IMG/VR virus record: IMGVR_UViG_3300017990_000016
Source: a virus
Reading direction: 5' to 3' (one strand)
Length of the DNA stretch: 64,000 nt
Shown: positions 1 through 64,000 of the stretch, one piece after another
Numbering within the stretch: position 1 is the stretch's first letter
Layout: every line of letters begins with the position of its first letter
Notes under the pieces: model-generated
Seen by the model: the letters and a program-made list of their open reading frames with translations, nothing else
Database searches by the model: none
Told to the model about the DNA's origin: nothing
Made by a program: the position numbers and the translations under genes

Positions 1-432
1 ATTTCTGCTTTGAATTTTACTATTATGATTAATGATGAATCAACAGGAGCTGAATTCATATACTTTACACCTGATACTAAAGATATAAGGCAGTTGGAAA
101 TAAGTGTGCCAAAAGCAACAGGATTAGCTGGTGGAAGTAAATTCGTAAGATATTATTTGCAGGTAGATAATGAGGTACCATATGGAGAATATACTGGAGA
201 GATATATGTCACAGCTTTAGGAAAGACACAAATATATACAGTTAATATAGAAGTAGGAAGTTCGGCTTTTATAGAATTCTTTTCAACAACATTATTTAAT
301 ATTGGTAATGTTGATGTTAGTTATGGAGTTGCTTTGATAATTGTAGTTGCTATGGGATTTTCAATATTCTTCTTAGCTAGATACTGGGGACAACTAAGAA
401 AAGCTAAATGGCTAAAGGGTCTTCGCTCATAG
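1..432 (+). CDS. 3' portion of a larger surface/secreted protein gene (open to window edge), C-terminal TM anchor with basic tail
   Basis: No in-frame stop upstream of position 10. C-terminus VALIIVVAMGFSIFFLARYWGQLRKAKWLKGLRS is a hydrophobic helix plus K/R tail, as in other surface proteins here. Confidence 0.5.
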   Translation: MSALNFTIMINDESTGAEFIYFTPDTKDIRQLEISVPKATGLAGGSKFVRYYLQVDNEVPYGEYTGEIYVTALGKTQIYTVNIEVGSSAFIEFFSTTLFNIGNVDVSYGVALIIVVAMGFSIFFLARYWGQLRKAKWLKGLRS

Positions 433-676
433 GATTACAAAGATTTATATGTATTTCTCGCTTTGAATCATACCTAAGTTCGGTACAAATGCTAGAAATT
501 TTATCTATCTTAATATTGAATTTCCTAGCAATATCAGACTTAGAATATGCTAATATATGTATCATTTTATCATCAAATCTGAGCAAATATTGACGTCTCT
601 GACGATACTTCTGGCTAGAGTGTTTAGGTATAGGTTTATAGTTCCTTTTATCAATTTTCAGTCTTCTGGTTGCCAT
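404..676 (-). CDS. hypothetical small basic protein (possible DNA-binding)
   Basis: 90-aa ORF, K/R-rich. Convergent with the upstream gene. No recognisable motif. Confidence 0.35.
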   Translation of the reverse strand: MATRRLKIDKRNYKPIPKHSSQKYRQRRQYLLRFDDKMIHILAYSKSDIARKFNIKIDKISSICTELRYDSKREIHINLCNPMSEDPLAI

Positions 677-742
677 ATCAATACTTCCAAGAACAGCAAG
701 TTTATAAATATTTATGGTTTTATTAATAAATAGTTACATATT

Positions 743-816
743 TTGCGGGATTGGGGGTGGATAGGAGAAACAAAGACAATGACATCGATGTTCTCTCGTG
801 GCCCCAATCTTTCCGC
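743..816. ncRNA. candidate structured RNA / long imperfect hairpin in a GC-rich island
   Basis: gattgggg (747-754) pairs perfectly with ccccaatc (801-808). The stem extends outward (gcgg/ccgc) with a 3-nt bulge. GC-rich in an AT-rich noncoding gap of about 360 bp. The cloverleaf test for tRNA failed. Confidence 0.2.
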
Positions 817-1034
817 GAATATGCAGTCTTTTCAGACAAATATGCCCAGATATTAGGGAATTGGGTTGTAATCACTCATTTCCATTGATGTAAGTCCATT
901 CATCATCTTCTATTCACGGACATTTTGTGCGCCATTTAGAAGCAGTTAAATCGCGCGGGGCGACTAGCTATCTTCAATTGACGTTTCACAAGTCAGTGTT
1001 TTCTTTGATGAGCTTACAAATTTCATGTTCTTCT

Positions 1035-1256
1035 TCACTTAGTTGTTCTTTGTTCAAGACCTTCTTGATTATCATCTTCAACTTTTTCCTTGATACTTTC
1101 TTTGGATTCATTTTCAACTTGTCTCATTGATTTAGATTTATCTTTACGACAATCTTCACAAGCCCAAACAATCTTCTCTTGAGTTCTTAAAGGTCGCAAT
1201 GTTTCACTCTCTTTTTTACATATATCACATTTATGGTTTCTTTGCATTGTCACCAT
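1035..1256 (-). CDS. small Zn-ribbon protein
   Basis: CDIC...CEDC: two CxxC pairs in 73 aa. Confidence 0.5.
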   Translation of the reverse strand: MVTMQRNHKCDICKKESETLRPLRTQEKIVWACEDCRKDKSKSMRQVENESKESIKEKVEDDNQEGLEQRTTK

Positions 1257-1394
1257 CTTGTATTATTTCTACTTCTTTCCCATAATCTAAATTGGGTCTT
1301 TTCTTTACTCTTAATGTTATTGTATAAAATATGTCACAAGCTAAATCGTCAATCACTTCTTGTATACTTAATATATCAGCTTTCAATTTTGTCA

Positions 1395-1988
1395 TTATCT
1401 CACCATAAGTACATCTTCATCTCCAACTACTAATTTATAGCAACCTCTGTGACTCTCTAATTTAGGGTCTTTTTTATCTAGTTCTTTATCTATCTTTTTT
1501 AGTCTATCTGTTTCATTAATATTTATGTCTCTCTTCAATTGCTCTTGTATCATTTCTTCTCGTTGCTTCTCAGTCAGTTTGGAGTTAATTTTTTTGGCTA
1601 TTGATTTGATTAGTTTGATTCTATCTTTGTCGTCTACCTTCTTTAATTTAATAGTAATTTCTCCATTCTTTTGTTTCTTTTCTATTACCTTAAATAAGTC
1701 TTGTTCTCTATCAATGTTGTCAATGAAATCTGCAATTTCGTCATCTCTTTTTTCTCTCTGTTTTCTAATTACATTTAAGAAATCTCTTTTACTTGATTTT
1801 GGATTAGCATATAATTTATCAATCTTTTTTGCTAGTTCTCTTAAATGTTTAATCTCATAATGAACTGCTTCTACTGCTTCATTCTCAATATCAATATTTC
1901 TTAGAACTTTACCTTTTTTGAATCCTTTTAGAATAAAATCTTCAAGACCCAGTTCTATTTCTTCATACTCTTCTATTTCTTCTGGCAT
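1395..1988 (-). CDS. K/E-rich coiled-coil protein, unknown function
   Basis: 197-aa ORF, highly charged with heptad-like composition. Confidence 0.5.
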   Translation of the reverse strand: MPEEIEEYEEIELGLEDFILKGFKKGKVLRNIDIENEAVEAVHYEIKHLRELAKKIDKLYANPKSSKRDFLNVIRKQREKRDDEIADFIDNIDREQDLFKVIEKKQKNGEITIKLKKVDDKDRIKLIKSIAKKINSKLTEKQREEMIQEQLKRDININETDRLKKIDKELDKKDPKLESHRGCYKLVVGDEDVLMVR

Positions 1989-2160
1989 CTTTTACCTCCT
2001 CCAAATCAACAAGCTTTATCTTATCATTAGCTAGATGATAAACTTGTTTATATATTTTATCTGCATGATTTTTTATTACATGCACTCTCATTGTTGCTTT
2101 TAACCTACATGTAAAATCACAGAATTTACATTCATAATGCCAAGCTGTTGAATTGCTCAT
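1963..2160 (-). CDS. C2H2 zinc-finger protein
   Basis: YECKFCDFTCRLKATMRVHVIKNH matches C-x2-C-x12-H-x4-H with conserved F/L hydrophobics. Confidence 0.55.
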   Translation of the reverse strand: MSNSTAWHYECKFCDFTCRLKATMRVHVIKNHADKIYKQVYHLANDKIKLVDLEEVKDARRNRRV

Positions 2161-2501
2161 TCTCCTTTACCCAACAATTTTTTGTATACTCTAAGTCTTC
2201 TGCCAGCCCACCATTCATATATTTTTCCTTGTTTTTGTTTTTCTACCATTATAATATATATGTGTTCTGGTTTAAAATTTCTGAATGATTCTTCACTATC
2301 ACATAATTCACTATCAAAATCTGCTTCTGTCAGTGTTAGCTCTCTTAATATGTTCTCTATGATTTTTCTAGTTATTACTCTATTTATTGCCTCTTGTTCT
2401 TTAGTTAATTTCTTTGGCTTAACTTCTATTTCTTCGCAAGCTTCTAAATACCATTTATGAAGCTTTTTTGACATTCGTTCTATTTCTATAGTGCCAAACA
2501 T
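2157..2501 (-). CDS. hypothetical protein
   Basis: 114-aa ORF whose start overlaps the upstream stop. Confidence 0.45.
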   Translation of the reverse strand: MFGTIEIERMSKKLHKWYLEACEEIEVKPKKLTKEQEAINRVITRKIIENILRELTLTEADFDSELCDSEESFRNFKPEHIYIIMVEKQKQGKIYEWWAGRRLRVYKKLLGKGE

Positions 2502-2502
2502 T

Positions 2503-3411
2503 TTAACTCACTGTTTTAATACAAACACCGTCGTCAGTACAACCATAATCTTTGTACTCACCATATCCGTCTCTCTTAGCTTTTGTCAATGCAACAACCA
2601 TATCTAAATCTTCAACTTTAGTATCAGTTTTCTCCATCAATATTCCAACAACAGTTTCTAGTCTATCTAGTCTTTCTAGAACTTTATCATATTCACTTCT
2701 TAATACAAACATAGATGTTAGATAATCAATGAATGTATCAAAAGCATTGAATATTGAACTATGCCCTACTAATTTATAACTTAATCCTGATGTAGATAAA
2801 CCACCACCACCAACAATATCTTTGCTCCAAGATTCTTCTTTGCTACTAATATATTGGTTTATTGATGTTATATTGTCATCATTGTCAGCTATTTCATCTT
2901 CATGCGAATCTAACCTTGAATTTTGAACTTGGTTATCTACCCAATTATTTATTATTGCTTGAGAGTTGTCAGATATTATATCTTGATGTGTATCTAAATC
3001 ATCATTAATATCATCAATATCATCTTCAATATCATTTATAGAATCTTCGTTATCATTAATTTGGTCTTGTAAATCATCTGTTACATCTTCCAAGTCGTCA
3101 ATATCATGAAAATTGTGATTAATTATTACATTCTGTCTTAGGTTCTCTTGGTAGTTGTCATAAATTTCATCTTCGTTATGTTCGATGTCATCTTGCATTT
3201 CATCAACTGTGTCTTGTAAATCATCAAACTCATCTTCTATATCTTCCTTTGTCATACCATCTAATGTGTCGGCGTCAATTTCTGCTGGACCGTCATAATC
3301 ATGACTTCCATCTTCAAATTCTGGGCTACTAACATTAAGATGCCCTGCAGAAACTAAGGTGACTGCCAACAATATATATATTGCATATATAAAAAATCTT
3401 TCAATTTTCAT
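2503..3411 (-). CDS. secreted acidic low-complexity protein (D/E/N-rich repeats)
   Basis: N-terminal signal peptide MKIERFFIYAIYILLAVTLVSAG. Long runs of D-x-x-D-D-L-Q-D-like acidic repeats. Confidence 0.55.
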   Translation of the reverse strand: MKIERFFIYAIYILLAVTLVSAGHLNVSSPEFEDGSHDYDGPAEIDADTLDGMTKEDIEDEFDDLQDTVDEMQDDIEHNEDEIYDNYQENLRQNVIINHNFHDIDDLEDVTDDLQDQINDNEDSINDIEDDIDDINDDLDTHQDIISDNSQAIINNWVDNQVQNSRLDSHEDEIADNDDNITSINQYISSKEESWSKDIVGGGGLSTSGLSYKLVGHSSIFNAFDTFIDYLTSMFVLRSEYDKVLERLDRLETVVGILMEKTDTKVEDLDMVVALTKAKRDGYGEYKDYGCTDDGVCIKTVS

Positions 3412-3781
3412 TTGTATTCACCTCAACTTCTATTGTTCCATCTTCTTTATATTCTTTTGAGACAGAAGCATAACTTCCGTCATCTTGCCGCATAAACGTA
3501 GCAATCATTATTGGTTTTTTTGTTCTTAATACAATTTCTTTTATTTTACTCTCGCAATTTTGTATTCCTTTTTTTGCATATTCTATTGCTTTATCATAAA
3601 ATTCATCATGCTTGTCTTGAAATACACGAAGCATATGAGTATGTAATGCTAATCCAGTTTGAGCTTTTATTACATCTCTACAATCCTGACAAACATCCCA
3701 CATTTCTAAATCATCCATATTAGGATTAAGAATTTTTGTTGTAGCTTCTGCTTCTCCACAATAAACGCATTTAATTGACAT
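3401..3781 (-). CDS. Zn-ribbon domain protein
   Basis: N-terminal CVYCG...CQDCRD motif. Confidence 0.5.
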   Translation of the reverse strand: MSIKCVYCGEAEATTKILNPNMDDLEMWDVCQDCRDVIKAQTGLALHTHMLRVFQDKHDEFYDKAIEYAKKGIQNCESKIKEIVLRTKKPIMIATFMRQDDGSYASVSKEYKEDGTIEVEVNTNEN

Positions 3782-3971
3782 TTAACACTCCTGAACGAGA
3801 TACAAGTATTAGCGCAAGCGCAATCAAAAACAACAATGCTATTGCAGCAATAACTAACATATTCATTGAAACTCCGCATTCTTCATATTCTTGTCCTTCT
3901 TCTTCGTCAATTTTTTCTCCCATTTTAACCAAAAACCTCGTAAAGTTTTCTTTCCATTTAGCTCTAACCAT
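3771..3971 (-). CDS. small membrane protein
   Basis: 66 aa with one hydrophobic helix (VIAAIALLFLIALALILV). Confidence 0.35.
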   Translation of the reverse strand: MVRAKWKENFTRFLVKMGEKIDEEEGQEYEECGVSMNMLVIAAIALLFLIALALILVSRSGVLNVN

Positions 3972-4215
3972 TTAATTTAGAGGTGGCAAATGCAAGTTTA
4001 GCTAAACTAATTCCTATAACAAATCCACCAAGCCCTCTTGAAGTATCATACATTAGCATTGCAATTCCTATGAAAAATACAAAAAGCCATACTGCAATCT
4101 CAATAATGCTATGTTGCCTTTTTCTTTGGCCTTCCTGGTTTTCTATTGGAGAAGTTCCCTCTTCCAACTGATTTACTCGGCTTATTTTTTGTCTTAGTCT
4201 CTTTGGCATTTTCAA
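3964..4215 (-). CDS. small membrane protein (start uncertain; overlaps neighbour)
   Basis: Two hydrophobic segments. Overlaps 4109..4522 on the same strand by about 100 nt, so one start is probably downstream. Confidence 0.3.
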   Translation of the reverse strand: MKMPKRLRQKISRVNQLEEGTSPIENQEGQRKRQHSIIEIAVWLFVFFIGIAMLMYDTSRGLGGFVIGISLAKLAFATSKLNG

Positions 4216-4522
4216 TCAATGTTTCAACTTGTTCTTTTAACTGTTGATTCTCTTGTTTTAGTTCTTCTATTTTTGTTCTTTCCCTTCTTATTTTTTCATC
4301 GTAATAATCAACAACATCAGTCAATCTACTTGAAAGCTCAAATATTTGATGAGACAATTGTTTTATTACCATATCTTCTTTATTTCTTTCAATTCCAAAT
4401 ATTCCACCTAACATTTTATCACCCATATAATTCATAGCAGCTAAAGTTGTTCCTGTTACAGCAGCTGAGATTGCTAAATCTCCTACTAATCTATTTATTA
4501 TTTCAGGATTTTTTCTTACCAT
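4109..4522 (-). CDS. coiled-coil protein with AT-hook-like C-terminus (GRPKKK)
   Basis: 137 aa with a central coiled coil. C-terminal RKPGRPKKK. Confidence 0.45.
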   Translation of the reverse strand: MVRKNPEIINRLVGDLAISAAVTGTTLAAMNYMGDKMLGGIFGIERNKEDMVIKQLSHQIFELSSRLTDVVDYYDEKIRRERTKIEELKQENQQLKEQVETLIENAKETKTKNKPSKSVGRGNFSNRKPGRPKKKAT

Positions 4523-4745
4523 CGTAAATATCTCCTATTTCTTCATATCCTTCTTTCTCTTTATCAATATGCCTCTTGTCTATTTTAGCACCTATAACTG
4601 AAAAATCAATTCCAAACCAATATTTAAGTGCTATTAAAACAAGATATATCATTACTGCAAGAAGAAAAATAAAAAGTAAAAATCTAAGAAACACTTTCAC
4701 CGCCTCCTGTAGGATTTTCATAATACATAGAACTTCTAGCAGCAT
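4503..4745 (-). CDS. small membrane protein
   Basis: 80 aa with one TM (FLLAVMIYLVLIALKYWF). Confidence 0.35.
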   Translation of the reverse strand: MLLEVLCIMKILQEAVKVFLRFLLFIFLLAVMIYLVLIALKYWFGIDFSVIGAKIDKRHIDKEKEGYEEIGDIYDGKKKS

Positions 4746-5565
4746 CTCCTTTTGCTAATTGTAAAAACAATCCAGAACTACCTTCTTGAATAATTAATTG
4801 GTCTGGTAATCTTCCATCCCATTTAGCTATCATTTGTTGCTGTACTAAAAGTTCAGATATTTCTTGTCTTTGCAATCTAAGTTTCTCAGCTTCTGCTTTA
4901 TATTTTTCAATTTCTTGTTGCTGTTCGAACTTAACCATTTCCAATTCATTCTTAGCTTTTTCAGCTAATTGAATTGCAGTTTGTTTTTCCTCTAATGCTC
5001 GTTTGAAATCATCTCCAAAATCGATATTACTAATTACAATATCTACGATTTGGAAGTATTCAGAAGGAAAATTGTTCTTTATATTTTCTTTAGCTAATTC
5101 CTTAACTTCCCCTCTCTTCTCTAAAATTTCTAATGCAGAATATTTAACTGTAGCTTGTTTAAAACCTTCTGCAATTAATGGATGTATATTTAATCTATCT
5201 GCAACAACATTATCTTTGCCAACATTTGTCCATAATGATTTGACTGCATCTTCAGTAGCTTTCAGTCTATAATTAACATCAATTTGTGCATATATAGATT
5301 GACCTTTTTTATCTGCAGCTGAATAATCTTCAGTTAAATCTATCGTTGCTTTTCTTATTCTCAAATCATATTGATGCACATGTACTAAAGGTCCAGTCCA
5401 TTGAATACCTGCATGTTGAACACCTACTACATTACCTAATTTTACTTGTACACCAAGATGATTAGCTTCGACTTTATCTATGCTGGAAAATAGAAATATT
5501 GCTATAATTATAATTACAGCAAGAGCTCCAATACCAGCAATTTCTCCTCGTCCTTTCTTATTCAT
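4684..5565 (-). CDS. SPFH/Band-7 (prohibitin/stomatin-like) membrane protein
   Basis: N-terminal TM, then HLGVQVKLGNVVGVQHAGIQWTGPLVHVHQYDLRIRKATIDL matching the SPFH core, then a long coiled coil. Confidence 0.7.
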   Translation of the reverse strand: MNKKGRGEIAGIGALAVIIIIAIFLFSSIDKVEANHLGVQVKLGNVVGVQHAGIQWTGPLVHVHQYDLRIRKATIDLTEDYSAADKKGQSIYAQIDVNYRLKATEDAVKSLWTNVGKDNVVADRLNIHPLIAEGFKQATVKYSALEILEKRGEVKELAKENIKNNFPSEYFQIVDIVISNIDFGDDFKRALEEKQTAIQLAEKAKNELEMVKFEQQQEIEKYKAEAEKLRLQRQEISELLVQQQMIAKWDGRLPDQLIIQEGSSGLFLQLAKGDAARSSMYYENPTGGGESVS

Positions 5566-5578
5566 CTTTGTACCCCCG

Positions 5579-5758
5579 TTATAATTTGAATATCAAAACA
5601 AATAGCAATACTATAATAATGATTTTTAATGCTGTGTCTATTATTAGATAGAATTTAATATTTTCGTACGTAGCTTGCAATCCATCAAACGCATCTCCTA
5701 TTTTGTCAATAAGAAATTCTGTTACACCTTCGACTTTCTCCTTAATGAAATCTAGCAT
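5579..5758 (-). CDS. unlisted small membrane protein (59 aa)
   Basis: Minus-strand ATG at 5756-5758 and stop at 5579-5581. C-terminal hydrophobic helix. Fills the gap between flanking minus-strand genes. Confidence 0.3.
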   Translation of the reverse strand: MLDFIKEKVEGVTEFLIDKIGDAFDGLQATYENIKFYLIIDTALKIIIIVLLFVLIFKL

Positions 5759-5760
5759 TA

Positions 5761-5988
5761 TTATTCCTTTTTCTTTTTTCTACCAAAAAGAAATCCTGCA
5801 ATTCCACCAGCTAAAGCTCCAACTCCGGCTGCAATACCTGCAACTTTCCAAGGATTCTTCTTAACATAGTCATCAGTTTTCTTAGCTACTGATTTTACTT
5901 TAGATTTAGCATTGTCTACAGTTTCTTTCACTCTTTCCGAGAATTTACGATTTTCTTTTTCTACCATTATGTTTACCTCCTTACTCAT
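5761..5988 (-). CDS. ElaB/YqjD (DUF883)-like tail-anchored membrane protein
   Basis: Helical N-terminus, then KKNPWKVAGIAAGVGALAGGIAGFLFGRKKKK typical of the family. Confidence 0.5.
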   Translation of the reverse strand: MSKEVNIMVEKENRKFSERVKETVDNAKSKVKSVAKKTDDYVKKNPWKVAGIAAGVGALAGGIAGFLFGRKKKKE

Positions 5989-6036
5989 ATGAATTTAGAT
6001 ATTTTAATCGTTTATATATTTTATTATTGTATAGTT

Positions 6037-6789
6037 TTAACTATAGCATATTTTATAATCCAATGAGTTCCCTTCTAATTTGAATTTGTTAGTAACACCG
6101 AAAAAATCTGAAATCTTACCAGACTTTTGTATGAATTCCCTTACGAATTTGACATAACTTGAAACGTCATTTATTCCTACAGATTCAAAATCTCTAAATC
6201 CTAAAGATTTTCTATCTTCAAACATTAATTCTTTTAGCATAGTTCTTAGATTGCTTAAGAAATAATCTTTCACATTATCAAAATGCGGGAATTCTTTTAT
6301 TGGTTTTGTGTTTCTTGCAAGAGCAATTCTTTGTTTGTCTTTGTCTACTGGTACTTTTGCATGTTGTCTAGTCATATAATGTATATCATGCTTCTTCTCT
6401 TTCAACTTAATTAATATTACTTTGTTTCCGTGAAGAACAACATCTATTTCCTTTTGCTTCCGTAAGAATATAAGCATGTCTTCTTTCACTCTCCCTGAAG
6501 GAGCATAGCCCATAGTTTCCATTCCTAATTTAGAAATAGACAAAGACTTTCTAACTAGCAATGTTTTTAATGCTTCTTTATACCATTTTCTAAATCTTTT
6601 GGTGTCCCATTCTACTGGATGACTTTTCTTGCCAGCTACAGATTTCTTCTTTGAAGAAAGTGTAGGGTGAGAATATTCACCAGTCTTAACGTCAAAGTTC
6701 AAATTAGCAAAAGGTAGAAATATATTACCTTCAACCTCAATTCCATCACTATAATGTGACAGTTCTTTTTTTAGTTCAGATACTTTCAC
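6037..6789 (-). CDS. hypothetical protein (GTG start preceded by GGAGGGGG SD)
   Basis: 250-aa ORF with an SD 5 nt upstream of GTG. No recognised domain. Confidence 0.5.
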   Translation of the reverse strand: MKVSELKKELSHYSDGIEVEGNIFLPFANLNFDVKTGEYSHPTLSSKKKSVAGKKSHPVEWDTKRFRKWYKEALKTLLVRKSLSISKLGMETMGYAPSGRVKEDMLIFLRKQKEIDVVLHGNKVILIKLKEKKHDIHYMTRQHAKVPVDKDKQRIALARNTKPIKEFPHFDNVKDYFLSNLRTMLKELMFEDRKSLGFRDFESVGINDVSSYVKFVREFIQKSGKISDFFGVTNKFKLEGNSLDYKICYS

Positions 6790-6815
6790 GAAGTCCCCCT
6801 CCTGATGTATTAATA

Positions 6816-6968
6816 TTATACAACTTCTCTTACTCTTCGTTTAGCACGTTTTGAAGTTCCGTTTCTTTTTCTTTGGTAGATTCTAGCAACTTCACGTCTA
6901 CGCTCTTTTAGAATTAAATCCTGTAATTCCGTTTTGCTAGCCACTACCAGACCACCTAGCTTTATCAT
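6816..6968 (-). CDS. unlisted small basic protein (50 aa) with strong RBS
   Basis: Minus strand ggaggtaagaaaATG...TAA. The product MIKLGGLVVASKTELQDLILKERRREVARIYQRKRNGTSKRAKRRVREVV is highly basic. Confidence 0.4.
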   Translation of the reverse strand: MIKLGGLVVASKTELQDLILKERRREVARIYQRKRNGTSKRAKRRVREVV

Positions 6969-6969
6969 T

Positions 6970-7397
6970 TTCTTACCTCCACCTCTTTAGAATAGGAAAG
7001 TCTTTACTATTTATAAATGTTTTCAATTAAAATTGCCTATTTTAATTGACGCTATGGTAAGTAGTTACTAATTATAAATATTTATAAATATTAATTCACT
7101 AAATCTGAATCACTTGCGTACGTCGTCGTTGACGTATATATATAATTAAAAACCTTGAAATGTTGGAAAGTTGGAGACTATTATATTATATTAGAAAGCT
7201 TTAGTACGAGACTATTATATTATATTAAGTATTTATTTATAAAGGAAATCAGCTTCGTTTGAGCCAGAATGCATCATAGCCTACCTTATTTTGCATTCTT
7301 TTTTTATGTATTTATTATTTCTGGTCAATGTTATAGAAAAGTTTATATACTAGAACTTATTAATATTTATATATATTTATATGGAAGGTACTGAAAA
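6970..7397. promoter_or_regulatory. divergent AT-rich intergenic region with inverted and direct repeats (candidate origin / divergent promoters)
   Basis: Strand switch here. Inverted repeat tcaattaaaa/ttttaattga at 7023-7049. Inverted repeat tacgtc/gacgta at 7119-7136 in a GC island. Exact 20-bp direct repeat gagactattatattatatta at 7174-7193 and 7208-7227. TTTATATA-like boxes sit before the 7398 start. Confidence 0.4.
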
Positions 7398-7832
7398 ATG
7401 AAAATCGGAGTATATGGTTCATTAAGGAAGGATTGTTACAATTATACAATTATGGAAGATGATAATGTGAAATATTTAGGAGATGATATAATTAAAGGTT
7501 TTGCATTATATTCATTAGGTAGCTATCCAGCAATAATACCAGATGATTCTACTTCAGTCGTAGTTGAAGTTTATGATGTCCCAGAAGATACATATAGTAT
7601 AATTACTTCTATGGAATTAGGGGCAGGATATGAAATACAAAAAGTTGAGACCAAATATGGTATAGTCGACGTATATGTATTCAAAAATGAATATGGCTAT
7701 ATTAATGAGTCAAAACCTAAAATAGAACACGGCGACTGGGTAAGATATTTAAGAGATAGAGAGAAACAAATAGAAGAAGATAAAAACAGATTTCTAAAAG
7801 AGCAATACGAAAAGCTTAGGAGGAAAAGATGA
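7398..7832 (+). CDS. gamma-glutamyl cyclotransferase-like (AIG2/GGCT fold) protein
   Basis: N-terminal IGVYGSLRKD (the YGSL motif), then ALYSLGSYPAII...VVVEVYDVPEDTYSIITSMELGAGYEIQKV...VDVYVF, matching the GGCT/GGACT pattern. Confidence 0.6.
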   Translation: MKIGVYGSLRKDCYNYTIMEDDNVKYLGDDIIKGFALYSLGSYPAIIPDDSTSVVVEVYDVPEDTYSIITSMELGAGYEIQKVETKYGIVDVYVFKNEYGYINESKPKIEHGDWVRYLRDREKQIEEDKNRFLKEQYEKLRRKR

Positions 7833-7996
7833 GATGTTCAATATGTGGAAAAGAAATTATACCACACCCAATTTCTGGGTGGGACCAAGGCAATAATGCC
7901 GAGCCAGTTAATGATGGAAGATGTTGTGATGAATGCGACCAAACAGTAGTTATTCCAAGGAGAATAAGAGATTATCAACACAGGCAGAAAAAATGA
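7829..7996 (+). CDS. unlisted small Zn-ribbon protein (55 aa)
   Basis: Its ATG overlaps the upstream TGA as ATGA. MRCSICGKE...RCCDECDQ. Its own stop overlaps the next ATG, again as ATGA. Confidence 0.45.
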   Translation: MRCSICGKEIIPHPISGWDQGNNAEPVNDGRCCDECDQTVVIPRRIRDYQHRQKK

Positions 7997-8277
7997 ACTA
8001 CGGATTTGATTGTAGGAACTGGAGCCAAGAAGCTAAAGATTATTTAGCTAAAAAACTAAGTGAAGAATTTGGCTATAAAATTGGATTTGATTTTGATAGG
8101 AGTGCCAAAAAACCTTATATTGAAGTTGATAGATTAATGGAAGGTGTTAGAATAAGAAGATTAACAAATTTGCCTGAAGAAGAATATGATAGAGTTATCA
8201 AAAGAGCAGACGAAATATACCTTGAAATTAAAAACAATCAATTTTTAGCAGACGGACAATATAGAATGAGGATTTAA
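7993..8277 (+). CDS. hypothetical protein (start revised to MNYGFDC)
   Basis: ATG at 7993 sits in an ATGA overlap with the upstream small ORF. The track's longer ORF begins at an alternative codon inside that ORF. Confidence 0.5.
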   Translation: MNYGFDCRNWSQEAKDYLAKKLSEEFGYKIGFDFDRSAKKPYIEVDRLMEGVRIRRLTNLPEEEYDRVIKRADEIYLEIKNNQFLADGQYRMRI

Positions 8278-8278
8278 T

Positions 8279-9169
8279 ATGGCAAATATGGCTAACTATA
8301 TATATTTCACTTTAGGATTTTCTAAATTTAAACAAGATAGACTTACGGGCAAAACTGAATCTAGAGGTAGAGACCCACTACAATTTGAACAAAATATTGA
8401 TAATGTATTACAAAATGTAAAAGTATTTGAAATAAGTGATTCAATAAAGAAGATGCTATTACTGACTAATACTCCAACAGACAATGAAAATCTTCATCTT
8501 CCATTTGAAAATATGTTCATAGATACAGAAATAATTAAGGAAGAATTAGATGAGATATGTCCTAATTCTGGAGTAGATGGAATAAAAGGTATATTATTTC
8601 GTGTAAATGATTTATTTGTAGATGATGATAATACAATAAACAACATAGGTATAGGAGATAAAGTTGTTGGAAAGAATCTGGCAATTACTGCATTATGTCA
8701 AGTCAATGATTTTGAGTATACAGAATTCAATACTTTGGGCTATCCGTTATGGGTTGAAAAAGAATATGAAAATACTCAATATCAAGAAACTACTTTCGTT
8801 AAGAAAAAAGTGAAGAAATTACTATATAACTTTGTTGTGAATTTCTTAAACTTTATCAATAATCCAGAAATCGAATACTTAGAACATAAGAGAGACGAAA
8901 AAACAAATGCAAGAAGAATTAGACAAAGAAAAATTCCACTACCAAATTCAATAGAAGTCAAAGTTACTGGTACATTAAAAATATATTTAGATAGAATAAT
9001 ATCTTATGAGAAGTTCAATTATTCTCATAGGTTCTGGGTAAGAGGACATTTTAGAACACTAAGAGATGAGAGATATAAAGAGAATGTAGGCAAAAGAATT
9101 TGGATATTACCATTCATAAAAGGTTCAGGAATATTAGTTAACAAAGCTTATGAGGTAGGTAAAAATTAA
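8279..9169 (+). CDS. hypothetical protein
   Basis: 296-aa ORF with no recognised motif. Confidence 0.55.
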   Translation: MANMANYIYFTLGFSKFKQDRLTGKTESRGRDPLQFEQNIDNVLQNVKVFEISDSIKKMLLLTNTPTDNENLHLPFENMFIDTEIIKEELDEICPNSGVDGIKGILFRVNDLFVDDDNTINNIGIGDKVVGKNLAITALCQVNDFEYTEFNTLGYPLWVEKEYENTQYQETTFVKKKVKKLLYNFVVNFLNFINNPEIEYLEHKRDEKTNARRIRQRKIPLPNSIEVKVTGTLKIYLDRIISYEKFNYSHRFWVRGHFRTLRDERYKENVGKRIWILPFIKGSGILVNKAYEVGKN

Positions 9170-9173
9170 AACA

Positions 9174-9302
9174 ATGAATGTTTGGCAGCTTCAAAGAAAG
9201 CTTGAGGAACTAGAAAGAGAAATAGAATACTGGAAAAAAGCGCACTTAAAATTACAAGAACAATTTATACGACATGTGGATAAAGGTGGAAAGAATGAAT
9301 GA
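9174..9302 (+). CDS. unlisted small coiled-coil protein (42 aa)
   Basis: ATG 9174 to TGA 9300-9302. The next start overlaps as ATGA. Confidence 0.3.
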   Translation: MNVWQLQRKLEELEREIEYWKKAHLKLQEQFIRHVDKGGKNE

Positions 9303-9507
9303 AAAAATTATAATTGGACAGCCAAAAAATAAGTTTAGAGTGTATATTAGACAAACAAAAGAAAGGGATAAAATGGATACACATTCAACTAGTTTTATGG
9401 TATATGATTTCAAAGGTAATATGACTATAGATAAATTAAAGATAGCACTTAAAAGTATTATAAAAAACTCAAAAAGGAAGAAAGAACATCAGAGGCGAGG
9501 AGAATGA
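9295..9507 (+). CDS. hypothetical small protein
   Basis: Starts at MNEKIIIG. The preceding part of the track ORF overlaps the upstream gene. Confidence 0.4.
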   Translation: MNEKIIIGQPKNKFRVYIRQTKERDKMDTHSTSFMVYDFKGNMTIDKLKIALKSIIKNSKRKKEHQRRGE

Positions 9508-9695
9508 AATCAGAGGCAGAAGAATTTAAGAAACATTATATCAAGTTTATTAAGAAGTTAGGATTAACTAAGTCTTTATCTGAGATTTTATTGTTGAAGT
9601 TTAATGAATATGGAGATTTGAGGGCGAAGGAAGAACAAGAGAAGATGGAGAAAGGTTGGTATTTTGAGAAAGAGCTCAAGCGAGGGAAAGAATGA
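9504..9695 (+). CDS. hypothetical small protein
   Basis: 63 aa, preceded by GGCGAGGAGAATG. Confidence 0.4.
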   Translation: MKSEAEEFKKHYIKFIKKLGLTKSLSEILLLKFNEYGDLRAKEEQEKMEKGWYFEKELKRGKE

Positions 9696-9901
9696 GAAGA
9701 ATCTGCAAAGATTGTAATAGAACATATAATAGTGGTTGCACACAATTTCCTGAAGAGCCATTTTGTAACTATTGCCAAAATAAAAAAGGATTAAATTGGC
9801 ATATTGAACAACATAAGAAATACTCATTATTCCCTATGAGAAATCCTAACTATCCTTTTAAACCAATGAGGAAAGAACCTCGGGGGGAGGAGAATGAATA
9901 A
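9692..9901 (+). CDS. small Zn-binding protein
   Basis: CKDCNRTYNSGC...CNYC cysteine pairs. Confidence 0.45.
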   Translation: MRRICKDCNRTYNSGCTQFPEEPFCNYCQNKKGLNWHIEQHKKYSLFPMRNPNYPFKPMRKEPRGEENE

Positions 9902-10024
9902 TATTCAAACTGGAAAGCGAGGCATTTCATTACCGTGGAAAATCGGCAGTTGGAGTCGAAAACCAACCTTGAACGCAGGTAAAATGTCTCGCCCAGTATT
10001 TTATAATGAATGGAGTGGAGGAGA

Positions 10025-10165
10025 ATGAGAAAAGTTAATATCAGTATGGATACTGACATGTTGGATGAGATTGATAAGTTGGCACAAATCAAGCGTTTAT
10101 CTAGAAGTGAGATAATCAGGAGTTATGTTCGTAGAGGTATGAAAAATGAAACTAACAAAAACTGA
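10025..10165 (+). CDS. unlisted ribbon-helix-helix (CopG-like) protein, 46 aa
   Basis: GGAGGAGAATG start. ISMDTDMLDEIDKLAQIKRLSRSEIIRSYV fits the RHH beta-strand plus two helices. Confidence 0.5.
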   Translation: MRKVNISMDTDMLDEIDKLAQIKRLSRSEIIRSYVRRGMKNETNKN

Positions 10166-10520
10166 AATTAGAGATTTAAAAGCATATGGATATGATACAA
10201 ATAAAATACAACCTTGTAAAAGGAATGCTGAAATAAGCCATATTATTGTAATATCACACGGAAACAGGAGAAAACACGATTCTGGTTATCCATTTATTAA
10301 AATAATTGGAGTAGGCAAGAAAGACGAACTTTATAATTTAGGTTGGCACGACCATATAGTATCTTACGTTCCTACTAATACAGATTCGCTTGGTAAGAAT
10401 ATATTTAGAATCGCTCCGTGGTTAGAGATGAAATGGAAACTATATGAAAATTTTATTTCAGTAAGTTCATTCATGATTGGAAATATAAGTTACAACCCAA
10501 AAGAAGTTATATTAAGGTGA
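10146..10520 (+). CDS. hypothetical protein
   Basis: 124-aa ORF with an ATGA overlap to the upstream gene. Confidence 0.5.
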   Translation: MKLTKTEIRDLKAYGYDTNKIQPCKRNAEISHIIVISHGNRRKHDSGYPFIKIIGVGKKDELYNLGWHDHIVSYVPTNTDSLGKNIFRIAPWLEMKWKLYENFISVSSFMIGNISYNPKEVILR

Positions 10521-10936
10521 GTTTTATGGGAAAAGAATTTCATAATGAATTAGGAGGATATATAGCACATACAATGCTTTACGGCACAGAAAAAGAGAAG
10601 AAAAAAATGGTAGATGCTTTTAAAGCTGGGCGAAATGAATTGATAAAAAAGAAGAAAGAATTAATACAGATATGTCTAAAGAAAAAATACATTACTAAAG
10701 ATGAAGTTAAATTCTTCGACAATGATGACACTGTAGAATATCTAAATGCTGTTGCTCATCAAGAGGAATTCAAAAAAGAAAAACAAAAAGCTTTATTTGT
10801 TACACCACATAAACCATTACTAGAAAAAGCAAAAGAATTCAATGAACGCTTTACGTATATTAAATTAGTAAGTATAAAAGAAGCAATAAATCTAATGGAC
10901 GAAGAAAAGAAGAAGGAGACAAATTACATTGGATAA
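10517..10936 (+). CDS. hypothetical protein
   Basis: 139-aa ORF, K/E-rich. Confidence 0.5.
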   Translation: MSFMGKEFHNELGGYIAHTMLYGTEKEKKKMVDAFKAGRNELIKKKKELIQICLKKKYITKDEVKFFDNDDTVEYLNAVAHQEEFKKEKQKALFVTPHKPLLEKAKEFNERFTYIKLVSIKEAINLMDEEKKKETNYIG

Positions 10937-11219
10937 TATTTCAATAGACGAGGTGTTGAATATGGAACTGGGACCAAACGAGAAAATACTTACCGAAGAA
11001 TTTGGTGGTAGAATAGGAGAGTGGGTTAAAAAAATAACTGGCAAAAATATAACTTGTGTGTGTGGAAAAAGATACGAAATTACTGAAGTAATAGGTTATC
11101 CACATGAAGGTGGTTTAGCAGACAAAGATAAGAAAGTCTGGTGGCCATATATAGTATGTCCAAAATGTGGTTATCAACTAGCATATTGGAAAATAGATGT
11201 AAGATTAGCGAGGGAATAA
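10929..11219 (+). CDS. Zn-ribbon protein
   Basis: CVCGKRYE...CPKCGY. Confidence 0.5.
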   Translation: MDNISIDEVLNMELGPNEKILTEEFGGRIGEWVKKITGKNITCVCGKRYEITEVIGYPHEGGLADKDKKVWWPYIVCPKCGYQLAYWKIDVRLARE

Positions 11220-11220
11220 A

Positions 11221-11478
11221 ATGGCAAAAGGATGGAAAAGCAAAAGACAATTAGCAGTATATGAATTTATCAAAGAAAAGAAAGAAGTATCTCAGCCAGA
11301 GATATTACAAAAATTTGTTAGTGAATATTCAAGTGATAGTATTGCTCGTTCAGCAATATCGCAAATGTTGTCAAGATTAAAAAACGAAGGATATGTAAAA
11401 ATAATTAGGACTGAAGAAAATACTAGCCAAGGTGGAATTAGAAAGAATATTTGGGCACTAGCTACGAAATCAGCATAA
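11221..11478 (+). CDS. winged-helix DNA-binding regulator (MarR/ArsR-like)
   Basis: 85 aa. LAVYEFIKEKKEVSQPEILQKF...ISQMLSRLKNEGYVKI fits an HTH plus wing. Confidence 0.55.
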   Translation: MAKGWKSKRQLAVYEFIKEKKEVSQPEILQKFVSEYSSDSIARSAISQMLSRLKNEGYVKIIRTEENTSQGGIRKNIWALATKSA

Positions 11479-11650
11479 TACCGCCAAATAATATTTCTCC
11501 AATAACAAAAGGTATACCTTGTACTGTCCAAGCTCCTATACCTGTGGCTAATCCTGCCATAAACACGCCACCTAGTATTACGCATATTCCAGTTAAAAAA
11601 TATTTATCCATTCTCATATATAATGCCTCCATCTTCATCATAACAAGCAA
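11462..11650 (-). CDS. small membrane protein
   Basis: 62 aa, G-rich hydrophobic helices. Confidence 0.3.
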   Translation of the reverse strand: MLVMMKMEALYMRMDKYFLTGICVILGGVFMAGLATGIGAWTVQGIPFVIGEILFGGIMLIS

Positions 11651-11831
11651 AATCTTTCACATCTGTCATTACGTCAAACATACAGCAACACTGTTCTCCA
11701 GTAATATTATCTATTTCTACCATATGAGCAGAAATTGCATTTTTGTCTTTACAAATTTGTTCGCATTTTTCTAAAGCACAGCCGCTTACAAACAACAATG
11801 AAATAAGCAGCAATGCAAAATATATTTTCAT
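11604..11831 (-). CDS. small lipoprotein-like secreted Cys-rich protein
   Basis: Signal peptide ending LFVSGC (lipobox-like), then several Cys. Confidence 0.4.
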   Translation of the reverse strand: MKIYFALLLISLLFVSGCALEKCEQICKDKNAISAHMVEIDNITGEQCCCMFDVMTDVKDFACYDEDGGIIYENG

Positions 11832-12049
11832 TTTGCTCTATTAACTATTACACTTACAACTAATCCCATTGTAGTACCAAGGAATATAGCATAAGATATT
11901 GTTCCAAGTATTACCCAAGTGGGATTACTATAATAGCTGCTTATTCCGTTCATAGTTCTTTGTATCGTAGCATAAACTAGTGCTGCTCCCGATATTAACC
12001 ATAACGACCAAGCTATTATTTTCCACATTAATTTATTATTTTTTGCCAT
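11828..12049 (-). CDS. small two-TM membrane protein
   Basis: 73 aa with two hydrophobic helices. Confidence 0.4.
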   Translation of the reverse strand: MAKNNKLMWKIIAWSLWLISGAALVYATIQRTMNGISSYYSNPTWVILGTISYAIFLGTTMGLVVSVIVNRAK

Positions 12050-15000
12050 TAAGCTTCTTCCTCTGCAATTGGTTTTTGGTCCTTCACTGTGTATTTGCTC
12101 TTAACATAATCTGGACCTTCTGGATTTTCTTCCATATATATCTTTGCAAATTTCTTTGCGTCTTTTAAACTATCAAAGTCGTTTCTGTAAATAATCTTTC
12201 CCTTTCCAAATTCTCTATCTGGATTGTGTTCTCTCAATTCTACTGTAAATTTATTTTCCACAATTATATATAGATTAACCTCTGAAGGATGGTTGTACCA
12301 TATATAAATAGGATTTTCTTTTGATTTACGTATTCTTTCCCAAGTTTTTCTTCTTACAAAGACGACTAAGAACATCATAAATGAAGCAGCAAATAAAACA
12401 GGAGTTGCTTTAATCATATCTTCAATTTTAGCTGGTTCTATTTCAAGAGGAAGTAGTGCAGTTATTGTATTTCTTTCTATACATTTCAATTGATTAGTAA
12501 AAGAGTCAGTTGCAAATGAATATTCTCCATAATATACTCTTGCTCGTACATAATGTACATTGTTTGTGTCTGGTCTTTGTAAATAAACTCTGGTAACGAA
12601 TGTTTTTCCTGGCTGTATTAGTTTACTTGCTTGTCCTCTATCATAAACATCAGAATCTTCGTAATTTGCAAAAGGATTATCAGTCGTCCAATAATTGTAT
12701 ATATATTCATATGAAGTAGTTCCTTCATTTGTTATTCTTATATCTGCAGTAACTGTATTGCCGCATAAGCTTACAGCTTCAATAGTAATTTCTGTTGGAT
12801 TACTTACAACATACCATTTGTCATATATTTTTTGTTCCTCTCCATTGACAGTAACTTTTACAACAGAAGTCCAAGTTCCAGGATTAGCTGAAGCTGCTAC
12901 TGTATAATTATAATTGTAAATTCCAGTTTCAACTAAAGTCATATTTGCATCAGTAACTATTACTGCTCCTGTTGAATCATATAGTGATATTAAAGGAACT
13001 GAATCAGGTGCTATATTATTCCAATATGGATTATATACAGTCAATTCTGTTGAATATCGTTCAGTTATAACTACTCTAACCATATCGGTTAATGTGGCTA
13101 TAGTCGCATTTTCAAAGTATTCTACTATGGTAGGATACATAGTATTTGTAATATAATCATCAATAGAATGAACTGTATAATTTATATCAGTAAAATAAGT
13201 TGACCAGTTACCTTCTACAACTAATTGAAGTTCATTTAAAGTATTATTAATTTGTATCGTATTGTTTCTCACATTAATAAGAATATCACATATACTTTCA
13301 TTCGTTTGACTGCAATTAAATTCTAATTCAACATCGTCAATTGCATTTAGAATATCTGTAATATTTACTTGTAAATTATTAAATTGTTGATACAATGAAC
13401 CATTTAAACTATCAATACTTAATTGTAGTACATTAATAGAACTGTTTATTGCATCAATTTTATTTTCTATATTTGTTAAACTAACATTTAAATTAGTCTC
13501 AATTTGTGTAAGATTATTAATTATATTTTGTTCCGTAATATCAATTTCATTAATTACATTAGTTTCCAAGTTACCAATTTCAATAGAAAGATTTGTAAGT
13601 ATTGTAGTTTCAGTATCATTCAAAAGTACTGTCATATTATTTATAATATTATTTTCAGTGTCATTAATTGCTTCAATAACTTCATCACTTAAATTATCTA
13701 AATCAACTTCTATAGTCAATGATAAATCAGTAAGATTTTGAAGTATTGTTGAAGTAGCATTTGTTATATTACTTATAATTCTCAATTCAGATGCATTAAT
13801 TGCATCTAGTATAGTTTGCTGTCCAGATTCTAAAGTATCTGTATAAGCTTTAATGATTTGAAGTTCATTATATAATGTTGAATTAATCAATCCCAACTCA
13901 TACAACAAAGTTGAATTTACATTTGAAATTGCTGAAAGAGTATTGTTGAAAGATAAATTCATTGAAGCATATATGCTATTTAATTCATTTAAGATATTGG
14001 TTTCAGTCAATGAAATATTATTCAAAATATTTGTTTGTCCAACTTTTAATATCTCAAAATCATTCTGCATATCAGTAATGTTATTTTCAATATCATCTAA
14101 TTGAGGTTGAATTACTGTCTGCAATAAATTCTTAATAATCTCCACAGTTGAATTAACTGCATCAATTTTTACTTCGTTTTCGTTAACTTCATTAACTATA
14201 CTCAAGTTTACAGCATCAAGTTTACTATGCAATGAAATGTTTGTTAAGTAAATTAAGTTCTGTGCTACTTGGATTTCATTATAATTGGTTGTTACGTTTC
14301 CTTGAATCTCTATCATCTTATTATATAATATAGTATGATTATCAAGCGTTTGATTTAATTTCAGTTCAACTTCATCAATTGCAGGATATATTGTATTCTG
14401 TAAATAACCATAAATATCTTCTACTGTTGCATTGATATTAATGAGGTAATTTGTTACAGTACCTTCCAAATATGATTTTATTGAATTTGAAGTTGTATTG
14501 ACTTGTGTGATTGAAACTTGTAGATTATCTAATTTATCACAAACAATATTTGTAGTATGATTACAATCTAACTTAGCTTCTATGTATTCAACTTCAGTTC
14601 TTATAGAACTTAAGTTTATATCAATAGTATCAAACCTATTATGTAGGGATGTGTTGAGGGAGGACAAATCTGCTGAAAAAGTAGTATTCAAGTTGGCAAT
14701 TTGTCCCTCAATGGCACTAAGATTATTTAGAATATCTACTTGTCCCCCCTCTAAAGTATCAGTGTAATTTTTGATTATCTCTAAATCTAATTGCATATCA
14801 GTAATATTATTTTGAATATTAGTTAATGCAGGTTCTACAATTGTAAGTATTCTTGTTTGTATATTTTCAACTGTAGAATTTATACCATTTAATATGCCTT
14901 CATTTTCATCTATCTCATTGATTATATTTGTTTCAACATTATTTAAAGTATCATTAACTGAAGTTATCATTGTTTCAACAACTATTATTTCATTATAATT

Positions 15001-18000
15001 ATCTACACTTTGATTTTCAATAACCAATAGTTTATCCCAGATATTAGATGTGTTAGTTAATACATTTCCTAATAATTCTTCAGTTTGGTCAATTTCAGGA
15101 TATATAGTATTTTGAAGATATGAATAAATGCTTGTTGTTGTAGCATTAATCTGATTTACTACATTAATAATATAGCTTAAATCATTTGTCATATTTACTT
15201 GAAGATATACTTCAATATCATTTACAGTTGTATTGATTTGTTCTGCAGAAGTTTGAAGATTATCCAACTTATCACATATTCTATTTACACTATTATTACA
15301 ATCTAATTTCCATTCAAGAGTCCAGATAACTTCAATAATCTCACTTATATTAATATCAATAATATCAAATCTTGAATGAAGGCTTCCATTAACATTTAAT
15401 AAATTAGATTTCACATCTGCTATATCATTATCAATATCATCAATTCTATTTTCTATAAAAGTTAAATTGTTAAGGATGTATTGTTGACCTGTTTCTAAAG
15501 AATCAGTATAACCTTTTATGGTATCCAAATCAATTTGCATATCAGAAATATTATTTTCGATATTATCTAGAGAGGGAATAATTGTTTGATTTATCTTTTC
15601 TAGAATCAGGTCAACTACACTATCAATGATTACAAGTTTGGCTTCATTCTCATCTATTTCATTTTTCAGGGTGGTGTTAACATTAGAAATCATAGACTTA
15701 ACTAACTGTAATTCATTATAATTTTGTGTTACATCCGAATGAACAGAAACTAACTCAGTCCAGATATTAGAAGTATTTACTAATAATTCATCAAGTTTTT
15801 CTTCAGCATTATCTACTTCTGGATATAATGTGTTTTGTAGATAATCATAAATATCATCTACTGTAGTATTGATTTGAATCAATAAATTGAACATATCAGT
15901 TTGAAGATAATCATAAATATTTTCAGTTGTTAAATTTATAGCATTTAAACTATCTTGAATCTGGTTTACAAGATAACTTCTTATATAACTCACATTTGTA
16001 TGAAGGTCATCAAGTTTTTGTTCATTAATATTTATTTCATAATATAATGTTGAGTTTACATCATTAACTAATAAATCTAATGCAATAAGACTGTTATCAA
16101 TCTCAGTTATATTCTCATCGATTTGGTCTAATCTTTGAAATACTAATGTAAAATTATTATCCATTTCTTGAAGAGTATGAGTGAAATTATTTTGCATATC
16201 TATACTCAAGTTTCCTACCAATTCTTCAATCTCATCTATTTCCGGATATATATTATTTATTAAATAGTTCTTGACATCTTGAGTTGTGGTGTTTATACTT
16301 GTTAAAATTTCATATGTACTATTATCTAATGAGATATTCAATTCATCTAAATCTGCTAAAATATCTTCAATATAATCATGATATGGTTTAACTTGAAACA
16401 TGTTATGACCGTAGTCTTCTTCATAATGAACTGTTACAAAATAATCTCCATATGGTGCTAAATTAGGTATTGTTCCATTATAATAATGATGGCCATTTCC
16501 TTCACTAACAATTGTTTGTAATTCTTCCATCCAAATAGTCATATTAGGATAGTAAATATCAATAGTAATATTTCCAACAGTTACTGCAACACCACTAAAT
16601 TCAGTTACTTCAATAACAATCAAAAAATCATCTCCTCTACCATAAGAAGAACCAGTATCAACTTCTAAATTTCTTGGATAATTATTCATTGAACAATATC
16701 CACTAGATGCACTATCTGTATCTCCGTATTCATCCATTACTTCAATGGTTGTATAAACTAAAGGATATACTATAACACCAAAAGCAGATAGATTTACAAC
16801 AATTTCATATTCCAATCCTGTAGGTGATGTATTTAAATCTGTCAAATATTGAGAAGGTAACGGATGGTCAAAATGAGCATAAGGTATTACTATATCCCAT
16901 GTAAATCCACTAATGTTTACTTGGTCACTTTCATTATCACTAACATTAAATGTAACAACACAATCATGTCTACAAGATGTAGGTAATGTTACATATTCAA
17001 TCACTGGGTCATGATTATAAATACAAGTGAAATCCAAATTAGGAGTTTCAGTTGCATCATTTCCAGCTAAATCATATGCTGTAGTTGAAGCCCAATTATA
17101 GTCACCATCATCAATATCATCACCACAAGTTAAGTCTTGATGCCAAATACCATCTAATTGAGTGAAATTGTATGTAGCACCACTAACAACACCTTCAACT
17201 GATTCAACATCGCTATTATCAGAATAATAACATTGAATTCTTACAGTTTCTGCACCATATAAATATGTATCATTAATACTACAATTTGTTATTACAGGGT
17301 CTTCGACATCTCCAGCTTCTTCTCTTAATCTCATTTCTGATATATCATGTTCACCAGTAGTCGAACCAAATCTTAAAGTAGTATAATTAAAACCCTGGTC
17401 AATCTGCCAAGCCATTAAATCATCTACAGGAATATTAAACCATCCAGTTCCAGGAAGATATTTTGACGTTCCTTCACTTACATTTATGTGTGTATCATTA
17501 ATGTAAGGATATACAAAAATCTGAGCTACTCCAGAAGATATTTTTCTTAATCTTAAATACCAATTTTTACTAATATCATATGTTTGACTCCATTTCCCAT
17601 TCATAGTTGTGTAATTAGAATTATTTACATCTGCAACTGAATAATCAACTTTAACACTAACCCAATCAATTCTTGCAGTTCCAATACCTTTTGGGTCTAT
17701 TCTAACTCTAAGTTGTTCATTTATTTCATCATATGTCCAAGCTCTTCCCCAAAGGCCATGCCTTAAATAAGTTACTTCAGATGTAGTTAATGAAGATATA
17801 GATTGTGGGTCTGTCCAAGTTGTTCCATTATCATAACTTAGTTCAATAGAATCGAAATAAATATCTTGACCTGCATTAGCTTTCCATGCATCAATTCTTA
17901 CTGTAATATTATCAATTATCGAACTTGGAGGAATATCAAAATCAAAATTATAAAATTGATGAGTTTCATCTGCAGTTGCTGAAGCATAACTAGTATCATT

Positions 18001-19035
18001 ATATTGAGAGTTGAAAGCTTGAGACCAAGAACCAGATTCACCTGTCCAATTATAATATGGAGTTTGATATGTATTATAAATTAAACCATATCCCATTGAA
18101 TAATAAGTACCATCATCATCATCTGAAACTCCTGAAGTTATATCAGTTACAGTTACAAATTGGTCATCAGGTCCATAAAAATCTGCTCCATTTTGAAGCC
18201 ATTCTGCAGGACTTGGAGAATAATCAACTGTATATAATGGGTCTACATATATATTATTAGAAGCACCATAACCTATAGTACCAACTAACAATCCTTTTAT
18301 TGAACCCATTTCTGCAACTTCCATTAAGCTAGTTGTTCCTTCTGGCATATCTGTCCAATCAAAATGATGTCCAATTCTTTCTTGAAGTGCATTATAAAAA
18401 CTGAAATGTTTACTTACCGAATATGGTCCTTCAACTCCTACTAAATCTATCCATTGGTCACCATCATAAATATATCTAAATTTGTTTGGGTCATCTGGAA
18501 TAAAGAAATAACCAAATCCAGTATCTGTAGGAGAAACTCCATTAATAGTGATATTGATAGTAATTTTAGTTTCAGCAGTTTCATTCATATCAAGTTTAAA
18601 TTCATGAATATCTATATCTGCAGTTCCAGTTGAACTTAAATCATCATATCTATAACAAGTAAAAGTTCCAGAACCATTAGCAGTTAATGATAACTCTTGC
18701 GTAGAAGGTGTAACATCATAAGTACCCGAATTTCTTAAAGGACATAAATACCATTTAGAATTAGCAGGATGTTTGAAAGCAGGAACGAAAAACATTTTTC
18801 CTATAAATTCATTATCTTTAGCAAGACCTATTTCTCCTGGCGAAGTTTTACTAACTCCTATATAATCAGCTGAATTATCTACACTATTAACTTTCAAGTA
18901 CCACCAATCAGAATTTTGACCTGCTTCTATATATCTTTGTGACATTGGAGTATACATTTCTCCAAAAACTAAGGGAAGTGAGATTAATGAAACTAATAAT
19001 ATTACTAGAACTAAGTTATGTTTGCGGTTAACCAT
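12049..19035 (-). CDS. giant secreted surface protein (2328 aa) with internal ~180-aa tandem repeats and C-terminal TM anchor
   Basis: Signal peptide MVNRKHNLVLVILLVSLISLPLVFG. At least 4 repeats carry the core IY[DSG]YLQNT[IL]YP[EA][IV]D and heptad-like N/I/L-rich segments. Many N-x-S/T sequons. C-terminal helix PVLFAASFMMFLVVFVRRK. Confidence 0.85.
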   Translation of the reverse strand: MVNRKHNLVLVILLVSLISLPLVFGEMYTPMSQRYIEAGQNSDWWYLKVNSVDNSADYIGVSKTSPGEIGLAKDNEFIGKMFFVPAFKHPANSKWYLCPLRNSGTYDVTPSTQELSLTANGSGTFTCYRYDDLSSTGTADIDIHEFKLDMNETAETKITINITINGVSPTDTGFGYFFIPDDPNKFRYIYDGDQWIDLVGVEGPYSVSKHFSFYNALQERIGHHFDWTDMPEGTTSLMEVAEMGSIKGLLVGTIGYGASNNIYVDPLYTVDYSPSPAEWLQNGADFYGPDDQFVTVTDITSGVSDDDDGTYYSMGYGLIYNTYQTPYYNWTGESGSWSQAFNSQYNDTSYASATADETHQFYNFDFDIPPSSIIDNITVRIDAWKANAGQDIYFDSIELSYDNGTTWTDPQSISSLTTSEVTYLRHGLWGRAWTYDEINEQLRVRIDPKGIGTARIDWVSVKVDYSVADVNNSNYTTMNGKWSQTYDISKNWYLRLRKISSGVAQIFVYPYINDTHINVSEGTSKYLPGTGWFNIPVDDLMAWQIDQGFNYTTLRFGSTTGEHDISEMRLREEAGDVEDPVITNCSINDTYLYGAETVRIQCYYSDNSDVESVEGVVSGATYNFTQLDGIWHQDLTCGDDIDDGDYNWASTTAYDLAGNDATETPNLDFTCIYNHDPVIEYVTLPTSCRHDCVVTFNVSDNESDQVNISGFTWDIVIPYAHFDHPLPSQYLTDLNTSPTGLEYEIVVNLSAFGVIVYPLVYTTIEVMDEYGDTDSASSGYCSMNNYPRNLEVDTGSSYGRGDDFLIVIEVTEFSGVAVTVGNITIDIYYPNMTIWMEELQTIVSEGNGHHYYNGTIPNLAPYGDYFVTVHYEEDYGHNMFQVKPYHDYIEDILADLDELNISLDNSTYEILTSINTTTQDVKNYLINNIYPEIDEIEELVGNLSIDMQNNFTHTLQEMDNNFTLVFQRLDQIDENITEIDNSLIALDLLVNDVNSTLYYEININEQKLDDLHTNVSYIRSYLVNQIQDSLNAINLTTENIYDYLQTDMFNLLIQINTTVDDIYDYLQNTLYPEVDNAEEKLDELLVNTSNIWTELVSVHSDVTQNYNELQLVKSMISNVNTTLKNEIDENEAKLVIIDSVVDLILEKINQTIIPSLDNIENNISDMQIDLDTIKGYTDSLETGQQYILNNLTFIENRIDDIDNDIADVKSNLLNVNGSLHSRFDIIDINISEIIEVIWTLEWKLDCNNSVNRICDKLDNLQTSAEQINTTVNDIEVYLQVNMTNDLSYIINVVNQINATTTSIYSYLQNTIYPEIDQTEELLGNVLTNTSNIWDKLLVIENQSVDNYNEIIVVETMITSVNDTLNNVETNIINEIDENEGILNGINSTVENIQTRILTIVEPALTNIQNNITDMQLDLEIIKNYTDTLEGGQVDILNNLSAIEGQIANLNTTFSADLSSLNTSLHNRFDTIDINLSSIRTEVEYIEAKLDCNHTTNIVCDKLDNLQVSITQVNTTSNSIKSYLEGTVTNYLININATVEDIYGYLQNTIYPAIDEVELKLNQTLDNHTILYNKMIEIQGNVTTNYNEIQVAQNLIYLTNISLHSKLDAVNLSIVNEVNENEVKIDAVNSTVEIIKNLLQTVIQPQLDDIENNITDMQNDFEILKVGQTNILNNISLTETNILNELNSIYASMNLSFNNTLSAISNVNSTLLYELGLINSTLYNELQIIKAYTDTLESGQQTILDAINASELRIISNITNATSTILQNLTDLSLTIEVDLDNLSDEVIEAINDTENNIINNMTVLLNDTETTILTNLSIEIGNLETNVINEIDITEQNIINNLTQIETNLNVSLTNIENKIDAINSSINVLQLSIDSLNGSLYQQFNNLQVNITDILNAIDDVELEFNCSQTNESICDILINVRNNTIQINNTLNELQLVVEGNWSTYFTDINYTVHSIDDYITNTMYPTIVEYFENATIATLTDMVRVVITERYSTELTVYNPYWNNIAPDSVPLISLYDSTGAVIVTDANMTLVETGIYNYNYTVAASANPGTWTSVVKVTVNGEEQKIYDKWYVVSNPTEITIEAVSLCGNTVTADIRITNEGTTSYEYIYNYWTTDNPFANYEDSDVYDRGQASKLIQPGKTFVTRVYLQRPDTNNVHYVRARVYYGEYSFATDSFTNQLKCIERNTITALLPLEIEPAKIEDMIKATPVLFAASFMMFLVVFVRRKTWERIRKSKENPIYIWYNHPSEVNLYIIVENKFTVELREHNPDREFGKGKIIYRNDFDSLKDAKKFAKIYMEENPEGPDYVKSKYTVKDQKPIAEEEA

Positions 19036-19085
19036 CCTTCAGTTCAGATTACCTATTTTATTCAATATAAACGTTTTTTATATCA

Positions 19086-19946
19086 TTAATTAATAGAAAG
19101 AAGAAGATATACAGGATAATGTGTGCTTAATACCTTCTTCAGGTCATTATCTATATCATTTTCTCTAATATAGTTATGAACACCATAATCTGCAATATCT
19201 GCTCTCATATGTTCAGGAGTAATTATCCTATCATAAGCACATTCTTCGCTAGTAGTTAATGTATCTTCGTCTATGAGCCAAAGGTATTCTTCTAATTCTT
19301 GCGTATTATAATAATAACAACCTGCATACATATTGCCCATTATAATTATGTTTTCATTGTCAAATTCTTTTATGAAATATTCAAATACTTCTTCTAGTGC
19401 TTTTATTTCTTCTGTAGCGTCAGTAGGATTTAGATGAACTTGAACAATTGTAAACGATATGTTTGTGCCTAAAATTTCAAAATTCATACCAAACGGATTT
19501 CTAAAGAATTTATTATTTTCATATATTCTTCTCGCTTTCCAATGCAAATAATGTTTATTGTATATGAAAACCATTGATTCGTCTTTAATATCTCTTTCTT
19601 CAAATTCCATATCTAGATTATATACTAAATCATATAATAGTTCTCTGTCGCCTTTATAATTTTGAATTGCAATAATATCATAGTCGAATATTAGATTTCT
19701 ATAGGCATTCAGCATTGCTGGTTTGTTATTATCATTACTATAACCATCAATATCAAAAGAACCTATTCTTAGCTTATCTGGCACATAATCAGGAATTACA
19801 ATTTCTGTTGTGTTAGTCGAATTTTCTTCTGTGCCATTAAACTTATCTTTTATTTTGTTGACTTCACCATCAACTTTATCAGCAGTTTCTTGACCGCAAC
19901 CAGTAATTAATAATAGTACAAGAATTAATGCCAATGTCCTCCCCAT
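19086..19946 (-). CDS. secreted endonuclease/exonuclease/phosphatase (DNase I-like, EEP) family lipoprotein
   Basis: Lipobox LLITGC. DIIAIQN (EEP motif DIxAxQE). C-terminal STHYPVYLLL matches the SDHxPV motif. Confidence 0.6.
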   Translation of the reverse strand: MGRTLALILVLLLITGCGQETADKVDGEVNKIKDKFNGTEENSTNTTEIVIPDYVPDKLRIGSFDIDGYSNDNNKPAMLNAYRNLIFDYDIIAIQNYKGDRELLYDLVYNLDMEFEERDIKDESMVFIYNKHYLHWKARRIYENNKFFRNPFGMNFEILGTNISFTIVQVHLNPTDATEEIKALEEVFEYFIKEFDNENIIIMGNMYAGCYYYNTQELEEYLWLIDEDTLTTSEECAYDRIITPEHMRADIADYGVHNYIRENDIDNDLKKVLSTHYPVYLLLSIN

Positions 19947-19960
19947 AATAAATGAATATT

Positions 19961-20434
19961 TTAATTGTTTATAAATTTTATTAATTCAACTATTACCCAT
20001 ATAAACAGTATAATAGAGATGATACTTAATACAATTGTGCCTATAGTAAAATCAAGGCCAAAAATATTAATCTTCTTCTTTATAGAATTTTCAAAAGACA
20101 TTATCCAAGGATTAACAATCTCAATCTCTAAAACTTTATATTCTGAGTTAATTGAATATGTTAGATTATAGAATCCGGGTTCTGTATTTCGCGGAACTTT
20201 CAGCTGATATTTTACTTCTGTCTGATTATTTACATAAGTTGCTTTCGTTCCATTTTTGAAAAATGCCCAATCATATGCTTTTTGTCCTGGCACTTGTATA
20301 AATGATACTCTTTCTACTGACTCATTAACTAACAATGTCATATCATAATATTTTGGAGTTAGTCTCAATTCTTCTGCGTATACAAAAGAAGAAGCCAATG
20401 CCAATAATATAAGAATTAAAATTGTACGTTTCAT
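19961..20434 (-). CDS. secreted protein with C-terminal TM anchor
   Basis: Signal peptide MKRTILILILLALASSFVYA. C-terminal helix IVLSIISIILFIWVIVELI. Confidence 0.5.
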   Translation of the reverse strand: MKRTILILILLALASSFVYAEELRLTPKYYDMTLLVNESVERVSFIQVPGQKAYDWAFFKNGTKATYVNNQTEVKYQLKVPRNTEPGFYNLTYSINSEYKVLEIEIVNPWIMSFENSIKKKINIFGLDFTIGTIVLSIISIILFIWVIVELIKFINN

Positions 20435-20471
20435 GGTATTAGTAAGTTAATCGGATATAAAAAAGTTATTA

Positions 20472-20505
20472 GGGAGGGCTTAGAAACCCGAGGGGGTGCC
20501 CTCCC
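20472..20505 (-). terminator. GC-rich hairpin followed (on minus strand) by U-rich tract; intrinsic-terminator-like
   Basis: GGGAGGGC...GCCCTCCC is a perfect 8-bp stem with an 18-nt loop. Minus-strand downstream sequence is UAAUAACUUUUUUAU. Sits between two minus-strand genes. Confidence 0.4.
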
Positions 20506-20568
20506 GATATGGGAGGTAAAAAGATTTATATATAAAGTGTATAATTTATTGGTTTTTAAATTTTTCCC

Positions 20569-20919
20569 CTATGCAGTTACTTTCTTTTGGAAAATAATTG
20601 TCAATACCAATGCTATGGCAGTAGCACCAATAAGTTCAGGGGCTATGTCCAATAAGGCTGTTACACCCATAATACTCCCATAGATATACCCAAACACGGA
20701 GGCAATGAGTATCAATCCGAAAATTGAGTAAAAAACTATTAGAGGAGTATTCTTTCTGATTCCAGTATAAATTATTAGACCAAATAAGGTTATTCCAATA
20801 AATTCAGGGAATATATCAGTTACGATACCATTATCACTAAAAAGAAAATATGTTGTTAAAGAAATAGCTAGTATAATCCATAATGCTATACTTATTCCCA
20901 TTGTTATCTTTTTATTCAT
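20569..20919 (-). CDS. multi-TM small membrane protein (first of a ~11-gene membrane operon)
   Basis: 116 aa with 3-4 hydrophobic helices. Confidence 0.45.
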   Translation of the reverse strand: MNKKITMGISIALWIILAISLTTYFLFSDNGIVTDIFPEFIGITLFGLIIYTGIRKNTPLIVFYSIFGLILIASVFGYIYGSIMGVTALLDIAPELIGATAIALVLTIIFQKKVTA

Positions 20920-20949
20920 TTCTTTTTCTTGTGTTTCTTACAAGCCATT

Positions 20950-21213
20950 TTATTTACCTAAAAACTTCTTAATTCTATGTCTAAATATGAAACCTACTAT
21001 ACCTAAGATTACAATAGTGAAAGATGCGCCAAGGACATATTTGATTATTTCATCAACTACTATTTGCCATCCATACCTAATAATTGAGATTACTAAGAAA
21101 ATTACAAATACTGTTATTGCTACTAAAACAGTTGTCGTGATAACTTTGAAATTTTTCTGTTTTGCCATTTTAATCTGCCCATTTAAGTGGTTTTGGTAAC
21201 ACTGCAAATACAA
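20950..21213 (-). CDS. small membrane protein
   Basis: Two TM helices. Likely start is MAKQKNF. Confidence 0.4.
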   Translation of the reverse strand: MYLQCYQNHLNGQIKMAKQKNFKVITTTVLVAITVFVIFLVISIIRYGWQIVVDEIIKYVLGASFTIVILGIVGFIFRHRIKKFLGK

Positions 21214-21427
21214 TATGTATTATTGTATCTCCTATGAATATAAACAATGCATAAAATAGGAATAGGTAAATCCAAGCACCTGTAACTCCATCAACTACTA
21301 GTTTTTCTATTCCCCAAATATCTGTAAGATAATGAGTAAAAAATACCCATCCTGTAAGTAGTAAATAGTGTACGTAATTTTGCCATTTTAATAAATTTTC
21401 GTATGTACTCATCTTTTCACCTTTCAA
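21170..21427 (-). CDS. small membrane protein
   Basis: 85 aa with two aromatic-rich TM helices. Confidence 0.4.
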   Translation of the reverse strand: MKGEKMSTYENLLKWQNYVHYLLLTGWVFFTHYLTDIWGIEKLVVDGVTGAWIYLFLFYALFIFIGDTIIHIVFAVLPKPLKWAD

Positions 21428-21462
21428 AAAATAAAAAAATAAAAAAAATAAATTAGTTCTGT

Positions 21463-21819
21463 TTATTTGTTGAGCATGTTAAATAATGCACTGATTGCAA
21501 CAACTACTGCAACCGGAACAGAAACTTGAGCTAATGCACCAGCCATAGATGCTAGTACTTCACCAATTACGGGAAGCATTGCAAAAACAGCAGAACCTGC
21601 TCCAAGGACAAGAGATGCAACCATTACTGGCACATACTCTTTCTGAGCAATGTTCATCAATCCGACAATTATACCAGCAATTACTAGTATTGTTGTCATT
21701 ATAGCTCCAGTTTCAAACACGCCCAACCCTGCCAGTAGCCCTAGTATTAGGGAACCGAACACAGCAATTATGTATGCTAATGCTCCAAGGTTGAACATCT
21801 TTGCCATTTTATCACCCAT
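21463..21819 (-). CDS. Gly/Ala-zipper multi-TM membrane protein
   Basis: 118 aa with G/A-rich helices (GxxxG-like). Confidence 0.45.
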   Translation of the reverse strand: MGDKMAKMFNLGALAYIIAVFGSLILGLLAGLGVFETGAIMTTILVIAGIIVGLMNIAQKEYVPVMVASLVLGAGSAVFAMLPVIGEVLASMAGALAQVSVPVAVVVAISALFNMLNK

Positions 21820-21841
21820 TTGAGTTTATGTCATATGACTA

Positions 21842-22249
21842 TTATATTTCACAACTTACTTCTGTTGATGTACATGTCCAATCTCCATCCATAGTTGAAC
21901 ACATAACTTTTAAAGCTTGAACTTCTGCCGATGAACACATTGTAACATGGTCCCATGATGTTATATCGTAACAACCTGCTTTATCTTCTTCGCAAAAATA
22001 ATCCCCACCAGCCGCCTGACATTGATGCTCTTTTACGAAGAAATATTCTGGATAATTTTTTGTATATGTTGAACATACATCTATTGAAAAACTATCATCT
22101 TCTTCATTAAGAACTATGCCTTTTTCATCTTGTCCGGCTACATTAAGTTGAACTATACCTGTAAACGATAGTATTGCAAAAATAGCAATTATAAAAATTA
22201 GAAATATTGCAATTCCTCCCCAAATGTTTGTTTCTTGTTTTTTAGTCAT
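21842..22249 (-). CDS. membrane-anchored Cys-rich protein
   Basis: N-terminal TM, then an ectodomain with about 10 Cys. Confidence 0.45.
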   Translation of the reverse strand: MTKKQETNIWGGIAIFLIFIIAIFAILSFTGIVQLNVAGQDEKGIVLNEEDDSFSIDVCSTYTKNYPEYFFVKEHQCQAAGGDYFCEEDKAGCYDITSWDHVTMCSSAEVQALKVMCSTMDGDWTCTSTEVSCEI

Positions 22250-22250
22250 T

Positions 22251-22688
22251 TTAGCCTGCCACCCAAGTATCCAATGCGATTACAATGATTGCAAGAAGTG
22301 ATATGATAGTTTTTATTCCATTTACAACAGGAACTGATTGAAGAGGTTGAAATGCCTGAATTGGAAATATAAAAATACCAACAATGATAGAAACAACACC
22401 GACGATTACTGTCAAGACTTTAGTTATTTCTTTGTTGCTTAATCCATCTTCAAAATATTGTATAAAGAATCTTATTCCGCCTATTGCAGATAATGCAGCT
22501 CCTATTATAATAAATAGTGCACCATCAACCCAACCTCGTATATCTATAAGGAATATTGAATTAATGAATATTGCAAAGAATCCTAGAATACTGACAATAG
22601 CTAAGTAATCTTTAAATTCAAATTTCTTCAGTAAGCTTTGAACCATTTTATTTCCAGCCAAATAAGTTTCTTGCGACCCATCCACCAA
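22251..22688 (-). CDS. multi-TM membrane protein
   Basis: 145 aa with 4 predicted TM helices. Confidence 0.45.
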   Translation of the reverse strand: MVDGSQETYLAGNKMVQSLLKKFEFKDYLAIVSILGFFAIFINSIFLIDIRGWVDGALFIIIGAALSAIGGIRFFIQYFEDGLSNKEITKVLTVIVGVVSIIVGIFIFPIQAFQPLQSVPVVNGIKTIISLLAIIVIALDTWVAG

Positions 22689-22869
22689 TAAATATTAATG
22701 AAACTATATATATAATAAACAATAGCCACATTATTGCTGGTTGAGCAAAACTAATTCCTAATAGTAAAAGGAATATATATACTAACAATGTAAGTAATGA
22801 TGAGATAATATTGGCCAGAATAAATTTCAAACCTGTCCAAAGTGTTGCTCCAAATTCATTTTTTGCCAT
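22648..22869 (-). CDS. small two-TM membrane protein
   Basis: 73 aa. Confidence 0.4.
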   Translation of the reverse strand: MAKNEFGATLWTGLKFILANIISSLLTLLVYIFLLLLGISFAQPAIMWLLFIIYIVSLIFIGGWVARNLFGWK

Positions 22870-23071
22870 TTAACACACCATACCCGAATATTCCTGCTAT
22901 AAATATAATGATTATTCCAATTATTATTTGCCATAATGGTGAAAATGCCGGGAAAAAAGACATTATTCCATTCAAAACAAATATAAAACCAGCAGCCGCC
23001 AAAGCTACCATAAGTATTGTAAAAATACTGGTCAACAATCTAAAATTATCTTTTGGCATTTTATTTTTCAT
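22856..23071 (-). CDS. small two-TM membrane protein
   Basis: 71 aa. Confidence 0.4.
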   Translation of the reverse strand: MKNKMPKDNFRLLTSIFTILMVALAAAGFIFVLNGIMSFFPAFSPLWQIIIGIIIIFIAGIFGYGVLNGKK

Positions 23072-23113
23072 AGCATTTGCTCATATATAAACCTTTTTTA
23101 TACATAAATTGAA

Positions 23114-23416
23114 TTAAAAATCTAAATCTTCCATTTGTGGTTGCGGCTTTTTTGCAGTCTTTGATAAAAATTTGTTATCTTTGTACCTGGAATTCTCTTC
23201 TTCTAATAATCTTATCCTGTTTTGAAGTTGTAGATTTGTGTTGTTTATATCTTCTAGTTTAGCTTCATAAACCTGTTTCAATTCATCTGAAATCTTCTTA
23301 CGAGTTGGAAGCTTATATAATCTGATTGCAAAAATTACTATAAGAACAAATGCAATTAAGATAATTCCAAGTCCTGCCCAAACTTGCCAATTAGGTATTT
23401 CCATCTTGACCACCAA
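23114..23416 (-). CDS. TM + coiled-coil protein
   Basis: N-terminal helix, then a charged coiled coil. Confidence 0.45.
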   Translation of the reverse strand: MVVKMEIPNWQVWAGLGIILIAFVLIVIFAIRLYKLPTRKKISDELKQVYEAKLEDINNTNLQLQNRIRLLEEENSRYKDNKFLSKTAKKPQPQMEDLDF

Positions 23417-23801
23417 CTAATTTTTCATTTTGATTTACATAATGTTCATACTTCTGAAAATCAATAGAACTGAACCACTTTTCATCCTCATCATTAAGTA
23501 TTATTTTATTCAAATATTTTTTTCTTATTTTCTTTTCTATATCTTTCAATTCTTTCTTGAATGTTGTTGCATGTTCTTTAAGCTCATTATTCTTAGACCT
23601 TAGATTTTTTACATTCTTCAATTTTTCAGTAAACAGCTTTTTTTGTTCATCAGTTTCAGCTTCATCTAAATTGACTAGCATTTTTCTATTGTACTTTTTT
23701 ATCTTATCTGCTCTTTTACAGACTATATTATATATATCATCAATCTTGTGATATAATGTTATTATCCTCAATCTCGTTCTCGCTATCGTCTCGTTTTCCA
23801 C
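23391..23801 (-). CDS. basic coiled-coil protein
   Basis: 136 aa, K-rich. Confidence 0.45.
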   Translation of the reverse strand: MENETIARTRLRIITLYHKIDDIYNIVCKRADKIKKYNRKMLVNLDEAETDEQKKLFTEKLKNVKNLRSKNNELKEHATTFKKELKDIEKKIRKKYLNKIILNDEDEKWFSSIDFQKYEHYVNQNEKLVGGQDGNT

Positions 23802-24018
23802 TTTTCAACACCCTGTGATATTTTCCTTGTATATAAAATGCAACCATCAATAATATGAATGAAAGTAATAGTCCAACTGAAGCAAATAAAAAGAACCATA
23901 ATTGGTTCTTAAAAATAGATGTAATATAAACTACAAAAAAGCATATAAAAGAAACACTTAACAATATGTATATGCCTTTAAGCAATATCCTCAAAGAGAT
24001 TCCATTCGTCTTCATCAT
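23740..24018 (-). CDS. small two-TM membrane protein
   Basis: 92 aa. Confidence 0.4.
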   Translation of the reverse strand: MMKTNGISLRILLKGIYILLSVSFICFFVVYITSIFKNQLWFFLFASVGLLLSFILLMVAFYIQGKYHRVLKSGKRDDSENEIEDNNIISQD

Positions 24019-24688
24019 GTTCTATCATTATGTAAAAGTCATTTGCCAAATCAACAGCAAATTTCTTATCATATTTTTCTCCCCTTGAAATCCAAGGTAC
24101 TATAGCTATACAATGTCTATGTTCAAGTGAGCATGATAATTGACTTTTTATACCTACAGTATTCAGCATTGCAACATACATGTTAGCCAAATTATCACAA
24201 TCACCACCATTATGGTATGTATACAAAGGTGAGTATATAGCTCTATGATAGCTGTTTGGCACATATCTAACTTTTTCTCTTAGTCTGTTATACAATTCTA
24301 AAGAATAACAATCACTATCATCACCGTGACAAGGTTTTGTAAGTTTAATTGTTAAATCTCTTATATCATCTGCTTCTTGTCTGTTAATAGGAGCATAAGT
24401 ATTTTTTGTAAGTTCAGTAACCATAAAATTAGGACCAACAATAAAAAATAAAACAATAGCTGCTATACCTACAGCAGCTAGAAAATTCATTATGACTGCA
24501 TTTATTATACTAAAGATACTTTCTATTGTAGTAGGTTTTTCTTCATGTCCACATTTATTGCATTTATATTTTATCAAATTTACTTTCAAGTTCATATTTC
24601 TTGCCTCTAAAACTTTTATTTGGTTTCCATAATACTGTACGCCCTTTTTCTCCTTTCGGTTTAGGTGGTATTTCTTGTAAATTGGCAT
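23978..24688 (-). CDS. membrane-anchored transglutaminase-like cysteine protease superfamily protein with N-terminal Zn ribbon
   Basis: CNKCGHEE, then a TM. GGDCDNLANMYVAMLNTVGIKSQLSCSLEHRHCIAIVPW matches the TGase-like core (G-x-C...A-x-L...GI...H...V). Start may be an internal Met. Confidence 0.5.
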   Translation of the reverse strand: MPIYKKYHLNRKEKKGVQYYGNQIKVLEARNMNLKVNLIKYKCNKCGHEEKPTTIESIFSIINAVIMNFLAAVGIAAIVLFFIVGPNFMVTELTKNTYAPINRQEADDIRDLTIKLTKPCHGDDSDCYSLELYNRLREKVRYVPNSYHRAIYSPLYTYHNGGDCDNLANMYVAMLNTVGIKSQLSCSLEHRHCIAIVPWISRGEKYDKKFAVDLANDFYIMIEHDEDEWNLFEDIA

Positions 24689-24705
24689 AGACTGTATCTA
24701 TATGT

Positions 24706-25176
24706 TTAAGATTCTTTGCTCCCATAATATAATACCCCCCTGTTTTTCTTATAACTATCAAATAATCTGTTAATATAATCTATCATTTCTTTTCTTGAAT
24801 TACAAAAAACAAATCTTACTCCATATTTCAATTCAAGAGTGTGACAAATCTTTAGTACTGTCTCTCCTTTAGTTTTGCACTTAGTTACTAACCAAGTGAA
24901 GTCTCTTACTGTTGTATATGAGCATTCTATTAAAATATATAAAAGTATCTTATTGTCTATTGCTCTTTGAATTTCTTTTTTGAATCTTTTATGTCCGCTA
25001 GTTACAGTAGCAATTAAATCTTCGGGACTCTTACGCTCAACACTTATTTTTTGTAATTCACCATCAATTTCTAATCCATAATCTCCGACATTCAGTTTTT
25101 TGTATTTTCTTGTTTTTGAAGTTCCTACTGAAAGTGGCAATTGCTCTCTAGTATCAACTATATATTTTATTGTCAT
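24706..25176 (-). CDS. ERCC4/XPF-Mus81-Hef-type nuclease domain protein
   Basis: VDTREQ...VGDYGL...ERKSPEDLIATVTSG matches the ERCC4 nuclease signature (ERKxxxD). Confidence 0.55.
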   Translation of the reverse strand: MTIKYIVDTREQLPLSVGTSKTRKYKKLNVGDYGLEIDGELQKISVERKSPEDLIATVTSGHKRFKKEIQRAIDNKILLYILIECSYTTVRDFTWLVTKCKTKGETVLKICHTLELKYGVRFVFCNSRKEMIDYINRLFDSYKKNRGVLYYGSKES

Positions 25177-25584
25177 TTAATCAGCCTCAAAATATTGTGG
25201 ATAAAATATTTTTGCCCAATGAATATGATGACTATTTTTTAAATTATTTATTTTCACTTTCTCCCACTTAACTTTTTTCCAAATTATTTGATTTCCAATT
25301 CTTATTACAAAAACATAAATTGGAATTTTGTTCTTTTTTACTGAATGCAAAAATAGTCCAATATGATTATCAGTATCAATGACAAATCTACCAAATTGAA
25401 CATTTTTTCTATTTTTATTACACGAATTTGCGCATTTGCAACTTTTTACCTCAATCAAATATCTTTTTGATTCAAGGTCATATTCGTCATTTTCTGAATA
25501 CCAAGCTTTAAAAAATTTCTTGACAAAATTTTCTGCCTTCAATCCGTTCTCTTTTCTGGTTTTCTGTAAATAATCAGTCATCAT
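25177..25584 (-). CDS. PD-(D/E)xK nuclease, Hjc-like Holliday-junction resolvase candidate
   Basis: GLKAENFV...DEYDL...YLIEVKSCK resembles the Hjc pattern (E...D...E-x-K). Confidence 0.4.
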   Translation of the reverse strand: MMTDYLQKTRKENGLKAENFVKKFFKAWYSENDEYDLESKRYLIEVKSCKCANSCNKNRKNVQFGRFVIDTDNHIGLFLHSVKKNKIPIYVFVIRIGNQIIWKKVKWEKVKINNLKNSHHIHWAKIFYPQYFEAD

Positions 25585-25786
25585 AAAATTCTGGTTTATG
25601 TCTTTTTATAAATCTATGTAATCTTTTCCCTTCACTTCCTCTCAGACTTCTAGATACATCTGACGGATAACCCATATGCTTAAGTGTATTATATATAGCC
25701 CTTCTCATTTCATTATTGTGTGCCATTCTCATACCTCCTGTCAAAGTACAAATTTGCAGTACCAAAATATTTACATTTACCATCAC
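25574..25786 (-). CDS. hypothetical small basic protein
   Basis: 70 aa. Overlaps the primase 3' end. Confidence 0.3.
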   Translation of the reverse strand: MMVNVNILVLQICTLTGGMRMAHNNEMRRAIYNTLKHMGYPSDVSRSLRGSEGKRLHRFIKRHKPEFYDD

Positions 25787-26756
25787 ACAATCCTTCTAAA
25801 TAAAGTGCTTCGCATTTTGGAAATACTAAATCTCTATTATACACATAATCCATAACCTTAACTTTGAGCCAATGTCGATAATTATTTTTTAGACCATCTG
25901 TTCTTGGGTATCTTTCCCAATATTTTTTAGCTAACTCTCTTATTAGTTTCTTTGGAAATCCTTTTTCTTTCATCCAAACTGTAGCAAAAAATCTTGCTCT
26001 GTATACAGCTTTTTCTTTTTTAGTTAACCACCCTAATACACAAGGTGGAATACCTTTGCTGTTATACCTATATTCAATATCATCAGGAACTTCAACATCT
26101 TCACATCTAGGAGCTTCAATATCATAATTTTTCATATCAAGTCTTTCATTACCATATACATAGAATTTGAATTGTTGTGTTTTAGCTATCTCTTTTATAT
26201 GGTCTAAACCTTTATTTATATCTTCAATAGAAATTGGAATACAAAATAATTCTCTTGTCATATCATAACTACCAGGCAATCTTGCAACTCTGGCTGTATC
26301 ACCAATAATATGATAATCAATATCATTAATATGCGGGTCAACTACACCTTTTTCATTTTTCTTATTAAAAGTAAGTTTTGCTTTTTTAGCAATATCAATC
26401 TGTGCTAACCTCAATGCATATTTAGGGCTTTTTAATCCTGAACCATTTTTAGCTAATATATATGCCCAGAATCCGCCAGTTGAAAATATGAAAGTCCTTT
26501 TCAAGTCCTCTTTTTCACATACTTTATTTATTCTCTTTAATACTGAAATTGCATCTTTACTATCAATATCAAATGATATTAAATTAATATTTGTCTCATC
26601 AAACATTCCTTCTTCATTACATTTATATACTGAATAATATATTTTTGCTTTTAGCCCATTTACCGAATTGAATACTCTGTAAAACTCTTCTTTGTCTTTA
26701 CAAGTTCTTCTGAAAGGATAAGCAATTTGCCTGGGAAAAGTTCTTAGCAAAATCAT
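25713..26756 (-). CDS. archaeo-eukaryotic primase (AEP; PriS/PrimPol-like) with C-terminal Zn cluster
   Basis: Motif I LISFDIDS (DxD). Motif II FSTGGFWAY (sGxGxH-like). Motif III IIGDTARVARLPGSYD (D..R..R.PGS). C-terminal CEALYLEGLCDGKCKY. Confidence 0.65.
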   Translation of the reverse strand: MILLRTFPRQIAYPFRRTCKDKEEFYRVFNSVNGLKAKIYYSVYKCNEEGMFDETNINLISFDIDSKDAISVLKRINKVCEKEDLKRTFIFSTGGFWAYILAKNGSGLKSPKYALRLAQIDIAKKAKLTFNKKNEKGVVDPHINDIDYHIIGDTARVARLPGSYDMTRELFCIPISIEDINKGLDHIKEIAKTQQFKFYVYGNERLDMKNYDIEAPRCEDVEVPDDIEYRYNSKGIPPCVLGWLTKKEKAVYRARFFATVWMKEKGFPKKLIRELAKKYWERYPRTDGLKNNYRHWLKVKVMDYVYNRDLVFPKCEALYLEGLCDGKCKYFGTANLYFDRRYENGTQ

Positions 26757-29092
26757 GTATAATCACCCAAATTACTTTGGCCTCTTATTTTTTGTCTTAT
26801 ATCTTCAACATTAAGGTTTATTATTTTACAAACTTGGTCAATTTTCATGAACATAATTCTGTCTAATTGTTTTGCCCAATCAATTTTGAAATGATTTAGC
26901 ATTGTTTTTTGTGAACCTAAATCAAAAGCAACAATATCAGTTTCTGGCACTTGTTTATCTTTATTTTTCACGTACATAATTTTAATGTAATCAGTTCTTT
27001 TGAAATGAGTTCCAAGATATTTATTTGAATATTTAGCAGCTCTTACATGATATGCGTTACCTTCATATTCCTCTAATTTTTTGGCTATTCTAATTGTGAA
27101 TCCAATATCCATTAAGTCTTGTTTTTTGCAATTCTTGATTGTATCTTTAATATAATCTCTAAGCTCTTCTTTTGTTTTTAAGTCAAGAACCTTCCTATAA
27201 AAATTCACTAAAAACTTCCTCATATATAGTGGTGTGTCTCTTTTTATTCCTTCAAATCCTGTAATTCTTACAACTGGTTCTATGAACTTATCTCCATCAT
27301 GAACAAGCAAAGCAAAATACCGTGCTTCTGCCTCTGTGAATACTGCGCTTTTAAAGAATTTCTCAAAATCTATTTCTATGAAATTGTTTGTAATACCAAA
27401 TTTTTCTGTATATTTTTTTACTCTTTCATTGATTTTATCTTGAAGTTCTTTTGCCTTTTCAATACATGTTTCAATAGAAAAATCATCTGGCAATTTAACC
27501 ATTACCGAGTCCGTATGCCCATACACAACCTCATATCCAAGCTCTTCACATACTTTTTTACTTACCTTAAATAAATTCCTACCAACATACGTAATTGTGC
27601 TTGCAATATCTCTATCATACAACCTAAAGTTAGTATAGCCAAATACTCCATAAAAGCTATTTACTATAGTTTTTATACTTGTTTCTTTATCATAAGCTGC
27701 AAGATATTCAATAGAATTAAATTTTAATTTATTCCTTTCTTTCTTCCATTTGTATCTTTCTGCAATTAAGTTCTTTACTATTTTACTAGCAAAACCTTCT
27801 TTGTCTAATGAAAATTTTACATTGTTGACTTCAATATTATTGCCCTCAATATTCTTAACTTCAGGACTAGTATTGAATGTAATCATTATACTTGGGTACA
27901 TAGATTTAAAATCAAATCCTGCTACATTTTTTACTAATCCAACTCCTTTTGTATAAATCTCTGCACCTTCATATTTCTCATTATCTACAAACCTATTAGC
28001 AGTTGGCAATATAATATTATTGTCTTTAGCATATTTCAATATATAGTTATCAATCAATCTTGAACTTGTCATCACATCTTCCATACTACAAAATCCCATT
28101 TTCTTGATTTCATTCATAAAATTGAATAGCTTTAATTTATCTTCAATTGCTAAAAGCAATTCTACATCTCTTTGATTATATTCAATTGTTTTGTTTAAGT
28201 CTTTTACCCACATATCTGCTAAACTCATATCATCATCAAGCTGATATTTTTGGCCAAGTTCTTCGTACTCAGATACTGCTTTTAAAGAATAGCTTTCTAA
28301 TTTTTTTGATGGATTAAATGCTTTGATATATTGAAACTTTATGTAGACTTTCATCAAATCAATCAAATCAATTCCGTCAATAGATATTGAAATATTATCA
28401 TCAAACTTATTCAACTTAACCCAATTGAATCTTGACATTTTCATTGGATTGACATGAAGTTTTTTCATCCTATTAATAATATAATGAAAGTCAAAATTGA
28501 TGACATTCCATCCTGTAATAATTTCTGGCCAAGTGTGTCTTAAATATCTAATAAACATTTCTAACATATCTTTCTCTTTATTGAAAAAATATGTTGTTCT
28601 TTCTTCAGTCTTTTCAATCCTATCTTTTTGGTCTTGCCTCCAAGTAAATACAAAATATTTTTTTAGAATTGTATCGTAACATGTCATTACCGTAATTGGA
28701 TATTTTGCTTCCTCTGGATGTGGAAATCCTTCACGAGCATCACATTCAATATCTATATAACAAATTCTATACTCATAATTATGTTTGTTATGGTCTACTC
28801 TATCAATCAAATACCTATTACGATATAATACATCACCTTCAAAAGTATCAGTATAATATTCGCGTAATTGTCTAATGTAGAACGGTCTTCGTGCTATTAT
28901 CTTTTTTAGCTTATCACCAAAAATAGAATAATATTCACCATATTCTTCTTTTACTATTCTATGGTCTTTTAAGCTCTCCTCATTTTCTTTGACGAAAAAG
29001 TAAGGTTGAAAATCACTGATTTTCCGTACTATCTTTTTACCATTTTCCCTGTATATTTCATACACAAGGCTCCCATAAGTTTTTATTATCAT
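26753..29092 (-). CDS. polB: family-B DNA polymerase (exonuclease-proficient)
   Basis: Exo I YIDIECD, Exo II GWNVINFDFHY, Exo III YNQRDVELL. Pol A DFKSMYPSIM, Pol B KTIVNSFYG, Pol C YGHTDSVMV. Confidence 0.9.
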   Translation of the reverse strand: MIIKTYGSLVYEIYRENGKKIVRKISDFQPYFFVKENEESLKDHRIVKEEYGEYYSIFGDKLKKIIARRPFYIRQLREYYTDTFEGDVLYRNRYLIDRVDHNKHNYEYRICYIDIECDAREGFPHPEEAKYPITVMTCYDTILKKYFVFTWRQDQKDRIEKTEERTTYFFNKEKDMLEMFIRYLRHTWPEIITGWNVINFDFHYIINRMKKLHVNPMKMSRFNWVKLNKFDDNISISIDGIDLIDLMKVYIKFQYIKAFNPSKKLESYSLKAVSEYEELGQKYQLDDDMSLADMWVKDLNKTIEYNQRDVELLLAIEDKLKLFNFMNEIKKMGFCSMEDVMTSSRLIDNYILKYAKDNNIILPTANRFVDNEKYEGAEIYTKGVGLVKNVAGFDFKSMYPSIMITFNTSPEVKNIEGNNIEVNNVKFSLDKEGFASKIVKNLIAERYKWKKERNKLKFNSIEYLAAYDKETSIKTIVNSFYGVFGYTNFRLYDRDIASTITYVGRNLFKVSKKVCEELGYEVVYGHTDSVMVKLPDDFSIETCIEKAKELQDKINERVKKYTEKFGITNNFIEIDFEKFFKSAVFTEAEARYFALLVHDGDKFIEPVVRITGFEGIKRDTPLYMRKFLVNFYRKVLDLKTKEELRDYIKDTIKNCKKQDLMDIGFTIRIAKKLEEYEGNAYHVRAAKYSNKYLGTHFKRTDYIKIMYVKNKDKQVPETDIVAFDLGSQKTMLNHFKIDWAKQLDRIMFMKIDQVCKIINLNVEDIRQKIRGQSNLGDYT

Positions 29093-29095
29093 TGA

Positions 29096-29557
29096 TTATA
29101 ATCCTAATGAAATAATCACCCTTTGAGCAGCTTTGTCTGGTTTTGTTGCTGTAGTTTCAACTATTAAGGGTACAATATTTGTTGATTTGTAATAATAATC
29201 ATAAAGATTCATTAAAGGTAAAATATCATCTGGCGTAATATCAGTCTCATTCCTTTCTTTCATTCTTTTCATTATTACTGAAGGTGTGGCTGTTGTATAC
29301 ACAAAAAATACTTCATCAACTAAATCAAGTTCATTGACTAAATCAATATATGATTTATAGAATGAATGTCTTTTGTGTGAGCCATAAACCATATTTGTAA
29401 ATGGTCCCCTATCAATAAGTATATGTTTGAATTCTGTTTTTTCGTGTATGTTCTGTATTAATGTTGATTTTCCAGTACAATCAACTCCATCAAAAAATAT
29501 AATCTTAGTTTTTGTTTGTAAGTCAAAATTGGAAATTGGACAAGGTACTTTTATCAT
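29096..29557 (-). CDS. (d)NMP kinase, thymidylate-kinase-like
   Basis: P-loop FFDGVDCTGKST. DRGPFTNMVYGS resembles the TMK DRY/S motif. Confidence 0.55.
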   Translation of the reverse strand: MIKVPCPISNFDLQTKTKIIFFDGVDCTGKSTLIQNIHEKTEFKHILIDRGPFTNMVYGSHKRHSFYKSYIDLVNELDLVDEVFFVYTTATPSVIMKRMKERNETDITPDDILPLMNLYDYYYKSTNIVPLIVETTATKPDKAAQRVIISLGL

Positions 29558-30140
29558 TTTTTATGCTTTCCTCCAGTTTGTTTAATTCCTCAATTTCCTG
29601 TTCAACAGCTCTATCTGATTTGAACCTGAAATAGTATGATGGGTGATTTATGTGAAAAGTTCTGTGTTGTAGATTGAATCTTTCAAGATGCTTTTTTACT
29701 AAGTGCCCCATTGATACAATATAATGAGGTTTTATTACACCTATTTCCAATTCAAGTAGGTATCTACAAGTATTTATATATTTATCTTTCAATTCTGTAT
29801 TTTTGTCCGTAGAGCATTTCACCAAGTTAGTTATGAAAATTGTATATTTCATTAGTTTGGTCTTCCTCAAAACATAGTCAAAAAAATCCCCCGATGTTTG
29901 TATGTCTTTTAGATTCTTACTTGGTGATACTCCTTCAAATGCTCTACGTTTATCATCAAATCTGCGGTAACTTGGATTCATTCCTATAAGCAATAATTTT
30001 TTTGAACCTATAACTTTATTCTTTAGATTAGTCAATAATTTACCATATTCAGGATGTTCCTTTGTGTGAACATTATATACTAAAGTATTCAGTTCACATT
30101 TCTTACAGGAATCGATTGCTTCAAATACTCTGTTTGGCAT
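29523..30140 (-). CDS. uracil-DNA glycosylase family-4-like protein
   Basis: N-terminal CKKCE plus two distal Cys. LLLIGMNPS...RRAFEG resembles GEGPG...PFVG. C-terminal HINHPSYYFR matches the HPS motif. Confidence 0.5.
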   Translation of the reverse strand: MPNRVFEAIDSCKKCELNTLVYNVHTKEHPEYGKLLTNLKNKVIGSKKLLLIGMNPSYRRFDDKRRAFEGVSPSKNLKDIQTSGDFFDYVLRKTKLMKYTIFITNLVKCSTDKNTELKDKYINTCRYLLELEIGVIKPHYIVSMGHLVKKHLERFNLQHRTFHINHPSYYFRFKSDRAVEQEIEELNKLEESIKNDKSTLSNFQF

Positions 30141-30487
30141 CTTATAATTTCACCTTTTTTCCTATACTCAATATAATGTAAGTATTCTAATACTTTCATT
30201 GGATAAAAATAATAAGTATGATAATCTTTTCTTCTTCCGTAGAATTCTTCTTCTGTTATGTTTAATCCCTTTCTTTCAATAATTTCAGAAAATATTTTTT
30301 TTGCATTTGTTGAATTATTATTTTCAGTTAAATCATTAATTATATCTTTAACAAATTCAACATCTTTATTTAAAGTTCTATGGGCATCTTGTTCTATTTT
30401 TCCACTTCTTCTAAACGAAAAACCTACCCAAGTATCTTTTGAGCCATCATACTTGAATTCCATTTTATATCCCATCTTAAACACCAC
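30089..30487 (-). CDS. hypothetical protein
   Basis: 132-aa ORF. Overlaps the UDG-like start. Confidence 0.4.
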   Translation of the reverse strand: MVFKMGYKMEFKYDGSKDTWVGFSFRRSGKIEQDAHRTLNKDVEFVKDIINDLTENNNSTNAKKIFSEIIERKGLNITEEEFYGRRKDYHTYYFYPMKVLEYLHYIEYRKKGEIIRCQTEYLKQSIPVRNVN

Positions 30488-30617
30488 GTCTTTTTACGAA
30501 AATATATACACCCTTAGTTTCACTATATCTTTCAAATCTGTATATTGTTAAATCAACTTTATTTGCTTCTTCAGCTGACTGACATTCTACAAAGTTTGGT
30601 TGCATGTTTATCACCTA

Positions 30618-31598
30618 TTATTTTTTACTAAATAGCTCTTTATCAATTGGGTCCAAATCATCCCATTCTAAATCTTTCCAATTAGGACCTGGTATTTTGA
30701 TATTCAATTTTCTAGCTACATAATCAAGGTTAGTACAAGGTTCTTGATTTAAAGCTATACCTTTCTGCATTGTAATATCTTCTTGAGTTGCATGTCTACC
30801 ATCTGAAATATGTGGTATACCAAGTATCTCCCAAAATCCATTAACTGCAAGTGTAGTATCCTTTCTTGACCAATCACATGTTGGCCTCATATAATGCGCA
30901 AGTAAAGGAAATGCCTTTAAAACTTCATCACGCAATTTATATGCAATTCCAACACAATCTTCCATCTCAGTTGTTTGCATTCTTCTAGAACATAATTCTT
31001 GTAGTGCTTTATAATTAATACTCATTATGAATCTGTGTGATGCGTATAATCCTGTAGCACATCTAGCAGCCCAATTTGGTATCCCAGCTTTTTGAATTTG
31101 TTTGTATAGACTTTTATTCCTTCCAACAACCCATTTGTATTTTTCTGCTGACTCTGTATCCTTAATTCTTGAAGGTATAATATAATCAAGGTGGTTTAAG
31201 TCATTATCTTTCCATCCTTTACTAGCAAATACCACACCAATTCTAGCTCTTGCAATTTGGTCAAAAACTGCTCTTGAACAATTCTCAATACTAAAAGCAA
31301 AAGCTGGTGCTTCAAGTGCTAACGGAAGTGCCTTCCTGTCAAGTACACTTTTGACAACATAAAATCTTGATATTGGACTTAAATTCTCCCATTTATCATT
31401 GTATGTTCCCCAAGTACAAAGTGCCATATTACACATTGTCTTATATGGATTTATTGAATTATCAGTAAGCTCAACTTTCAAATCTTTCAAATCCAAGAAT
31501 CTAGTCTTAGTTTCTTTTTCTTCATAACAAGCTTTTTTGATTTCTTCTCTCGTATTTTCATTCAACATCTTCTCTACCTCCAATTTTATCGACATCAA
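30618..31598 (-). CDS. ThyX (flavin-dependent thymidylate synthase)-like protein, divergent
   Basis: FSIENCSRAVFDQIARARIGVVFAS aligns to the ThyX SRA..Q..RHR(x7)S block, but RHR is replaced by RAR. SINYKALQELCSRRMQ aligns to the ThyX NxRELxxFxxLR block. Confidence 0.6.
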   Translation of the reverse strand: MMSIKLEVEKMLNENTREEIKKACYEEKETKTRFLDLKDLKVELTDNSINPYKTMCNMALCTWGTYNDKWENLSPISRFYVVKSVLDRKALPLALEAPAFAFSIENCSRAVFDQIARARIGVVFASKGWKDNDLNHLDYIIPSRIKDTESAEKYKWVVGRNKSLYKQIQKAGIPNWAARCATGLYASHRFIMSINYKALQELCSRRMQTTEMEDCVGIAYKLRDEVLKAFPLLAHYMRPTCDWSRKDTTLAVNGFWEILGIPHISDGRHATQEDITMQKGIALNQEPCTNLDYVARKLNIKIPGPNWKDLEWDDLDPIDKELFSKK

Positions 31599-32091
31599 GT
31601 TTCATCATAATTTCTTCCATTCTTTTTACTGAACCTTCATATACTTCTCTCATATAACCTTCATTTCCAAGCTTAATTTCGCTTTGGCTATATTGTATAC
31701 AACTTATAATGTCAGCAAGCTGGACAATCAATCCCTCTGTAGTTTCTCCGGTATTAAACTCATCATTCAACTTTCCAAGGTCTTTTCCAAAGTATTTTTC
31801 CCAGACAATTTTTTCAGCATCAGTAATTGCTTCTTTAATTTTAGGAAACATCTTACTTACATTGTGTTGGACATCACTTACATAAACTTCAGGTAAATCA
31901 TGTGTGATAGCCATTATCAATGCCTTTTTCAAGTTGAATTCATAATACCTTCGTAATTCCAAGACAATTAATGTAACAAAAGCAGAATGCTCAGCAACAC
32001 TTTCATCTTTTATTCTTATAGAATTATTATACCTAATCAGGTCCCTGAGCTTATAAATCCTATTAGCATAAGTTACTATTTCTTCTCGCAT
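31558..32091 (-). CDS. HD-domain 5'-deoxynucleotidase (YfbR-like)
   Basis: ESVAEHSAFV, AITHDLPEV and IVQLADIIS align with YfbR NVSEHSLQVA, MYHDASEV and VKQADALCA. Confidence 0.75.
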   Translation of the reverse strand: MREEIVTYANRIYKLRDLIRYNNSIRIKDESVAEHSAFVTLIVLELRRYYEFNLKKALIMAITHDLPEVYVSDVQHNVSKMFPKIKEAITDAEKIVWEKYFGKDLGKLNDEFNTGETTEGLIVQLADIISCIQYSQSEIKLGNEGYMREVYEGSVKRMEEIMMKLDVDKIGGREDVE

Positions 32092-32098
32092 TTTTCAC

Positions 32099-32530
32099 CT
32101 ATTCTATTTTTCCTTCGTAAGGTTCTCTAAATTCTCCTTCTCTCAGAAATCTCTTGATTGCCTTTTTGAGTTGTTCATACGTAGTCGTTGCTATCATTCC
32201 ACTCGAACTCAACATTAAATTGAATTTACCTTTTACATGTTGATTAAAGTATATTATTGGAACGTCGACAGCATATGCCACACCCGCCTCAAAGATTGTT
32301 CCCATATCTTTATTGTTTGTATTACAGATTATAAAATCCGCCCCATTTATTTCTGTAATATTTTGATGGAAAATTTCCATTCGGGTCTTATCATCAGCAT
32401 CTGGTGGACATATTATTTCGTCTTTTGGAGAATAGAATTTAACCTTTAATTCACGTAATATCTTCTTAATCTCCTCAACTTCTTCAAGCTGTTCTGGATT
32501 AAAGAATGGACTTGCTATGTAACATCTCAT
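32099..32530 (-). CDS. nucleoside 2-deoxyribosyltransferase (NDT) family protein
   Basis: CYIASPFFNPEQ (compare IYFGAGWFTDRQ). DMGTIFEAGVAYA (compare DVGLGMELGYA, the catalytic Glu context). Confidence 0.65.
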   Translation of the reverse strand: MRCYIASPFFNPEQLEEVEEIKKILRELKVKFYSPKDEIICPPDADDKTRMEIFHQNITEINGADFIICNTNNKDMGTIFEAGVAYAVDVPIIYFNQHVKGKFNLMLSSSGMIATTTYEQLKKAIKRFLREGEFREPYEGKIE

Positions 32531-32916
32531 TCCAGTTCTCCCCTATTTTTTAGGTATATAAGAGTTTTTTCTGCCCTAACTTTAAGATATTCTTTGTCTC
32601 TTTCTTTGAATTCTTCTTTCAATTCAGATGTAATCTTGTCAATATCTGTAACTCCTTCTTTGGCCAAGTCCCTAATCATACCTGCAATAGTTTTACTATG
32701 TTCTCTTTCTTTTGGTTCCTCTTTTTTCTCTTCTTCTTTTGGTTCCTCTTCTTTTGGCTCATCTTCCAAACTTACCGATGTAGTTGGTTCGTCTGTCTTT
32801 ACTGGATTTTTTGCTTCCCATTCAGCAAAATCTTCTGGGCTCATTTTCTCTTTTAGGTGTGCCCTATACTCTTCATCAGTCATTTGCTTTGACTCATTCT
32901 TTGGTTCTTCGTCCAT
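32527..32916 (-). CDS. acidic K/E-rich protein, unknown
   Basis: 129 aa with EEPKEEE repeats. Confidence 0.45.
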   Translation of the reverse strand: MDEEPKNESKQMTDEEYRAHLKEKMSPEDFAEWEAKNPVKTDEPTTSVSLEDEPKEEEPKEEEKKEEPKEREHSKTIAGMIRDLAKEGVTDIDKITSELKEEFKERDKEYLKVRAEKTLIYLKNRGELE

Positions 32917-32927
32917 TTTATAACCTC

Positions 32928-33755
32928 CTAGTTTCTAACTGATTTAAATTTTTCATACCAATTTTTCTGGTAAGCATGCATTGTTCCTGTTGCCTTTTTT
33001 CCACGGTCTCCTACAATTCTAAAGTAATGTTGAGCATTTGATTCTCCGATATATACAATTGTATTAAACTTATAACTTAACCTACCTTGTCCGGCAGGTT
33101 TTACTCCAAGTTCAACAAAATTCTTTGATGCTTCATTAACTTTGCCTTTAGACATTGCCATTTCAACTTCCATATCTTTTTCTGCGCAAACAGCCAGAAC
33201 ATTACATTTTGGTCTTAGTACTAGATTATCAATAATGAAGTTATCTAGCTTTTTGATATACTGCCATTTCTGGCCATCAAACATACCAAATTTCTTAGTG
33301 TCTTTTGCGCTTCTGACAATATACATTGTTACATCTCCACCTGAAGCATCTTCAATGAATTTATTCTGAGCCATATCCCAGAAATCACTCATTAAGTCAA
33401 CAACAATCCAGTCATTTGGTTTGCTTATTTGCTTTATATTTGGTAATAACCTATGTGCCTCATTAATACTTTCAACAAAGTAGTATATAACTTTGTCTTT
33501 CACATCATCAATCTTGTCAGCAAAATATTGTTTGAATGTCCTAGCAACTCCACCATCAGTATTTAATATCCTAACTACACTTCCAGATTTGACTACTTCT
33601 TCAATCAATGAGCAATATGCCCAAGTTTTACCTATCTTAGCAGAGCCAAATAATAGTATAGTTTCTTTCTCATCTTCTAACCATTCAGTTGAAGATGGAA
33701 TCGTCATCGTCTGCGAATGGGTCGGTTGGGAATTGGTCTCCTCCAGTAGACTCAT
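32928..33755 (-). CDS. RecA-fold P-loop ATPase (AAA_24/Sak4-like candidate recombination ATPase)
   Basis: Walker A LLFGSAKIGKT. Walker B DWIVVDLMSD. About 260 aa. Adjacent to a putative SSB. Confidence 0.5.
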   Translation of the reverse strand: MSLLEETNSQPTHSQTMTIPSSTEWLEDEKETILLFGSAKIGKTWAYCSLIEEVVKSGSVVRILNTDGGVARTFKQYFADKIDDVKDKVIYYFVESINEAHRLLPNIKQISKPNDWIVVDLMSDFWDMAQNKFIEDASGGDVTMYIVRSAKDTKKFGMFDGQKWQYIKKLDNFIIDNLVLRPKCNVLAVCAEKDMEVEMAMSKGKVNEASKNFVELGVKPAGQGRLSYKFNTIVYIGESNAQHYFRIVGDRGKKATGTMHAYQKNWYEKFKSVRN

Positions 33756-34932
33756 TTTTTACCTCCGGTTCTTTTTTCTCTTCTTTCTTTTCAGGTACTG
33801 GTGCTATTGTTACTTTGGGTTTTTCTTCTGCGGGTTTTTCTTCTTCTTCTTCTGTAAACTTCTCATCACTAACTTCTTCCATTACAATTCTTTCTGCTTC
33901 GAATTTAGGCAAGCTACCAAGATATTGTAATGATATATTACCATCTTTTTCATTTGGTGTTGCAGAAATTATAACATCAGTTGTTCCATCTCTGTAATCT
34001 TTGAATCCTTCAGGTACCCAGACTGTAGTTCCCCAGCTAAAATTATCATCTTCTGGAGATAATAATACATCATCAACATTATTCAATGTCAATCTGCCAC
34101 TTCTGCCTTCTCCCGGGTCAACAGTTTCAATAAATGCATCTTTTACGAAAACAATTTTTGCTTCTGGTTTCAATTCATACCAAGTTTGAAGGTCATCAAT
34201 ACTATCAATCGCATAATCTCCCCAGAATTTGTCAATTAACGTCAATGCTTTTTCATATGGTATTTTCTTAGAATCTTCTTTCAAATAAGACCAGTTTTTG
34301 TTTCTGCAGTACAATTGTAGAATTCCATCTTCTGTTTCTTTTGAGCCATTTGCATATATTATTATTTCTTCAAAAAGCGGAAGTTTCATCTTTGCAACTT
34401 CTTTTTGAAAGGCAATGTATACAGGTTTGAATTCGTCTGTGTCTTCCTTCTTGAATATACCATATCCAAAAGACCTTAATTCTTCTTCAGGTTGAACTTT
34501 TCTTTTTTCTACAGATAGAAGATTTCCCATTTTGTCTTGATATTTAAATCCGGCAATTTTTCTGGAATCGTGATTATACCATAATGGGTTTCCTTTTTCA
34601 TCAACACTTCCAATTCTTATCATTCCTTTCCTAACTTCTTCGTCTCCAATATCCCACATTTTCTTTATCTCATTATAATATTCTCTAGCTCCAAAGTCTG
34701 TTGCTTCTGATTTACCAAGAAGAATACCTTCAAATTTGAATTGTGGATTTCTTTTGAACGAAGAAGAAATCTGCATTTTTGCCTTGAATTCAATTAACTC
34801 TTGTGGAATTCTCATTGATTTGAATCCTTCATATGTCTTATCAAACATTTCTTGAAGTTTGTCAATACTAATATCGTGTTTCTTACTCATTTCTTCTAGA
34901 AACTGTTTTACACTAATTTCTTTTATACCCAT
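33685..34932 (-). CDS. putative ssDNA-binding protein with acidic C-terminal tail (uncertain)
   Basis: 415 aa. C-terminal E/K-rich linker ends FADDDDSIFN, resembling SSB/gp32 acidic tails. Sits next to the RecA-like ATPase. Confidence 0.3.
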   Translation of the reverse strand: MGIKEISVKQFLEEMSKKHDISIDKLQEMFDKTYEGFKSMRIPQELIEFKAKMQISSSFKRNPQFKFEGILLGKSEATDFGAREYYNEIKKMWDIGDEEVRKGMIRIGSVDEKGNPLWYNHDSRKIAGFKYQDKMGNLLSVEKRKVQPEEELRSFGYGIFKKEDTDEFKPVYIAFQKEVAKMKLPLFEEIIIYANGSKETEDGILQLYCRNKNWSYLKEDSKKIPYEKALTLIDKFWGDYAIDSIDDLQTWYELKPEAKIVFVKDAFIETVDPGEGRSGRLTLNNVDDVLLSPEDDNFSWGTTVWVPEGFKDYRDGTTDVIISATPNEKDGNISLQYLGSLPKFEAERIVMEEVSDEKFTEEEEEKPAEEKPKVTIAPVPEKKEEKKEPEVKNESTGGDQFPTDPFADDDDSIFN

Positions 34933-35078
34933 TTTTCGACCTCCTTAGAATTTGACTATAGTATCTAGTTTTGAATATCGTCACTTAATTTACCTCCGTG
35001 AACTTCAAATAATGTAAAATATTGTAAGATTTGGTGCTATATATATATTTATATAATTCAATATATATAACGAAATAT

Positions 35079-36449
35079 CTATGTTCTAACTAAAAATTTC
35101 ACATTCTTTGCTCCTCTCTCCACATGAATAAGATTTTGGTTAATCATCTTATGCACTATTGTTCTTGATTTATCATAACTTATATCGAATTTCTTCCTAA
35201 GCAAATCAACAAAAGTAGTTATATTCAATTTCTCTCTGCTTTTCTTGAATTCTAATAATGCCTTTGACAACTGAAAACTCATACCCTTTTCTTCCAATTG
35301 TAAACCTTCTATTACTGACTTTGCCATTTCAAAGTATATCCAATCTTTTGACATTAAGGTAGGAAGAACATGCTCTTTTGTTATTTCAGTTTCTCCTCTA
35401 AGAGCACATCTAATTCCAGCTGTCTTATAGATAATGTCAGTTATAGTTTGGGAGAAACTAAGAGCAACTGGAAATTTCTCTCCTGTAACTTCTGTTTTTA
35501 CTCTATCTAAAAATTGGTTAGTTAACTCTTTCTTCATATCTACTGCAGATTTTGTTAGTGTCAATGAAACTGGTTCTTTTGTATCTATCTTTTTCAGCAT
35601 TTTTACAACTTGTCTTTTCAATTTTCTATAATTATCGAATGATTGTCCATTCAAAGCTTCTTCATCTTGATAATCTCTCATTTCTTGTACTTCTTCTATT
35701 GTAAGATTTCTAACCAAGAATTGGCACCTTTGGAAGAATCCTTGTTCTGTAATTGCCCTTTCCATACCCTTATATGCATATGAAGTCATCATTAATGTAG
35801 GAAAACATTCATACATAATTTCTCCCTTAGCTAATCTTTTATATACTCTACCGGGATAGTCTAATACTGGTTGAAGGTCAGTGAGAAGTTGTTCTGAATA
35901 TGCTCTCTCACTAAATACTTTCTTTGCTTCAGGTACAAAGATAATATCCTTTGTACATAAATCTCCATATATAACTGGGTCTTTGTATTCATAATCTCTA
36001 TGTCTACCTTCTATGTAAGGATTTTCAGGAGAAAGTCCATATTTAATATTATGTTTTTGTGCTTCTGTATCAATAGTACCAATTAGACCGGCAGTAGTAA
36101 AGTCAGTTTCCATTGTATATGATATGCTTAAATCTTTACATATATCTTCTGCCACTTTGAATAATTGTCCCTTTCCAGTTCTACTAGGTTGAAGCCATAT
36201 GAAACTTAACCTTAAGTCTATTTCATTTGCTCCTAATCTTATTTTTACATTCTTCAGATATGCTCCCATCAATGAATAAAAAATCATCCTTGCTGGTACT
36301 TCATTATTGAAACTTACTAGAGAAGACATTTCTACAAATTTATCTTCTATTTCTTTCATAGATTCTATATCTTCTTCAAAGTTTTTATCTTCTTCTTCTG
36401 CTTCTAGAATTTCTTGATATTTCTCTATATCTAAGTCAAAGTTCTCCAT
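35079..36449 (-). CDS. hypothetical protein with C-terminal winged helix (candidate replication initiator next to AT-rich region)
   Basis: 456 aa with a C-terminal wHTH-like segment. TGKGQ is not a canonical Walker A. Confidence 0.5.
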   Translation of the reverse strand: MENFDLDIEKYQEILEAEEEDKNFEEDIESMKEIEDKFVEMSSLVSFNNEVPARMIFYSLMGAYLKNVKIRLGANEIDLRLSFIWLQPSRTGKGQLFKVAEDICKDLSISYTMETDFTTAGLIGTIDTEAQKHNIKYGLSPENPYIEGRHRDYEYKDPVIYGDLCTKDIIFVPEAKKVFSERAYSEQLLTDLQPVLDYPGRVYKRLAKGEIMYECFPTLMMTSYAYKGMERAITEQGFFQRCQFLVRNLTIEEVQEMRDYQDEEALNGQSFDNYRKLKRQVVKMLKKIDTKEPVSLTLTKSAVDMKKELTNQFLDRVKTEVTGEKFPVALSFSQTITDIIYKTAGIRCALRGETEITKEHVLPTLMSKDWIYFEMAKSVIEGLQLEEKGMSFQLSKALLEFKKSREKLNITTFVDLLRKKFDISYDKSRTIVHKMINQNLIHVERGAKNVKFLVRT

Positions 36450-36956
36450 CTTAAGTTACCTCCCAATTTGATTGTGTAATTTAGATAAATGTATTAGTAT
36501 TTATACTTTTCTAAAGAAATAAGAAATCTAAGTTTTAGAAGCTTCTAAGTCTTAGTTTCTTTAACATAGAAGACGTTTTATCATAAAAATATAATATTAC
36601 ATATATATATATTAATTATATTATATATATATGCTAAGAGGAAGAATGATATTATACATAAAAAGTATACTGGTATCTTACCAAAAATATATAAAAAGTG
36701 TATATTAACAAAACTACAAAGCAAGAAGAGTAAAAAAATATAAAAACTTCCAAAATACCTTCTCTTTTATGGGAAAAAAAGAAGCAAAAAAGAATTTGTG
36801 GAAGAACATCAAAAATAACATTCTTTTTCAAATCTTTTTGATTCTTCTAGTAGCAATCGCAGCTGCATATTTCATCAGAGAAGTGGTAGTAAGAGTAATA
36901 ATCTATATAATACAGAATATAAAAATTTATTAATCAAAATATTACTTAAAATTTAG
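36450..36956. promoter_or_regulatory. second divergent AT-rich intergenic region with perfect palindrome and (AT)n tract (candidate origin / promoters)
   Basis: Strand switch here. TTAGAAGCTTCTAA is a perfect 14-bp palindrome at 36535-36548, flanked by tctaag/cttag. An AT dinucleotide repeat lies at 36591-36632. Total length is about 500 bp. Confidence 0.4.
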
Positions 36957-37646
36957 ATGTTTAAATTCGTTACAAACAGACCGAGCTTCTTAATCAACGT
37001 AAGATTATTAAATAATGGAGAAAATGTTAAGTCAAAATCTTTCTCAGTACAAACATTACATTCAATTGAAAGAATTCTTAGTGATGTTAAATATTTCGCC
37101 AAACTGCAAAAGAAGGGAAATTCAAAAAGAATAAACTACCAATTCGTAATAATGAATAACAATTCAAATAAGAATAAAAGCGCTGGATTTAAATTACAAG
37201 ATGAAAATCTTGATAGATTATTTGAAGAATTGAAAACTTTCATATTGAAGAAGAAGAAATATTATAGTATACCAAAAAGAACTCATATGGTAACAGTAAT
37301 GAATGTGCTCACCAAGGAGAATGATAATAAAAGTGCTTCATTTTGTACAGATTTATCATTGGCAGAAATTAGAAGAATATTCAGAAAATATATAGTAGAA
37401 ATTGTTGCACCGAGGTTAGACGATAAAATAGTATTCTTCGGAGAAAAAGGTTTAGCTTCTTCTCATAGAGTAGTTATATATACCAAACACAACAACATTG
37501 CATATGGAAAATCTTTATGCACAACAATAAGAATACCACATTATTCTTCTAAGGAGATTTTAGATGAATTATGCAAAATGGTAGATGATGAAAAATTTAT
37601 GGAGGCGAATATATATGGAACCAGCAGAATTGGAGAGAAGACCTAA
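36957..37646 (+). CDS. hypothetical protein
   Basis: 229-aa ORF. Confidence 0.5.
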   Translation: MFKFVTNRPSFLINVRLLNNGENVKSKSFSVQTLHSIERILSDVKYFAKLQKKGNSKRINYQFVIMNNNSNKNKSAGFKLQDENLDRLFEELKTFILKKKKYYSIPKRTHMVTVMNVLTKENDNKSASFCTDLSLAEIRRIFRKYIVEIVAPRLDDKIVFFGEKGLASSHRVVIYTKHNNIAYGKSLCTTIRIPHYSSKEILDELCKMVDDEKFMEANIYGTSRIGEKT

Positions 37647-37836
37647 AGGTTGGACAGCAGCAATTCCAGCTTCTGTAATAAGCTGCGCAATGACTTATGG
37701 TCTATTAGAATTCGGCAATCTTGATGGAAGAGACTATCTAGTTATATTCTTGATGTTCTTCTTTGTGGTTGCAGTATCCGGATTTCTACTAGGTCTTTTA
37801 ATCAATGTTATTATGGAGAGGAAAAATGAAGAATAA
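37615..37836 (+). CDS. small membrane protein (start revised to MEPAEL)
   Basis: ATG at 37615 follows GAGG. Two TM helices. Confidence 0.4.
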   Translation: MEPAELERRPKGWTAAIPASVISCAMTYGLLEFGNLDGRDYLVIFLMFFFVVAVSGFLLGLLINVIMERKNEE

Positions 37837-39727
37837 GCTGATACTAATATTATTAATGTTGCCAGTAGTTTTAGCATCTACACCTGATTATGAAATTCAG
37901 GATAATATAGAAACTACTTTAGATGTAGGCAGTCAAGACATGGGAGATTTGATATTTACACCTAAACCTTATATTAGTGATTTACATACAAAAAGCAATT
38001 ATAATAATGAGGTATATCAAAAATATGATAGATTGATATGGGAAGGACAACCTACTGAAATTAAAAAGGGAGCTACTACAGTCGTATTAACTTCTGGTAG
38101 TCAATATTATTTTGATACTATAGGAGAATATAGGTTATTTAATTTAGCAAATTCAACATTAAATGCTACAATTACAGTTGAAGCTGAAGATATACCAACT
38201 TATACATTAACCTTAGTTACTCCAAATGGAATTGATGGAACTTTGAGTTCAACATATTTGAATCTACAGCAGCAAAGAATAGTGAATTTAGATTTGGATG
38301 TTGATGAAGATTTAACACCTGCAACTTACGATATTGAAATTCGTATGGATACAGATACACCAGGTTTAAGCAATAGAATACTTGAATATAATATGGTATT
38401 GCCAGAAATTGAAACTTGGGAGATAAAAGAAGATAATGTTGGCAATGTTGCATATGGAAAAACTGGCAAAGTTGTTGATTCAGGAGAAATCATAATAAAA
38501 AATACTGGAAATATCAACTTTAATATTGAAGTTAGAACTGAAGGTACAGCTAAGAATTTTGTACCTACTTATGGTAGCCAAACAATATTCAAAAAATCTA
38601 CCCTTATGATTCCGCTTCAATTACAAATTCCAGCTAAACAAGCCAAGGGAAATTATACCCTCACCCTTTTGATTGATGGCGGAGACAATGAGACATATGA
38701 GAAAGACATAATAGTGGTTGTTCAGGACAATATACCACCAGAAATTAAGTCGGTAGAATTTCAACATGGTTATGCATTCTTGAACAACACTATTATTGTC
38801 TTCACTGAAGATAATCTGGGAGTACATAATACAACAATTTCTTATGATGATAAAACTTATATTATGAAAAAAGACGAACAGAAATTTTCATATAATACAA
38901 GATTTGAAAAGTTGAGTAGATATTTATTTGAGATTTGTGTATACGATAATGATGGAAATACGTTATGCGAATCATTCAATAGAACATTTGAAAAATTGGA
39001 TATAATACAAGCTCAGAAAAAGGTTAAGTTTCCAAAAGTGAAATTTGGTAGTTTCGCTAGAAAAGAAATGTTCAACCTTACTACTGAAGAAGTTAGTGAT
39101 ATAAAGGTTAGATTAGTTGAATTCTATGCAGATGGAATTAATCAAAGCGACATATTCAATAAATGCACAATAAGGTTAGTTGATGGTGATGGAACTGTTA
39201 AGAAATTCAGCAAATATGAAGATAAGATAGTTGTAGACGAAAAAGGCGCAATATTATTAGAAGTAAATTGTGATACTATTACTAAATATAATGGCATATT
39301 TGAATTTGTATTGCCAGGTTATATTGAAGATATTGATGATATTAGATTTGAAGGAGAATTTGCTGATTATGGTTTACCTGAAGATTTTGAACGTGAGTGG
39401 TTTGGCAAAACTCTTGATTGTGATGTTATTGATATGGGTGATTTAGAAGCTTCATATTATAAATGTGAATTAAAGTTAGATATTTCAACTAAACAAAGTG
39501 ATTTACCTATACCAACAACTATCAATGAGAGAGAACAACTTGACAAAGAACTCGAAGAACAAGAAGAAGAATTCAATAAAAAAGCAACAAGGTATAAAGT
39601 TGTAATAGGTCTATTGATTGGGTTTTTGGTAGTAGGAATAATATTCATATATTATTTCAATAGTATCTATCCTAATCTAAGATTTGCAATAACTCCAAAA
39701 GAAAAGGATACTAAAAAACGAGGTTAA
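37826..39727 (+). CDS. secreted surface protein with C-terminal TM anchor
   Basis: GGAGAGG SD then ATG. Signal peptide MKNKLILILLMLPVVLAS. C-terminal helix VVIGLLIGFLVVGIIFIYYF. Confidence 0.6.
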   Translation: MKNKLILILLMLPVVLASTPDYEIQDNIETTLDVGSQDMGDLIFTPKPYISDLHTKSNYNNEVYQKYDRLIWEGQPTEIKKGATTVVLTSGSQYYFDTIGEYRLFNLANSTLNATITVEAEDIPTYTLTLVTPNGIDGTLSSTYLNLQQQRIVNLDLDVDEDLTPATYDIEIRMDTDTPGLSNRILEYNMVLPEIETWEIKEDNVGNVAYGKTGKVVDSGEIIIKNTGNINFNIEVRTEGTAKNFVPTYGSQTIFKKSTLMIPLQLQIPAKQAKGNYTLTLLIDGGDNETYEKDIIVVVQDNIPPEIKSVEFQHGYAFLNNTIIVFTEDNLGVHNTTISYDDKTYIMKKDEQKFSYNTRFEKLSRYLFEICVYDNDGNTLCESFNRTFEKLDIIQAQKKVKFPKVKFGSFARKEMFNLTTEEVSDIKVRLVEFYADGINQSDIFNKCTIRLVDGDGTVKKFSKYEDKIVVDEKGAILLEVNCDTITKYNGIFEFVLPGYIEDIDDIRFEGEFADYGLPEDFEREWFGKTLDCDVIDMGDLEASYYKCELKLDISTKQSDLPIPTTINEREQLDKELEEQEEEFNKKATRYKVVIGLLIGFLVVGIIFIYYFNSIYPNLRFAITPKEKDTKKRG

Positions 39728-39728
39728 A

Positions 39729-40211
39729 ATGTTATTTGGAAAAAAGCGAGATTTTTTATTTTATGCAGACAAATGTCTATCTGGTACTTTTGTTAGAATT
39801 GATGATGAAGGTAATGAACCTGGGTATGTAGATTTGTGGTATATTCCAATGAACAGTTTTTCAAGAACTGCTATTAAATATCCTAAACCTATAAGAAAGG
39901 AGCATATACATTTCTTGAATCCGACAGAAACTTCAACTCCGGGTGTAGAAGAAAGAGTAGTATTTATATACACAGGAGAAAATGGGTCATTAATAAGTGA
40001 TGTTATTGGAAAAAGACTACAAGATACAATTAAGGATTTAAGGAACAGAGTTAATGACTTGAAAATGCAATTGTCAGCAGCAAAACAAACTGTTAAAGAT
40101 TCAACATCAAGTGCTGAATCTGCTGTGGCTAGGGCAAGAGCAATAACAGGAACAAGAAGAGACTCAATGATGCAACCACCAGGTTTTAGGGATGAAGATA
40201 TTGAATTTTGA
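39729..40211 (+). CDS. hypothetical protein
   Basis: 160-aa ORF. Confidence 0.5.
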   Translation: MLFGKKRDFLFYADKCLSGTFVRIDDEGNEPGYVDLWYIPMNSFSRTAIKYPKPIRKEHIHFLNPTETSTPGVEERVVFIYTGENGSLISDVIGKRLQDTIKDLRNRVNDLKMQLSAAKQTVKDSTSSAESAVARARAITGTRRDSMMQPPGFRDEDIEF

Positions 40212-40221
40212 GGTGTAAAAA

Positions 40222-41022
40222 ATGACTTTTGAACAATATGAACAGACTGAAAATCACAGTCAAGTAGAAACAATATTAGAAGAATTAAGAGCTGCAAATC
40301 TTTCTTTGACAAATTATAAGAAATTCAATGAAAGGTTAAGAAATACAACACAAATAATAGATGCTCAAATTGAAAATGATAGGCAAAATTATGATGATGT
40401 ATATAATGCAGTTCAAGAGATAAAATCTTCTGAGGCATTTGAACAATGCAAAATTGACAATGTTATACCATTAGAAATGTATAAGAATATGGTCTCGTTA
40501 GTTAAGATGTTGAAAGATGCAATATCCTGGGAAATATTAAAGTCAAGCATATACAATATTTTATATGATAAATTATTGATTTTGATTGATGAGGCAAATG
40601 CAGTTCAAGTTAGACGAGATGCATTAAATGAAATGAGAGAAATGGAGAAAGAAAGAAACAAAGCAATAACAGAAGCTTTAGGTCATAAAATGGCTATGTT
40701 TGATGAGAAAGTAATGGTGCTTGTTAAACAAATGCAAGATGACCATAGAAATGATTTAAGATTTGCGTTAATGATGTTTGAAAATATAGTAAAAACATTG
40801 AATGTAGATAAAAGTGAAATTAGCAGTGTAACAAAAGAGATTGAAGACAAAAAAGCAGAATTAACTCAGGAACCAAAACAAGTTAATAAACCACCACAAA
40901 CTTTTACACCAATAGAGAAAGAACAAAAGGAGGTACACCAAGAGAATATATTTGAACCAGAGAAAGGTGATGATACATTGGAAGATATAGAGAAAGAATT
41001 TTCCAATGAGGAGGAATTTTAG
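40222..41022 (+). CDS. coiled-coil protein
   Basis: 266 aa with charged heptads. Confidence 0.5.
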   Translation: MTFEQYEQTENHSQVETILEELRAANLSLTNYKKFNERLRNTTQIIDAQIENDRQNYDDVYNAVQEIKSSEAFEQCKIDNVIPLEMYKNMVSLVKMLKDAISWEILKSSIYNILYDKLLILIDEANAVQVRRDALNEMREMEKERNKAITEALGHKMAMFDEKVMVLVKQMQDDHRNDLRFALMMFENIVKTLNVDKSEISSVTKEIEDKKAELTQEPKQVNKPPQTFTPIEKEQKEVHQENIFEPEKGDDTLEDIEKEFSNEEEF

Positions 41023-41370
41023 ATGATTTTGATTAGGGTATTTAAGAGATACAAAGGCAAAAAAATTCAGGCAATAGACCAAAGAATAATTATGAAATTC
41101 CCTAACGATTATGACTTTGGTTTTGATATTTACAAACCTGAAAATTGGAAAAGATGGCTGTCAAATTATAAAGACAAAAAAGGTAACTATCTACCAAGAG
41201 AAGATAAAGACGGAATGAAAGTGGTGTATAATGTATATGTATTTGGTATTTCAGAATGGATGGAATTTAAACCAATATCAGGTGGATATGTTAGCTTGTT
41301 TCCTGGATACGACAAATATGGTACCCATTTGAAAATTGCACAACATGGAGAATTATATCCAAGGAAATAG
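41023..41370 (+). CDS. hypothetical protein
   Basis: 115-aa ORF. Confidence 0.5.
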   Translation: MILIRVFKRYKGKKIQAIDQRIIMKFPNDYDFGFDIYKPENWKRWLSNYKDKKGNYLPREDKDGMKVVYNVYVFGISEWMEFKPISGGYVSLFPGYDKYGTHLKIAQHGELYPRK

Positions 41371-41379
41371 GTGATTTAA

Positions 41380-41574
41380 TTGAATGTTTGTATGGCATCT
41401 TTTTATTTATCATATTTCATACATGTATTGCTGTCAAATGTATTATTTTTCCTAGCAATCAAATTTGCAGATTCAAATATGAAGACTTTAGTTATGGTAA
41501 AAGTATTTTTTGACATGGCAATATTATTAACCTTACCTTTATTAATGTTTATGACGAGTGGTATATGTGGATGA
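41380..41574 (+). CDS. small membrane protein
   Basis: 64 aa with two TM helices. Confidence 0.35.
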   Translation: MNVCMASFYLSYFIHVLLSNVLFFLAIKFADSNMKTLVMVKVFFDMAILLTLPLLMFMTSGICG

Positions 41575-42274
41575 AAAAGGCAAATTTTTCATAGCTGTAA
41601 TAATATTTTTAGTAGTTATTATAGCAGTATCTTTCTTCTTTAAGCTATATTCCATTTGGAGTTTGGTCGGTATGATATTTTACACAATAGTATTTTTTGT
41701 ATTATATTTATTCATATTATATGAAGGTAGAAGATTGGAGATTGAAAAACATAATTATGAGGAGAAAAAGCAATCATTTAAATGGTGCTGGAATAAGATT
41801 AATGAAGTTCTAAGAAAAATGCCAGGTGGAGAAGGTGTTGAATGGGAAGGTGGATTTGGTAAAAGAAGTGAGATTAAATATTTCACAGATGGAAAAATTC
41901 AACATCCTTTTAGATATGTATTTGGTAGTTTATCAGAGACAAAACAACCAGTATTGATTATATTCGATATTGACAAAGAAGATATTGCTAGGTATTATGC
42001 AAATCCAACACCAACATTAATTGAAAATCCGTTCAATGGATTTAAACCTTTTGCTACTTATGATAGAGATAGGTCTGGTTATAGAGACTGGATGTTTGGT
42101 AGAGATAGAAGAAGAGGTTTTTACCCAAGTTCTTATGGACAAGGAGTTAGTGAATTAGGTCCCGGTAAAGAAGCTGAGTACTCTGAATTTCCAATTTCTC
42201 CTTCTGAAAATCAAGTTGGAAGAGCAGTTGATAAACTGAAAGAATCAGATGAACGCAGACAGAGAGACAAGTAA
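41558..42274 (+). CDS. membrane protein (2 N-terminal TM) with soluble domain
   Basis: 238 aa. Confidence 0.5.
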   Translation: MVYVDEKGKFFIAVIIFLVVIIAVSFFFKLYSIWSLVGMIFYTIVFFVLYLFILYEGRRLEIEKHNYEEKKQSFKWCWNKINEVLRKMPGGEGVEWEGGFGKRSEIKYFTDGKIQHPFRYVFGSLSETKQPVLIIFDIDKEDIARYYANPTPTLIENPFNGFKPFATYDRDRSGYRDWMFGRDRRRGFYPSSYGQGVSELGPGKEAEYSEFPISPSENQVGRAVDKLKESDERRQRDK

Positions 42275-43502
42275 ATGGAAGACTTTTGGCAATAAGTATA
42301 TGAAAGAGTCTTTCATAAAAAAGAAAGAGAAGATATTAGAATACACTAAAGCCAATTTACTTATAGGCAAAAAATCAAATGGGGCACCTTATTTTTTAGA
42401 TTTAAGAGAAGCTTGTAGGATTATATTAATTGGTGCAACTAGGTCAGGAAAAACATTTGGTATTAGGTCAGTTTGTGACCGACTTAATTTGACTGACCGA
42501 CATATAGTATTTTTGAATGATTGTAAGAATGAGTTTTATAGTTCTCGTGATGAAATTCAACATAAATTTCGTAATTTATTATTTGAAAGTGAAAAACCAA
42601 GAGGAATGAAAATTGTAACTTTGAGACCAACATTCTTTAAGTCTGTAATAAATGATTTGCCACAAGGTAATTTTTGGTTTAGTATAGATTTTAGAGATTT
42701 CACTAGAAATGATTTTATGACAATGATGAATAGTCAAGAACTTACCAATCCGCAAAAAGTCATTATAGAATTATTATATCAAGAACTTCAAAACAGATTT
42801 AAAAGAGATAAAAATCTTAAATTCTCGTTAGACTTGATTAATGAGATTATTGATGAAATTGATGATATAACTTCTCAGCAAAAAACTTCTATGAAATTTA
42901 AATTCAGGCCATTAGAACATAGTCATTTTTATGAAGAACAATTTGATAGGAATATAATAGGTTTATTGAAAAAGGATTATAGTATAGCAATAAATATGGA
43001 GAATTTTGACAGCTTTGGTAAGGGCAATTTTCTGTTTCCTGAAGTAGTATTAAGTGTAGTTGCAAGAAAAGTCATAATGGCCAGAAGAGCAAAGAAAATT
43101 AAAGAAGTCTGGTTGGTAATTGATGAGGCACCAAGGTTTTTAGGTACAGACAAACAAACATCAATAAAGCATTTAGTCAATGAAAGTTTTATGCTGGATA
43201 CTCGTTATGGAGTCAATTATATTATTGCGTCACAAACATATAATATTATTCCACCTGATATGAAAGAGAATTCAAGGTATATTTTTGTACCAAGAAGTGT
43301 TGATGTAAGTGTATTCAAAGATATACTAAATGATACAGGACTAACAAGGAATATTCAAAGCGCAAATAATGATGCAATTAGAATGAAAAGATTAATGAAT
43401 TCAATACCTTTTTCGTGGTTAGTTATAGATAAGTCACACGGAACAAAAGATGTGATTACTTTTTCAGCTCCATTAAGCCGACATATAGAAACTGGCCAAT
43501 AA
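42249..43502 (+). CDS. FtsK/HerA-superfamily P-loop ATPase (candidate DNA packaging or transfer ATPase)
   Basis: Walker A ILIGATRSGKT. Walker B VWLVIDEAPRF. 417 aa. Preceded by membrane proteins. Confidence 0.5.
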   Translation: MNADRETSKWKTFGNKYMKESFIKKKEKILEYTKANLLIGKKSNGAPYFLDLREACRIILIGATRSGKTFGIRSVCDRLNLTDRHIVFLNDCKNEFYSSRDEIQHKFRNLLFESEKPRGMKIVTLRPTFFKSVINDLPQGNFWFSIDFRDFTRNDFMTMMNSQELTNPQKVIIELLYQELQNRFKRDKNLKFSLDLINEIIDEIDDITSQQKTSMKFKFRPLEHSHFYEEQFDRNIIGLLKKDYSIAINMENFDSFGKGNFLFPEVVLSVVARKVIMARRAKKIKEVWLVIDEAPRFLGTDKQTSIKHLVNESFMLDTRYGVNYIIASQTYNIIPPDMKENSRYIFVPRSVDVSVFKDILNDTGLTRNIQSANNDAIRMKRLMNSIPFSWLVIDKSHGTKDVITFSAPLSRHIETGQ

Positions 43503-43559
43503 TTATTTTATCAAAATATAAAAAACATTTATAAATAATGAGTTTTATAGATTGATAAA

Positions 43560-43853
43560 ATGAAGTATAAAGGAGAAGCTATCAAAAATAAGAAAGTGAT
43601 AGAAGAAGGTTATTTCAATGGTGGTCATCCAAGAGAAGTAACTAGAAAGCTAGTTTCTTTGATGAAAGATAAAAATAAGGAATATGATAGGTCTATTATA
43701 TATATAGCTAACGAAGCTGGAGAAAAATGGATGTTTAGTGTTAAAAGAACTAATGGAACTACTTTTGTTAGACCTATAAAATCAAGTTCAATGCTAAATC
43801 AAGATGAATTAGATATGATATTTTCAGGAAATCAAAGAATTGTGGAAACTTAA
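43560..43853 (+). CDS. hypothetical protein
   Basis: 97-aa ORF. Confidence 0.45.
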   Translation: MKYKGEAIKNKKVIEEGYFNGGHPREVTRKLVSLMKDKNKEYDRSIIYIANEAGEKWMFSVKRTNGTTFVRPIKSSSMLNQDELDMIFSGNQRIVET

Positions 43854-43855
43854 AA

Positions 43856-44110
43856 ATGCCAAAACACATAAATGAAAAAAATTTAGTAACATACATAATG
43901 AAATATGAATCTGGTGAAATTACTTATGATGAATATTTCAGTTTATTTGGCTATCTAATCAGGACAAAAAAAGCATGGTCTCTACAAGGAATGTATGGTA
44001 GAGAAGCTTCAACTCTTATAAAATCTGGACTAATAAATAGAAAAGGAGAAGTTCAGTGGAAAGAAATTGAAAAATCAGGAATAAAACTCAATAAATCAAT
44101 GTATGCATAA
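43856..44110 (+). CDS. hypothetical protein
   Basis: 84-aa ORF. Confidence 0.45.
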   Translation: MPKHINEKNLVTYIMKYESGEITYDEYFSLFGYLIRTKKAWSLQGMYGREASTLIKSGLINRKGEVQWKEIEKSGIKLNKSMYA

Positions 44111-44232
44111 TGAAGAAAATCAAAATTAATGGATGGGCAATTTTTGGTGCTTCATTAACTTTGATTATTATCATATTCCTCGTTTACTTGATAGTTACGG
44201 GGCAGACAGAATTCCTGATGATAGGACAATGA
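44110..44232 (+). CDS. unlisted tiny membrane protein (40 aa)
   Basis: The ATG's first base overlaps the upstream TAA stop (TAATG). MKKIKINGWAIFGASLTLIIIIFLVYLIVTGQ. Its stop overlaps the next ATG as ATGA. Confidence 0.3.
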   Translation: MKKIKINGWAIFGASLTLIIIIFLVYLIVTGQTEFLMIGQ

Positions 44233-44522
44233 CACAAGTAACAGAGAAAAACGGTGCTATCGAAGTTAGAGGTCAAGAGTTTGACATGAAACTTGACCAA
44301 AATCGGAAGATTTACGTTAAAAGTAATTTATTCAAAGACCAATATCATTTCATCGGAGAAAGACTACCACCAGGATTAACAAAATCAGAGAAAAAACATT
44401 ATATGTATGTTTTGCATACTAAAGTAGAACAATCCTATCAAGATAAAAAAGAGGCAGAAAAAGGTTATTTGGAAGGTGAAGTTAAAGATGAAGAAAACAA
44501 GAATGAAGATGATGATGAATAA
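44229..44522 (+). CDS. hypothetical acidic protein (start probably MTQVTEK; track ORF begins 44133)
   Basis: ATGA coupling at 44229. Acidic C-terminus. Confidence 0.4.
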   Translation: MTQVTEKNGAIEVRGQEFDMKLDQNRKIYVKSNLFKDQYHFIGERLPPGLTKSEKKHYMYVLHTKVEQSYQDKKEAEKGYLEGEVKDEENKNEDDDE

Positions 44523-46623
44523 ACTTTTAATATTCATGCTAACTATATTATTAGTAGGCGCAACGGCGTTCTCAGCTTTCGCACAGGAACAAGAAAATGA
44601 TGTGTCTGATGGTAGAGTTGGTGACCCAGACTATTATTTAACAGAGGATATGTCAATTTGGGATAGACTACAGTTGTTCTTTTCAAAATCTGGGGGAGAA
44701 CTTACAGTTATAGGAGGAGCAACCTGTAGCGCATATCCCGATGAAAGTTATGAACAATTAAATTGGCCTTATGATAGAATGTGTAGGTGGAATGACAATC
44801 ATATTGGAGAAGCGTTTCAAGTTTTCTATGTTAAACCTGATGGTTCTGGTTGGGACTTTTTAGGTGAAGCTCAAATACAACAGGGAGATAGAGGTTGCAT
44901 AGATACTCCATATTACCAAGGAACTTACCATTGGGACGTTTATTATTGTGATGATACTGTTGAAAGAACATGTTCTGAAACTGATGGTGGAAGAGATTAT
45001 GATGATTATGGACAAACAACAGTTTGTCTAGGAGATGATTGTAGTACTTATTATGATGAATGCGATTCTACAACTCATGTAAGAGAGAGGTATTGCGACC
45101 CAGATGATTCGCTTGCTTCAACATCTTATAGATGTGATGATTATTGTGATTCAGGTGCTTGTGTTACTGAAGAAGAAGAACCAGAAGAACCAGAACCTGA
45201 AGAGGAACCAAGTGTTTGGTTTCAAGATTTATGGATTAATGGATTACAACAAGAAATTACCGTCGTTCAAGGAGAAGAATACGAAATTAAAGGTATTATA
45301 TACGTTACTGGAAATTGTGAAGGTTGTGTAATTGAAACAGGTGGAGATTTTTATGGTGAACAATATTCGGTTGTTTCTTCATCAACAGGAGCTTGTGGTG
45401 ACGACCAAACATTAGGTGTTAAATTTGATGCTGAAGATGAAGCAGTTACATTTTTCTTATATGACAAAGTAACAAGAGAACCAGGTAGATATAGAGTACC
45501 AATATTTGTTTTTGACCATTGTTACGAACCTGGAAATCCAACAACAAGATTAGAACAGGCACATTTTTTCCTTAATGTTGAACCAGAATTTGACCCAGAT
45601 GAAGCATTAACTGATTGTTATAAATGCGATGGAGCAAATTTAGAACATAGAGAATTTGTAGGTGATTGCCCTGCTGACTATTATCCAAATGAATTGACTT
45701 GTGAAGTTGATAACACAGTTGTTTGCTATCATTGTAATGGTGAGAATTTAGTACAGGAAGAACATGAAGGAAATTGTCCTCAAGGTACAACTGAAACAGT
45801 ACCAGAATGTGGTACAGAGAATTTACTAAAATGTTACTATTGCGACAGTAATGACGAACTAAAAATGGAAGAACATTCTGAATGCCCTCAAGGAACTACA
45901 GAAAATAAACCATTTTGTTCAAACCAAGAATTGACTTGCTATTATTGTCAGGGACAACAGATGAAAACTCAAGTCGTTCAGGATGACATATGTCCGCAGG
46001 GAATGAGTGAGAATCAACCAACTTGTGATAGTAATGAAATGACTTGTTTCTGGTGTTACCAAAATGAATTAAGTTCAGGATTTTATGAAGATGAATGTCC
46101 AAGAGGAACAGATGATGAACCTCTTGATTGCACACCTTCAAATCCAGTAACTTGTTATTGGTGTAATGAAGAAAATAAAATTGAATCTGGAATATATGCC
46201 AATTTTTGTCCATTAGGAAAATCATTAGAAACTCCAAGTTGTGGTGAAGAAATTGATTGTTATTGGTGTGAAGAAAATCAAGTTCAAGTTCAATCATATG
46301 CTTCATGCCCAACAGGAACTTTGGATTATGAACCAAGTTGTAAAGAACCTTCAGTTTCATATTGCCAAAATAGGTTAGACGACCCAACTTGCACACCAGT
46401 ACTTTGTAGAGATGATAAAACAAGAGATATATGTAAAACAGTTTGTTGTGAAGTTGATGATGGATATGATTGGAGATTTGATGGACAATGCGGAATTGTT
46501 GCTAATTCAGATAATTGTTTGAAAGAACCAGAAGTTGGAATTGGTGTTGTCATAACAATTGTTGTATTAGCAATATTACTATTTGTAGGAATATTTTATA
46601 TTTCACAGAGGAGGCGAAAATAA
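44476..46623 (+). CDS. secreted Cys-rich tandem-repeat surface protein with C-terminal TM anchor
   Basis: Signal peptide (likely start MMNKLLIFMLTILLVGATAFSAFAQ, near 44510). About 8 repeats of roughly 37 aa: C[YFW][YWH]C-x13-14-CP-x-GT-x-E-x-P-x-C. C-terminal VVITIVVLAILLFVGIFYISQRRRK. Confidence 0.7.
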   Translation: MKLKMKKTRMKMMMNKLLIFMLTILLVGATAFSAFAQEQENDVSDGRVGDPDYYLTEDMSIWDRLQLFFSKSGGELTVIGGATCSAYPDESYEQLNWPYDRMCRWNDNHIGEAFQVFYVKPDGSGWDFLGEAQIQQGDRGCIDTPYYQGTYHWDVYYCDDTVERTCSETDGGRDYDDYGQTTVCLGDDCSTYYDECDSTTHVRERYCDPDDSLASTSYRCDDYCDSGACVTEEEEPEEPEPEEEPSVWFQDLWINGLQQEITVVQGEEYEIKGIIYVTGNCEGCVIETGGDFYGEQYSVVSSSTGACGDDQTLGVKFDAEDEAVTFFLYDKVTREPGRYRVPIFVFDHCYEPGNPTTRLEQAHFFLNVEPEFDPDEALTDCYKCDGANLEHREFVGDCPADYYPNELTCEVDNTVVCYHCNGENLVQEEHEGNCPQGTTETVPECGTENLLKCYYCDSNDELKMEEHSECPQGTTENKPFCSNQELTCYYCQGQQMKTQVVQDDICPQGMSENQPTCDSNEMTCFWCYQNELSSGFYEDECPRGTDDEPLDCTPSNPVTCYWCNEENKIESGIYANFCPLGKSLETPSCGEEIDCYWCEENQVQVQSYASCPTGTLDYEPSCKEPSVSYCQNRLDDPTCTPVLCRDDKTRDICKTVCCEVDDGYDWRFDGQCGIVANSDNCLKEPEVGIGVVITIVVLAILLFVGIFYISQRRRK

Positions 46624-46624
46624 G

Positions 46625-46888
46625 ATGGCTCAAATTAAACCAATTGGATGGATTGCTATCTCATTGGTTATAATTGCAGCTATAGTCGGAGCCACTATGC
46701 TTAGTGTTATAATGGGACCAGGAGGCGAATTAAGACCATTGATTATTGATGGTGAACACATACAAAATTATAATGAATTGCGTTCCGTCTCTGGACAAGA
46801 ATTAAGTGATAGTGAATTTGAAAATGCTGGGATTATACAACAAGAAGATGGCTTATATGCTTATTACGAAACGGGTGTTGCAGGATGA
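46625..46888 (+). CDS. small membrane-anchored protein
   Basis: 87 aa with an N-terminal TM. Confidence 0.45.
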   Translation: MAQIKPIGWIAISLVIIAAIVGATMLSVIMGPGGELRPLIIDGEHIQNYNELRSVSGQELSDSEFENAGIIQQEDGLYAYYETGVAG

Positions 46889-48612
46889 ATAAAAAGCTAT
46901 TAATCACAGGATTGCTATATATAATAATAGTCTCTGTATTTGCCTCCGCAGGAACTTTAATCTCTGGCAACACTGTGCAGATTGATACTTCAAGTCCACA
47001 ATTTGGTGATTACAACTTGTTATTTACATGGAGTACAAGCCCAGCAGCTTCAGATAGTTTAGTAATTACAAGAAATAATTTACCAGCTGGATATGATATT
47101 GATAACAATATAGAGATATTCTTCAATAAACCTGAATTTGAACAAGTATTTGCAGTTTCAGATGAAGAACCTTTGTATAAACCAAGACTACAACATAGAA
47201 CTTATTGGTATTTTCCACAATTTAATTTTGACAGAGCATACGAAAAATGTATTGAAGCTCATCTTGAAGATTTAGATGATAATTACGGTGGTGCTGATTA
47301 CTTACCTGGTGTTGATGCAATTGTTGATTACTCACTTACAGTTTGTGATGTTAGATTTGTATATACTCAAAGTCAAGAAGGATTTTTAGGTGATGTGAAA
47401 TTTAGGTCTTGGAATTATGACCAAGAAATAGAAGTTGGAGATTTAGGAATATTAAATCTTGCCAATGATAAACAAGTTGATAGCAAACCAAATATTGGAA
47501 AAGCAACATTGCTTAATTTTGGACAATGGGTAAATGCAGAATTATCTGACAAAAACATATATGCTTATCAAGGAGTTTTAGAAAGTGATTGGATACCGAT
47601 TGAAAGGTCTGAAGGATTAAACACTTATAATGGAGCACATGATACAATAAGAAGTTTGGTGAATTCTTATGTTGCAAATCCAGGCGGAAAAAATATTTTG
47701 ACACTTGAACAAGAATTGGAAACAGAAATTCAGATTATGAGAGATGAAATTGATGAGATAAAAGCACAAGCAACAACTGAAGTACCTGTAAGTTGGAGAT
47801 ACGCTACTGACGGAGCATACAGTTATTCAGGAAAAAATATTAATGTACCGATTACAGAAAATATACTCACAGCAAATATACAGTTCTTAATTAATGGTGA
47901 TAGTTTTGGTCTAAAAATACCATTGGGAGAACCAGAATTTGTTGATACTGATTTAGGTGATATTGAGTTTGAAGAAACATCAAGAGCTTATATTGATTTC
48001 GATATAAAAAATATTGGAGACGAATATGGCACCTTTCAAATAGTTGGTTCTTGTAATTCTGATAAAGTCAATATTCAAAGTAAAACAAGAGAAAATATAG
48101 CAGCTGGCTCAACTTGGTCTGATGAGATGGAGATAACTGCAATTACAGATAAAGTAACTGAAAGGGAAGAATTTAGTTGTAGCTTAATTGTTAGAGATTT
48201 AAATTCTCAAATTGAAGATGTTGCTAATTTTGGACTAACTGTAATACCAGCTGAATCTTGCGCAGAGGGACAAGAAACACCACCAACATATATTAATGGT
48301 GTGTTGACTGTATACATTTTAGATTCTGCTTGTTCAATAAAAGAAACAAAAACATGTGAAGGAGAAAATAGACATTTTGTACAAGCAGGAACTGGAAAAT
48401 GGGAATGTGTTGATAGTGATGGAGAACTTATACCTCAACCAGTTTGTGGAGATGGATTATGCGAAAATAGTGAGGGCGAAAATGGTATTTATCCTTGTCC
48501 AGATGATTGCGCAGAACCATTAGATAATGTTGCAATAATTGTAACTTTAGTTTTGCTGTTTATATTAGCAATAGGAATTATAGTTGCTGTTGCTATTCAG
48601 AGGAGGAAATAA
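46885..48612 (+). CDS. secreted surface protein with CARDB-like domain and C-terminal TM anchor
   Basis: Signal peptide. DFDIKNIGDEYGTFQIV is CARDB-like. C-terminal VAIIVTLVLLFILAIGIIVAVAIQRRK. Confidence 0.6.
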   Translation: MNKKLLITGLLYIIIVSVFASAGTLISGNTVQIDTSSPQFGDYNLLFTWSTSPAASDSLVITRNNLPAGYDIDNNIEIFFNKPEFEQVFAVSDEEPLYKPRLQHRTYWYFPQFNFDRAYEKCIEAHLEDLDDNYGGADYLPGVDAIVDYSLTVCDVRFVYTQSQEGFLGDVKFRSWNYDQEIEVGDLGILNLANDKQVDSKPNIGKATLLNFGQWVNAELSDKNIYAYQGVLESDWIPIERSEGLNTYNGAHDTIRSLVNSYVANPGGKNILTLEQELETEIQIMRDEIDEIKAQATTEVPVSWRYATDGAYSYSGKNINVPITENILTANIQFLINGDSFGLKIPLGEPEFVDTDLGDIEFEETSRAYIDFDIKNIGDEYGTFQIVGSCNSDKVNIQSKTRENIAAGSTWSDEMEITAITDKVTEREEFSCSLIVRDLNSQIEDVANFGLTVIPAESCAEGQETPPTYINGVLTVYILDSACSIKETKTCEGENRHFVQAGTGKWECVDSDGELIPQPVCGDGLCENSEGENGIYPCPDDCAEPLDNVAIIVTLVLLFILAIGIIVAVAIQRRK

Positions 48613-48613
48613 A

Positions 48614-48829
48614 ATGTGGGTAAGAATACGCGGAAAAAAGTATTTCCTTATTGAAGGGAAATATTCAGGAGAACCATTAATGATATTTTCAGAATCAGAA
48701 GTTAAATCAGCAGAAAAAAGAGCTTATAAAGCTAGAAAATTACACCCAAAAGTAAAAAGGTTAGAAAAAGATTGGGATGAACGAATACCAGAGATTGGCG
48801 GCTATGACCCTGAATTAGATGTGGGCTAA
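48614..48829 (+). CDS. hypothetical small basic protein (start revised)
   Basis: AGGAGGAAATAAAATG, with SD at ideal spacing. Confidence 0.45.
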   Translation: MWVRIRGKKYFLIEGKYSGEPLMIFSESEVKSAEKRAYKARKLHPKVKRLEKDWDERIPEIGGYDPELDVG

Positions 48830-48982
48830 ATGACAACAAAAAAAGAAATAATAAAAGAAATTGAACATTATACAGTTTTTCATAAATTATCAAAAAAAGA
48901 TAAAAGCAGATTAATGAGATTAAGAAAACAAGAACTTCAAAAAATATTGAAAACAAGAAAAAAAGAATTGAGGTCATTTTAA
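48830..48982 (+). CDS. unlisted small basic protein (50 aa)
   Basis: ATG immediately after the upstream TAA. Its stop overlaps the next ATG (TAATG). Confidence 0.3.
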   Translation: MTTKKEIIKEIEHYTVFHKLSKKDKSRLMRLRKQELQKILKTRKKELRSF

Positions 48983-49161
48983 TGGGAAAAGCAAAATATT
49001 ATTTAATTGAAACATTTGACCCAGAACATGCATATATTGTTACAGCGAATAAAACAGTTGCTAAAAATATTATTAAGGAATATAAATCGCAACCTTTTGA
49101 TGTAGAAGAACCTATATTAACAAAAATAAATAAAGATTCAGTCTATATAGAGGCGGATTAA
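48982..49161 (+). CDS. unlisted small protein (59 aa)
   Basis: Coupled start. Ends at TAA just before the 49162 ATG. Confidence 0.3.
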   Translation: MGKAKYYLIETFDPEHAYIVTANKTVAKNIIKEYKSQPFDVEEPILTKINKDSVYIEAD

Positions 49162-49455
49162 ATGGCACAAATATTTCCTTCGATATGGCAATTGTTAATA
49201 CCAAATTTGAATATATTCACTGTACTAGGATTTATCTTATTGATTGTTAGTATAATGTCATTTTTCTCAAGAAGCGAAATTCTAAAAGCACTAGCTCCCT
49301 TTGGTTTAATATTATCTATAGCTATTGTGTGGGGAATAAGCATTATACTAGATTTATTAAAAACTGTAGGCGGAATAATTATAGTTTTTGGCTTATTAAT
49401 TACTGCAATAGTTTATGTGTATATGTTTTATATATGGAAACCAAGGAAAAAATAA
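49162..49455 (+). CDS. three-TM small membrane protein
   Basis: 97 aa. Confidence 0.5.
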   Translation: MAQIFPSIWQLLIPNLNIFTVLGFILLIVSIMSFFSRSEILKALAPFGLILSIAIVWGISIILDLLKTVGGIIIVFGLLITAIVYVYMFYIWKPRKK

Positions 49456-49456
49456 A

Positions 49457-50425
49457 ATGTGTAAATTAGCATTTTCAAAAACAAAAGATGGAACTTCATA
49501 TAGAAAAGCTGTAGCTATGATTAAACATCAAGAAAATGTAGTTGCTGGACATTCTACTGGAATTGCCTGGAAAGATAACCAAGGTGTTCACTTAAGAAAA
49601 GCTATTGGAAAGATAATAAACTTTATGGCTAAATATCCTGATATACCTAATACTAATATGGCTTTAGGCCACTCAAGATTTGCAAGTGTCGGTGAAATAA
49701 ATTTAGAAAATCAACACCCAATAAAAATATTCTATCACGGAAAAAGAATTGGCTATGGAATACATAATGGTACCTGGATGGATTATTACAAATATGAATA
49801 TATGAGAAATCCTAACCTAGTTAATAAGACAGATAGTGCATTACTATTTACTATTTATGGAGATATTCTTGATAAATATGGGAATACAAGAATAAATAGA
49901 ATAAGAGCATTGGCAACAATGGGCAGAATTGCAACAGGTTCATATAGTTATTCTCCCGGTTTTGATGATAATTTTATCATAATGTTTGATGATGGACAAG
50001 TTATATTTGGTGGATGGGAGTTAACTTATAAATCATCTGAAGATAAAGTCGGAATTATGACATTTGGTTTACCAAACAAAGTTGATTCAGATTCTGTTTA
50101 TGAAGTTGCAGGGTTTAATATTAACAAATATAAATTTAATGATTTCAGAAATTATGTATTGAAACCAAAAGAACAATGGTACCAAGACACTGAAACAGAA
50201 TTAACTTGTAGCACAGAAAGATGTTCAAAAATCATAAGACTTGAAGGCAAAAGTTGGAAGCTAGTAAGTAATAATTTTAAGACAAGACCAGCAGCTAAAC
50301 TTTATGCTGAGATGACAAAAGATAGATATGGTATTAATTATAGAGTACTAAGAAACAGGAACGGCAGATGGAGCTTATATACGGAGTATACAAAAAATGG
50401 TAGCAACTTGGCATGTACTTATTAA
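49457..50425 (+). CDS. class-II (Ntn) glutamine amidotransferase-like protein
   Basis: Starts Met-Cys (MCKLAF), so Cys1 is exposed after Met removal. ALGHSRFASVGEINLENQHP matches the GATase-II signature (IAHTRWATHGEPSEVNAHP in GlmS). Confidence 0.6.
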   Translation: MCKLAFSKTKDGTSYRKAVAMIKHQENVVAGHSTGIAWKDNQGVHLRKAIGKIINFMAKYPDIPNTNMALGHSRFASVGEINLENQHPIKIFYHGKRIGYGIHNGTWMDYYKYEYMRNPNLVNKTDSALLFTIYGDILDKYGNTRINRIRALATMGRIATGSYSYSPGFDDNFIIMFDDGQVIFGGWELTYKSSEDKVGIMTFGLPNKVDSDSVYEVAGFNINKYKFNDFRNYVLKPKEQWYQDTETELTCSTERCSKIIRLEGKSWKLVSNNFKTRPAAKLYAEMTKDRYGINYRVLRNRNGRWSLYTEYTKNGSNLACTY

Positions 50426-51371
50426 TGTAACTGATAATCACAGAAAATATTATTCTGCTGAAAAAAGAGATGGTGCATATACAGGTAGAGTTGTATTTGG
50501 AAGAATAGGTATTTCAAGAAGAATAATGCAATATCCAGATGAGTTTACTGTTCGTCAAAAGATTGCTAGAAAATTAAACGAAGGTTATGTTGAATTATAC
50601 ACAAGTCATACTCAAGGTTTTGTAAGAAATAATGATGTAGCACAATTTAGTGGACCTACTACTAATCCAAGAGCAAGATATGCTCAAGCAGCAGTGAGAA
50701 GGAGAAGAACAACAAGAAGACCAAGCACAGTCAATTTTCAACCTCCAGATTTTCAACCTCCTGCTTATTCTGTTGATAGACAAGGATATATAAGAAAATA
50801 CCGTTCTAATTATAAAAGAAATACTCCTCAATCTTCGCAAACTGCTAGAAGAGCGCAATATAATGTTTATACAAAAACAAATTTCTCAGGAAATAGAACT
50901 CTTGAAACTAAAGCAAAAGAATTTCACGATAGTATTCCAGATAGTCAAGTAAATACAAAAGTACCATTTGGATATGGAAATGGAGAAACTTTTGGTAGAG
51001 ATGTACCAAAGCATTTTTATGTTACAAAGGATAGAGTTTTTGTTGCAGCTTTTGCAGCTGCTAGGAATGGTGAATGTAAATTTTTCTATATAAAATCTGA
51101 TGCCTCAAATTATTCTGAGATTATAGATGTAATGTTTAAAAAAATTGTTAATAGAGCAGATAGCGGAAATTATATTACTATTAATATTGCTAGTGAGACA
51201 GCAAAAGATAAACTTGAGTCTTATTTGAATAATAAGAATATAACCTTTTCTATTCAAAGCAGAGCAGCTTATTGGCAGTTTGTAATAAATAGAACGTTAG
51301 CCACAAGACGCATTGTGGAACAATCAAATAGACAAGTAATATCCAGAATCAGTAGGTGGCAAGACTTATGA
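50397..51371 (+). CDS. WGR-domain protein with Arg-rich linker
   Basis: WHVLINVTDNHRKYYSAEKRDGAYTGRVVFGRIG...EGYVEL fits the WGR domain pattern. Followed by RRRRTTRR and a domain of unknown function. Confidence 0.55.
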   Translation: MVATWHVLINVTDNHRKYYSAEKRDGAYTGRVVFGRIGISRRIMQYPDEFTVRQKIARKLNEGYVELYTSHTQGFVRNNDVAQFSGPTTNPRARYAQAAVRRRRTTRRPSTVNFQPPDFQPPAYSVDRQGYIRKYRSNYKRNTPQSSQTARRAQYNVYTKTNFSGNRTLETKAKEFHDSIPDSQVNTKVPFGYGNGETFGRDVPKHFYVTKDRVFVAAFAAARNGECKFFYIKSDASNYSEIIDVMFKKIVNRADSGNYITINIASETAKDKLESYLNNKNITFSIQSRAAYWQFVINRTLATRRIVEQSNRQVISRISRWQDL

Positions 51372-53689
51372 CAATAAAATGGGGTTTTGGAGTTGAAAAA
51401 GAAACAGTACTTATTGGTTACGATGACCCATTAAAAGAATTTACTTACAAAACAAGGTCTGGAGCTAGATTAAATTATGGCCCTGAAAGTTCAGGAATAA
51501 GAATGGGAGAATTTGGATATATGGGTGGTGATAGTACAGTTATTTCTAGTACTGGTGGTTATGGTTATGAATTTGCTACAAGAGGAGCTAGAGTAACAAA
51601 AGACCCAAAACAAACTATAATAGGTTTTGCAAAAGAAGTAGAAGCTGCAGCACAAAGTGAAGTTACACCAGCAAGAGCAAACAAAAGAAGTATACCATTT
51701 GGCACTGTACCAACAATACCCAGATATTCAGGCAATGTACCTGGAAGTTATCATATTCATTTAACTATGCCTTATGACTCAACTAAATTACCAGTTAGAC
51801 CTGAAAATTTAGAATATTGGAAAAAATACAAAGAAAAGTTATTGATAGGACTACAATGTCTTAGAGTAATACAACCATTAATATTAAGTGTTACTGGTGG
51901 AACAAGTTCACAATCAATAGGAAATCCTGAACATCTTGAAGCAAGTGAAAGACAATTATATATTTCAGGCGCATCTGGAATTGGAAATGTCAAGTTAACT
52001 CCGGGTTCTGATGCTGCAAGGAATATAATGGGCGCAAGAAGTTCTGGACACCACGGTTCAACTCAAAGAGCAATTTGGAGAAGTAATTTGCAAAGAGAGT
52101 TTAGAGATGTTGGTTCTTCTTCTTTTTATGATATATCACCAGAAAATAGAGTTGCTGGAATACCAACGATTGAACTTAGATTTTTAGACACTTTTGATAC
52201 TCGAGGATTGTATGATGTATTTCGCACAATATGTCTTTGTCTTGCCCACGGAGACAATATGACTACATTACATACTGACCCAGTAAAAAGCAAAGCTTGG
52301 TCTGATTCAATGGAATCAGTAGCAAAAGAAGGTTGGAATGCATATTTACCTACAGACTATATTATATATATTAAACGTAAGTTAAAAATTAAGATACCAA
52401 TTCCAAGAAAATCTAAAGTAATTCGTGCAGATATTTTGCTTAGACAAGTTACTGAAGCATTGTGGGCAGAAAATAAAAATGATAGCTGGATAAAATCTTG
52501 GACAAGAGAAACAACTAAACCTTATATTCATAATTTTAACAAAGATAGCTGGGAGTTTTATATGATTATGGCTATGAAAGAAAATCAGGCATTAAGAAAT
52601 AAATTCTTTAAGTTTTTAATGATTATTGATAAAATAGATTCAAGGTCATCAACTGGAAAATTAAAGGTTAGATGGGAACAAAACAAATATGGAATAAGAG
52701 ATATTATACTTGATGATGATGTGATTGGCATTGATTTTGGAGCAGAAGATACTGAAGATTTATTACACTTTATGTCAAGATATAAATTCATAACTTTACA
52801 TTTTGACAATGATGGCAAAGTAGATTATATTAAAAAATCATTCAATGATAAAGATGATGCAATTAGATTAATGAAGAATATGCTTAATGAAAAGAATATG
52901 CTTAATGAAAGTGAGAATGGTTTATTGGCAATCAGTGAAGAAGAAAGGGAATCTGTTGAAGATGAAGTCGGAGAAGAAATACAAGAAGAACAAGAAGTAA
53001 GAACTGAACGAGTAAGAGAAGTTGGCGAAATAAGATTAGCTGATGTTGCAATATCACTGTCAAGAGTTGAAAGCGAAGATGCAAGCAATATGCTTGAAGA
53101 TATGAAAAATGTAATTAATTCGTGTCAATTTAGAAAAGGTGGCATTGTACAAAATATGCAATCAATTGAATATGCTACAATTACACATTCTCCTACTAGA
53201 ACAGAAATCTTTTGTTTTTGGAAAAGAGTAAATAATTCAACAGTAAAAATGTATGTACACCCTAATTTTGCACAAAGTTTATCATTAACTAATTGGAAAA
53301 CAAGAATGAAAACTAAAATGAGGTCTATACATTCTCTAACTAGAGTAACTACATTTCAAGATGAACTTACAAATACACAATTTTTCAATAAAATACAAAG
53401 AGTTATTGAAACAATTCCTGTAGGCAAAAGAAAATCAGTAATTGAATTATCAAGAGCTGGAGTTAAGAGATTAAATAATATGGGTGTATATATTGTCAGT
53501 TATAATAGAGGAGAAAAATACTTTATTGCCAATAAGCAAAAAGTTTCTCAGTTAAGAAGACAATATAGAAAGAACTTAAAAAATCTAAAATATATACCGT
53601 ACCAAAAAAATTATTATGTTGAATATACTGGTAATTCATTGTTGCTGAAACAATCAGGTGTAACAAAAGATAAGCTGGTGGTAAAATGA
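51356..53689 (+). CDS. GCS2/glutamine-synthetase-fold carboxylate-amine ligase (amidoligase) domain protein with large C-terminal extension
   Basis: N-terminal WGFGVEKETVLIGYDD (the GvE.E..lvD motif). IELRFLDTFDT matches the GCS2 hiElRvlD motif. 777 aa. Confidence 0.55.
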   Translation: MARLMTIKWGFGVEKETVLIGYDDPLKEFTYKTRSGARLNYGPESSGIRMGEFGYMGGDSTVISSTGGYGYEFATRGARVTKDPKQTIIGFAKEVEAAAQSEVTPARANKRSIPFGTVPTIPRYSGNVPGSYHIHLTMPYDSTKLPVRPENLEYWKKYKEKLLIGLQCLRVIQPLILSVTGGTSSQSIGNPEHLEASERQLYISGASGIGNVKLTPGSDAARNIMGARSSGHHGSTQRAIWRSNLQREFRDVGSSSFYDISPENRVAGIPTIELRFLDTFDTRGLYDVFRTICLCLAHGDNMTTLHTDPVKSKAWSDSMESVAKEGWNAYLPTDYIIYIKRKLKIKIPIPRKSKVIRADILLRQVTEALWAENKNDSWIKSWTRETTKPYIHNFNKDSWEFYMIMAMKENQALRNKFFKFLMIIDKIDSRSSTGKLKVRWEQNKYGIRDIILDDDVIGIDFGAEDTEDLLHFMSRYKFITLHFDNDGKVDYIKKSFNDKDDAIRLMKNMLNEKNMLNESENGLLAISEEERESVEDEVGEEIQEEQEVRTERVREVGEIRLADVAISLSRVESEDASNMLEDMKNVINSCQFRKGGIVQNMQSIEYATITHSPTRTEIFCFWKRVNNSTVKMYVHPNFAQSLSLTNWKTRMKTKMRSIHSLTRVTTFQDELTNTQFFNKIQRVIETIPVGKRKSVIELSRAGVKRLNNMGVYIVSYNRGEKYFIANKQKVSQLRRQYRKNLKNLKYIPYQKNYYVEYTGNSLLLKQSGVTKDKLVVK

Positions 53690-53958
53690 GAAATACAGAT
53701 ATACCTTTAGTATATAGATATGAAATTAGAATAAAATTTTATGATGATGATTTTAATGTCAGAAAAGTAAAAACAGAATTATATAGATTAAGAAAACATG
53801 CAGAAGAAAGAGCAGAACAAATAAAAAGAGAACATACAAGATTGAAAATTATCAGTACAATAGATATAATAAGACTTGAAGATAGAGAAGTAATAAATAC
53901 GGTGATGTCTAAACATGCCAAGCAGAAGAAGGGTAGGAGCTCATATAAGAGGAAATAG
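53686..53958 (+). CDS. hypothetical small basic protein
   Basis: 90-aa ORF, translationally coupled. Confidence 0.4.
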   Translation: MRNTDIPLVYRYEIRIKFYDDDFNVRKVKTELYRLRKHAEERAEQIKREHTRLKIISTIDIIRLEDREVINTVMSKHAKQKKGRSSYKRK

Positions 53959-54802
53959 TATAGTTGGAAATAAACAAAGGTTGAATGAAAAAGCTATAAA
54001 GGTGTTAGCTGCAATTAAATTCCATCCTAGTAGTATCACTCGCGAAGAGATTATGTTGAATTCTAATTTGGAAGCAGAAGATGTTGAAAGACAAGTTAGA
54101 TTATTATTGAATTATGGACTAATAAATAATCATAGTAGATTTCCACCATTTCCAAGAGAAGGTTGGAGAGTATTTACTTCTCCAGAAAAGCATACTGAAA
54201 TTGTCAAGATTCTAAAAGACCACGGTTATGAAGATGAAGCAACAAGAGAAACTAGAGAAGGTTTAGGTGGTTATTTTCCTACTGGTTTAGAATTGGAAGG
54301 AACAGGAAGACAACCAAATCGCGGTAGAGATTATCCACCAATAGTACCAATTAATGAACAACTTGAATATAAGTCAGAAACATTAAGTGTGATGAGAAAG
54401 TTCAGAGATGAGAAAAAACCTTTTAGACCAAAACAATATTCAGATGAAGCAAAAGAAAGTAAGCTTAAGAAATTTAAATGGTTATCAGAAGAACTATCAA
54501 GAATATACGAAATTCCAGCACCAGAAGTTGAGATTGGAATAATGGATGAAGAAACTTGGAAAACACCTTCATCATCGGGAAGCTCTTATTATACTAACAT
54601 AAATCATAAAATCATTATGGAAGGTAGGTTTAGTGTGATTACTTTCCTTCATGAATATGCACATGCAAGAGGATTTGACGAGACTGATGCTACAATTTGG
54701 TCAGCAAATCTATTCAAAAGAATATTCCCAGTTTCTTATTCTAAACTTGAGAGAAGTGCTCATACTTTGGTACAACCAGGGCCAGCACCTTTTGAACTAT
54801 AG
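53915..54802 (+). CDS. winged-helix + HExxH zinc-metallopeptidase-like protein
   Basis: N-terminal wHTH-like ITREEIMLNS...VRLLLNYGLI. C-terminal ITFLHEYAHARGFDETD matches HExxH. Confidence 0.5.
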   Translation: MPSRRRVGAHIRGNSIVGNKQRLNEKAIKVLAAIKFHPSSITREEIMLNSNLEAEDVERQVRLLLNYGLINNHSRFPPFPREGWRVFTSPEKHTEIVKILKDHGYEDEATRETREGLGGYFPTGLELEGTGRQPNRGRDYPPIVPINEQLEYKSETLSVMRKFRDEKKPFRPKQYSDEAKESKLKKFKWLSEELSRIYEIPAPEVEIGIMDEETWKTPSSSGSSYYTNINHKIIMEGRFSVITFLHEYAHARGFDETDATIWSANLFKRIFPVSYSKLERSAHTLVQPGPAPFEL

Positions 54803-54851
54803 TTCAATTAAAATTGGAAAATATTATAAACTTTCAATATATATTATTTAT

Positions 54852-55769
54852 ATGGAACATAAACCCGAAACTTTAGAATATGCAAAATATCTTCATAAAG
54901 TCAGGAAGAAAAATGGAGATAATTTAGTCAATTCTACTATAGAAAGATATTGTGACATTATTGATTCTACAATTATTGAGCTAAATAGAAATAAAGGTAA
55001 TGAAGAAAAAATATTAGAACTTATGAATAGAAATATTATAAAAAAGAAAAGTATGATTTTGTATTCAGCTTTTCGATACTATTTATTATATATAGGATAT
55101 GATTTAGATTATGATAAAGAAAAGATATTTGATAAATTAAGAGCTCCAAGAACAAATGCAAACGCAGCATCATCTAAAAGATTTTTGCAAAGTAAAGTTC
55201 TTAGTAAAGGAGAATTGAAAAGATTATTCGCAGAAACTGAAGATATGAAAATGAAATTACTATTATCTATGCTATATGATACTGCATGCAGAAGAGATGA
55301 ATTATTGAATATCAAATTTGAAGATATTGTTGAATCTAATGAAGAAGATAGAAAACATGGTATTTATGCACAGATTCATATTATGGGTAAGGGCAAAAAA
55401 GCAAGAACTGTATATTTAACATCATTATCATATAGGTTATTGAATAGAGTATTCAAAGAAAAAGATTCAAAACAAAGACTATTTATATTTTATAAGGTTG
55501 ATGGAACAACACCAAAAGTAAAACAGGATGATGCTTTATATTTTAAGATAAGAAGTTTAGGAAAAAATATATTAGATAGACATATACATCCGCATTGTTT
55601 TAGACATACAAAGTTAACTCATATGGCAGATGATGGAGCAGATTTATTAGAAATTGCCGGATATGCAGGACATGAAGATGTTAGCACATCACAAATATAT
55701 ATTGAAATTTCAACACATATTGGAAAAAGAGGTTTTATAAAAACTGTAAAACCTATTGCGGAGGTATAA
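54852..55769 (+). CDS. tyrosine recombinase / integrase
   Basis: Catalytic tetrad context: TACRRDEL (R), KGKKARTVYL (K), HPHCFRHT (H-x-x-R), GHEDVSTSQIYIE (Y). Start set at MEHKPETLEY. Confidence 0.85.
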   Translation: MEHKPETLEYAKYLHKVRKKNGDNLVNSTIERYCDIIDSTIIELNRNKGNEEKILELMNRNIIKKKSMILYSAFRYYLLYIGYDLDYDKEKIFDKLRAPRTNANAASSKRFLQSKVLSKGELKRLFAETEDMKMKLLLSMLYDTACRRDELLNIKFEDIVESNEEDRKHGIYAQIHIMGKGKKARTVYLTSLSYRLLNRVFKEKDSKQRLFIFYKVDGTTPKVKQDDALYFKIRSLGKNILDRHIHPHCFRHTKLTHMADDGADLLEIAGYAGHEDVSTSQIYIEISTHIGKRGFIKTVKPIAEV

Positions 55770-55770
55770 A

Positions 55771-56076
55771 ATGGGAATCTTATGCACACAAGAAAACAAT
55801 GGAAAAACTTGGATAATTAGAGTAAGAGAAAAGTGGACAATATTAAATAGAGAAGAGTTAGATAAAATATCGGCAGAAATGCTTAACTTAGGGTTATCAT
55901 TTACTGTAACACCAAGTTTTGAATGCTTTATAATGCAATTTGTTGATTCTAAAATTGAATTCAAAGATGATTACAGAAAATTCAAAAATGCTCTTGATAC
56001 TATAATAGAAATAAAGGATAAAGCAGTAAAAGCAGCACCGGTAGAAGGGATAGCTAATGGAAATAAAAGTAAATAA
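55771..56076 (+). CDS. hypothetical protein
   Basis: GAGG then ATG. 101 aa. Confidence 0.45.
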   Translation: MGILCTQENNGKTWIIRVREKWTILNREELDKISAEMLNLGLSFTVTPSFECFIMQFVDSKIEFKDDYRKFKNALDTIIEIKDKAVKAAPVEGIANGNKSK

Positions 56077-56347
56077 TGATATTTGTTGGATGTGCGGTGG
56101 TGATAAAAACTTAACATATCATCATGTAATTCCACAAACATTTAAACCAGTAAATAATGTATGCATACCTTTATGTAGAGATTGTCATGATAGATTGCAT
56201 GAATTTGATGGTACATTAACAATGAGACATTTGAATAAAACTTTAAGAGGAATTGATGATGTAAAAAAATCGCTAGGTTTAATCAAGAAAAATCTTGATG
56301 TTCAAACTATAGGAACGATAGTACTAAATAAGCAAAAGAAAAAATGA
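56057..56347 (+). CDS. HNH endonuclease
   Basis: CWMCGG...HHVIPQ...CIPLCRDCHDRLH. Confidence 0.6.
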   Translation: MEIKVNNDICWMCGGDKNLTYHHVIPQTFKPVNNVCIPLCRDCHDRLHEFDGTLTMRHLNKTLRGIDDVKKSLGLIKKNLDVQTIGTIVLNKQKKK

Positions 56348-56856
56348 AAGGATTAGTTTTTATATTCAAAAAAATAGGTGTAATTTTTGGATGGTTAGCT
56401 AATTTCTTTGTTGCTCACCCAAATGTATTTTTTGGTTGGGTATTAGGATTGTTTTTGTTTTGGACTTTTCTATTCAATTTATTTACTCAAGGTTTTGTAT
56501 TTGCAATTACTGAACTTGCTCATTCTGTATTAGGAGCTGAACATGTAATTCACGAAAATGTAACATTAGCAATCAATAATGCACCAGAATATGGAGTCTT
56601 TGAATTTGTAGAAATTTGGATGTCTTTCATGATAATATGGTTTTTAGTAAAAAAGATAGCAGAATTGATACATGGGTTTTCGGGAGCACAAGCTCCATAT
56701 GGAGCAATCTTTATTGCAATAGTAATAGTAGCAATAATAGAATTTTCAGCAGTTACAATAATAAATTGGGAGTTTTCTTTTGTTCCAATAAAAGATGGAA
56801 TTATTTATTTAATATTCAATTTGCAGCCAGTATTTTCTAATATACATTTCTTTTAA
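56344..56856 (+). CDS. multi-TM membrane protein
   Basis: 170 aa with 4-5 TM helices. Confidence 0.5.
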   Translation: MKGLVFIFKKIGVIFGWLANFFVAHPNVFFGWVLGLFLFWTFLFNLFTQGFVFAITELAHSVLGAEHVIHENVTLAINNAPEYGVFEFVEIWMSFMIIWFLVKKIAELIHGFSGAQAPYGAIFIAIVIVAIIEFSAVTIINWEFSFVPIKDGIIYLIFNLQPVFSNIHFF

Positions 56857-56911
56857 TTAACTAAAAGTATAAAAAATCTATATAAATAATGTGATTCGAT
56901 ATTACAACTAT

Positions 56912-57027
56912 CTACAGACTAAGAAACGTCTACTGTAGTTCATGACGGATTGGAAGTCAGTAAGGTTATTGTAGAACCTCCATTTTGCAATTTCCGAGCA
57001 AACTTGCCGTCATGAAGACGAAGGAGG
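56912..57027 (+). promoter_or_regulatory. structured leader: hairpin (56912-56938), then 9-bp inverted repeat tcatgacgg/ccgtcatga spanning 56940-57015, then AGGAGG SD at 57022-57027
   Basis: ctacagac/gtctactgtag stem with taagaaac loop. Perfect 9-bp IR separated by 58 nt with internal complementarity. Canonical SD 9 nt before the ATG at 57037. Confidence 0.35.
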
Positions 57028-57036
57028 AAAACAAAA

Positions 57037-58122
57037 ATGAAAGGAAACCAGATGGCTTGGATGTTTGGTGGAGTAATTCTGCTTGCCATCGCTGCTGTTT
57101 TCTCAGTTATGTGGGCCACAGGCCAATTCGCAGTAACTGGTGAAGCAGATGAAGGCGTGACAGGAGCTGTTGTTCTAACAGGTTCTGAAAAGGCAGAGTT
57201 CTGTGCTAACAACCCAAGTTTGGATTTGTCGATGAGAGTTGAAGATGGACTCGCATCAACAAAAAGTTATCTGAACGCTACCGTATACGTTCAGAACCTA
57301 GAAGACATGTCAATTGTAGAGTATGCAATTGATAGTGCAAGTGGAAGTTTTGACACCGAAAGTGATGCCCTAGATTGTTTAAATGAAGAGGGTTATAGGA
57401 TTTGGGTAAAAGCTGATGAAACCGGCGGAGACAATTCCGACGATGTAATTACTCTTTCCCCAGAAGAACTAAGTTCTGACCCTGTTAGGAAAACAATTGT
57501 AGCATCTCAATTCTCTGGATTCAATGTCAAATGTTATGACAATATTGACAGAGCTAAATGTAAAGAAGTCACTACAAACAGTACTGACTACGTTACAGGA
57601 ACAGCAATCCAATTTGGAGACAATACCGGAGATGGCGAATTTGATGGTAGTTCCGCAGATTCTTTGGATGTAACATTTACTATTAGACCTAATGTTACCT
57701 CAAAAGCTTACGGAGAAAAACTATACATCGCAGTTGATTGTGAAGACGAAAGCAATCTAGCCGATTGGGACGAAGAGTTGACAATTGTTGAGTTCGATGG
57801 TGTTGAACTTTCAGATGTTGGTGGTTCAATCAGTAGCAACGAAGCAAGAGCTTTGAATTCTTACGAACATATCTACGCTCTACCAGAATCATTTGGTATT
57901 GATAGTAATGGAAATAAGGATACAGAAGCATCTATCAGAGTTTATCTAGAACCTGAAGCAGATGAAACCTCAAATGACTATGATGTAACTATCAGATTAG
58001 TTGCAAGAGGAGATTCTGAATCAAGTGAAACAGATGAAATCCTTGAAGATGTTGGCTTCGGCGATGACTCAAGTAGAACTGCTTTGTATACAGCACACAC
58101 TGTTGAACTGGTAGTTAACTAA
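57037..58122 (+). CDS. secreted acidic protein encoded by a GC-richer gene (candidate highly expressed structural/surface protein)
   Basis: Signal peptide MKGNQMAWMFGGVILLAIAAVFSVMWATGQ. Codon usage is visibly more GC-rich (GCT/GGC/GTT) than the neighbours. Strong SD. Oligo-T terminator downstream. Confidence 0.75.
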   Translation: MKGNQMAWMFGGVILLAIAAVFSVMWATGQFAVTGEADEGVTGAVVLTGSEKAEFCANNPSLDLSMRVEDGLASTKSYLNATVYVQNLEDMSIVEYAIDSASGSFDTESDALDCLNEEGYRIWVKADETGGDNSDDVITLSPEELSSDPVRKTIVASQFSGFNVKCYDNIDRAKCKEVTTNSTDYVTGTAIQFGDNTGDGEFDGSSADSLDVTFTIRPNVTSKAYGEKLYIAVDCEDESNLADWDEELTIVEFDGVELSDVGGSISSNEARALNSYEHIYALPESFGIDSNGNKDTEASIRVYLEPEADETSNDYDVTIRLVARGDSESSETDEILEDVGFGDDSSRTALYTAHTVELVVN

Positions 58123-58136
58123 GTTGACTAACTAAC

Positions 58137-58166
58137 TTTTTAATTTTTTTATTTTTTTATTTTTTG
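58137..58166 (+). terminator. oligo-T tract terminator
   Basis: ttttttaatttttttatttttttattttttg lies immediately after the stop of the 57037 gene. Confidence 0.4.
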
Positions 58167-58190
58167 CTTTCACAATATTGAGGTTTAGAA

Positions 58191-59021
58191 ATGGCTAAAG
58201 AGGATGAACGATTTAACATAGGTGGCTCTGCTTTTTGGATATTTATCATACTCATTTCCTTAATGGGACTATCATTTCTTGGAATATGGTCTTATCAAAA
58301 TAATTCTATTAAAGGTGCTATAATTTCATTCATATTCTTCGCTATGATTATTTCAGGAATTGTTCTAAGTAAATTTGAAGTATTTAATCTTGGTAGTTGG
58401 GGAGAAAACTCATTATCATTTATGATTGGCTTTCTAATATGGATTGGCGTTGGTAGTATATTTGGAACACAATCTATTCTTTCAGTTTCTGAAAATTCAT
58501 TGTTCTCTGCAATTGCTGGTGAATTGCCTCAGTTGCTTGAATTTCTAATGACTACTTTTGTTATACCTATTTCAGAGGAATTATTCTGGATGGTAGCTAT
58601 TCCATTCTCATTAATATCAATAATGAATTTGATGGCCAAAGAAAAAAGATTAAGTATATTTGGAAGTAGCTGGCTTCAAATTTTCGTCATTGTACTAATA
58701 TCAGGAATTACATTCGCTGCATTTCATGTTGGCAGATTGTTTATCGCTTTTCTAATTGCTGCATTCTTATTTAGGGCTGCTATGGTTGTATTAGTTTATG
58801 GTGATATGAAATTAGATATTTTTAAACCAGTTAGATTAGTAGTTGCATTTGCATTAGGTGCACATATTGCTAATAATCTAAATAACTACGGGCTTGCAAA
58901 TGGATGGATATTATTAACTAGTAATTTTTGGCAAATTGGATGGCTAATATTTGCAATTTTTATAATCATATTCCTTAGTGCTATAAATCAAATATTTACG
59001 CCTTTGGCGGAGAAAGGTTAG
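58191..59021 (+). CDS. CPBP-family intramembrane metalloprotease (CAAX protease-like)
   Basis: Multi-TM protein. Motif 1 ISEELFWM (EExxxR-like). Motif 2 FAAFHVG (FxxxH). Motif 3 GAHIANNL (HxxxN). Confidence 0.65.
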   Translation: MAKEDERFNIGGSAFWIFIILISLMGLSFLGIWSYQNNSIKGAIISFIFFAMIISGIVLSKFEVFNLGSWGENSLSFMIGFLIWIGVGSIFGTQSILSVSENSLFSAIAGELPQLLEFLMTTFVIPISEELFWMVAIPFSLISIMNLMAKEKRLSIFGSSWLQIFVIVLISGITFAAFHVGRLFIAFLIAAFLFRAAMVVLVYGDMKLDIFKPVRLVVAFALGAHIANNLNNYGLANGWILLTSNFWQIGWLIFAIFIIIFLSAINQIFTPLAEKG

Positions 59022-59022
59022 A

Positions 59023-62000
59023 ATGAAGAAATCGTTAATATTCGGACTATTATTTATATTATATATAGTATCGGCATTAGCAAATGAAACTACGACAATA
59101 ACAGAAGCTGGACTTACAATATCTGCAGATAAATACTATTATGGATATGGAGACACAGAAATTTGTTTTAATTTAACTTCTACTACACAAAATAATTTTA
59201 CAGTTGAACTTAACAATTTAGACCACTCATACCTTGATATTGATGAGTACTGCTATTACGAGACTATGGTAACAAACTTCTCAACAACATGTTATGAAAA
59301 TACTACAGATAGTTCTATAATATGTGATATTAATCAAACATATACAGAAATGGAAACAGGTAGTTTTTCTACACCATTCTTTTATGATATACCTTTTGAA
59401 TTTCGAAGCGAACCAGAATTATCATTCTTGAATCAGACAAACGGAACACATACAACAAGTGAGTTAAAATGTAAATTAAAATCATATTTAGATAATAATC
59501 CATTAATTATCAGAGAAGAGAAACCATATAGATTTTGTATACCTATAGTAGGAGAATTAGGTTATGAACAGAAATTCGATATTAATGTTAATTTACAAAA
59601 TGGTACAACAGTTGAATTAGACCCAGCAATCACTTTAGCTGGAGTAACATTAACAAACCTAAATACACAATATTATGCAAGTGGTGGAGGAAATTGTATC
59701 GATGGTTCTAATGACGGTACAAGAAATCATTGGGATTTAGTTGACACTAAAAATGATGTTAATGCTTTAGTTTCCTCAGGAATTACAGTTGGTGGTTCTA
59801 GGTCAGGAAATTCTGGTGGTGCTTGGATATTTATAAGATGGTTTTATACTGATGGTACTCAAACAGATGGAAGTCAAATTCAGTATACCTCAACTTCAAC
59901 TCAATATAAATCACATACTAATCCTAATCCTAGTAAGTATGTTAATAAAACAGAAACTTGGTGTACTGGAAATGAATATTTCTATGCTGCTGGTGCAGCA
60001 CAAACAAGATTTGCAAATGCTACAAGAGGTTATTATAGAACAAATGAATATGTAGCATCATATGATTTTAATGCATTATACTTAGATAGTGATTGTGATT
60101 CTACTGATGATATTCAAGTTGGAACATCATATGGAAGTTATGAAGATGTGTCAGATTTATCAGAATATTCGTTTGGAGAGTTTAGAAATACTTTCTTCAT
60201 TAATCTTCCTGACACTGGAGAATGTACATATCTAACTATGAACGCTACTAATTTAACAGTTCCTAACATTTATTATGAATATCCAGATACAGACCCTTCG
60301 TCTGGTTATGAAGGAACTTCACAAAGATTTCAAGTTGAATTTAATCATCCATTAGATTTAGATATGAATTGTACTTGGAAGATAGATGATTCAATAGTTG
60401 AAACTGAAGATGCAATTGATATTGGCGGTGGAGATTACAAATGTAATTATGATTTTGTTCTTGGTTTTGATGATGCAGGAGAATATAATGTAAGTGTTGA
60501 AGTTGAAGATACAGATAATAATATAGTATTAATAGATTGGAATTTTACAGTTATAGATTATCAAGTTCAAGCTACTCCAGTTTCTCCAGCAGATGATGCT
60601 GATGTTTATATCGGATTAAATAACTTCACTTTCATATTAAACTATACAGCTGATACTCCATTAGATAATTGTAGTATAATGAGGAGTGAGTATTTCTTTG
60701 AACATGAACCACGTTATCAATTTAAAGAAGGTTACATAAATGCTTCAGATGAAAACGATGTAAAAGATATGCTTATTTACGATAATAAAATATATGTCTT
60801 GCACTTCGAAAATGAGATATTGATATATTCTTTATCTGGAGTATTATTAGAAAGACATACTTTAGATACTTCAGAGGGTTATTATTATGCTGAATCATTT
60901 GTAGAGATTGGCGGTTCAATATATGTAATGCAGACAGATGAAGATGGAACTGAAAACGATGGTTCTTTATACACTTCAGATATATCATATGTTACATCAG
61001 TTGGTTCGTTTGGAGATGATGATGCAAGAAAAATTTCAAAAGATGATAACTATTTTTATATATTAAGATGGGATGACAGTAATAATATTTACTGGGTAGA
61101 ACGATTTGACCTTTTAGGAAATCCTTTAGCTGGATTCAATATCACGAGTCACATATTCTTAAATGAGTTTACTGATGATAGAAACATCGAAGACTTCCAT
61201 TGGGATAGTAGTAGAGGTAGATGGTATTTCGGTATTGAAGATACTATTAATCAGCATTATATTGCTGTTCTTGATGAGAATTTTAACTTTACTGGTGAGA
61301 TAATATACACAGGAGAATTCCCATCAGATTTTAAACCTCCAATAAGTATTTGGACAGATGAAGATTATTTATATTTCTTATCATATGGCGGAGATTATGG
61401 AAGACTATATTATAATGAAAGAAATGACCCTGTTATGGTAACAGTTGATGCTGGAAGTTTAATTAATAACTCAGAAAATACAGTTGAAGCTAATCTAGGA
61501 GGAACAGCATTTACTGATGGTTATTGGTATGTGAGATGTTATGATACTTCTGGAAAAGTTCAAACTGGAATGCATGAAGATTATCATGAATATGATAGTA
61601 AAGATACTAAACCATATGTAAGAGCAGCAAATCGGGCAGACCCAGAAAATTACCATGTTAGAATATATGAAGGAAATGATTTACTTTTCTTTGTAATTTT
61701 TGATGATGATGACAGTTCATCTTTTACTGGAAAGGTTTATGTAAACGGAACAGAAAGAACTGAATTGGCACAATCAACAACTGGCTGGGGAGGAATGTTT
61801 ATGAGCTGGTATGGCAATTATACACAAGCTGGAATTTGGAATATAACTTTTGAAAAAATCGATGATGATTTGAATAGTGGTTATCATTCTTGGTTATTAG
61901 AAATTATAGATGAACCACAACCACAAATTCTTGATGATTTGAATATGTGGCAAGAAGGAGAAAAAGTATATTTCAATTGGAATATGACTGACGAAAATAA

Positions 62001-63576
62001 TTCAGACCACTCACATCCTAAGTTTACTCTTAATGGAGTAACAATTAATGCAGCACCGGGATTACTTTGGGAATTAAATGAAAGTTATCCTATAGGAGGC
62101 TATAAGATAATAGAGGTAGGATTGACAGGAGATAGTATTTGGATTACTGATGAAAATTTTAATCTTTCTATATGGGATTATGATATGAATCCTGTATTAG
62201 ATGCAGTTACAGGAGGAGCATTTTATGGTGTTTCACCTTACTATGACCCAAACGGAATGGGACTATTTGATACTGATGAATCGGGTTGGATATTATGTTA
62301 TAATGATTCAGGAAATCTTGGAGTAGCTTTTGCTCAAAGTTCTGATTTAGATATACCTTGGTCTACAACTTTTACTTCAATGGCTCCAGTATATATAAGA
62401 GGAGGCTGTTTCCCTTATGGTGATATAAGATTATTTAATGAATCTCCTGATGATACTATGAGAGATGGTCACCAAGCTAGAGTTTGGTCAGTACATACTA
62501 TGAGTGGAACATGGGATAGTAGTTGGAGGTCTTATCATGCATATCCAGACCAATTAGGTAATACTTGGTGGTATGGTAGAGATTGGGATACTGATGATGG
62601 AGAAGTCAGAGATACTATACAAATATACAATAATATGTATTACTTAGTTCAAGATGGAAATAATGTGGAAATAATGAGACGGTGGGCAATATCAGGAGTA
62701 ATGAGCAGCATTATACTTGATATTGATACTATATTAACACTTCCATCAGGACAAGAAGCTTATGGTATGGATTATAGAAATGGATATTTGTATGTAGTTA
62801 CATCATCTGGAGATGGGGTAAATAATACATTATGGAAATTCAGACATTATATTGATGTAACAGATTACTTTGATTCAAGTGATAGTGGAGGAAATTCTGC
62901 CGAAAATGGAGATAATCTCACATTGGAAGTAATGTCTGATAATAGTATAAGATGGGGAAATACATTATCAACTTCATTGCTATTATCAGGATTGCCAGAA
63001 CCTGAGGAAGAGGAAGAAGAAGACCCTGAAGGTGGAGATGCTTCAACTTGGTATAAAGATTGGCAAGAAGAATTTGGACAAGAAGAAGAGGAACCTGCTG
63101 GAATTGACATAGTAACTGGTGCATTATTTGCAACAGTAGGATTAGGAGAAGAAGGTAAAACTGATATTCAAATTGATTCATTGTCAAAAGAATTCTGGGT
63201 ATTTCCAGGTGATGAAAAGAAAGAAGAAATGACAATATACAATACAGAAAATACTCCAAGAACAATTACGCTAGAAATATTAGATGAAGGAGATGCTTAC
63301 GAATGGTTAAGCTTCAATGGCAATAATAGAAAAGTATTTACAATTCAAGCTTATGATGATTCAACTATAAAATATAATATTGTCGTACCAGAAAAAATAA
63401 AACCAGGAGATTATATGGCATATATTTCAGTTGATGCAGGAGACAATATAGCTACATATGAGATTACAATACATGTAATGAAAGAAGAATTAAAACCAGT
63501 AATAATAATAGGTGGAGTTGCTGGATTATTAGTAATATTAAGTGGAATGTATTTATTGATATTCAAACCAATATAA
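59023..63576 (+). CDS. 1517-aa secreted surface protein with beta-propeller-like repeats, poly-Glu tract, CARDB-like domain and C-terminal TM anchor
   Basis: Signal peptide MKKSLIFGLLFILYIVSALA. Repeated Y-rich blades (IYVLHF, YFYILRW, YLYFLSY). PEPEEEEEEDPE. C-terminal VIIIGGVAGLLVILSGMYLLIFKPI. Confidence 0.85.
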   Translation: MKKSLIFGLLFILYIVSALANETTTITEAGLTISADKYYYGYGDTEICFNLTSTTQNNFTVELNNLDHSYLDIDEYCYYETMVTNFSTTCYENTTDSSIICDINQTYTEMETGSFSTPFFYDIPFEFRSEPELSFLNQTNGTHTTSELKCKLKSYLDNNPLIIREEKPYRFCIPIVGELGYEQKFDINVNLQNGTTVELDPAITLAGVTLTNLNTQYYASGGGNCIDGSNDGTRNHWDLVDTKNDVNALVSSGITVGGSRSGNSGGAWIFIRWFYTDGTQTDGSQIQYTSTSTQYKSHTNPNPSKYVNKTETWCTGNEYFYAAGAAQTRFANATRGYYRTNEYVASYDFNALYLDSDCDSTDDIQVGTSYGSYEDVSDLSEYSFGEFRNTFFINLPDTGECTYLTMNATNLTVPNIYYEYPDTDPSSGYEGTSQRFQVEFNHPLDLDMNCTWKIDDSIVETEDAIDIGGGDYKCNYDFVLGFDDAGEYNVSVEVEDTDNNIVLIDWNFTVIDYQVQATPVSPADDADVYIGLNNFTFILNYTADTPLDNCSIMRSEYFFEHEPRYQFKEGYINASDENDVKDMLIYDNKIYVLHFENEILIYSLSGVLLERHTLDTSEGYYYAESFVEIGGSIYVMQTDEDGTENDGSLYTSDISYVTSVGSFGDDDARKISKDDNYFYILRWDDSNNIYWVERFDLLGNPLAGFNITSHIFLNEFTDDRNIEDFHWDSSRGRWYFGIEDTINQHYIAVLDENFNFTGEIIYTGEFPSDFKPPISIWTDEDYLYFLSYGGDYGRLYYNERNDPVMVTVDAGSLINNSENTVEANLGGTAFTDGYWYVRCYDTSGKVQTGMHEDYHEYDSKDTKPYVRAANRADPENYHVRIYEGNDLLFFVIFDDDDSSSFTGKVYVNGTERTELAQSTTGWGGMFMSWYGNYTQAGIWNITFEKIDDDLNSGYHSWLLEIIDEPQPQILDDLNMWQEGEKVYFNWNMTDENNSDHSHPKFTLNGVTINAAPGLLWELNESYPIGGYKIIEVGLTGDSIWITDENFNLSIWDYDMNPVLDAVTGGAFYGVSPYYDPNGMGLFDTDESGWILCYNDSGNLGVAFAQSSDLDIPWSTTFTSMAPVYIRGGCFPYGDIRLFNESPDDTMRDGHQARVWSVHTMSGTWDSSWRSYHAYPDQLGNTWWYGRDWDTDDGEVRDTIQIYNNMYYLVQDGNNVEIMRRWAISGVMSSIILDIDTILTLPSGQEAYGMDYRNGYLYVVTSSGDGVNNTLWKFRHYIDVTDYFDSSDSGGNSAENGDNLTLEVMSDNSIRWGNTLSTSLLLSGLPEPEEEEEEDPEGGDASTWYKDWQEEFGQEEEEPAGIDIVTGALFATVGLGEEGKTDIQIDSLSKEFWVFPGDEKKEEMTIYNTENTPRTITLEILDEGDAYEWLSFNGNNRKVFTIQAYDDSTIKYNIVVPEKIKPGDYMAYISVDAGDNIATYEITIHVMKEELKPVIIIGGVAGLLVILSGMYLLIFKPI

Positions 63577-63577
63577 A

Positions 63578-64000
63578 ATGGTAAAAAAAACAAACACAAT
63601 ATTATTAATTGTAATTGGAGCTGTTGTTATAGCTTCGCTTATATTTGGTGGTATATTTTCTGTGCTTGAAGGAAGGGCAGAAAGAAGAGGTATTGTATTT
63701 AGACATTTCAACAGATTCTATTCTGGAGCTCTAGGAACATTAGATGTTCATACTGGAAATGTTGCCAGTTTCCACTGTTATACTATAAGTATATCAAATA
63801 CTCAAAGTAATTGTGATTCTATATATACCATTACTAAAGATGGTGAAGAATTATATCGTTCACCATTCTTAGAAGGCAGCAAACAAATTGAGTATGATGA
63901 TGCTTATATAATATTAGGACAGATGAGAATAACTAATGGAGGATGTAAGATTATTTCAAATGAATATAGAGTTAGAATACCTCAAGATAATTTCCAAGTA
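63578..64000 (+). CDS. 5' part of a gene for an N-terminally anchored protein (runs off window)
   Basis: ATG at 63578. MVKKTNTILLIVIGAVVIASLIFGG hydrophobic helix. No stop before the window end. Confidence 0.5.
   Translation, partial: MVKKTNTILLIVIGAVVIASLIFGGIFSVLEGRAERRGIVFRHFNRFYSGALGTLDVHTGNVASFHCYTISISNTQSNCDSIYTITKDGEELYRSPFLEGSKQIEYDDAYIILGQMRITNGGCKIISNEYRVRIPQDNFQV

What the first reader, a model, noticed from the sequence alone, without database searches (positions are those of the whole stretch)
30618..31598. ThyX-like protein with the phosphate-binding RHR motif changed to RAR
The protein aligns to two ThyX signature blocks (SRA..Q..R-H-R and N-x-REL..F..LR). The central His of RHR is Ala, and the downstream S-G-R-Y is S-K-G-W. 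The dUMP-phosphate-binding residues are therefore altered. This suggests a different substrate, such as a nucleoside, a modified dUMP or a polynucleotide, or a different reaction from canonical dTMP synthesis.
Basis: seen in the sequence. Interest (0 to 1): 0.6.

Follow-up and report, generated by a model that had tools for sequence, protein, structure and literature searches.

The report
Divergent ThyX-like enzyme in phage nucleotide operon
A phage gene has the fold of the flavin-dependent thymidylate synthase ThyX and keeps its nucleotide-binding arginines but has replaced the residues needed for the normal methylation chemistry, and it always sits next to nucleotide-degrading enzymes, so it may make something other than ordinary thymidylate, perhaps a modified DNA base.

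Summary

T. maritima S88-G89-R90-Y91 corresponds to G118-W119-K120-D121, not S-K-G-W.

RHR mainly binds the FAD phosphates and ribityl, not the dUMP phosphate. The nucleotide-binding basic residues are kept (R99, R107, K120, R169, R196). The flavin-phosphate, folate-stacking and acid-catalyst residues are lost (H79, S/T55, R165, H53, S88, Y91). Clade-invariant D103, G118 and D121 and a conserved 90-aa C-terminal extension have been gained.

The clade is metagenome-only: 21 clusters among 5.8 billion proteins by word-indexed search, and 55 representatives at E≤1e-30.

In close relatives the gene always follows Ndt and an HD phosphohydrolase. In distant relatives it often directly follows a dUTPase-like/NT5C nucleotidase fusion. 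One lineage also carries a canonical ThyX, next to radical-SAM and aldo-keto-reductase genes.

Best reading (about 0.5): a neofunctionalised uracil-nucleotide C5 enzyme. A plain divergent thymidylate synthase (about 0.28) is not excluded.

The parts
30618..31568 (-). ThyX-like gene (ThyXL), 316 aa from the ATG at 31568. The stop codon at 30618-30620 is included.
31206..31250 (-). Altered ThyX motif R107-A108-R109-I-G111-V-V-F-A-S-K-G118-W-K120-D121. The canonical form is R-H-R-x7/8-S-x-R-Y.
   Evidence: Sequence read directly. Register from the 142-sequence alignment. R107, R109, G111, G118 and D121 are invariant in 21 homologues. Inteins are inserted in this loop in P0026, P0054 and P0059.
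31256..31274 (-). R99 ... D103-Q104. R99 corresponds to the M. tuberculosis R87 dUMP ligand. D103 replaces His/Arg (Tm R74). Q104 corresponds to Tm Q75.
   Evidence: Invariant columns R99, D103 and Q104. Mapping. Role of Mtb R87 (PMC6514825).
30966..31073 (-). Second half of the active site. W166-A-A-R169 corresponds to Tm R147. N185-x-K187 corresponds to Tm N163/R165. R196 corresponds to Tm R174. T199-T200-E201 follow.
   Evidence: The profile-to-PDB alignment shows ...NWaaRcvlP... and ...RlqttE... against T. maritima ...REVARIVLP... and ...LRADSH.... Invariant W166, R169, R196 and E201. Inteins lie between R196 and E201 in P0025, P0034 and L020.
30621..30884 (-). Clade-specific C-terminal extension, residues 229-316. 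C231, D232, S255, R258 and C278 are invariant; H253 and D256 are near-invariant.
31558..32091 (-). HD-domain phosphohydrolase (YfbR-like / OxsA-like) immediately upstream. Its stop overlaps the ThyXL start by 11 nt.
   Evidence: Pfam YfbR-like 3.6e-17 and HD_3 6.4e-13. PHROG 7076 3.6e-18. PDB 2cqz, 1xx7 and OxsA 5tk6. Same position in L001, L004, L025, L026 and L027.
32099..32530 (-). Nucleoside 2-deoxyribosyltransferase-family protein, the first gene of the conserved trio.
   Evidence: Pfam PF05014 3.1e-16. PDB 6evs N-deoxyribosyltransferase 1.6e-11, with the YxASPFFN and DxGTxxExG motifs aligned. Conserved upstream of HD in all six close contexts.
29096..29557 (-). Small P-loop dNK/thymidylate-kinase-like kinase.
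   Evidence: PHROG 761 6.8e-16. Pfam dNK 1.1e-4, below the cut-off. PDB YorR 2axp 4.3e-6. A homologue lies within 10 kb of ThyXL in 11 of 14 non-redundant contexts.
29523..30140 (-). UDG-superfamily protein between ThyXL and the polymerase. It probably belongs with the polymerase rather than with ThyXL.
   Evidence: Pfam UDG 9.5e-14. It follows ThyXL in L001, L004, L026 and L027. It is fused to PolA in L007.
30089..30487 (-). 132-aa ORF of unknown function between ThyXL and UDG. It is not conserved in relatives.
   Evidence: No Pfam or PHROG match. No homologue in the related loci.
26753..29092 (-). Family B DNA polymerase at the downstream end of the module.
   Evidence: Pfam DNA_pol_B 4e-33 and exo1 3.4e-23.

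Best explanation
ThyXL is a catalytically active, neofunctionalised member of the ThyX (Thy1) fold. It most likely still binds a uracil (deoxy)nucleoside monophosphate next to a flavin isoalloxazine. It no longer performs the folate-dependent reductive methylation that gives dTMP.

The proposed product is a different 5-substituted pyrimidine nucleotide. 5-Hydroxymethyl-dUMP (methylene transfer without the final reduction) or 5-hydroxy-dUMP (flavin/O2 hydroxylation) are the simplest candidates.

The proposed pathway:
- The P-loop kinase encoded nearby phosphorylates the product for incorporation by the phage polymerase.
- The co-transcribed hydrolases drain the competing canonical nucleotide. 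In the window these are the HD phosphohydrolase plus the deoxyribosyltransferase-family enzyme. In distant relatives they are a dUTPase-like/NT5C fusion.

Shown:
- the fold;
- which residues are kept and which are replaced;
- clade-wide invariance of the replacements;
- the operon linkage;
- co-occurrence with a canonical ThyX in one lineage.

Inferred:
- flavin retention;
- uracil-nucleotide substrate;
- the product;
- the role of the partner enzymes;
- any DNA modification.
For: 1. Selective loss. The nucleotide-side residues are R99, Q104, R107, R109, R169, R196 and K/R120. All are invariant except position 120, which is K or R. The canonical H53, S/T55, H79, S88, Y91 and R165 are replaced. 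The replacements D103, G118 and D121 are themselves invariant across 21 homologues at 36-70% identity and define a 54-representative clade. Ser88 and Tyr91 are reported as strictly conserved and critical, and H53 as the folate/flavin stacking residue (PMC11940539). The RHR His, S71 and R190 (Mtb) bind the FAD phosphates and ribityl (PMC6514825).
2. Gained extension. A conserved 90-aa C-terminal extension carries invariant C231, D232, S255, R258 and C278.
3. Inteins. They are inserted at four or more different points, all within the two core motifs. This is typical of functionally constrained active sites.
4. Operon linkage. Ndt->HD->ThyXL is conserved in 6 of 6 close contexts despite different polymerases, PolB or Pol III alpha. 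In distant members a dUTPase_2+NT5C fusion takes that place, overlapping ThyXL by 4 bp in L028. A dNK/Tmk-like kinase lies nearby in 11 of 14 contexts.
5. Paralogy. L009 and L011 carry ThyXL and also a canonical ThyX. The L009 copy scores Pfam 6.7e-42 with H53, RHR and S-T-R-Y intact. Aldo/keto reductase and radical-SAM/SPASM genes lie just upstream of ThyXL in L009.
6. Precedents. Phage SP-15 (hypermodified thymine) encodes two Thy1 proteins. Its authors propose that the divergent one makes hmdUMP. SP-15 also encodes Ndt, an HD 5'-nucleotidase and UDG (PMC5977210). Phage ThyA homologues have become flavin-dependent 5-hydroxy-dCMP synthases (PMC13326640).
7. Base composition. Contigs carrying the clade span 23-71% GC. 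The module is therefore not simply an AT-rich-genome adaptation.
Against: - No biochemical or DNA-composition data exist for any member.
- dUTPase-like, dCMP deaminase (L007, L010, L020) and thymidylate-kinase-like genes are also the ordinary dTTP supply pathway. The neighbourhood is therefore compatible with a plain thymidylate synthase.
- The 64-kb window shows no other ThyA or ThyX, so ThyXL could be this phage's only thymidylate synthase.
- Co-occurrence with canonical ThyX was seen in only one lineage (L009/L011, which are closely related), and only +/-10 kb of each contig was inspected.
- S88 mutants of T. maritima ThyX are reported to retain some activity (my recollection of Koehn et al. 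2009, not checked here).
- The window has no glycosyltransferase, radical-SAM or other hypermodification gene among the 57 ORFs scanned.
Confidence: 0.5

Rival explanations
1. It is still the phage's thymidylate synthase (dUMP -> dTMP). It is a very divergent ThyX in which other residues (D121, K79, the C-terminal extension) took over the roles of Y91, S88 and H53. The neighbouring genes are ordinary dTTP-supply and salvage enzymes.
For: - The ThyX fold is present and every nucleotide-binding Arg is kept.
- It is the only thymidylate-synthase-like gene found in the 64-kb window.
- The neighbours are dUTPase-like, dCMP deaminase and Tmk/dNK-like kinase, which is the classical dTTP pathway.
- Databases annotate relatives as thymidylate synthase.
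- Other non-canonical RTR-type ThyX-like proteins occur in cultured phages (Pbunavirus, Wifcevirus, Serratia MTx) for which I know of no DNA modification.
- The central His of RHR is replaceable in otherwise canonical ThyX.
Against: - Six residues that canonical ThyX conserves from Thermotoga to Mycobacterium to phages are lost together, and the replacements are fixed within the clade.
- Y91F alone slows flavin oxidation about 1000-fold (PMC11940539).
- L009 and L011 keep a canonical ThyX alongside ThyXL.
- The tight coupling is to enzymes that destroy dNMPs (HD, NT5C domain), which is counter-productive for dTMP supply.
Confidence: 0.28
2. It acts on a different substrate class, or is not a C5-transferase at all. 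Possibilities are dCMP (the new D103/D121 reading a cytosine amino group, T4-like logic), a deoxynucleoside produced by the HD/NT5C phosphatase, or a non-redox or regulatory nucleotide-binding protein.
For: - Two new invariant acidic residues sit in the pocket: D103 at the His/Arg74 position and D121 at Y91. S88 is replaced by Gly.
- An upstream phosphatase and a deoxyribosyltransferase would generate nucleosides, and the kinase's best Pfam match is deoxynucleoside kinase.
- L009/L011 resemble the T4 layout of a thymidylate synthase plus a second pyrimidine enzyme.
- Three flavin-phosphate ligands are missing (PMC6514825).
Against: - R196 corresponds to Tm R174, which in my understanding polarises uracil O4. 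It is invariant, along with Q104. That favours uracil over cytosine (inference).
- Three of the four phosphate ligands are kept as R99, K/R120 and R169, which argues against a phosphate-free substrate.
- Strong conservation of the motifs and intein targeting argue against a non-catalytic protein.
Confidence: 0.17
3. It is a decaying pseudogene, or the motif differences are an alignment artefact.
For: Similarity to PDB ThyX is low: phmmer found nothing and the family profile reached only 4e-4.
Against: - The ORF is intact, with an RBS.
- There are 21 homologue clusters at 36-70% identity with 37 invariant columns.
- There are 55 representatives at E<=1e-30.
- The register is supported by a continuum of intermediate sequences.
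Confidence: 0.02

Closest known systems
Canonical flavin-dependent thymidylate synthase ThyX (Thy1, PF02511; T. maritima TM0449, M. tuberculosis Rv2754c, H. pylori, PBCV-1 A674R)
   Different: - RHR->RAR.
- S88->G, Y91->D, H53->K, S/T55->L and R165 variable.
- His/Arg74->D.
- A one-residue insertion after RxR-I.
- About 90 extra conserved C-terminal residues with two invariant Cys.
- Only 13-18% identity to solved ThyX structures in the structural alignments.
PolB, the UMP/dUMP C5-methylase of polyoxin biosynthesis (PDB 4p5a), a neofunctionalised ThyX paralogue
   Different: PolB still methylates UMP and dUMP (PMC5954106), and to my knowledge does so by ThyX-type flavin/folate chemistry. ThyXL has lost the residues tied to that chemistry and occurs in phage replication modules, not antibiotic clusters.
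Bacillus phage SP-15 gp130, a divergent Thy1 protein hypothesised to be a hydroxymethyl-dUMP synthase
   Same: It is a second, aberrant Thy1-family protein in a phage with hypermodified thymine. That genome also has PF05014 Ndt (gp127), HD 5'-nucleotidase (gp90) and UDG (gp100) (PMC5977210). It is a structural match in BFVD.
   Different: There is no significant sequence similarity to ThyXL (blastp E=0.064). gp130 lacks even the RxR motif. Its function is itself only a hypothesis.
Neofunctionalised ThyA-family enzymes of phages (T4 gp42 dCMP hydroxymethylase, SPO1-type dUMP hydroxymethylase, RB69/DLP3 5-hydroxy-dCMP synthase)
   Same: The proposed logic is the same: a thymidylate-synthase relative makes a non-canonical pyrimidine dNMP in the pool, alongside a dNMP kinase and enzymes that remove the canonical nucleotide. 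The 5-hydroxy-dCMP synthases even use a flavin (PMC13326640).
   Different: These have an unrelated fold (ThyA, not ThyX). Their activity is demonstrated experimentally, whereas ThyXL's is not.
Other non-canonical ThyX-like proteins of cultured phages (Wifcevirus Bas99_0050, Pbunavirus, Serratia MTx, Streptomyces 'ThyX-like thymidylate synthase')
   Same: They are also RTR-type with SxRY degraded (Bas99: R-T-R...T-S-R-A) and with a Cys-containing C-terminal tail. In Bas99 the gene is next to a kinase and a reductase.
   Different: Bas99_0050 is only 20% identical to the window protein over 159 aligned residues (blastp E=3.9e-6). These proteins have His at position 74, where ThyXL has Asp. A clade member (P0039) finds no match in 50,697 phage records, and the window protein finds only four weak Bacillus-phage hits.

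Membership tests
ThyX / flavin-dependent thymidylate synthase (EC 2.1.1.148) | Thy1/ThyX fold | tested here: met
ThyX / flavin-dependent thymidylate synthase (EC 2.1.1.148) | ThyX signature RHR-x7/8-S-x-R-Y | tested here: not met
   The motif reads R107-A-R109-x8-G118-W-K120-D121. His, Ser and Tyr are all replaced in every one of 21 homologues.
ThyX / flavin-dependent thymidylate synthase (EC 2.1.1.148) | dUMP-binding basic residues (Mtb R87, R95, R107, R172, R199; Tm R78, R90, R147, R174) | tested here: met
   R99, R107, K120 (K or R in the clade), R169 and R196; all but 120 are invariant. Roles from PMC6514825.
ThyX / flavin-dependent thymidylate synthase (EC 2.1.1.148) | Folate/flavin-stacking His53 (Tm) | tested here: not met
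   K79, three residues before the invariant Pro82. In the clade this position is K/Q/R/N, with His in 1 of 54. Role from PMC11940539.
ThyX / flavin-dependent thymidylate synthase (EC 2.1.1.148) | FAD phosphate/ribityl ligands (central His of RHR; Mtb S71 = Tm T55; Mtb R190 = Tm R165) | tested here: not met
   A108, L81 and K187 (variable in the clade). Roles from PMC6514825. The isoalloxazine ligands R107 (Tm R78) and T52 (Tm S30) are kept.
ThyX / flavin-dependent thymidylate synthase (EC 2.1.1.148) | NADPH/FAD/CH2THF-dependent conversion of dUMP to dTMP; complementation of thyA | not testable with these tools
   Requires expression and assay.
Nucleotide-pool base-replacement module of phages (T4 / SPO1 type) | A thymidylate-synthase-superfamily enzyme that makes a non-canonical pyrimidine dNMP | tested here: inconclusive
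   The active-site remodelling and the paralogy with canonical ThyX in L009/L011 fit. The product is unknown.
Nucleotide-pool base-replacement module of phages (T4 / SPO1 type) | Enzyme(s) removing the competing canonical dNTP/dNMP | tested here: inconclusive
   Family-level assignments only: HD YfbR/OxsA-like plus Ndt in the window, and a dUTPase_2+NT5C fusion in distant relatives. Specificity is unknown.
Nucleotide-pool base-replacement module of phages (T4 / SPO1 type) | Dedicated dNMP/deoxynucleoside kinase | tested here: inconclusive
   A P-loop dNK/Tmk-like kinase is present in the window and in 11 of 14 contexts. Pfam scores are below the curated cut-off. The substrate is unknown.
Nucleotide-pool base-replacement module of phages (T4 / SPO1 type) | Non-canonical base in virion DNA | not testable with these tools
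   All members are metagenomic contigs. No cultured phage carries the clade.
SP-15 gp130-like divergent Thy1 | Detectable sequence homology to gp130 | tested here: not met
   blastp E=0.064 over 36 residues. gp130 has no RxR motif.

The most novel reading that the evidence does not exclude
ThyXL would be the founding member of a ThyX-fold family of pyrimidine C5 hydroxylases or hydroxymethylases, or another non-methyl C5 transferase. Its product would replace or partly replace thymidine in the DNA of a broad, so far uncultivated set of phages spanning 23-71% GC and using PolA, PolB or Pol III alpha replicases. The hard-wired nucleotide hydrolases (HD+Ndt, or a dUTPase-like/NT5C fusion) would exclude the canonical nucleotide. 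This would be the ThyX counterpart of the ThyA-derived hydroxymethylases and 5-hydroxy-dCMP synthases.
Probability: 0.33. Interest if true: 0.8.

Novelty: new variant of a known kind. Interest (0 to 1): 0.6.

Why it matters
Every phage pyrimidine-replacement pathway at the nucleotide-pool level that I know of, or met in the papers read here, starts from a ThyA-family enzyme. No ThyX-fold enzyme with a product other than (d)TMP or 5-methyl-UMP has been demonstrated, to my knowledge and in four of the seven full-text searches of the paper library aimed at this question.

If the reading is right:
- It would add a second, independent evolutionary route to modified pyrimidines. That route would start from an enzyme that already carries a flavin.
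- It would flag a set of uncultivated phages as candidates for unknown DNA chemistry, which is relevant to restriction/CRISPR evasion and to sequencing and amplification artefacts.
- It would give enzymologists a natural variant in which the folate-stacking His and the Ser/Tyr acid pair are swapped for Lys, Gly and Asp.

There is also a practical point. Automatic annotation of these proteins as 'thymidylate synthase ThyX' is not safe. The signature D-Q-x-x-R-x-R-[IV]-G ... G-x-[KR]-D-N separates them from true ThyX.

Tried and rejected
Searches that found nothing:
- PHROGs has no family for the protein.
- phmmer against the PDB found nothing.
- tblastn against 50,697 phage records gave only four weak Bacillus-phage hits at 25-28% identity over under half the protein.
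- A more central clade member (P0039) gave none.
- Four of the seven full-text paper searches looked for divergent or non-canonical ThyX in phages. They found no description of this clade, only the SP-15 hypothesis and PolB.

Readings considered and dropped:
- Shifted register restoring RHR/SxRY: rejected. The register does shift by two, but the motifs are still not intact.
- Z-genome (DatZ-like HD) reading: nothing supports it. No adenylosuccinate-synthetase-like or MazG hit appeared among 57 scanned window ORFs.
- UDG as part of the ThyXL pathway: more likely polymerase-associated. It is fused to PolA in L007, and a 2025 preprint abstract describes UDG-fused phage PolA enzymes (10.1101/2025.03.26.645540, seen only).
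- The kinase as a 5-hmU DNA kinase of the thymidine-hypermodification pathways: not supported. Its only phage relatives are Bacillus/Geobacillus phage proteins, mostly annotated as Tmk or dNK.
- SP-15 gp130 as a homologue: rejected on sequence.

Not possible:
- The afdb50 fold library was unavailable.
- The model's coordinates are not exposed. I could not inspect where D103, D121, K79 and the C-terminal Cys/His residues sit relative to the pocket.
Full report
**The gene**

The TTG at 31598 is unlikely to be the start. An ATG at 31568 is preceded by GGAGG at the right distance and overlaps the stop of the upstream HD gene by 11 nt. A 316-aa database protein identical to the ATG-initiated product exists (P0001).

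The window is 31% GC, has no tRNA genes, and looks like a highly divergent phage. The minus-strand replication module contains a family B polymerase, ERCC4 nuclease and Sak4/AAA_24. Most other ORFs have no Pfam match.

**Is it ThyX-like?**

Yes, well beyond chance.
- Pfam Thy1 matches at 1.3e-13 across almost the whole profile.
- An AlphaFold2 model built on 21 homologues has mean pLDDT 92.5.
- Foldseek returns ThyX-family structures as its best matches, at E~1e-9.

It is nevertheless remote in sequence.
- There is no PHROG family and no PDB hit by phmmer.
- The family profile reaches PDB ThyX only at 4e-4.

**The motifs**

I then aligned it with 141 ThyX-like representatives that form a continuum from canonical enzymes to the window protein.

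The register is Tm R78-H-R-I-(gap)-A-S-Y-N-E-L-S88-G-R90-Y91 against window R107-A-R-I-G111-V-V-F-A-S-K-G118-W-K120-D121. SGRY, however, corresponds to G-W-K-D, not S-K-G-W. No register leaves the motifs intact.

The remaining mappings:

| T. maritima | Window protein |
|---|---|
| H53 | K79 |
| T55 | L81 |
| R74 (His in most ThyX) | D103 |
| Q75 | Q104 |
| R147 | R169 |
| N163 | N185 |
| R165 | K187 |
| R174 | R196 |
| H178 | T200 |
| Mtb R87 | R99 |

The E58/E86 equivalence is uncertain, because the helix after Pro82 is two residues longer.

**What the changed residues do**

According to the review PMC6514825:
- The RHR motif, Mtb S71 and Mtb R190 hydrogen-bond the FAD AMP-phosphate and the FMN ribityl/phosphate.
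- The first Arg also contacts the isoalloxazine and dUMP.
- dUMP is held by R95, R199, R87, S105 and R107, with Y108 as a lid.

According to PMC11940539:
- Ser88 and Tyr91 are strictly conserved and critical.
- Y91F slows flavin oxidation about 1000-fold.
- H53 stacks on folate or on reduced flavin.
- R78 stabilises the anionic hydroquinone.

Read against this, the window protein keeps the whole nucleotide clamp (R99, R107, K120, R169, R196, Q104) and the isoalloxazine contacts (R107, T52). It has lost the flavin-phosphate ligands, the folate-stacking His and the Ser/Tyr pair.

The inference that the reaction may differ is reasonable, but for other reasons.

**Is it a clade or a one-off?**

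The word-indexed search of 5.8 billion proteins finds only 21 clusters, at 36-70% identity to the window protein. They share 37 invariant columns, including R99, D103, Q104, R107, R109, G111, G118, D121, R169, R196, E201, C231, D232, S255, R258 and C278.

The exhaustive HMM search of 1.84 billion representatives finds 55 at E<=1e-30 and 420 at E<=1e-10. Among the 142 aligned sequences, 54 share the D74/G88/D91 signature. Within those 54:
- position 79 is A24, T9, Q4, S4, N3, H3 and others;
- position 90 is R30 or K23;
- position 53 is K/Q/R/N;
- the C-terminal tail is about 90 residues, against 34.5 in canonical ThyX. It is almost as conserved as the core.

Six otherwise canonical sequences lack His at position 79; examples read K, F and N. 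RAR alone would be weak evidence. The concerted change is what matters.

No cultured phage carries the clade. Other non-canonical ThyX-like types (RTR...TSRA, RTR...GGRDND) occur in Wifcevirus, Pbunavirus, Serratia and Streptomyces phages. The records I inspected are annotated as thymidylate synthase or ThyX-like thymidylate synthase.

**Inteins**

Several clade members are interrupted by inteins at four or more distinct sites, all within the two core motifs:
- inside RxRxGxxF|S (P0026);
- at G|SRDN (P0054);
- after GSRDN (P0059);
- before the RxR helix (P0069);
- between R196 and E201 (P0025, P0034, and L020, where Pfam detects a Hint domain).

Inteins characteristically sit in the most constrained catalytic motifs. 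I take this as evidence against a pseudo-enzyme; this is an inference.

**Genomic context**

In the window the order along the minus strand is:
1. Ndt-family (32099-32530)
2. HD phosphohydrolase (31558-32091)
3. ThyXL
4. a 132-aa unknown
5. UDG
6. a dNK/Tmk-like kinase
7. PolB

. The HD protein is closest to YfbR-like and OxsA-like phosphohydrolases. The Ndt protein is closest to a solved N-deoxyribosyltransferase, with the catalytic-Glu motif aligned.

Five independent contigs carry close relatives (P0016, P0015, P0010, P0007, P0004). All have Ndt -> HD -> ThyXL, sometimes with a kinase or small ORF between HD and ThyXL. In L025 and L026 the HD stop and the ThyXL start overlap by 4 bp. The replicase nearby is PolB in some and Pol III alpha in another.

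Fifteen IMG/VR loci and P0021 carry more distant members. There the HD+Ndt pair is absent. A roughly 320-aa protein that fuses an all-alpha dUTPase_2-like NTP pyrophosphatase domain to an NT5C/HAD 5'-deoxynucleotidase domain occupies the position upstream of ThyXL. I read this as non-orthologous replacement of one nucleotide-degrading function by another. It is the strongest sign that ThyXL is functionally tied to nucleotide catabolism.

Other recurrent neighbours:
- the small kinase, in 11 of 14 non-redundant contexts;
- dCMP deaminase, in three;
- an NAD-dependent sugar epimerase/dehydratase, in four;
- a UDP-galactopyranose-mutase-like flavoprotein, in seven (a weak assignment, 6e-4).

Contigs carrying the clade range from 23 to 71% GC.

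**Paralogy**

L009 and L011 (107- and 111-kb viral contigs) encode ThyXL and, 4.4 kb downstream, a canonical ThyX. The L009 copy scores Pfam 6.7e-42, with GHEAMIEH, RHR-x7-S-T-R-Y and N-L-R ... L-R all intact. In L009 an aldo/keto reductase and a radical-SAM/SPASM enzyme lie immediately upstream of ThyXL.

This is what one expects if ThyXL does something other than make dTMP. The caveat is that it is a single lineage, and only +/-10 kb of each contig was available. The window itself has no second thymidylate-synthase-like gene.

**Precedents**

- Phage SP-15 has part of its thymine replaced by dihydroxypentyluracil. It encodes two Thy1 proteins, and its authors hypothesise that the divergent one (gp130) is a hydroxymethyl-dUMP synthase (PMC5977210).
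- SP-15 also has an Ndt-family gene and a FabG-like reductase next to gp130, plus an HD 5'-nucleotidase and a UDG.
- gp130 is not detectably homologous to ThyXL at sequence level. This is a parallel, not membership.
- Phage ThyA homologues have been shown to be flavin-dependent 5-hydroxy-dCMP synthases (PMC13326640). Thymidylate-synthase scaffolds do get recruited to non-methyl C5 chemistry.

**Mechanistic reading**

*Shown:*
- a ThyX fold with an intact nucleotide clamp;
- a remodelled cofactor and one-carbon side;
- clade-invariant new residues D103, G118 and D121, with Lys or another polar residue at position 79;
- a conserved Cys/His/Asp-bearing extension;
- operon coupling to dNTP/dNMP hydrolases and a kinase.

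*Inferred:*
- The substrate is a uracil mononucleotide. R196, the counterpart of Tm R174, and Q104 are kept. To my knowledge R174 polarises uracil O4.
- A flavin isoalloxazine is still bound, but possibly as FMN or in a different pose.
- Folate is no longer stacked by His53.
- The chemistry ends in something other than a methyl group, for example hydration of the exocyclic methylene to hydroxymethyl, or flavin-hydroperoxide hydroxylation.
- The kinase then activates the product, and the hydrolases deplete the competing canonical nucleotide, as in SPO1/phi-e-type or T4-type pool remodelling (textbook knowledge, not tested here).

I put this at about 0.5.

The main rival (0.28) is that this is simply a very divergent thymidylate synthase embedded in ordinary dTTP-supply genes. 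A different substrate class or a non-C5 function takes most of the rest.

**Verdict**

RAR is real. The SGRY mapping is off by two residues and the start codon is probably wrong. The motifs are genuinely not intact.

A different reaction is plausible, but the 'phosphate-binding residues altered' argument is not.

The protein fails several defining ThyX features and should not be filed as a thymidylate synthase without assay. It is a new variant of a known kind, and a good experimental lead.

Noticed in passing
P0025, P0026, P0034, P0054, P0059, P0069; L020:9947-11392: Inteins interrupt ThyXL-clade proteins at four or more different insertion points, all inside the RxR...GxRDN loop or between R196 and E201. 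In L020 Pfam detects a Hint domain inside the 481-aa ThyXL.
   Followed up: partly
L009:15400-16104 and L011:15382-16104: A canonical ThyX (H53, RHR and S-T-R-Y intact; the L009 copy scores Pfam 6.7e-42) is encoded 4.4 kb downstream of ThyXL in the same viral contigs. L009 also has aldo/keto reductase (7491-8507) and radical-SAM/SPASM (8508-9575) genes just upstream of ThyXL.
   Followed up: partly
L009:5994-6971, L007:9102-9956, L028:3618-4589 and seven others (alignment A3): A roughly 320-aa fusion of an all-alpha dUTPase_2-like NTP pyrophosphatase domain with an NT5C/HAD 5'-deoxynucleotidase domain. In single-protein Pfam scans it is missed (L014) or scores below the curated cut-offs (L009). 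It lies directly upstream of ThyXL in many distant relatives.
   Followed up: partly
L010:5163-5639; L020:4513-4974: Mini ThyA-like proteins of about 155-160 aa. The L010 copy matches only the central part (profile 112-209 of 266) of Pfam Thymidylat_synt at 1.2e-7. Both are next to the small kinase. They are too short to be a normal ThyA.
   Followed up: no
L009:5114-6031 and six others (alignment A2); L007:13705-14604: A roughly 300-aa Rossmann flavoprotein weakly resembling UDP-galactopyranose mutase (6e-4) recurs near ThyXL in distant relatives. So does an NAD-dependent sugar epimerase/dehydratase. This hints at sugar-nucleotide metabolism and possibly DNA glycosylation.
   Followed up: no
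L012:14389-16095 and L012:10919-11659: The UDG gene of this contig carries an intein with a DUF559/Vsr-type endonuclease. A GIY-YIG/NUMOD3 homing endonuclease sits immediately after ThyXL. The module is a hotspot for selfish elements.
   Followed up: no
window 12049-19035 (-): A 2328-aa ORF with no significant Pfam domain (best hits are sub-threshold DUF7310 and MG2).
   Followed up: no
window 42249-43502 (+): A HerA/FtsK-type ATPase (DUF87, 2.8e-9) lies in the plus-strand half. No terminase was recognised in the window, although the related contig L004 has a Terminase_6 gene.
   Followed up: no
window 4684-5565 (-); 7398-7832 (+); 23978-24688 (-); 24706-25176 (-): An SPFH/Band_7 protein (also present near ThyXL in L004), a gamma-glutamyl cyclotransferase-like protein, a transglutaminase-core protein and an ERCC4 nuclease. 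A Phage_integrase hit (2.7e-22) lies in one of the 30 ORFs of alignment A4; I did not locate it.
   Followed up: no
window 29523-30140 (-): The UDG-superfamily protein has an N-terminal C-x2-C and atypical motifs (L-I-G-M-N-P-S and H-I-N-H-P-S) rather than the family-1 or family-4 consensus as I recall them. It overlaps both neighbours, by 52 nt with the 132-aa ORF and by 35 nt with the kinase.
   Followed up: no
L022 (Escherichia phage Bas99, PQ850618) 6001-8428: In the cultured Wifcevirus phage Bas99, the gene annotated 'thymidylate synthase' is a non-canonical RTR...TSRA ThyX-like protein with a Cys-rich tail. It is followed by a polynucleotide-kinase-like gene and a FabG-like reductase. 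A FabG-like reductase also sits next to gp130 in SP-15.
   Followed up: partly

Follow-up and report, generated by a model that had tools for sequence, protein, structure and literature searches.

A co-conserved five-gene operon in a probable archaeal virus encodes an unannotated glutamine synthetase-fold ligase common to giant viruses

Cassettes that combine an amidoligase with a glutamine amidotransferase (GATase), a gamma-glutamyl cyclotransferase (GGCT) and sometimes an ATP-grasp protein have been described in podoviruses, with a function that is only predicted (PMC5498523 section 16; PMC11706807; PMC6209634). Comparative genomics has predicted the phage amidoligase cassette in phiEco32, LUZ24, PaP3, PA11, RIO-1 and HP1. 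In ergothioneine synthesis, the GCS2-type ligase EgtA adds a gamma-glutamyl group and the GATase_4 amidohydrolase EgtC removes it. Here we describe an operon in a probable archaeal virus (IMG/VR record IMGVR_UViG_3300017990_000016), of which a stretch of 64,000 nucleotides, the window, was analysed. Because the zincin encoded in this operon also adjoins a classical amidoligase and a class-II amidotransferase (GAT-II) in four phage contigs (L095, L096, L098 and L099), we read the operon as a variant of the known phage amidoligase cassette and not as a wholly new kind of system. The preliminary description of this DNA had recognised no described system here, which holds for the ligase, to which Pfam, NCBIfam, PHROGs, PADLOC, the PDB sequence set and a phage genome collection gave no name, but not for the arrangement.

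Like the phage cassette, the operon links a ligase of glutamine synthetase (GS)-like fold to a stand-alone class-II amidotransferase, with a cyclotransferase of the GGACT family in the same genome; GGACT homologs were found in 4 of the 18 phage loci that bear the zincin (L095, L102, L107 and L109). Unlike it, the operon has a ligase that lies outside Pfam Amidoligase_2, adds WGR-GNAT-like, winged-helix and small-protein components, and probably belongs to a virus of an archaeal host. No second protein with the GxExE/HxH/ExR signature of an amidoligase was found in the window, and none of the 28 window ORFs scanned against Pfam matched ATP-grasp. The pairing of a glutamate-cysteine ligase (GCL)-fold enzyme with a stand-alone class-II Ntn amidohydrolase also resembles EgtA and EgtC, but EgtB- and EgtD-like genes are missing, and the viral setting and nucleic-acid-binding-type domains set the operon apart from the ergothioneine pathway.

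Table 1. Coordinates of the operon genes and of the cyclotransferase gene in the window.
Feature	Product	Position	Strand	Remarks
Gene 1	Stand-alone class-II (Ntn) glutamine amidotransferase-like protein, 322 aa	49457..50425	+	
Gene 2	WGR-like N-terminal domain, linker, GNAT-like C-terminal domain	50397..51371	+	
Gene 3	Ligase, GS/GCL fold	51356..53689 (GTG start) or from 51368 (ATG)	+	
Gene 4	Small conserved protein, 90 aa, basic	53686..53958	+	
Gene 5	Winged helix and zincin-like domain	53915..54802	+	
Cyclotransferase	Gamma-glutamyl(amine) cyclotransferase (GGACT/AIG2-like)	7398..7832	+	Pfam and PHROGs matches

The operon consists of five co-conserved, overlapping genes (Table 1). Genes 1 and 2 share 29 nt, genes 2 and 3 share 4 nt (ATGA), and the junction of genes 3 and 4 is likewise an ATGA overlap. 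The preliminary description had reported genes 1 to 3 as a coupled trio; these ORFs are real, their overlaps and the motifs quoted from them (GHSRFASVGE...NQHP, GVEKE and IELRFLD) were all found, and the three are indeed co-conserved, but the unit really extends to five genes with the addition of the small basic protein and the winged-helix zincin protein, whose conservation is no less than that of the trio. A search of metagenomes for the three-gene adjacency, which had been suggested as a check, recovered the same order in other contigs with orthologs at 28-59% identity, and the complete five-gene block occurs in at least seven other metagenomic elements (L001, L002, L003, L005, L006, L008 and the P0010 locus). 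Reading frames of ~320-780 codons in DNA of 30% G+C, together with this conserved order, indicate that the arrangement is not due to chance.

The ligase is 777 aa long from the GTG start, or 773 aa from the ATG, and begins with a carboxylate-amine ligase domain of GS/GCL fold (aa 1-~430), which is followed by a winged helix (aa ~440-510), a disordered, acidic linker (aa 518-552) and, at the C-terminus, an alpha/beta region specific to its branch (aa 553-777). Its catalytic fold is the GS-type, beta-grasp-like fold of the glutamine synthetase/glutamate-cysteine ligase superfamily, with YbdK and the GCL enzymes as the nearest folds. The motifs G12xE14xE16, H133xH135 and E273xR275xxD278 (GxExE, HxH/N and ExRxxD) follow in order, at positions that correspond to 25/150/328 in GshA and 15/136/237 in YbdK; of 113 relatives with a recognised GSYH-like motif, 103 retain them. 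The protein is thus of GS/GCL fold and has intact Glu, His, Glu and Arg motifs for the binding of metal and ATP. This agrees in fold and catalytic motifs with the GCS2-type ligase proposed earlier, but sequence-profile similarity was absent altogether: the window ligase had no Pfam match up to E 10, six homologs had no Pfam match to GCS2 (PF04107), Glu_cys_ligase or Amidoligase_2 (PF12224), NCBIfam returned no match to these families, and an hhalign comparison with GshA was not significant. Since no characterised enzyme matches at the sequence level, the substrate of the ligase cannot be read from homology. Beyond this lack of profile similarity, it differs from YbdK/GCS2 and GshA by an insert region of 140 residues, by the winged helix, by a C-terminal region of 225 aa and by its place in a viral operon.

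The ligase core is common to ~200 clusters (50% identity) and has at least 148 matches in IMG/VR, most of them standing alone in giant-virus genomes. The giant-virus proteins are homologous to residues 1-~510 (Foldseek E 1e-15 to 8e-8) and include A0A5B8IGP8 of ChoanoV1, E3T4S0 of CroV and proteins of Dasosvirus, Yasminevirus and Edafosvirus, as well as homologs in giant-virus MAGs. Of 79 giant-virus loci, all but one were matched by a profile of the window branch (78/79); in the reverse direction, the giant-virus profile matched the window protein at 6e-41. The giant-virus homologs lack the C-terminal 225 aa, and what had been described as a very large C-terminal extension is therefore branch-specific only in its last ~225 residues; the first ~510, including the helical region and the winged helix, are shared. 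No homolog of the amidotransferase, the zincin or the WGR-GNAT protein was found within 6 kb of the giant-virus ligase genes, indicating that the ligase can work without its operon partners. The family is separate from Pfam Amidoligase_2, unannotated, and common to giant viruses.

The gene 1 protein opens with MCKLA, its start codon lying 1 nt past the stop of the upstream ORF, and this start is found in the window protein, in the three aligned orthologs and in L006. Cys2, directly after the initiator Met, is the nucleophile. When aligned with PurF, R74, N104-G105 and D126 fall on Gln-binding residues, and this Arg, oxyanion Asn-Gly and alpha-amino-binding Asp are invariant in 4/4 aligned sequences (the window protein and the three orthologs). 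The protein also aligns with GlmS (5.6e-8) and matches phrog_26360 (1.8e-12). Pfam GATase_4 and GATase_6 matched at E 1e-4, below cut-off (21.8 bits against the 23 needed and 22.8 against 27, respectively), but orthologs have recorded GATase_4 matches at E <= 1e-5, and the earlier assignment to Met-Cys class-II amidotransferases is thereby backed. Judged by these residues, gene 1, which also carries a C-terminal extension of ~80 aa, encodes an Ntn amidohydrolase with an intact glutamine or gamma-glutamyl pocket.

In gene 2, a WGR-like region (aa ~1-70) is joined by a basic low-complexity linker (aa ~85-150) to a GNAT-like domain (aa ~155-300), the latter missed in the preliminary description. 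A Pfam scan of the full-length protein gave no WGR match; with the N-terminal 80 aa, WGR (PF05406) was the sole Pfam match in 5/5 orthologs tested, at 14-19.6 bits with a cut-off of 22. The WGR call is thus consistent across orthologs, yet every score lies below the Pfam threshold. An hhalign comparison with E. coli YehF, a PF05406 protein, gave P 0.008, and the literal WGRIG occurs in two orthologs where the window protein reads FGRIG. The AF2 model of the WGR-like part is of low confidence (pLDDT 30-45). By eye, the acetyl-CoA pyrophosphate-binding loop Q/RxxGxG/A was not found after FFYIKS (aa 229-234) in the window protein or its orthologs. The WGR and GNAT calls thus come from sub-threshold matches and a low-confidence model, and we regard the N-terminus as a sub-threshold but consistent candidate WGR domain.

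Gene 4 encodes a protein with a Lys/Arg-rich tail, and orthologs take the corresponding place in the blocks of L001, L002, L003 and L006 (phmmer E 1e-11 to 1e-13); D20, A39 and K76 are invariant in an alignment to which the L005 and L008 sequences were added by position. The gene 5 protein is the best conserved of the operon (52-59% identity), with a weakly supported TFE/ScpB-like winged helix at its N-terminus and a zincin-like domain at its C-terminus. Its Pfam matches are weak (TFIIE_alpha, ScpB, Reprolysin_3 and Zincin_1), and its HExxHxxGxxE motif (aa 246-256, window 54650-54682) is invariant in nine diverse sequences. Two distant loci, L009 and L010, still have the zincin domain together with the ligase; L010 has no amidotransferase. 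Members of the zincin family were also found alone in cellular contigs.

The cyclotransferase gene, noted earlier as GGCT-like, was confirmed by matches to Pfam GGACT (PF06094, E 1.4e-15) and phrog_2520 (4.9e-15). It lies 42 kb from the operon in the window element and was not seen in the flanks of the L001 and L002 blocks; in L008, a GGACT gene stands 1.3 kb upstream of the block, which supports the link. The window GGACT is probably an accessory of the operon's network.

Taken as a whole, the operon is best explained as an archaeal-virus version of the viral network of amidoligase, class-II amidotransferase and, in part, cyclotransferase, which would form an amide bond of the isopeptide type that is afterwards trimmed or undone, a reading to which we assign a probability of about one half. 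The most likely chemistry is an ATP-dependent, gamma-glutamyl-type amide ligation with amide-cleaving partners. The ligase would spend ATP on activating a carboxylate as its acyl-phosphate and would couple it to an amine; the likeliest carboxylate is glutamate's gamma-carboxyl, by analogy with GS, GCL, PafA and GmaS, the characterised enzymes of this fold. The GATase_4-like protein could then hydrolyse the resulting gamma-glutamyl amide, for which EgtC working with EgtA is the precedent, or could deliver ammonia from glutamine. GGACT would free the amine as 5-oxoproline forms, and the zincin may process a peptide or protein partner. The weakest step of this scheme is the idea, prompted by the WGR-like and winged-helix domains and by basic linkers, that the reaction might occur on, or be directed by, nucleic acid. 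In an extended form that we consider distinctly unlikely, the WGR-GNAT-like adaptor and the winged helices would bring the ligase to DNA or DNA ends, where it would gamma-glutamylate or peptide-ligate a base amine or a chromatin or terminal protein, with GAT-II, GGACT and zincin as erasers or maturases.

The glutamine site of gene 1, in which Cys2, R74, N104-G105 and D126 match PurF and GlmS, would suit a true amidotransferase that hydrolyses glutamine and passes the ammonia to the ligase; an activated carboxylate carried by a peptide, a protein or a base would then become a carboxamide, with no gamma-glutamyl adduct, and the gene overlaps fit a stoichiometric complex. We judge this unlikely: gene 1 encodes an Ntn domain that stands alone and resembles GATase_4, a family whose characterised members (EgtC) are hydrolases and not channel-forming subunits, gene 2 stands between it and the ligase, and simple amidation needs neither GGACT nor a zincin. 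In another reading, the genes would be auxiliary metabolic genes whose products (ligase, gamma-glutamyl hydrolase, cyclotransferase and peptidase) work much like the gamma-glutamyl cycle. They would synthesise or break down a gamma-glutamyl compound of low molecular weight in the host, for example a thiol, a conjugate of a polyamine or a peptide of the cell envelope. The nearest folds of the ligase, YbdK and the GCL enzymes, point this way, as does the action of GGACT and GAT-II on free gamma-glutamyl compounds, and published views of the phage cassette propose peptidoglycan-type peptides or secondary metabolites. One would not expect a WGR-like domain, a pair of winged helices, basic linkers or a ligase extended by 225 aa in soluble metabolism, and such a role seems quite unlikely.

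Those same nucleic-acid-binding-type domains would fit hypermodification of viral DNA, a possibility raised in the preliminary description; the WGR-GNAT protein and the ligase would then place an amino-acid-derived group on a base. Genes for amidoligases and amidotransferases turn up with thymidine-hypermodification clusters, and phage PaMx11 has a GNAT that acetylates a modified base (PMC8989533); moreover, in several elements the block lies near replication genes, namely PolB in L002, a primase in L009, and both PolB and DNA ligase in the P0010 locus. The window ORFs scanned against Pfam and PHROGs (a set of the larger ORFs) included no 5-hmU kinase or pyrophosphorylase and neither a dUMP hydroxymethylase nor a TET/JBP protein, the virus encodes an ordinary ThyX, and the zincin has no obvious role on DNA. 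The proposal thus gained no direct support, and we consider it very doubtful. Pupylation-like tagging, in which the ligase would join the carboxylate of a small protein or peptide to target lysines and the zincin would mature or remove the tag, is highly improbable. In contrast to PafA/Dop pupylation, the operon has no Pup-like substrate and no proteasome link: a small protein ending in a conserved Gln or Glu is missing, gene 4 and its orthologs have Lys/Arg at the C-terminus, and the small protein encoded upstream in other loci, which ends in GYF/GYY/GKF, is not in the window element.

These data describe a sizeable family of GS-fold ligases with intact catalytic motifs that is absent from all libraries searched and that spans giant viruses of eukaryotes, which hold most members, listed there as uncharacterised, and, with one branch, a tight operon of a probable archaeal virus. 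The context of amidotransferase, zincin and cyclotransferase ties the ligases to phage amidoligase cassettes, the function of which has been a question since 2009, and adds the zincin as a previously unlisted component of those cassettes. Once the chemistry of a single member is worked out, hundreds of viral genes could probably be annotated, and a new way in which viruses modify protein, DNA or metabolites might come to light. If the nucleic-acid-guided reading were true, the operon would represent a new viral epigenetic or protein-tagging chemistry, with a ligase family that links archaeal viruses to giant viruses of eukaryotes.

We found three long open reading frames on the plus strand of the window where the preliminary description had placed a class-II glutamine amidotransferase (GAT-II), a WGR-domain protein and a GCS2-type ligase, and every motif quoted for them is present in the window proteins. 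Gene 1 begins one base past the preceding ORF's stop codon and shares 29 nt with gene 2, and ATGA overlaps join gene 2 to the ligase gene and the ligase gene to gene 4. The proposed trio is co-conserved in order across other contigs, but the conserved unit comprises five genes: GAT-II, a WGR-GNAT-like protein, the ligase, a small protein of 80-117 aa, and gene 5 of ~300 aa. This order was read in the contigs with sufficient flank, namely the ligase-bearing metagenomic loci L001, L002, L003, L005 (cut within gene 2), L006 and the more distant L008, together with the P0010 locus of a further related element, and all agree. Of the five, gene 5 is conserved best (52-59% identity). In two distant relatives, L009 and L010, a zincin-domain protein still flanks the ligase; L009 also carries a GATase_6 gene, and L010 lacks one. 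The GGCT-like gene noted elsewhere in the window is a clear GGACT/AIG2-type gamma-glutamyl cyclotransferase, and L008 has a GGACT gene 1.3 kb upstream of its five-gene block. In other elements, a conserved and very basic protein of ~96 aa (DPxxKGRGxGxYYHRG) directly precedes GAT-II; its usual C-terminus is GYF or GYY, L008 having two paralogs that end in RKR and GKF, and no homolog of it was found in the window.

Coordinates of features in the window and in related contigs
Feature	Contig	Position	Strand	Remarks
Gene 1, GAT-II	window	49457-50425	+	322 aa from MCKLA start
GAT-II C-terminal extension	window	50180-50425		~80 aa, W..L....F.T...A....YRV....W.LYT
Gene 2, WGR-GNAT-like	window	50397-51371	+	324 aa
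Gene 3, ligase	window	51356-53689	+	777 aa from GTG, or 773 aa from ATG 51368
Ligase catalytic, helical and winged-helix parts	window	51356-52890		common to Pfam-less family widespread in giant-virus MAGs
Tyrosine integrase	window	54651-55769	+	Pfam E 2.7e-22; start probably Met68 (54852), ~50 nt past gene 5
Very large ORF	window	59023-63576	+	1517 aa; no significant family match
SPFH/Band_7 protein	window	4684-5565	-	E 7.5e-18; also in P0010 element
GGACT	window	7398-7832		Pfam E 1.4e-15; phrog_2520
ORF two genes downstream of GGACT	window	8279-9169	+	296 aa
Homolog of 296-aa ORF	L010	12403-13485		E 1e-30
Very large ORF	window	12049-19035	-	2328 aa; no significant family match
Transglutaminase-core protein	window	23978-24688	-	Pfam E 2.6e-6; predicted membrane segment
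ThyX	window	30618-31598	-	E 1.3e-13
AAA_24 ATPase, borderline	window	32928-33755	-	E 6.9e-6; 26.5 bits, cut-off 27
Small very basic protein upstream of GAT-II	L001	8035-8304		
Same	L002	7981-8271		
Same	L003	2075-2374		
Same	L006	83-373		
Same	L008	7240-7845		two paralogs
Zincin standing alone	L011	8001-8402		
Zincin standing alone	L012	581-1285		
Proteins with common N-terminal leader	L010	922-5257		
Proteins with common N-terminal leader	L009	8466-9999		

The GAT-II assignment of gene 1 was upheld by its PurF alignment, invariant pocket residues and ortholog matches. Gene 1 itself falls slightly under the Pfam thresholds for GATase_4 and GATase_6 (E 1e-4), matches GlmS and PurF in NCBIfam, and has several orthologs with precomputed GATase_4 matches (E <= 1e-5). 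In an alignment with PurF from the PDB, R74, N104-G105 and D126 coincide with the glutamine-binding Arg, the oxyanion Asn-Gly and the Asp, and all of them, like Cys2, are unchanged among the four aligned gene 1 sequences. We conclude that gene 1 encodes a putative stand-alone Ntn enzyme, either an amidohydrolase or an amidotransferase, whose pocket for glutamine or a gamma-glutamyl compound is intact. Its closest relative in cultured viruses is a 'putative glutaminase' of PhiCh1, whose neighbour gp41 is unrelated to the window ligase. The C-terminal extension of GAT-II, possibly a small beta-alpha-beta-beta module, is common to L003, L008 and the P0010 locus and is lacking in L001, L002 and L006.

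Full-length gene 2 had no Pfam match, and searches of NCBIfam, PADLOC and PHROGs gave no meaningful match. For its N-terminal 80 residues, WGR was the only Pfam match in all five orthologs tested, in register, with scores (14-19.6 bits) below the cut-off of 22; WGRIGTNG occurs literally in two orthologs, and a profile of six gene 2 N-termini aligned over 60 columns with E. coli YehF, an annotated PF05406 protein (P 0.008). The WGR domain reported for this gene is thus probable but not proven. A structure predicted from 2 sequences is poor as a whole (pLDDT 47), reaches 60-74 in residues 155-300, and leaves the WGR part without a resolved fold. No acetyl-CoA loop motif was seen after strand 4 of the C-terminal domain, which we therefore call GNAT-like without an assigned cofactor. 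At the P0010 locus gene 2 appears split into genes of 94 aa and 293 aa, consistent with WGR being a separable module; this element also encodes an intein-containing PolB and an ATP-dependent DNA ligase.

Gene 3 encodes a ligase of the GS/GCL fold whose catalytic motifs are intact. GxExE (12-16), HxH (133-135) and ExRxxD (273-278) occur in the same order as in E. coli GshA and YbdK, with a first motif spacing (121 residues) identical to that of YbdK. Searches with the ligase gave no meaningful match in Pfam, NCBIfam, PADLOC or PHROGs, its homologs are likewise unrecognised by profile libraries (ten distant members had no Pfam match), and neither phmmer nor hmmsearch recovered a PDB sequence for the ligase, its homologs or gene 2. 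When the family was aligned by hhalign with genuine E. coli GshA, only the His motif aligned, not significantly, so the relationship is one of fold and motifs and not of family membership; the GCS2-type call stands in its fold and ordered motifs, but not as a family-level sequence match. A profile searched exhaustively against 1.84 billion representatives delimited a family of 202 clusters; some twenty of these have the full length of the window protein, and the remainder (500-700 aa) share a core at profile positions 120-430. Among relatives in which a GSYH-like motif was found, 103 of 113 keep all three catalytic motifs. No match to the window-branch ligase came from pattern scans of IMG/VR, JGI metagenomes and GTDB genomes, and a tblastn search of 50,697 phage genomes with the ligase was likewise empty.

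The ligase family extends into giant viruses. In a Foldseek search of viral structures, uncharacterised ChoanoV1, Dasosvirus, Yasminevirus, CroV and Edafosvirus proteins ranked above phage 'amidoligase' proteins, and a broad-family scan of IMG/VR returned 148 relatives, mostly on giant-virus MAG contigs. The window-branch profile A1 matched 78 of 79 giant-virus loci (median E 9e-21) and the reciprocal profile A8 matched the window ligase (6e-41), confirming, at the level of sequence profiles, the homology of residues 1-~510 to the giant-virus proteins. The last ~225 residues are specific to the prokaryote-type virus branch. Within 6 kb of the giant-virus ligase, homologs of the window GAT-II, zincin or WGR-GNAT occurred at none of 79 loci, which indicates that the operon context, too, is specific to that branch. 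The ligase stands alone in the giant-virus MAG contigs (L015-L093), as in the five named viruses.

Neither gene 4 nor gene 5 had a meaningful match in Pfam, NCBIfam, PADLOC or PHROGs, and the full gene 5 query found none in IMG/VR. Gene 5 combines a weak TFE/ScpB-like winged helix with an invariant HExxHxxGxxE zincin motif. Beside the integrase, it might be read as only an ImmA-like lysogeny switch; we rejected this because adjacency to the ligase is conserved in other elements and adjacency of integrase and operon is not. The zincin domain forms ~100 clusters (P0157-P0256), mostly stand-alone proteins of 130-190 aa without Pfam annotation, and the only members with a name belong to MAGs of Nanoarchaeota and Aenigmatarchaeota. 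Two cellular contigs, L011 and L012, carry the domain on its own, and in L011 it is paired with a conserved 149-aa gene downstream.

The element (G+C ~30%) encodes a family B polymerase whose closest cultured relatives are those of haloarchaeal tailed viruses (25-27% identity), together with a HerA/FtsK-type ATPase, ThyX, and SPFH, transglutaminase-like and tyrosine integrase proteins. The polymerase, the PhiCh1 relative of gene 1 and the DPANN names in the zincin family point to low-G+C archaea as the likely hosts. Genes identical to those of the window are present on 57-68 kb contigs. No tRNA or Rfam feature and no match to the phage structural families searched was found in the window, and tblastn of two large window proteins gave no match. 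The 296-aa ORF near GGACT has a clear homolog in L010, which carries the ligase and zincin pair. In both L010 and L009, neighbouring proteins carry a common N-terminal leader, which may be a targeting or packaging signal; GWKKExxRHRxAYYKGK recurs in four L010 proteins, and HxxSKYGKRFxAG and the calcium-binding-repeat-like FxxGDFDGDGVxNxxDxxPFD occur in proteins of both.

EgtA/EgtC and GGACT enzymology provides a precedent for removing or recycling gamma-glutamyl groups. Judging from the fold chemistry of GS, GCL, PafA and GmaS, the ligase would activate a glutamate-type carboxylate with ATP and couple it to an amine. By the EgtA/EgtC and GGACT precedent, the partners of the ligase would take off or recycle the gamma-glutamyl group, or else gene 1 would supply ammonia. 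The proposal draws on the ligase motifs, the Ntn glutamine pocket, the zincin motif, the GGACT gene and the tight co-conservation. Its weakest step is the site of action, which the WGR, winged-helix and basic segments suggest to be associated with nucleic acid. Transglutaminases form or cleave gamma-glutamyl-lysine bonds, and the transglutaminase-core protein of the window may thus belong to the same chemistry; L010 also has a Transglut_core protein. Amidoligase and amidotransferase genes co-occur with thymidine hypermodification clusters (PMC8989533), and none of the defining enzymes of that pathway was seen among the window ORFs scanned. The gene arrangement of the preliminary description is confirmed, and its reading as a candidate novel ligase or modification system is supported in part.

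A cassette of amidoligase, GATase and GGCT (with or without ATP-grasp) occurs in many podoviruses, with functions that are hypothetical only (PMC5498523; PMC11706807; PMC6209634). We found the zincin domain on 18 phage-like IMG/VR contigs, 10 of which carry classical amidoligase-type proteins by motif scan (GIEIE...GLHVH...ExR) and four of which carry GGACT homologs. In L095/L096, L098 and L099 the classical amidoligase directly adjoins the zincin and an MC-initiated GAT-II, and the L098 enzyme has homologs annotated as amidoligases in Bacillus, Arthrobacter and Geobacillus phages. These associations place the window operon in the same gene network, as a variant of a known, uncharacterised kind of phage amidoligase cassette in which a different ligase family replaces the classical amidoligase and nucleic-acid-binding-type domains are added. 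The notable new features are an unannotated ligase family that the operon shares with giant viruses, a zincin that recurs as a partner, and a fusion of the WGR-GNAT-like type.
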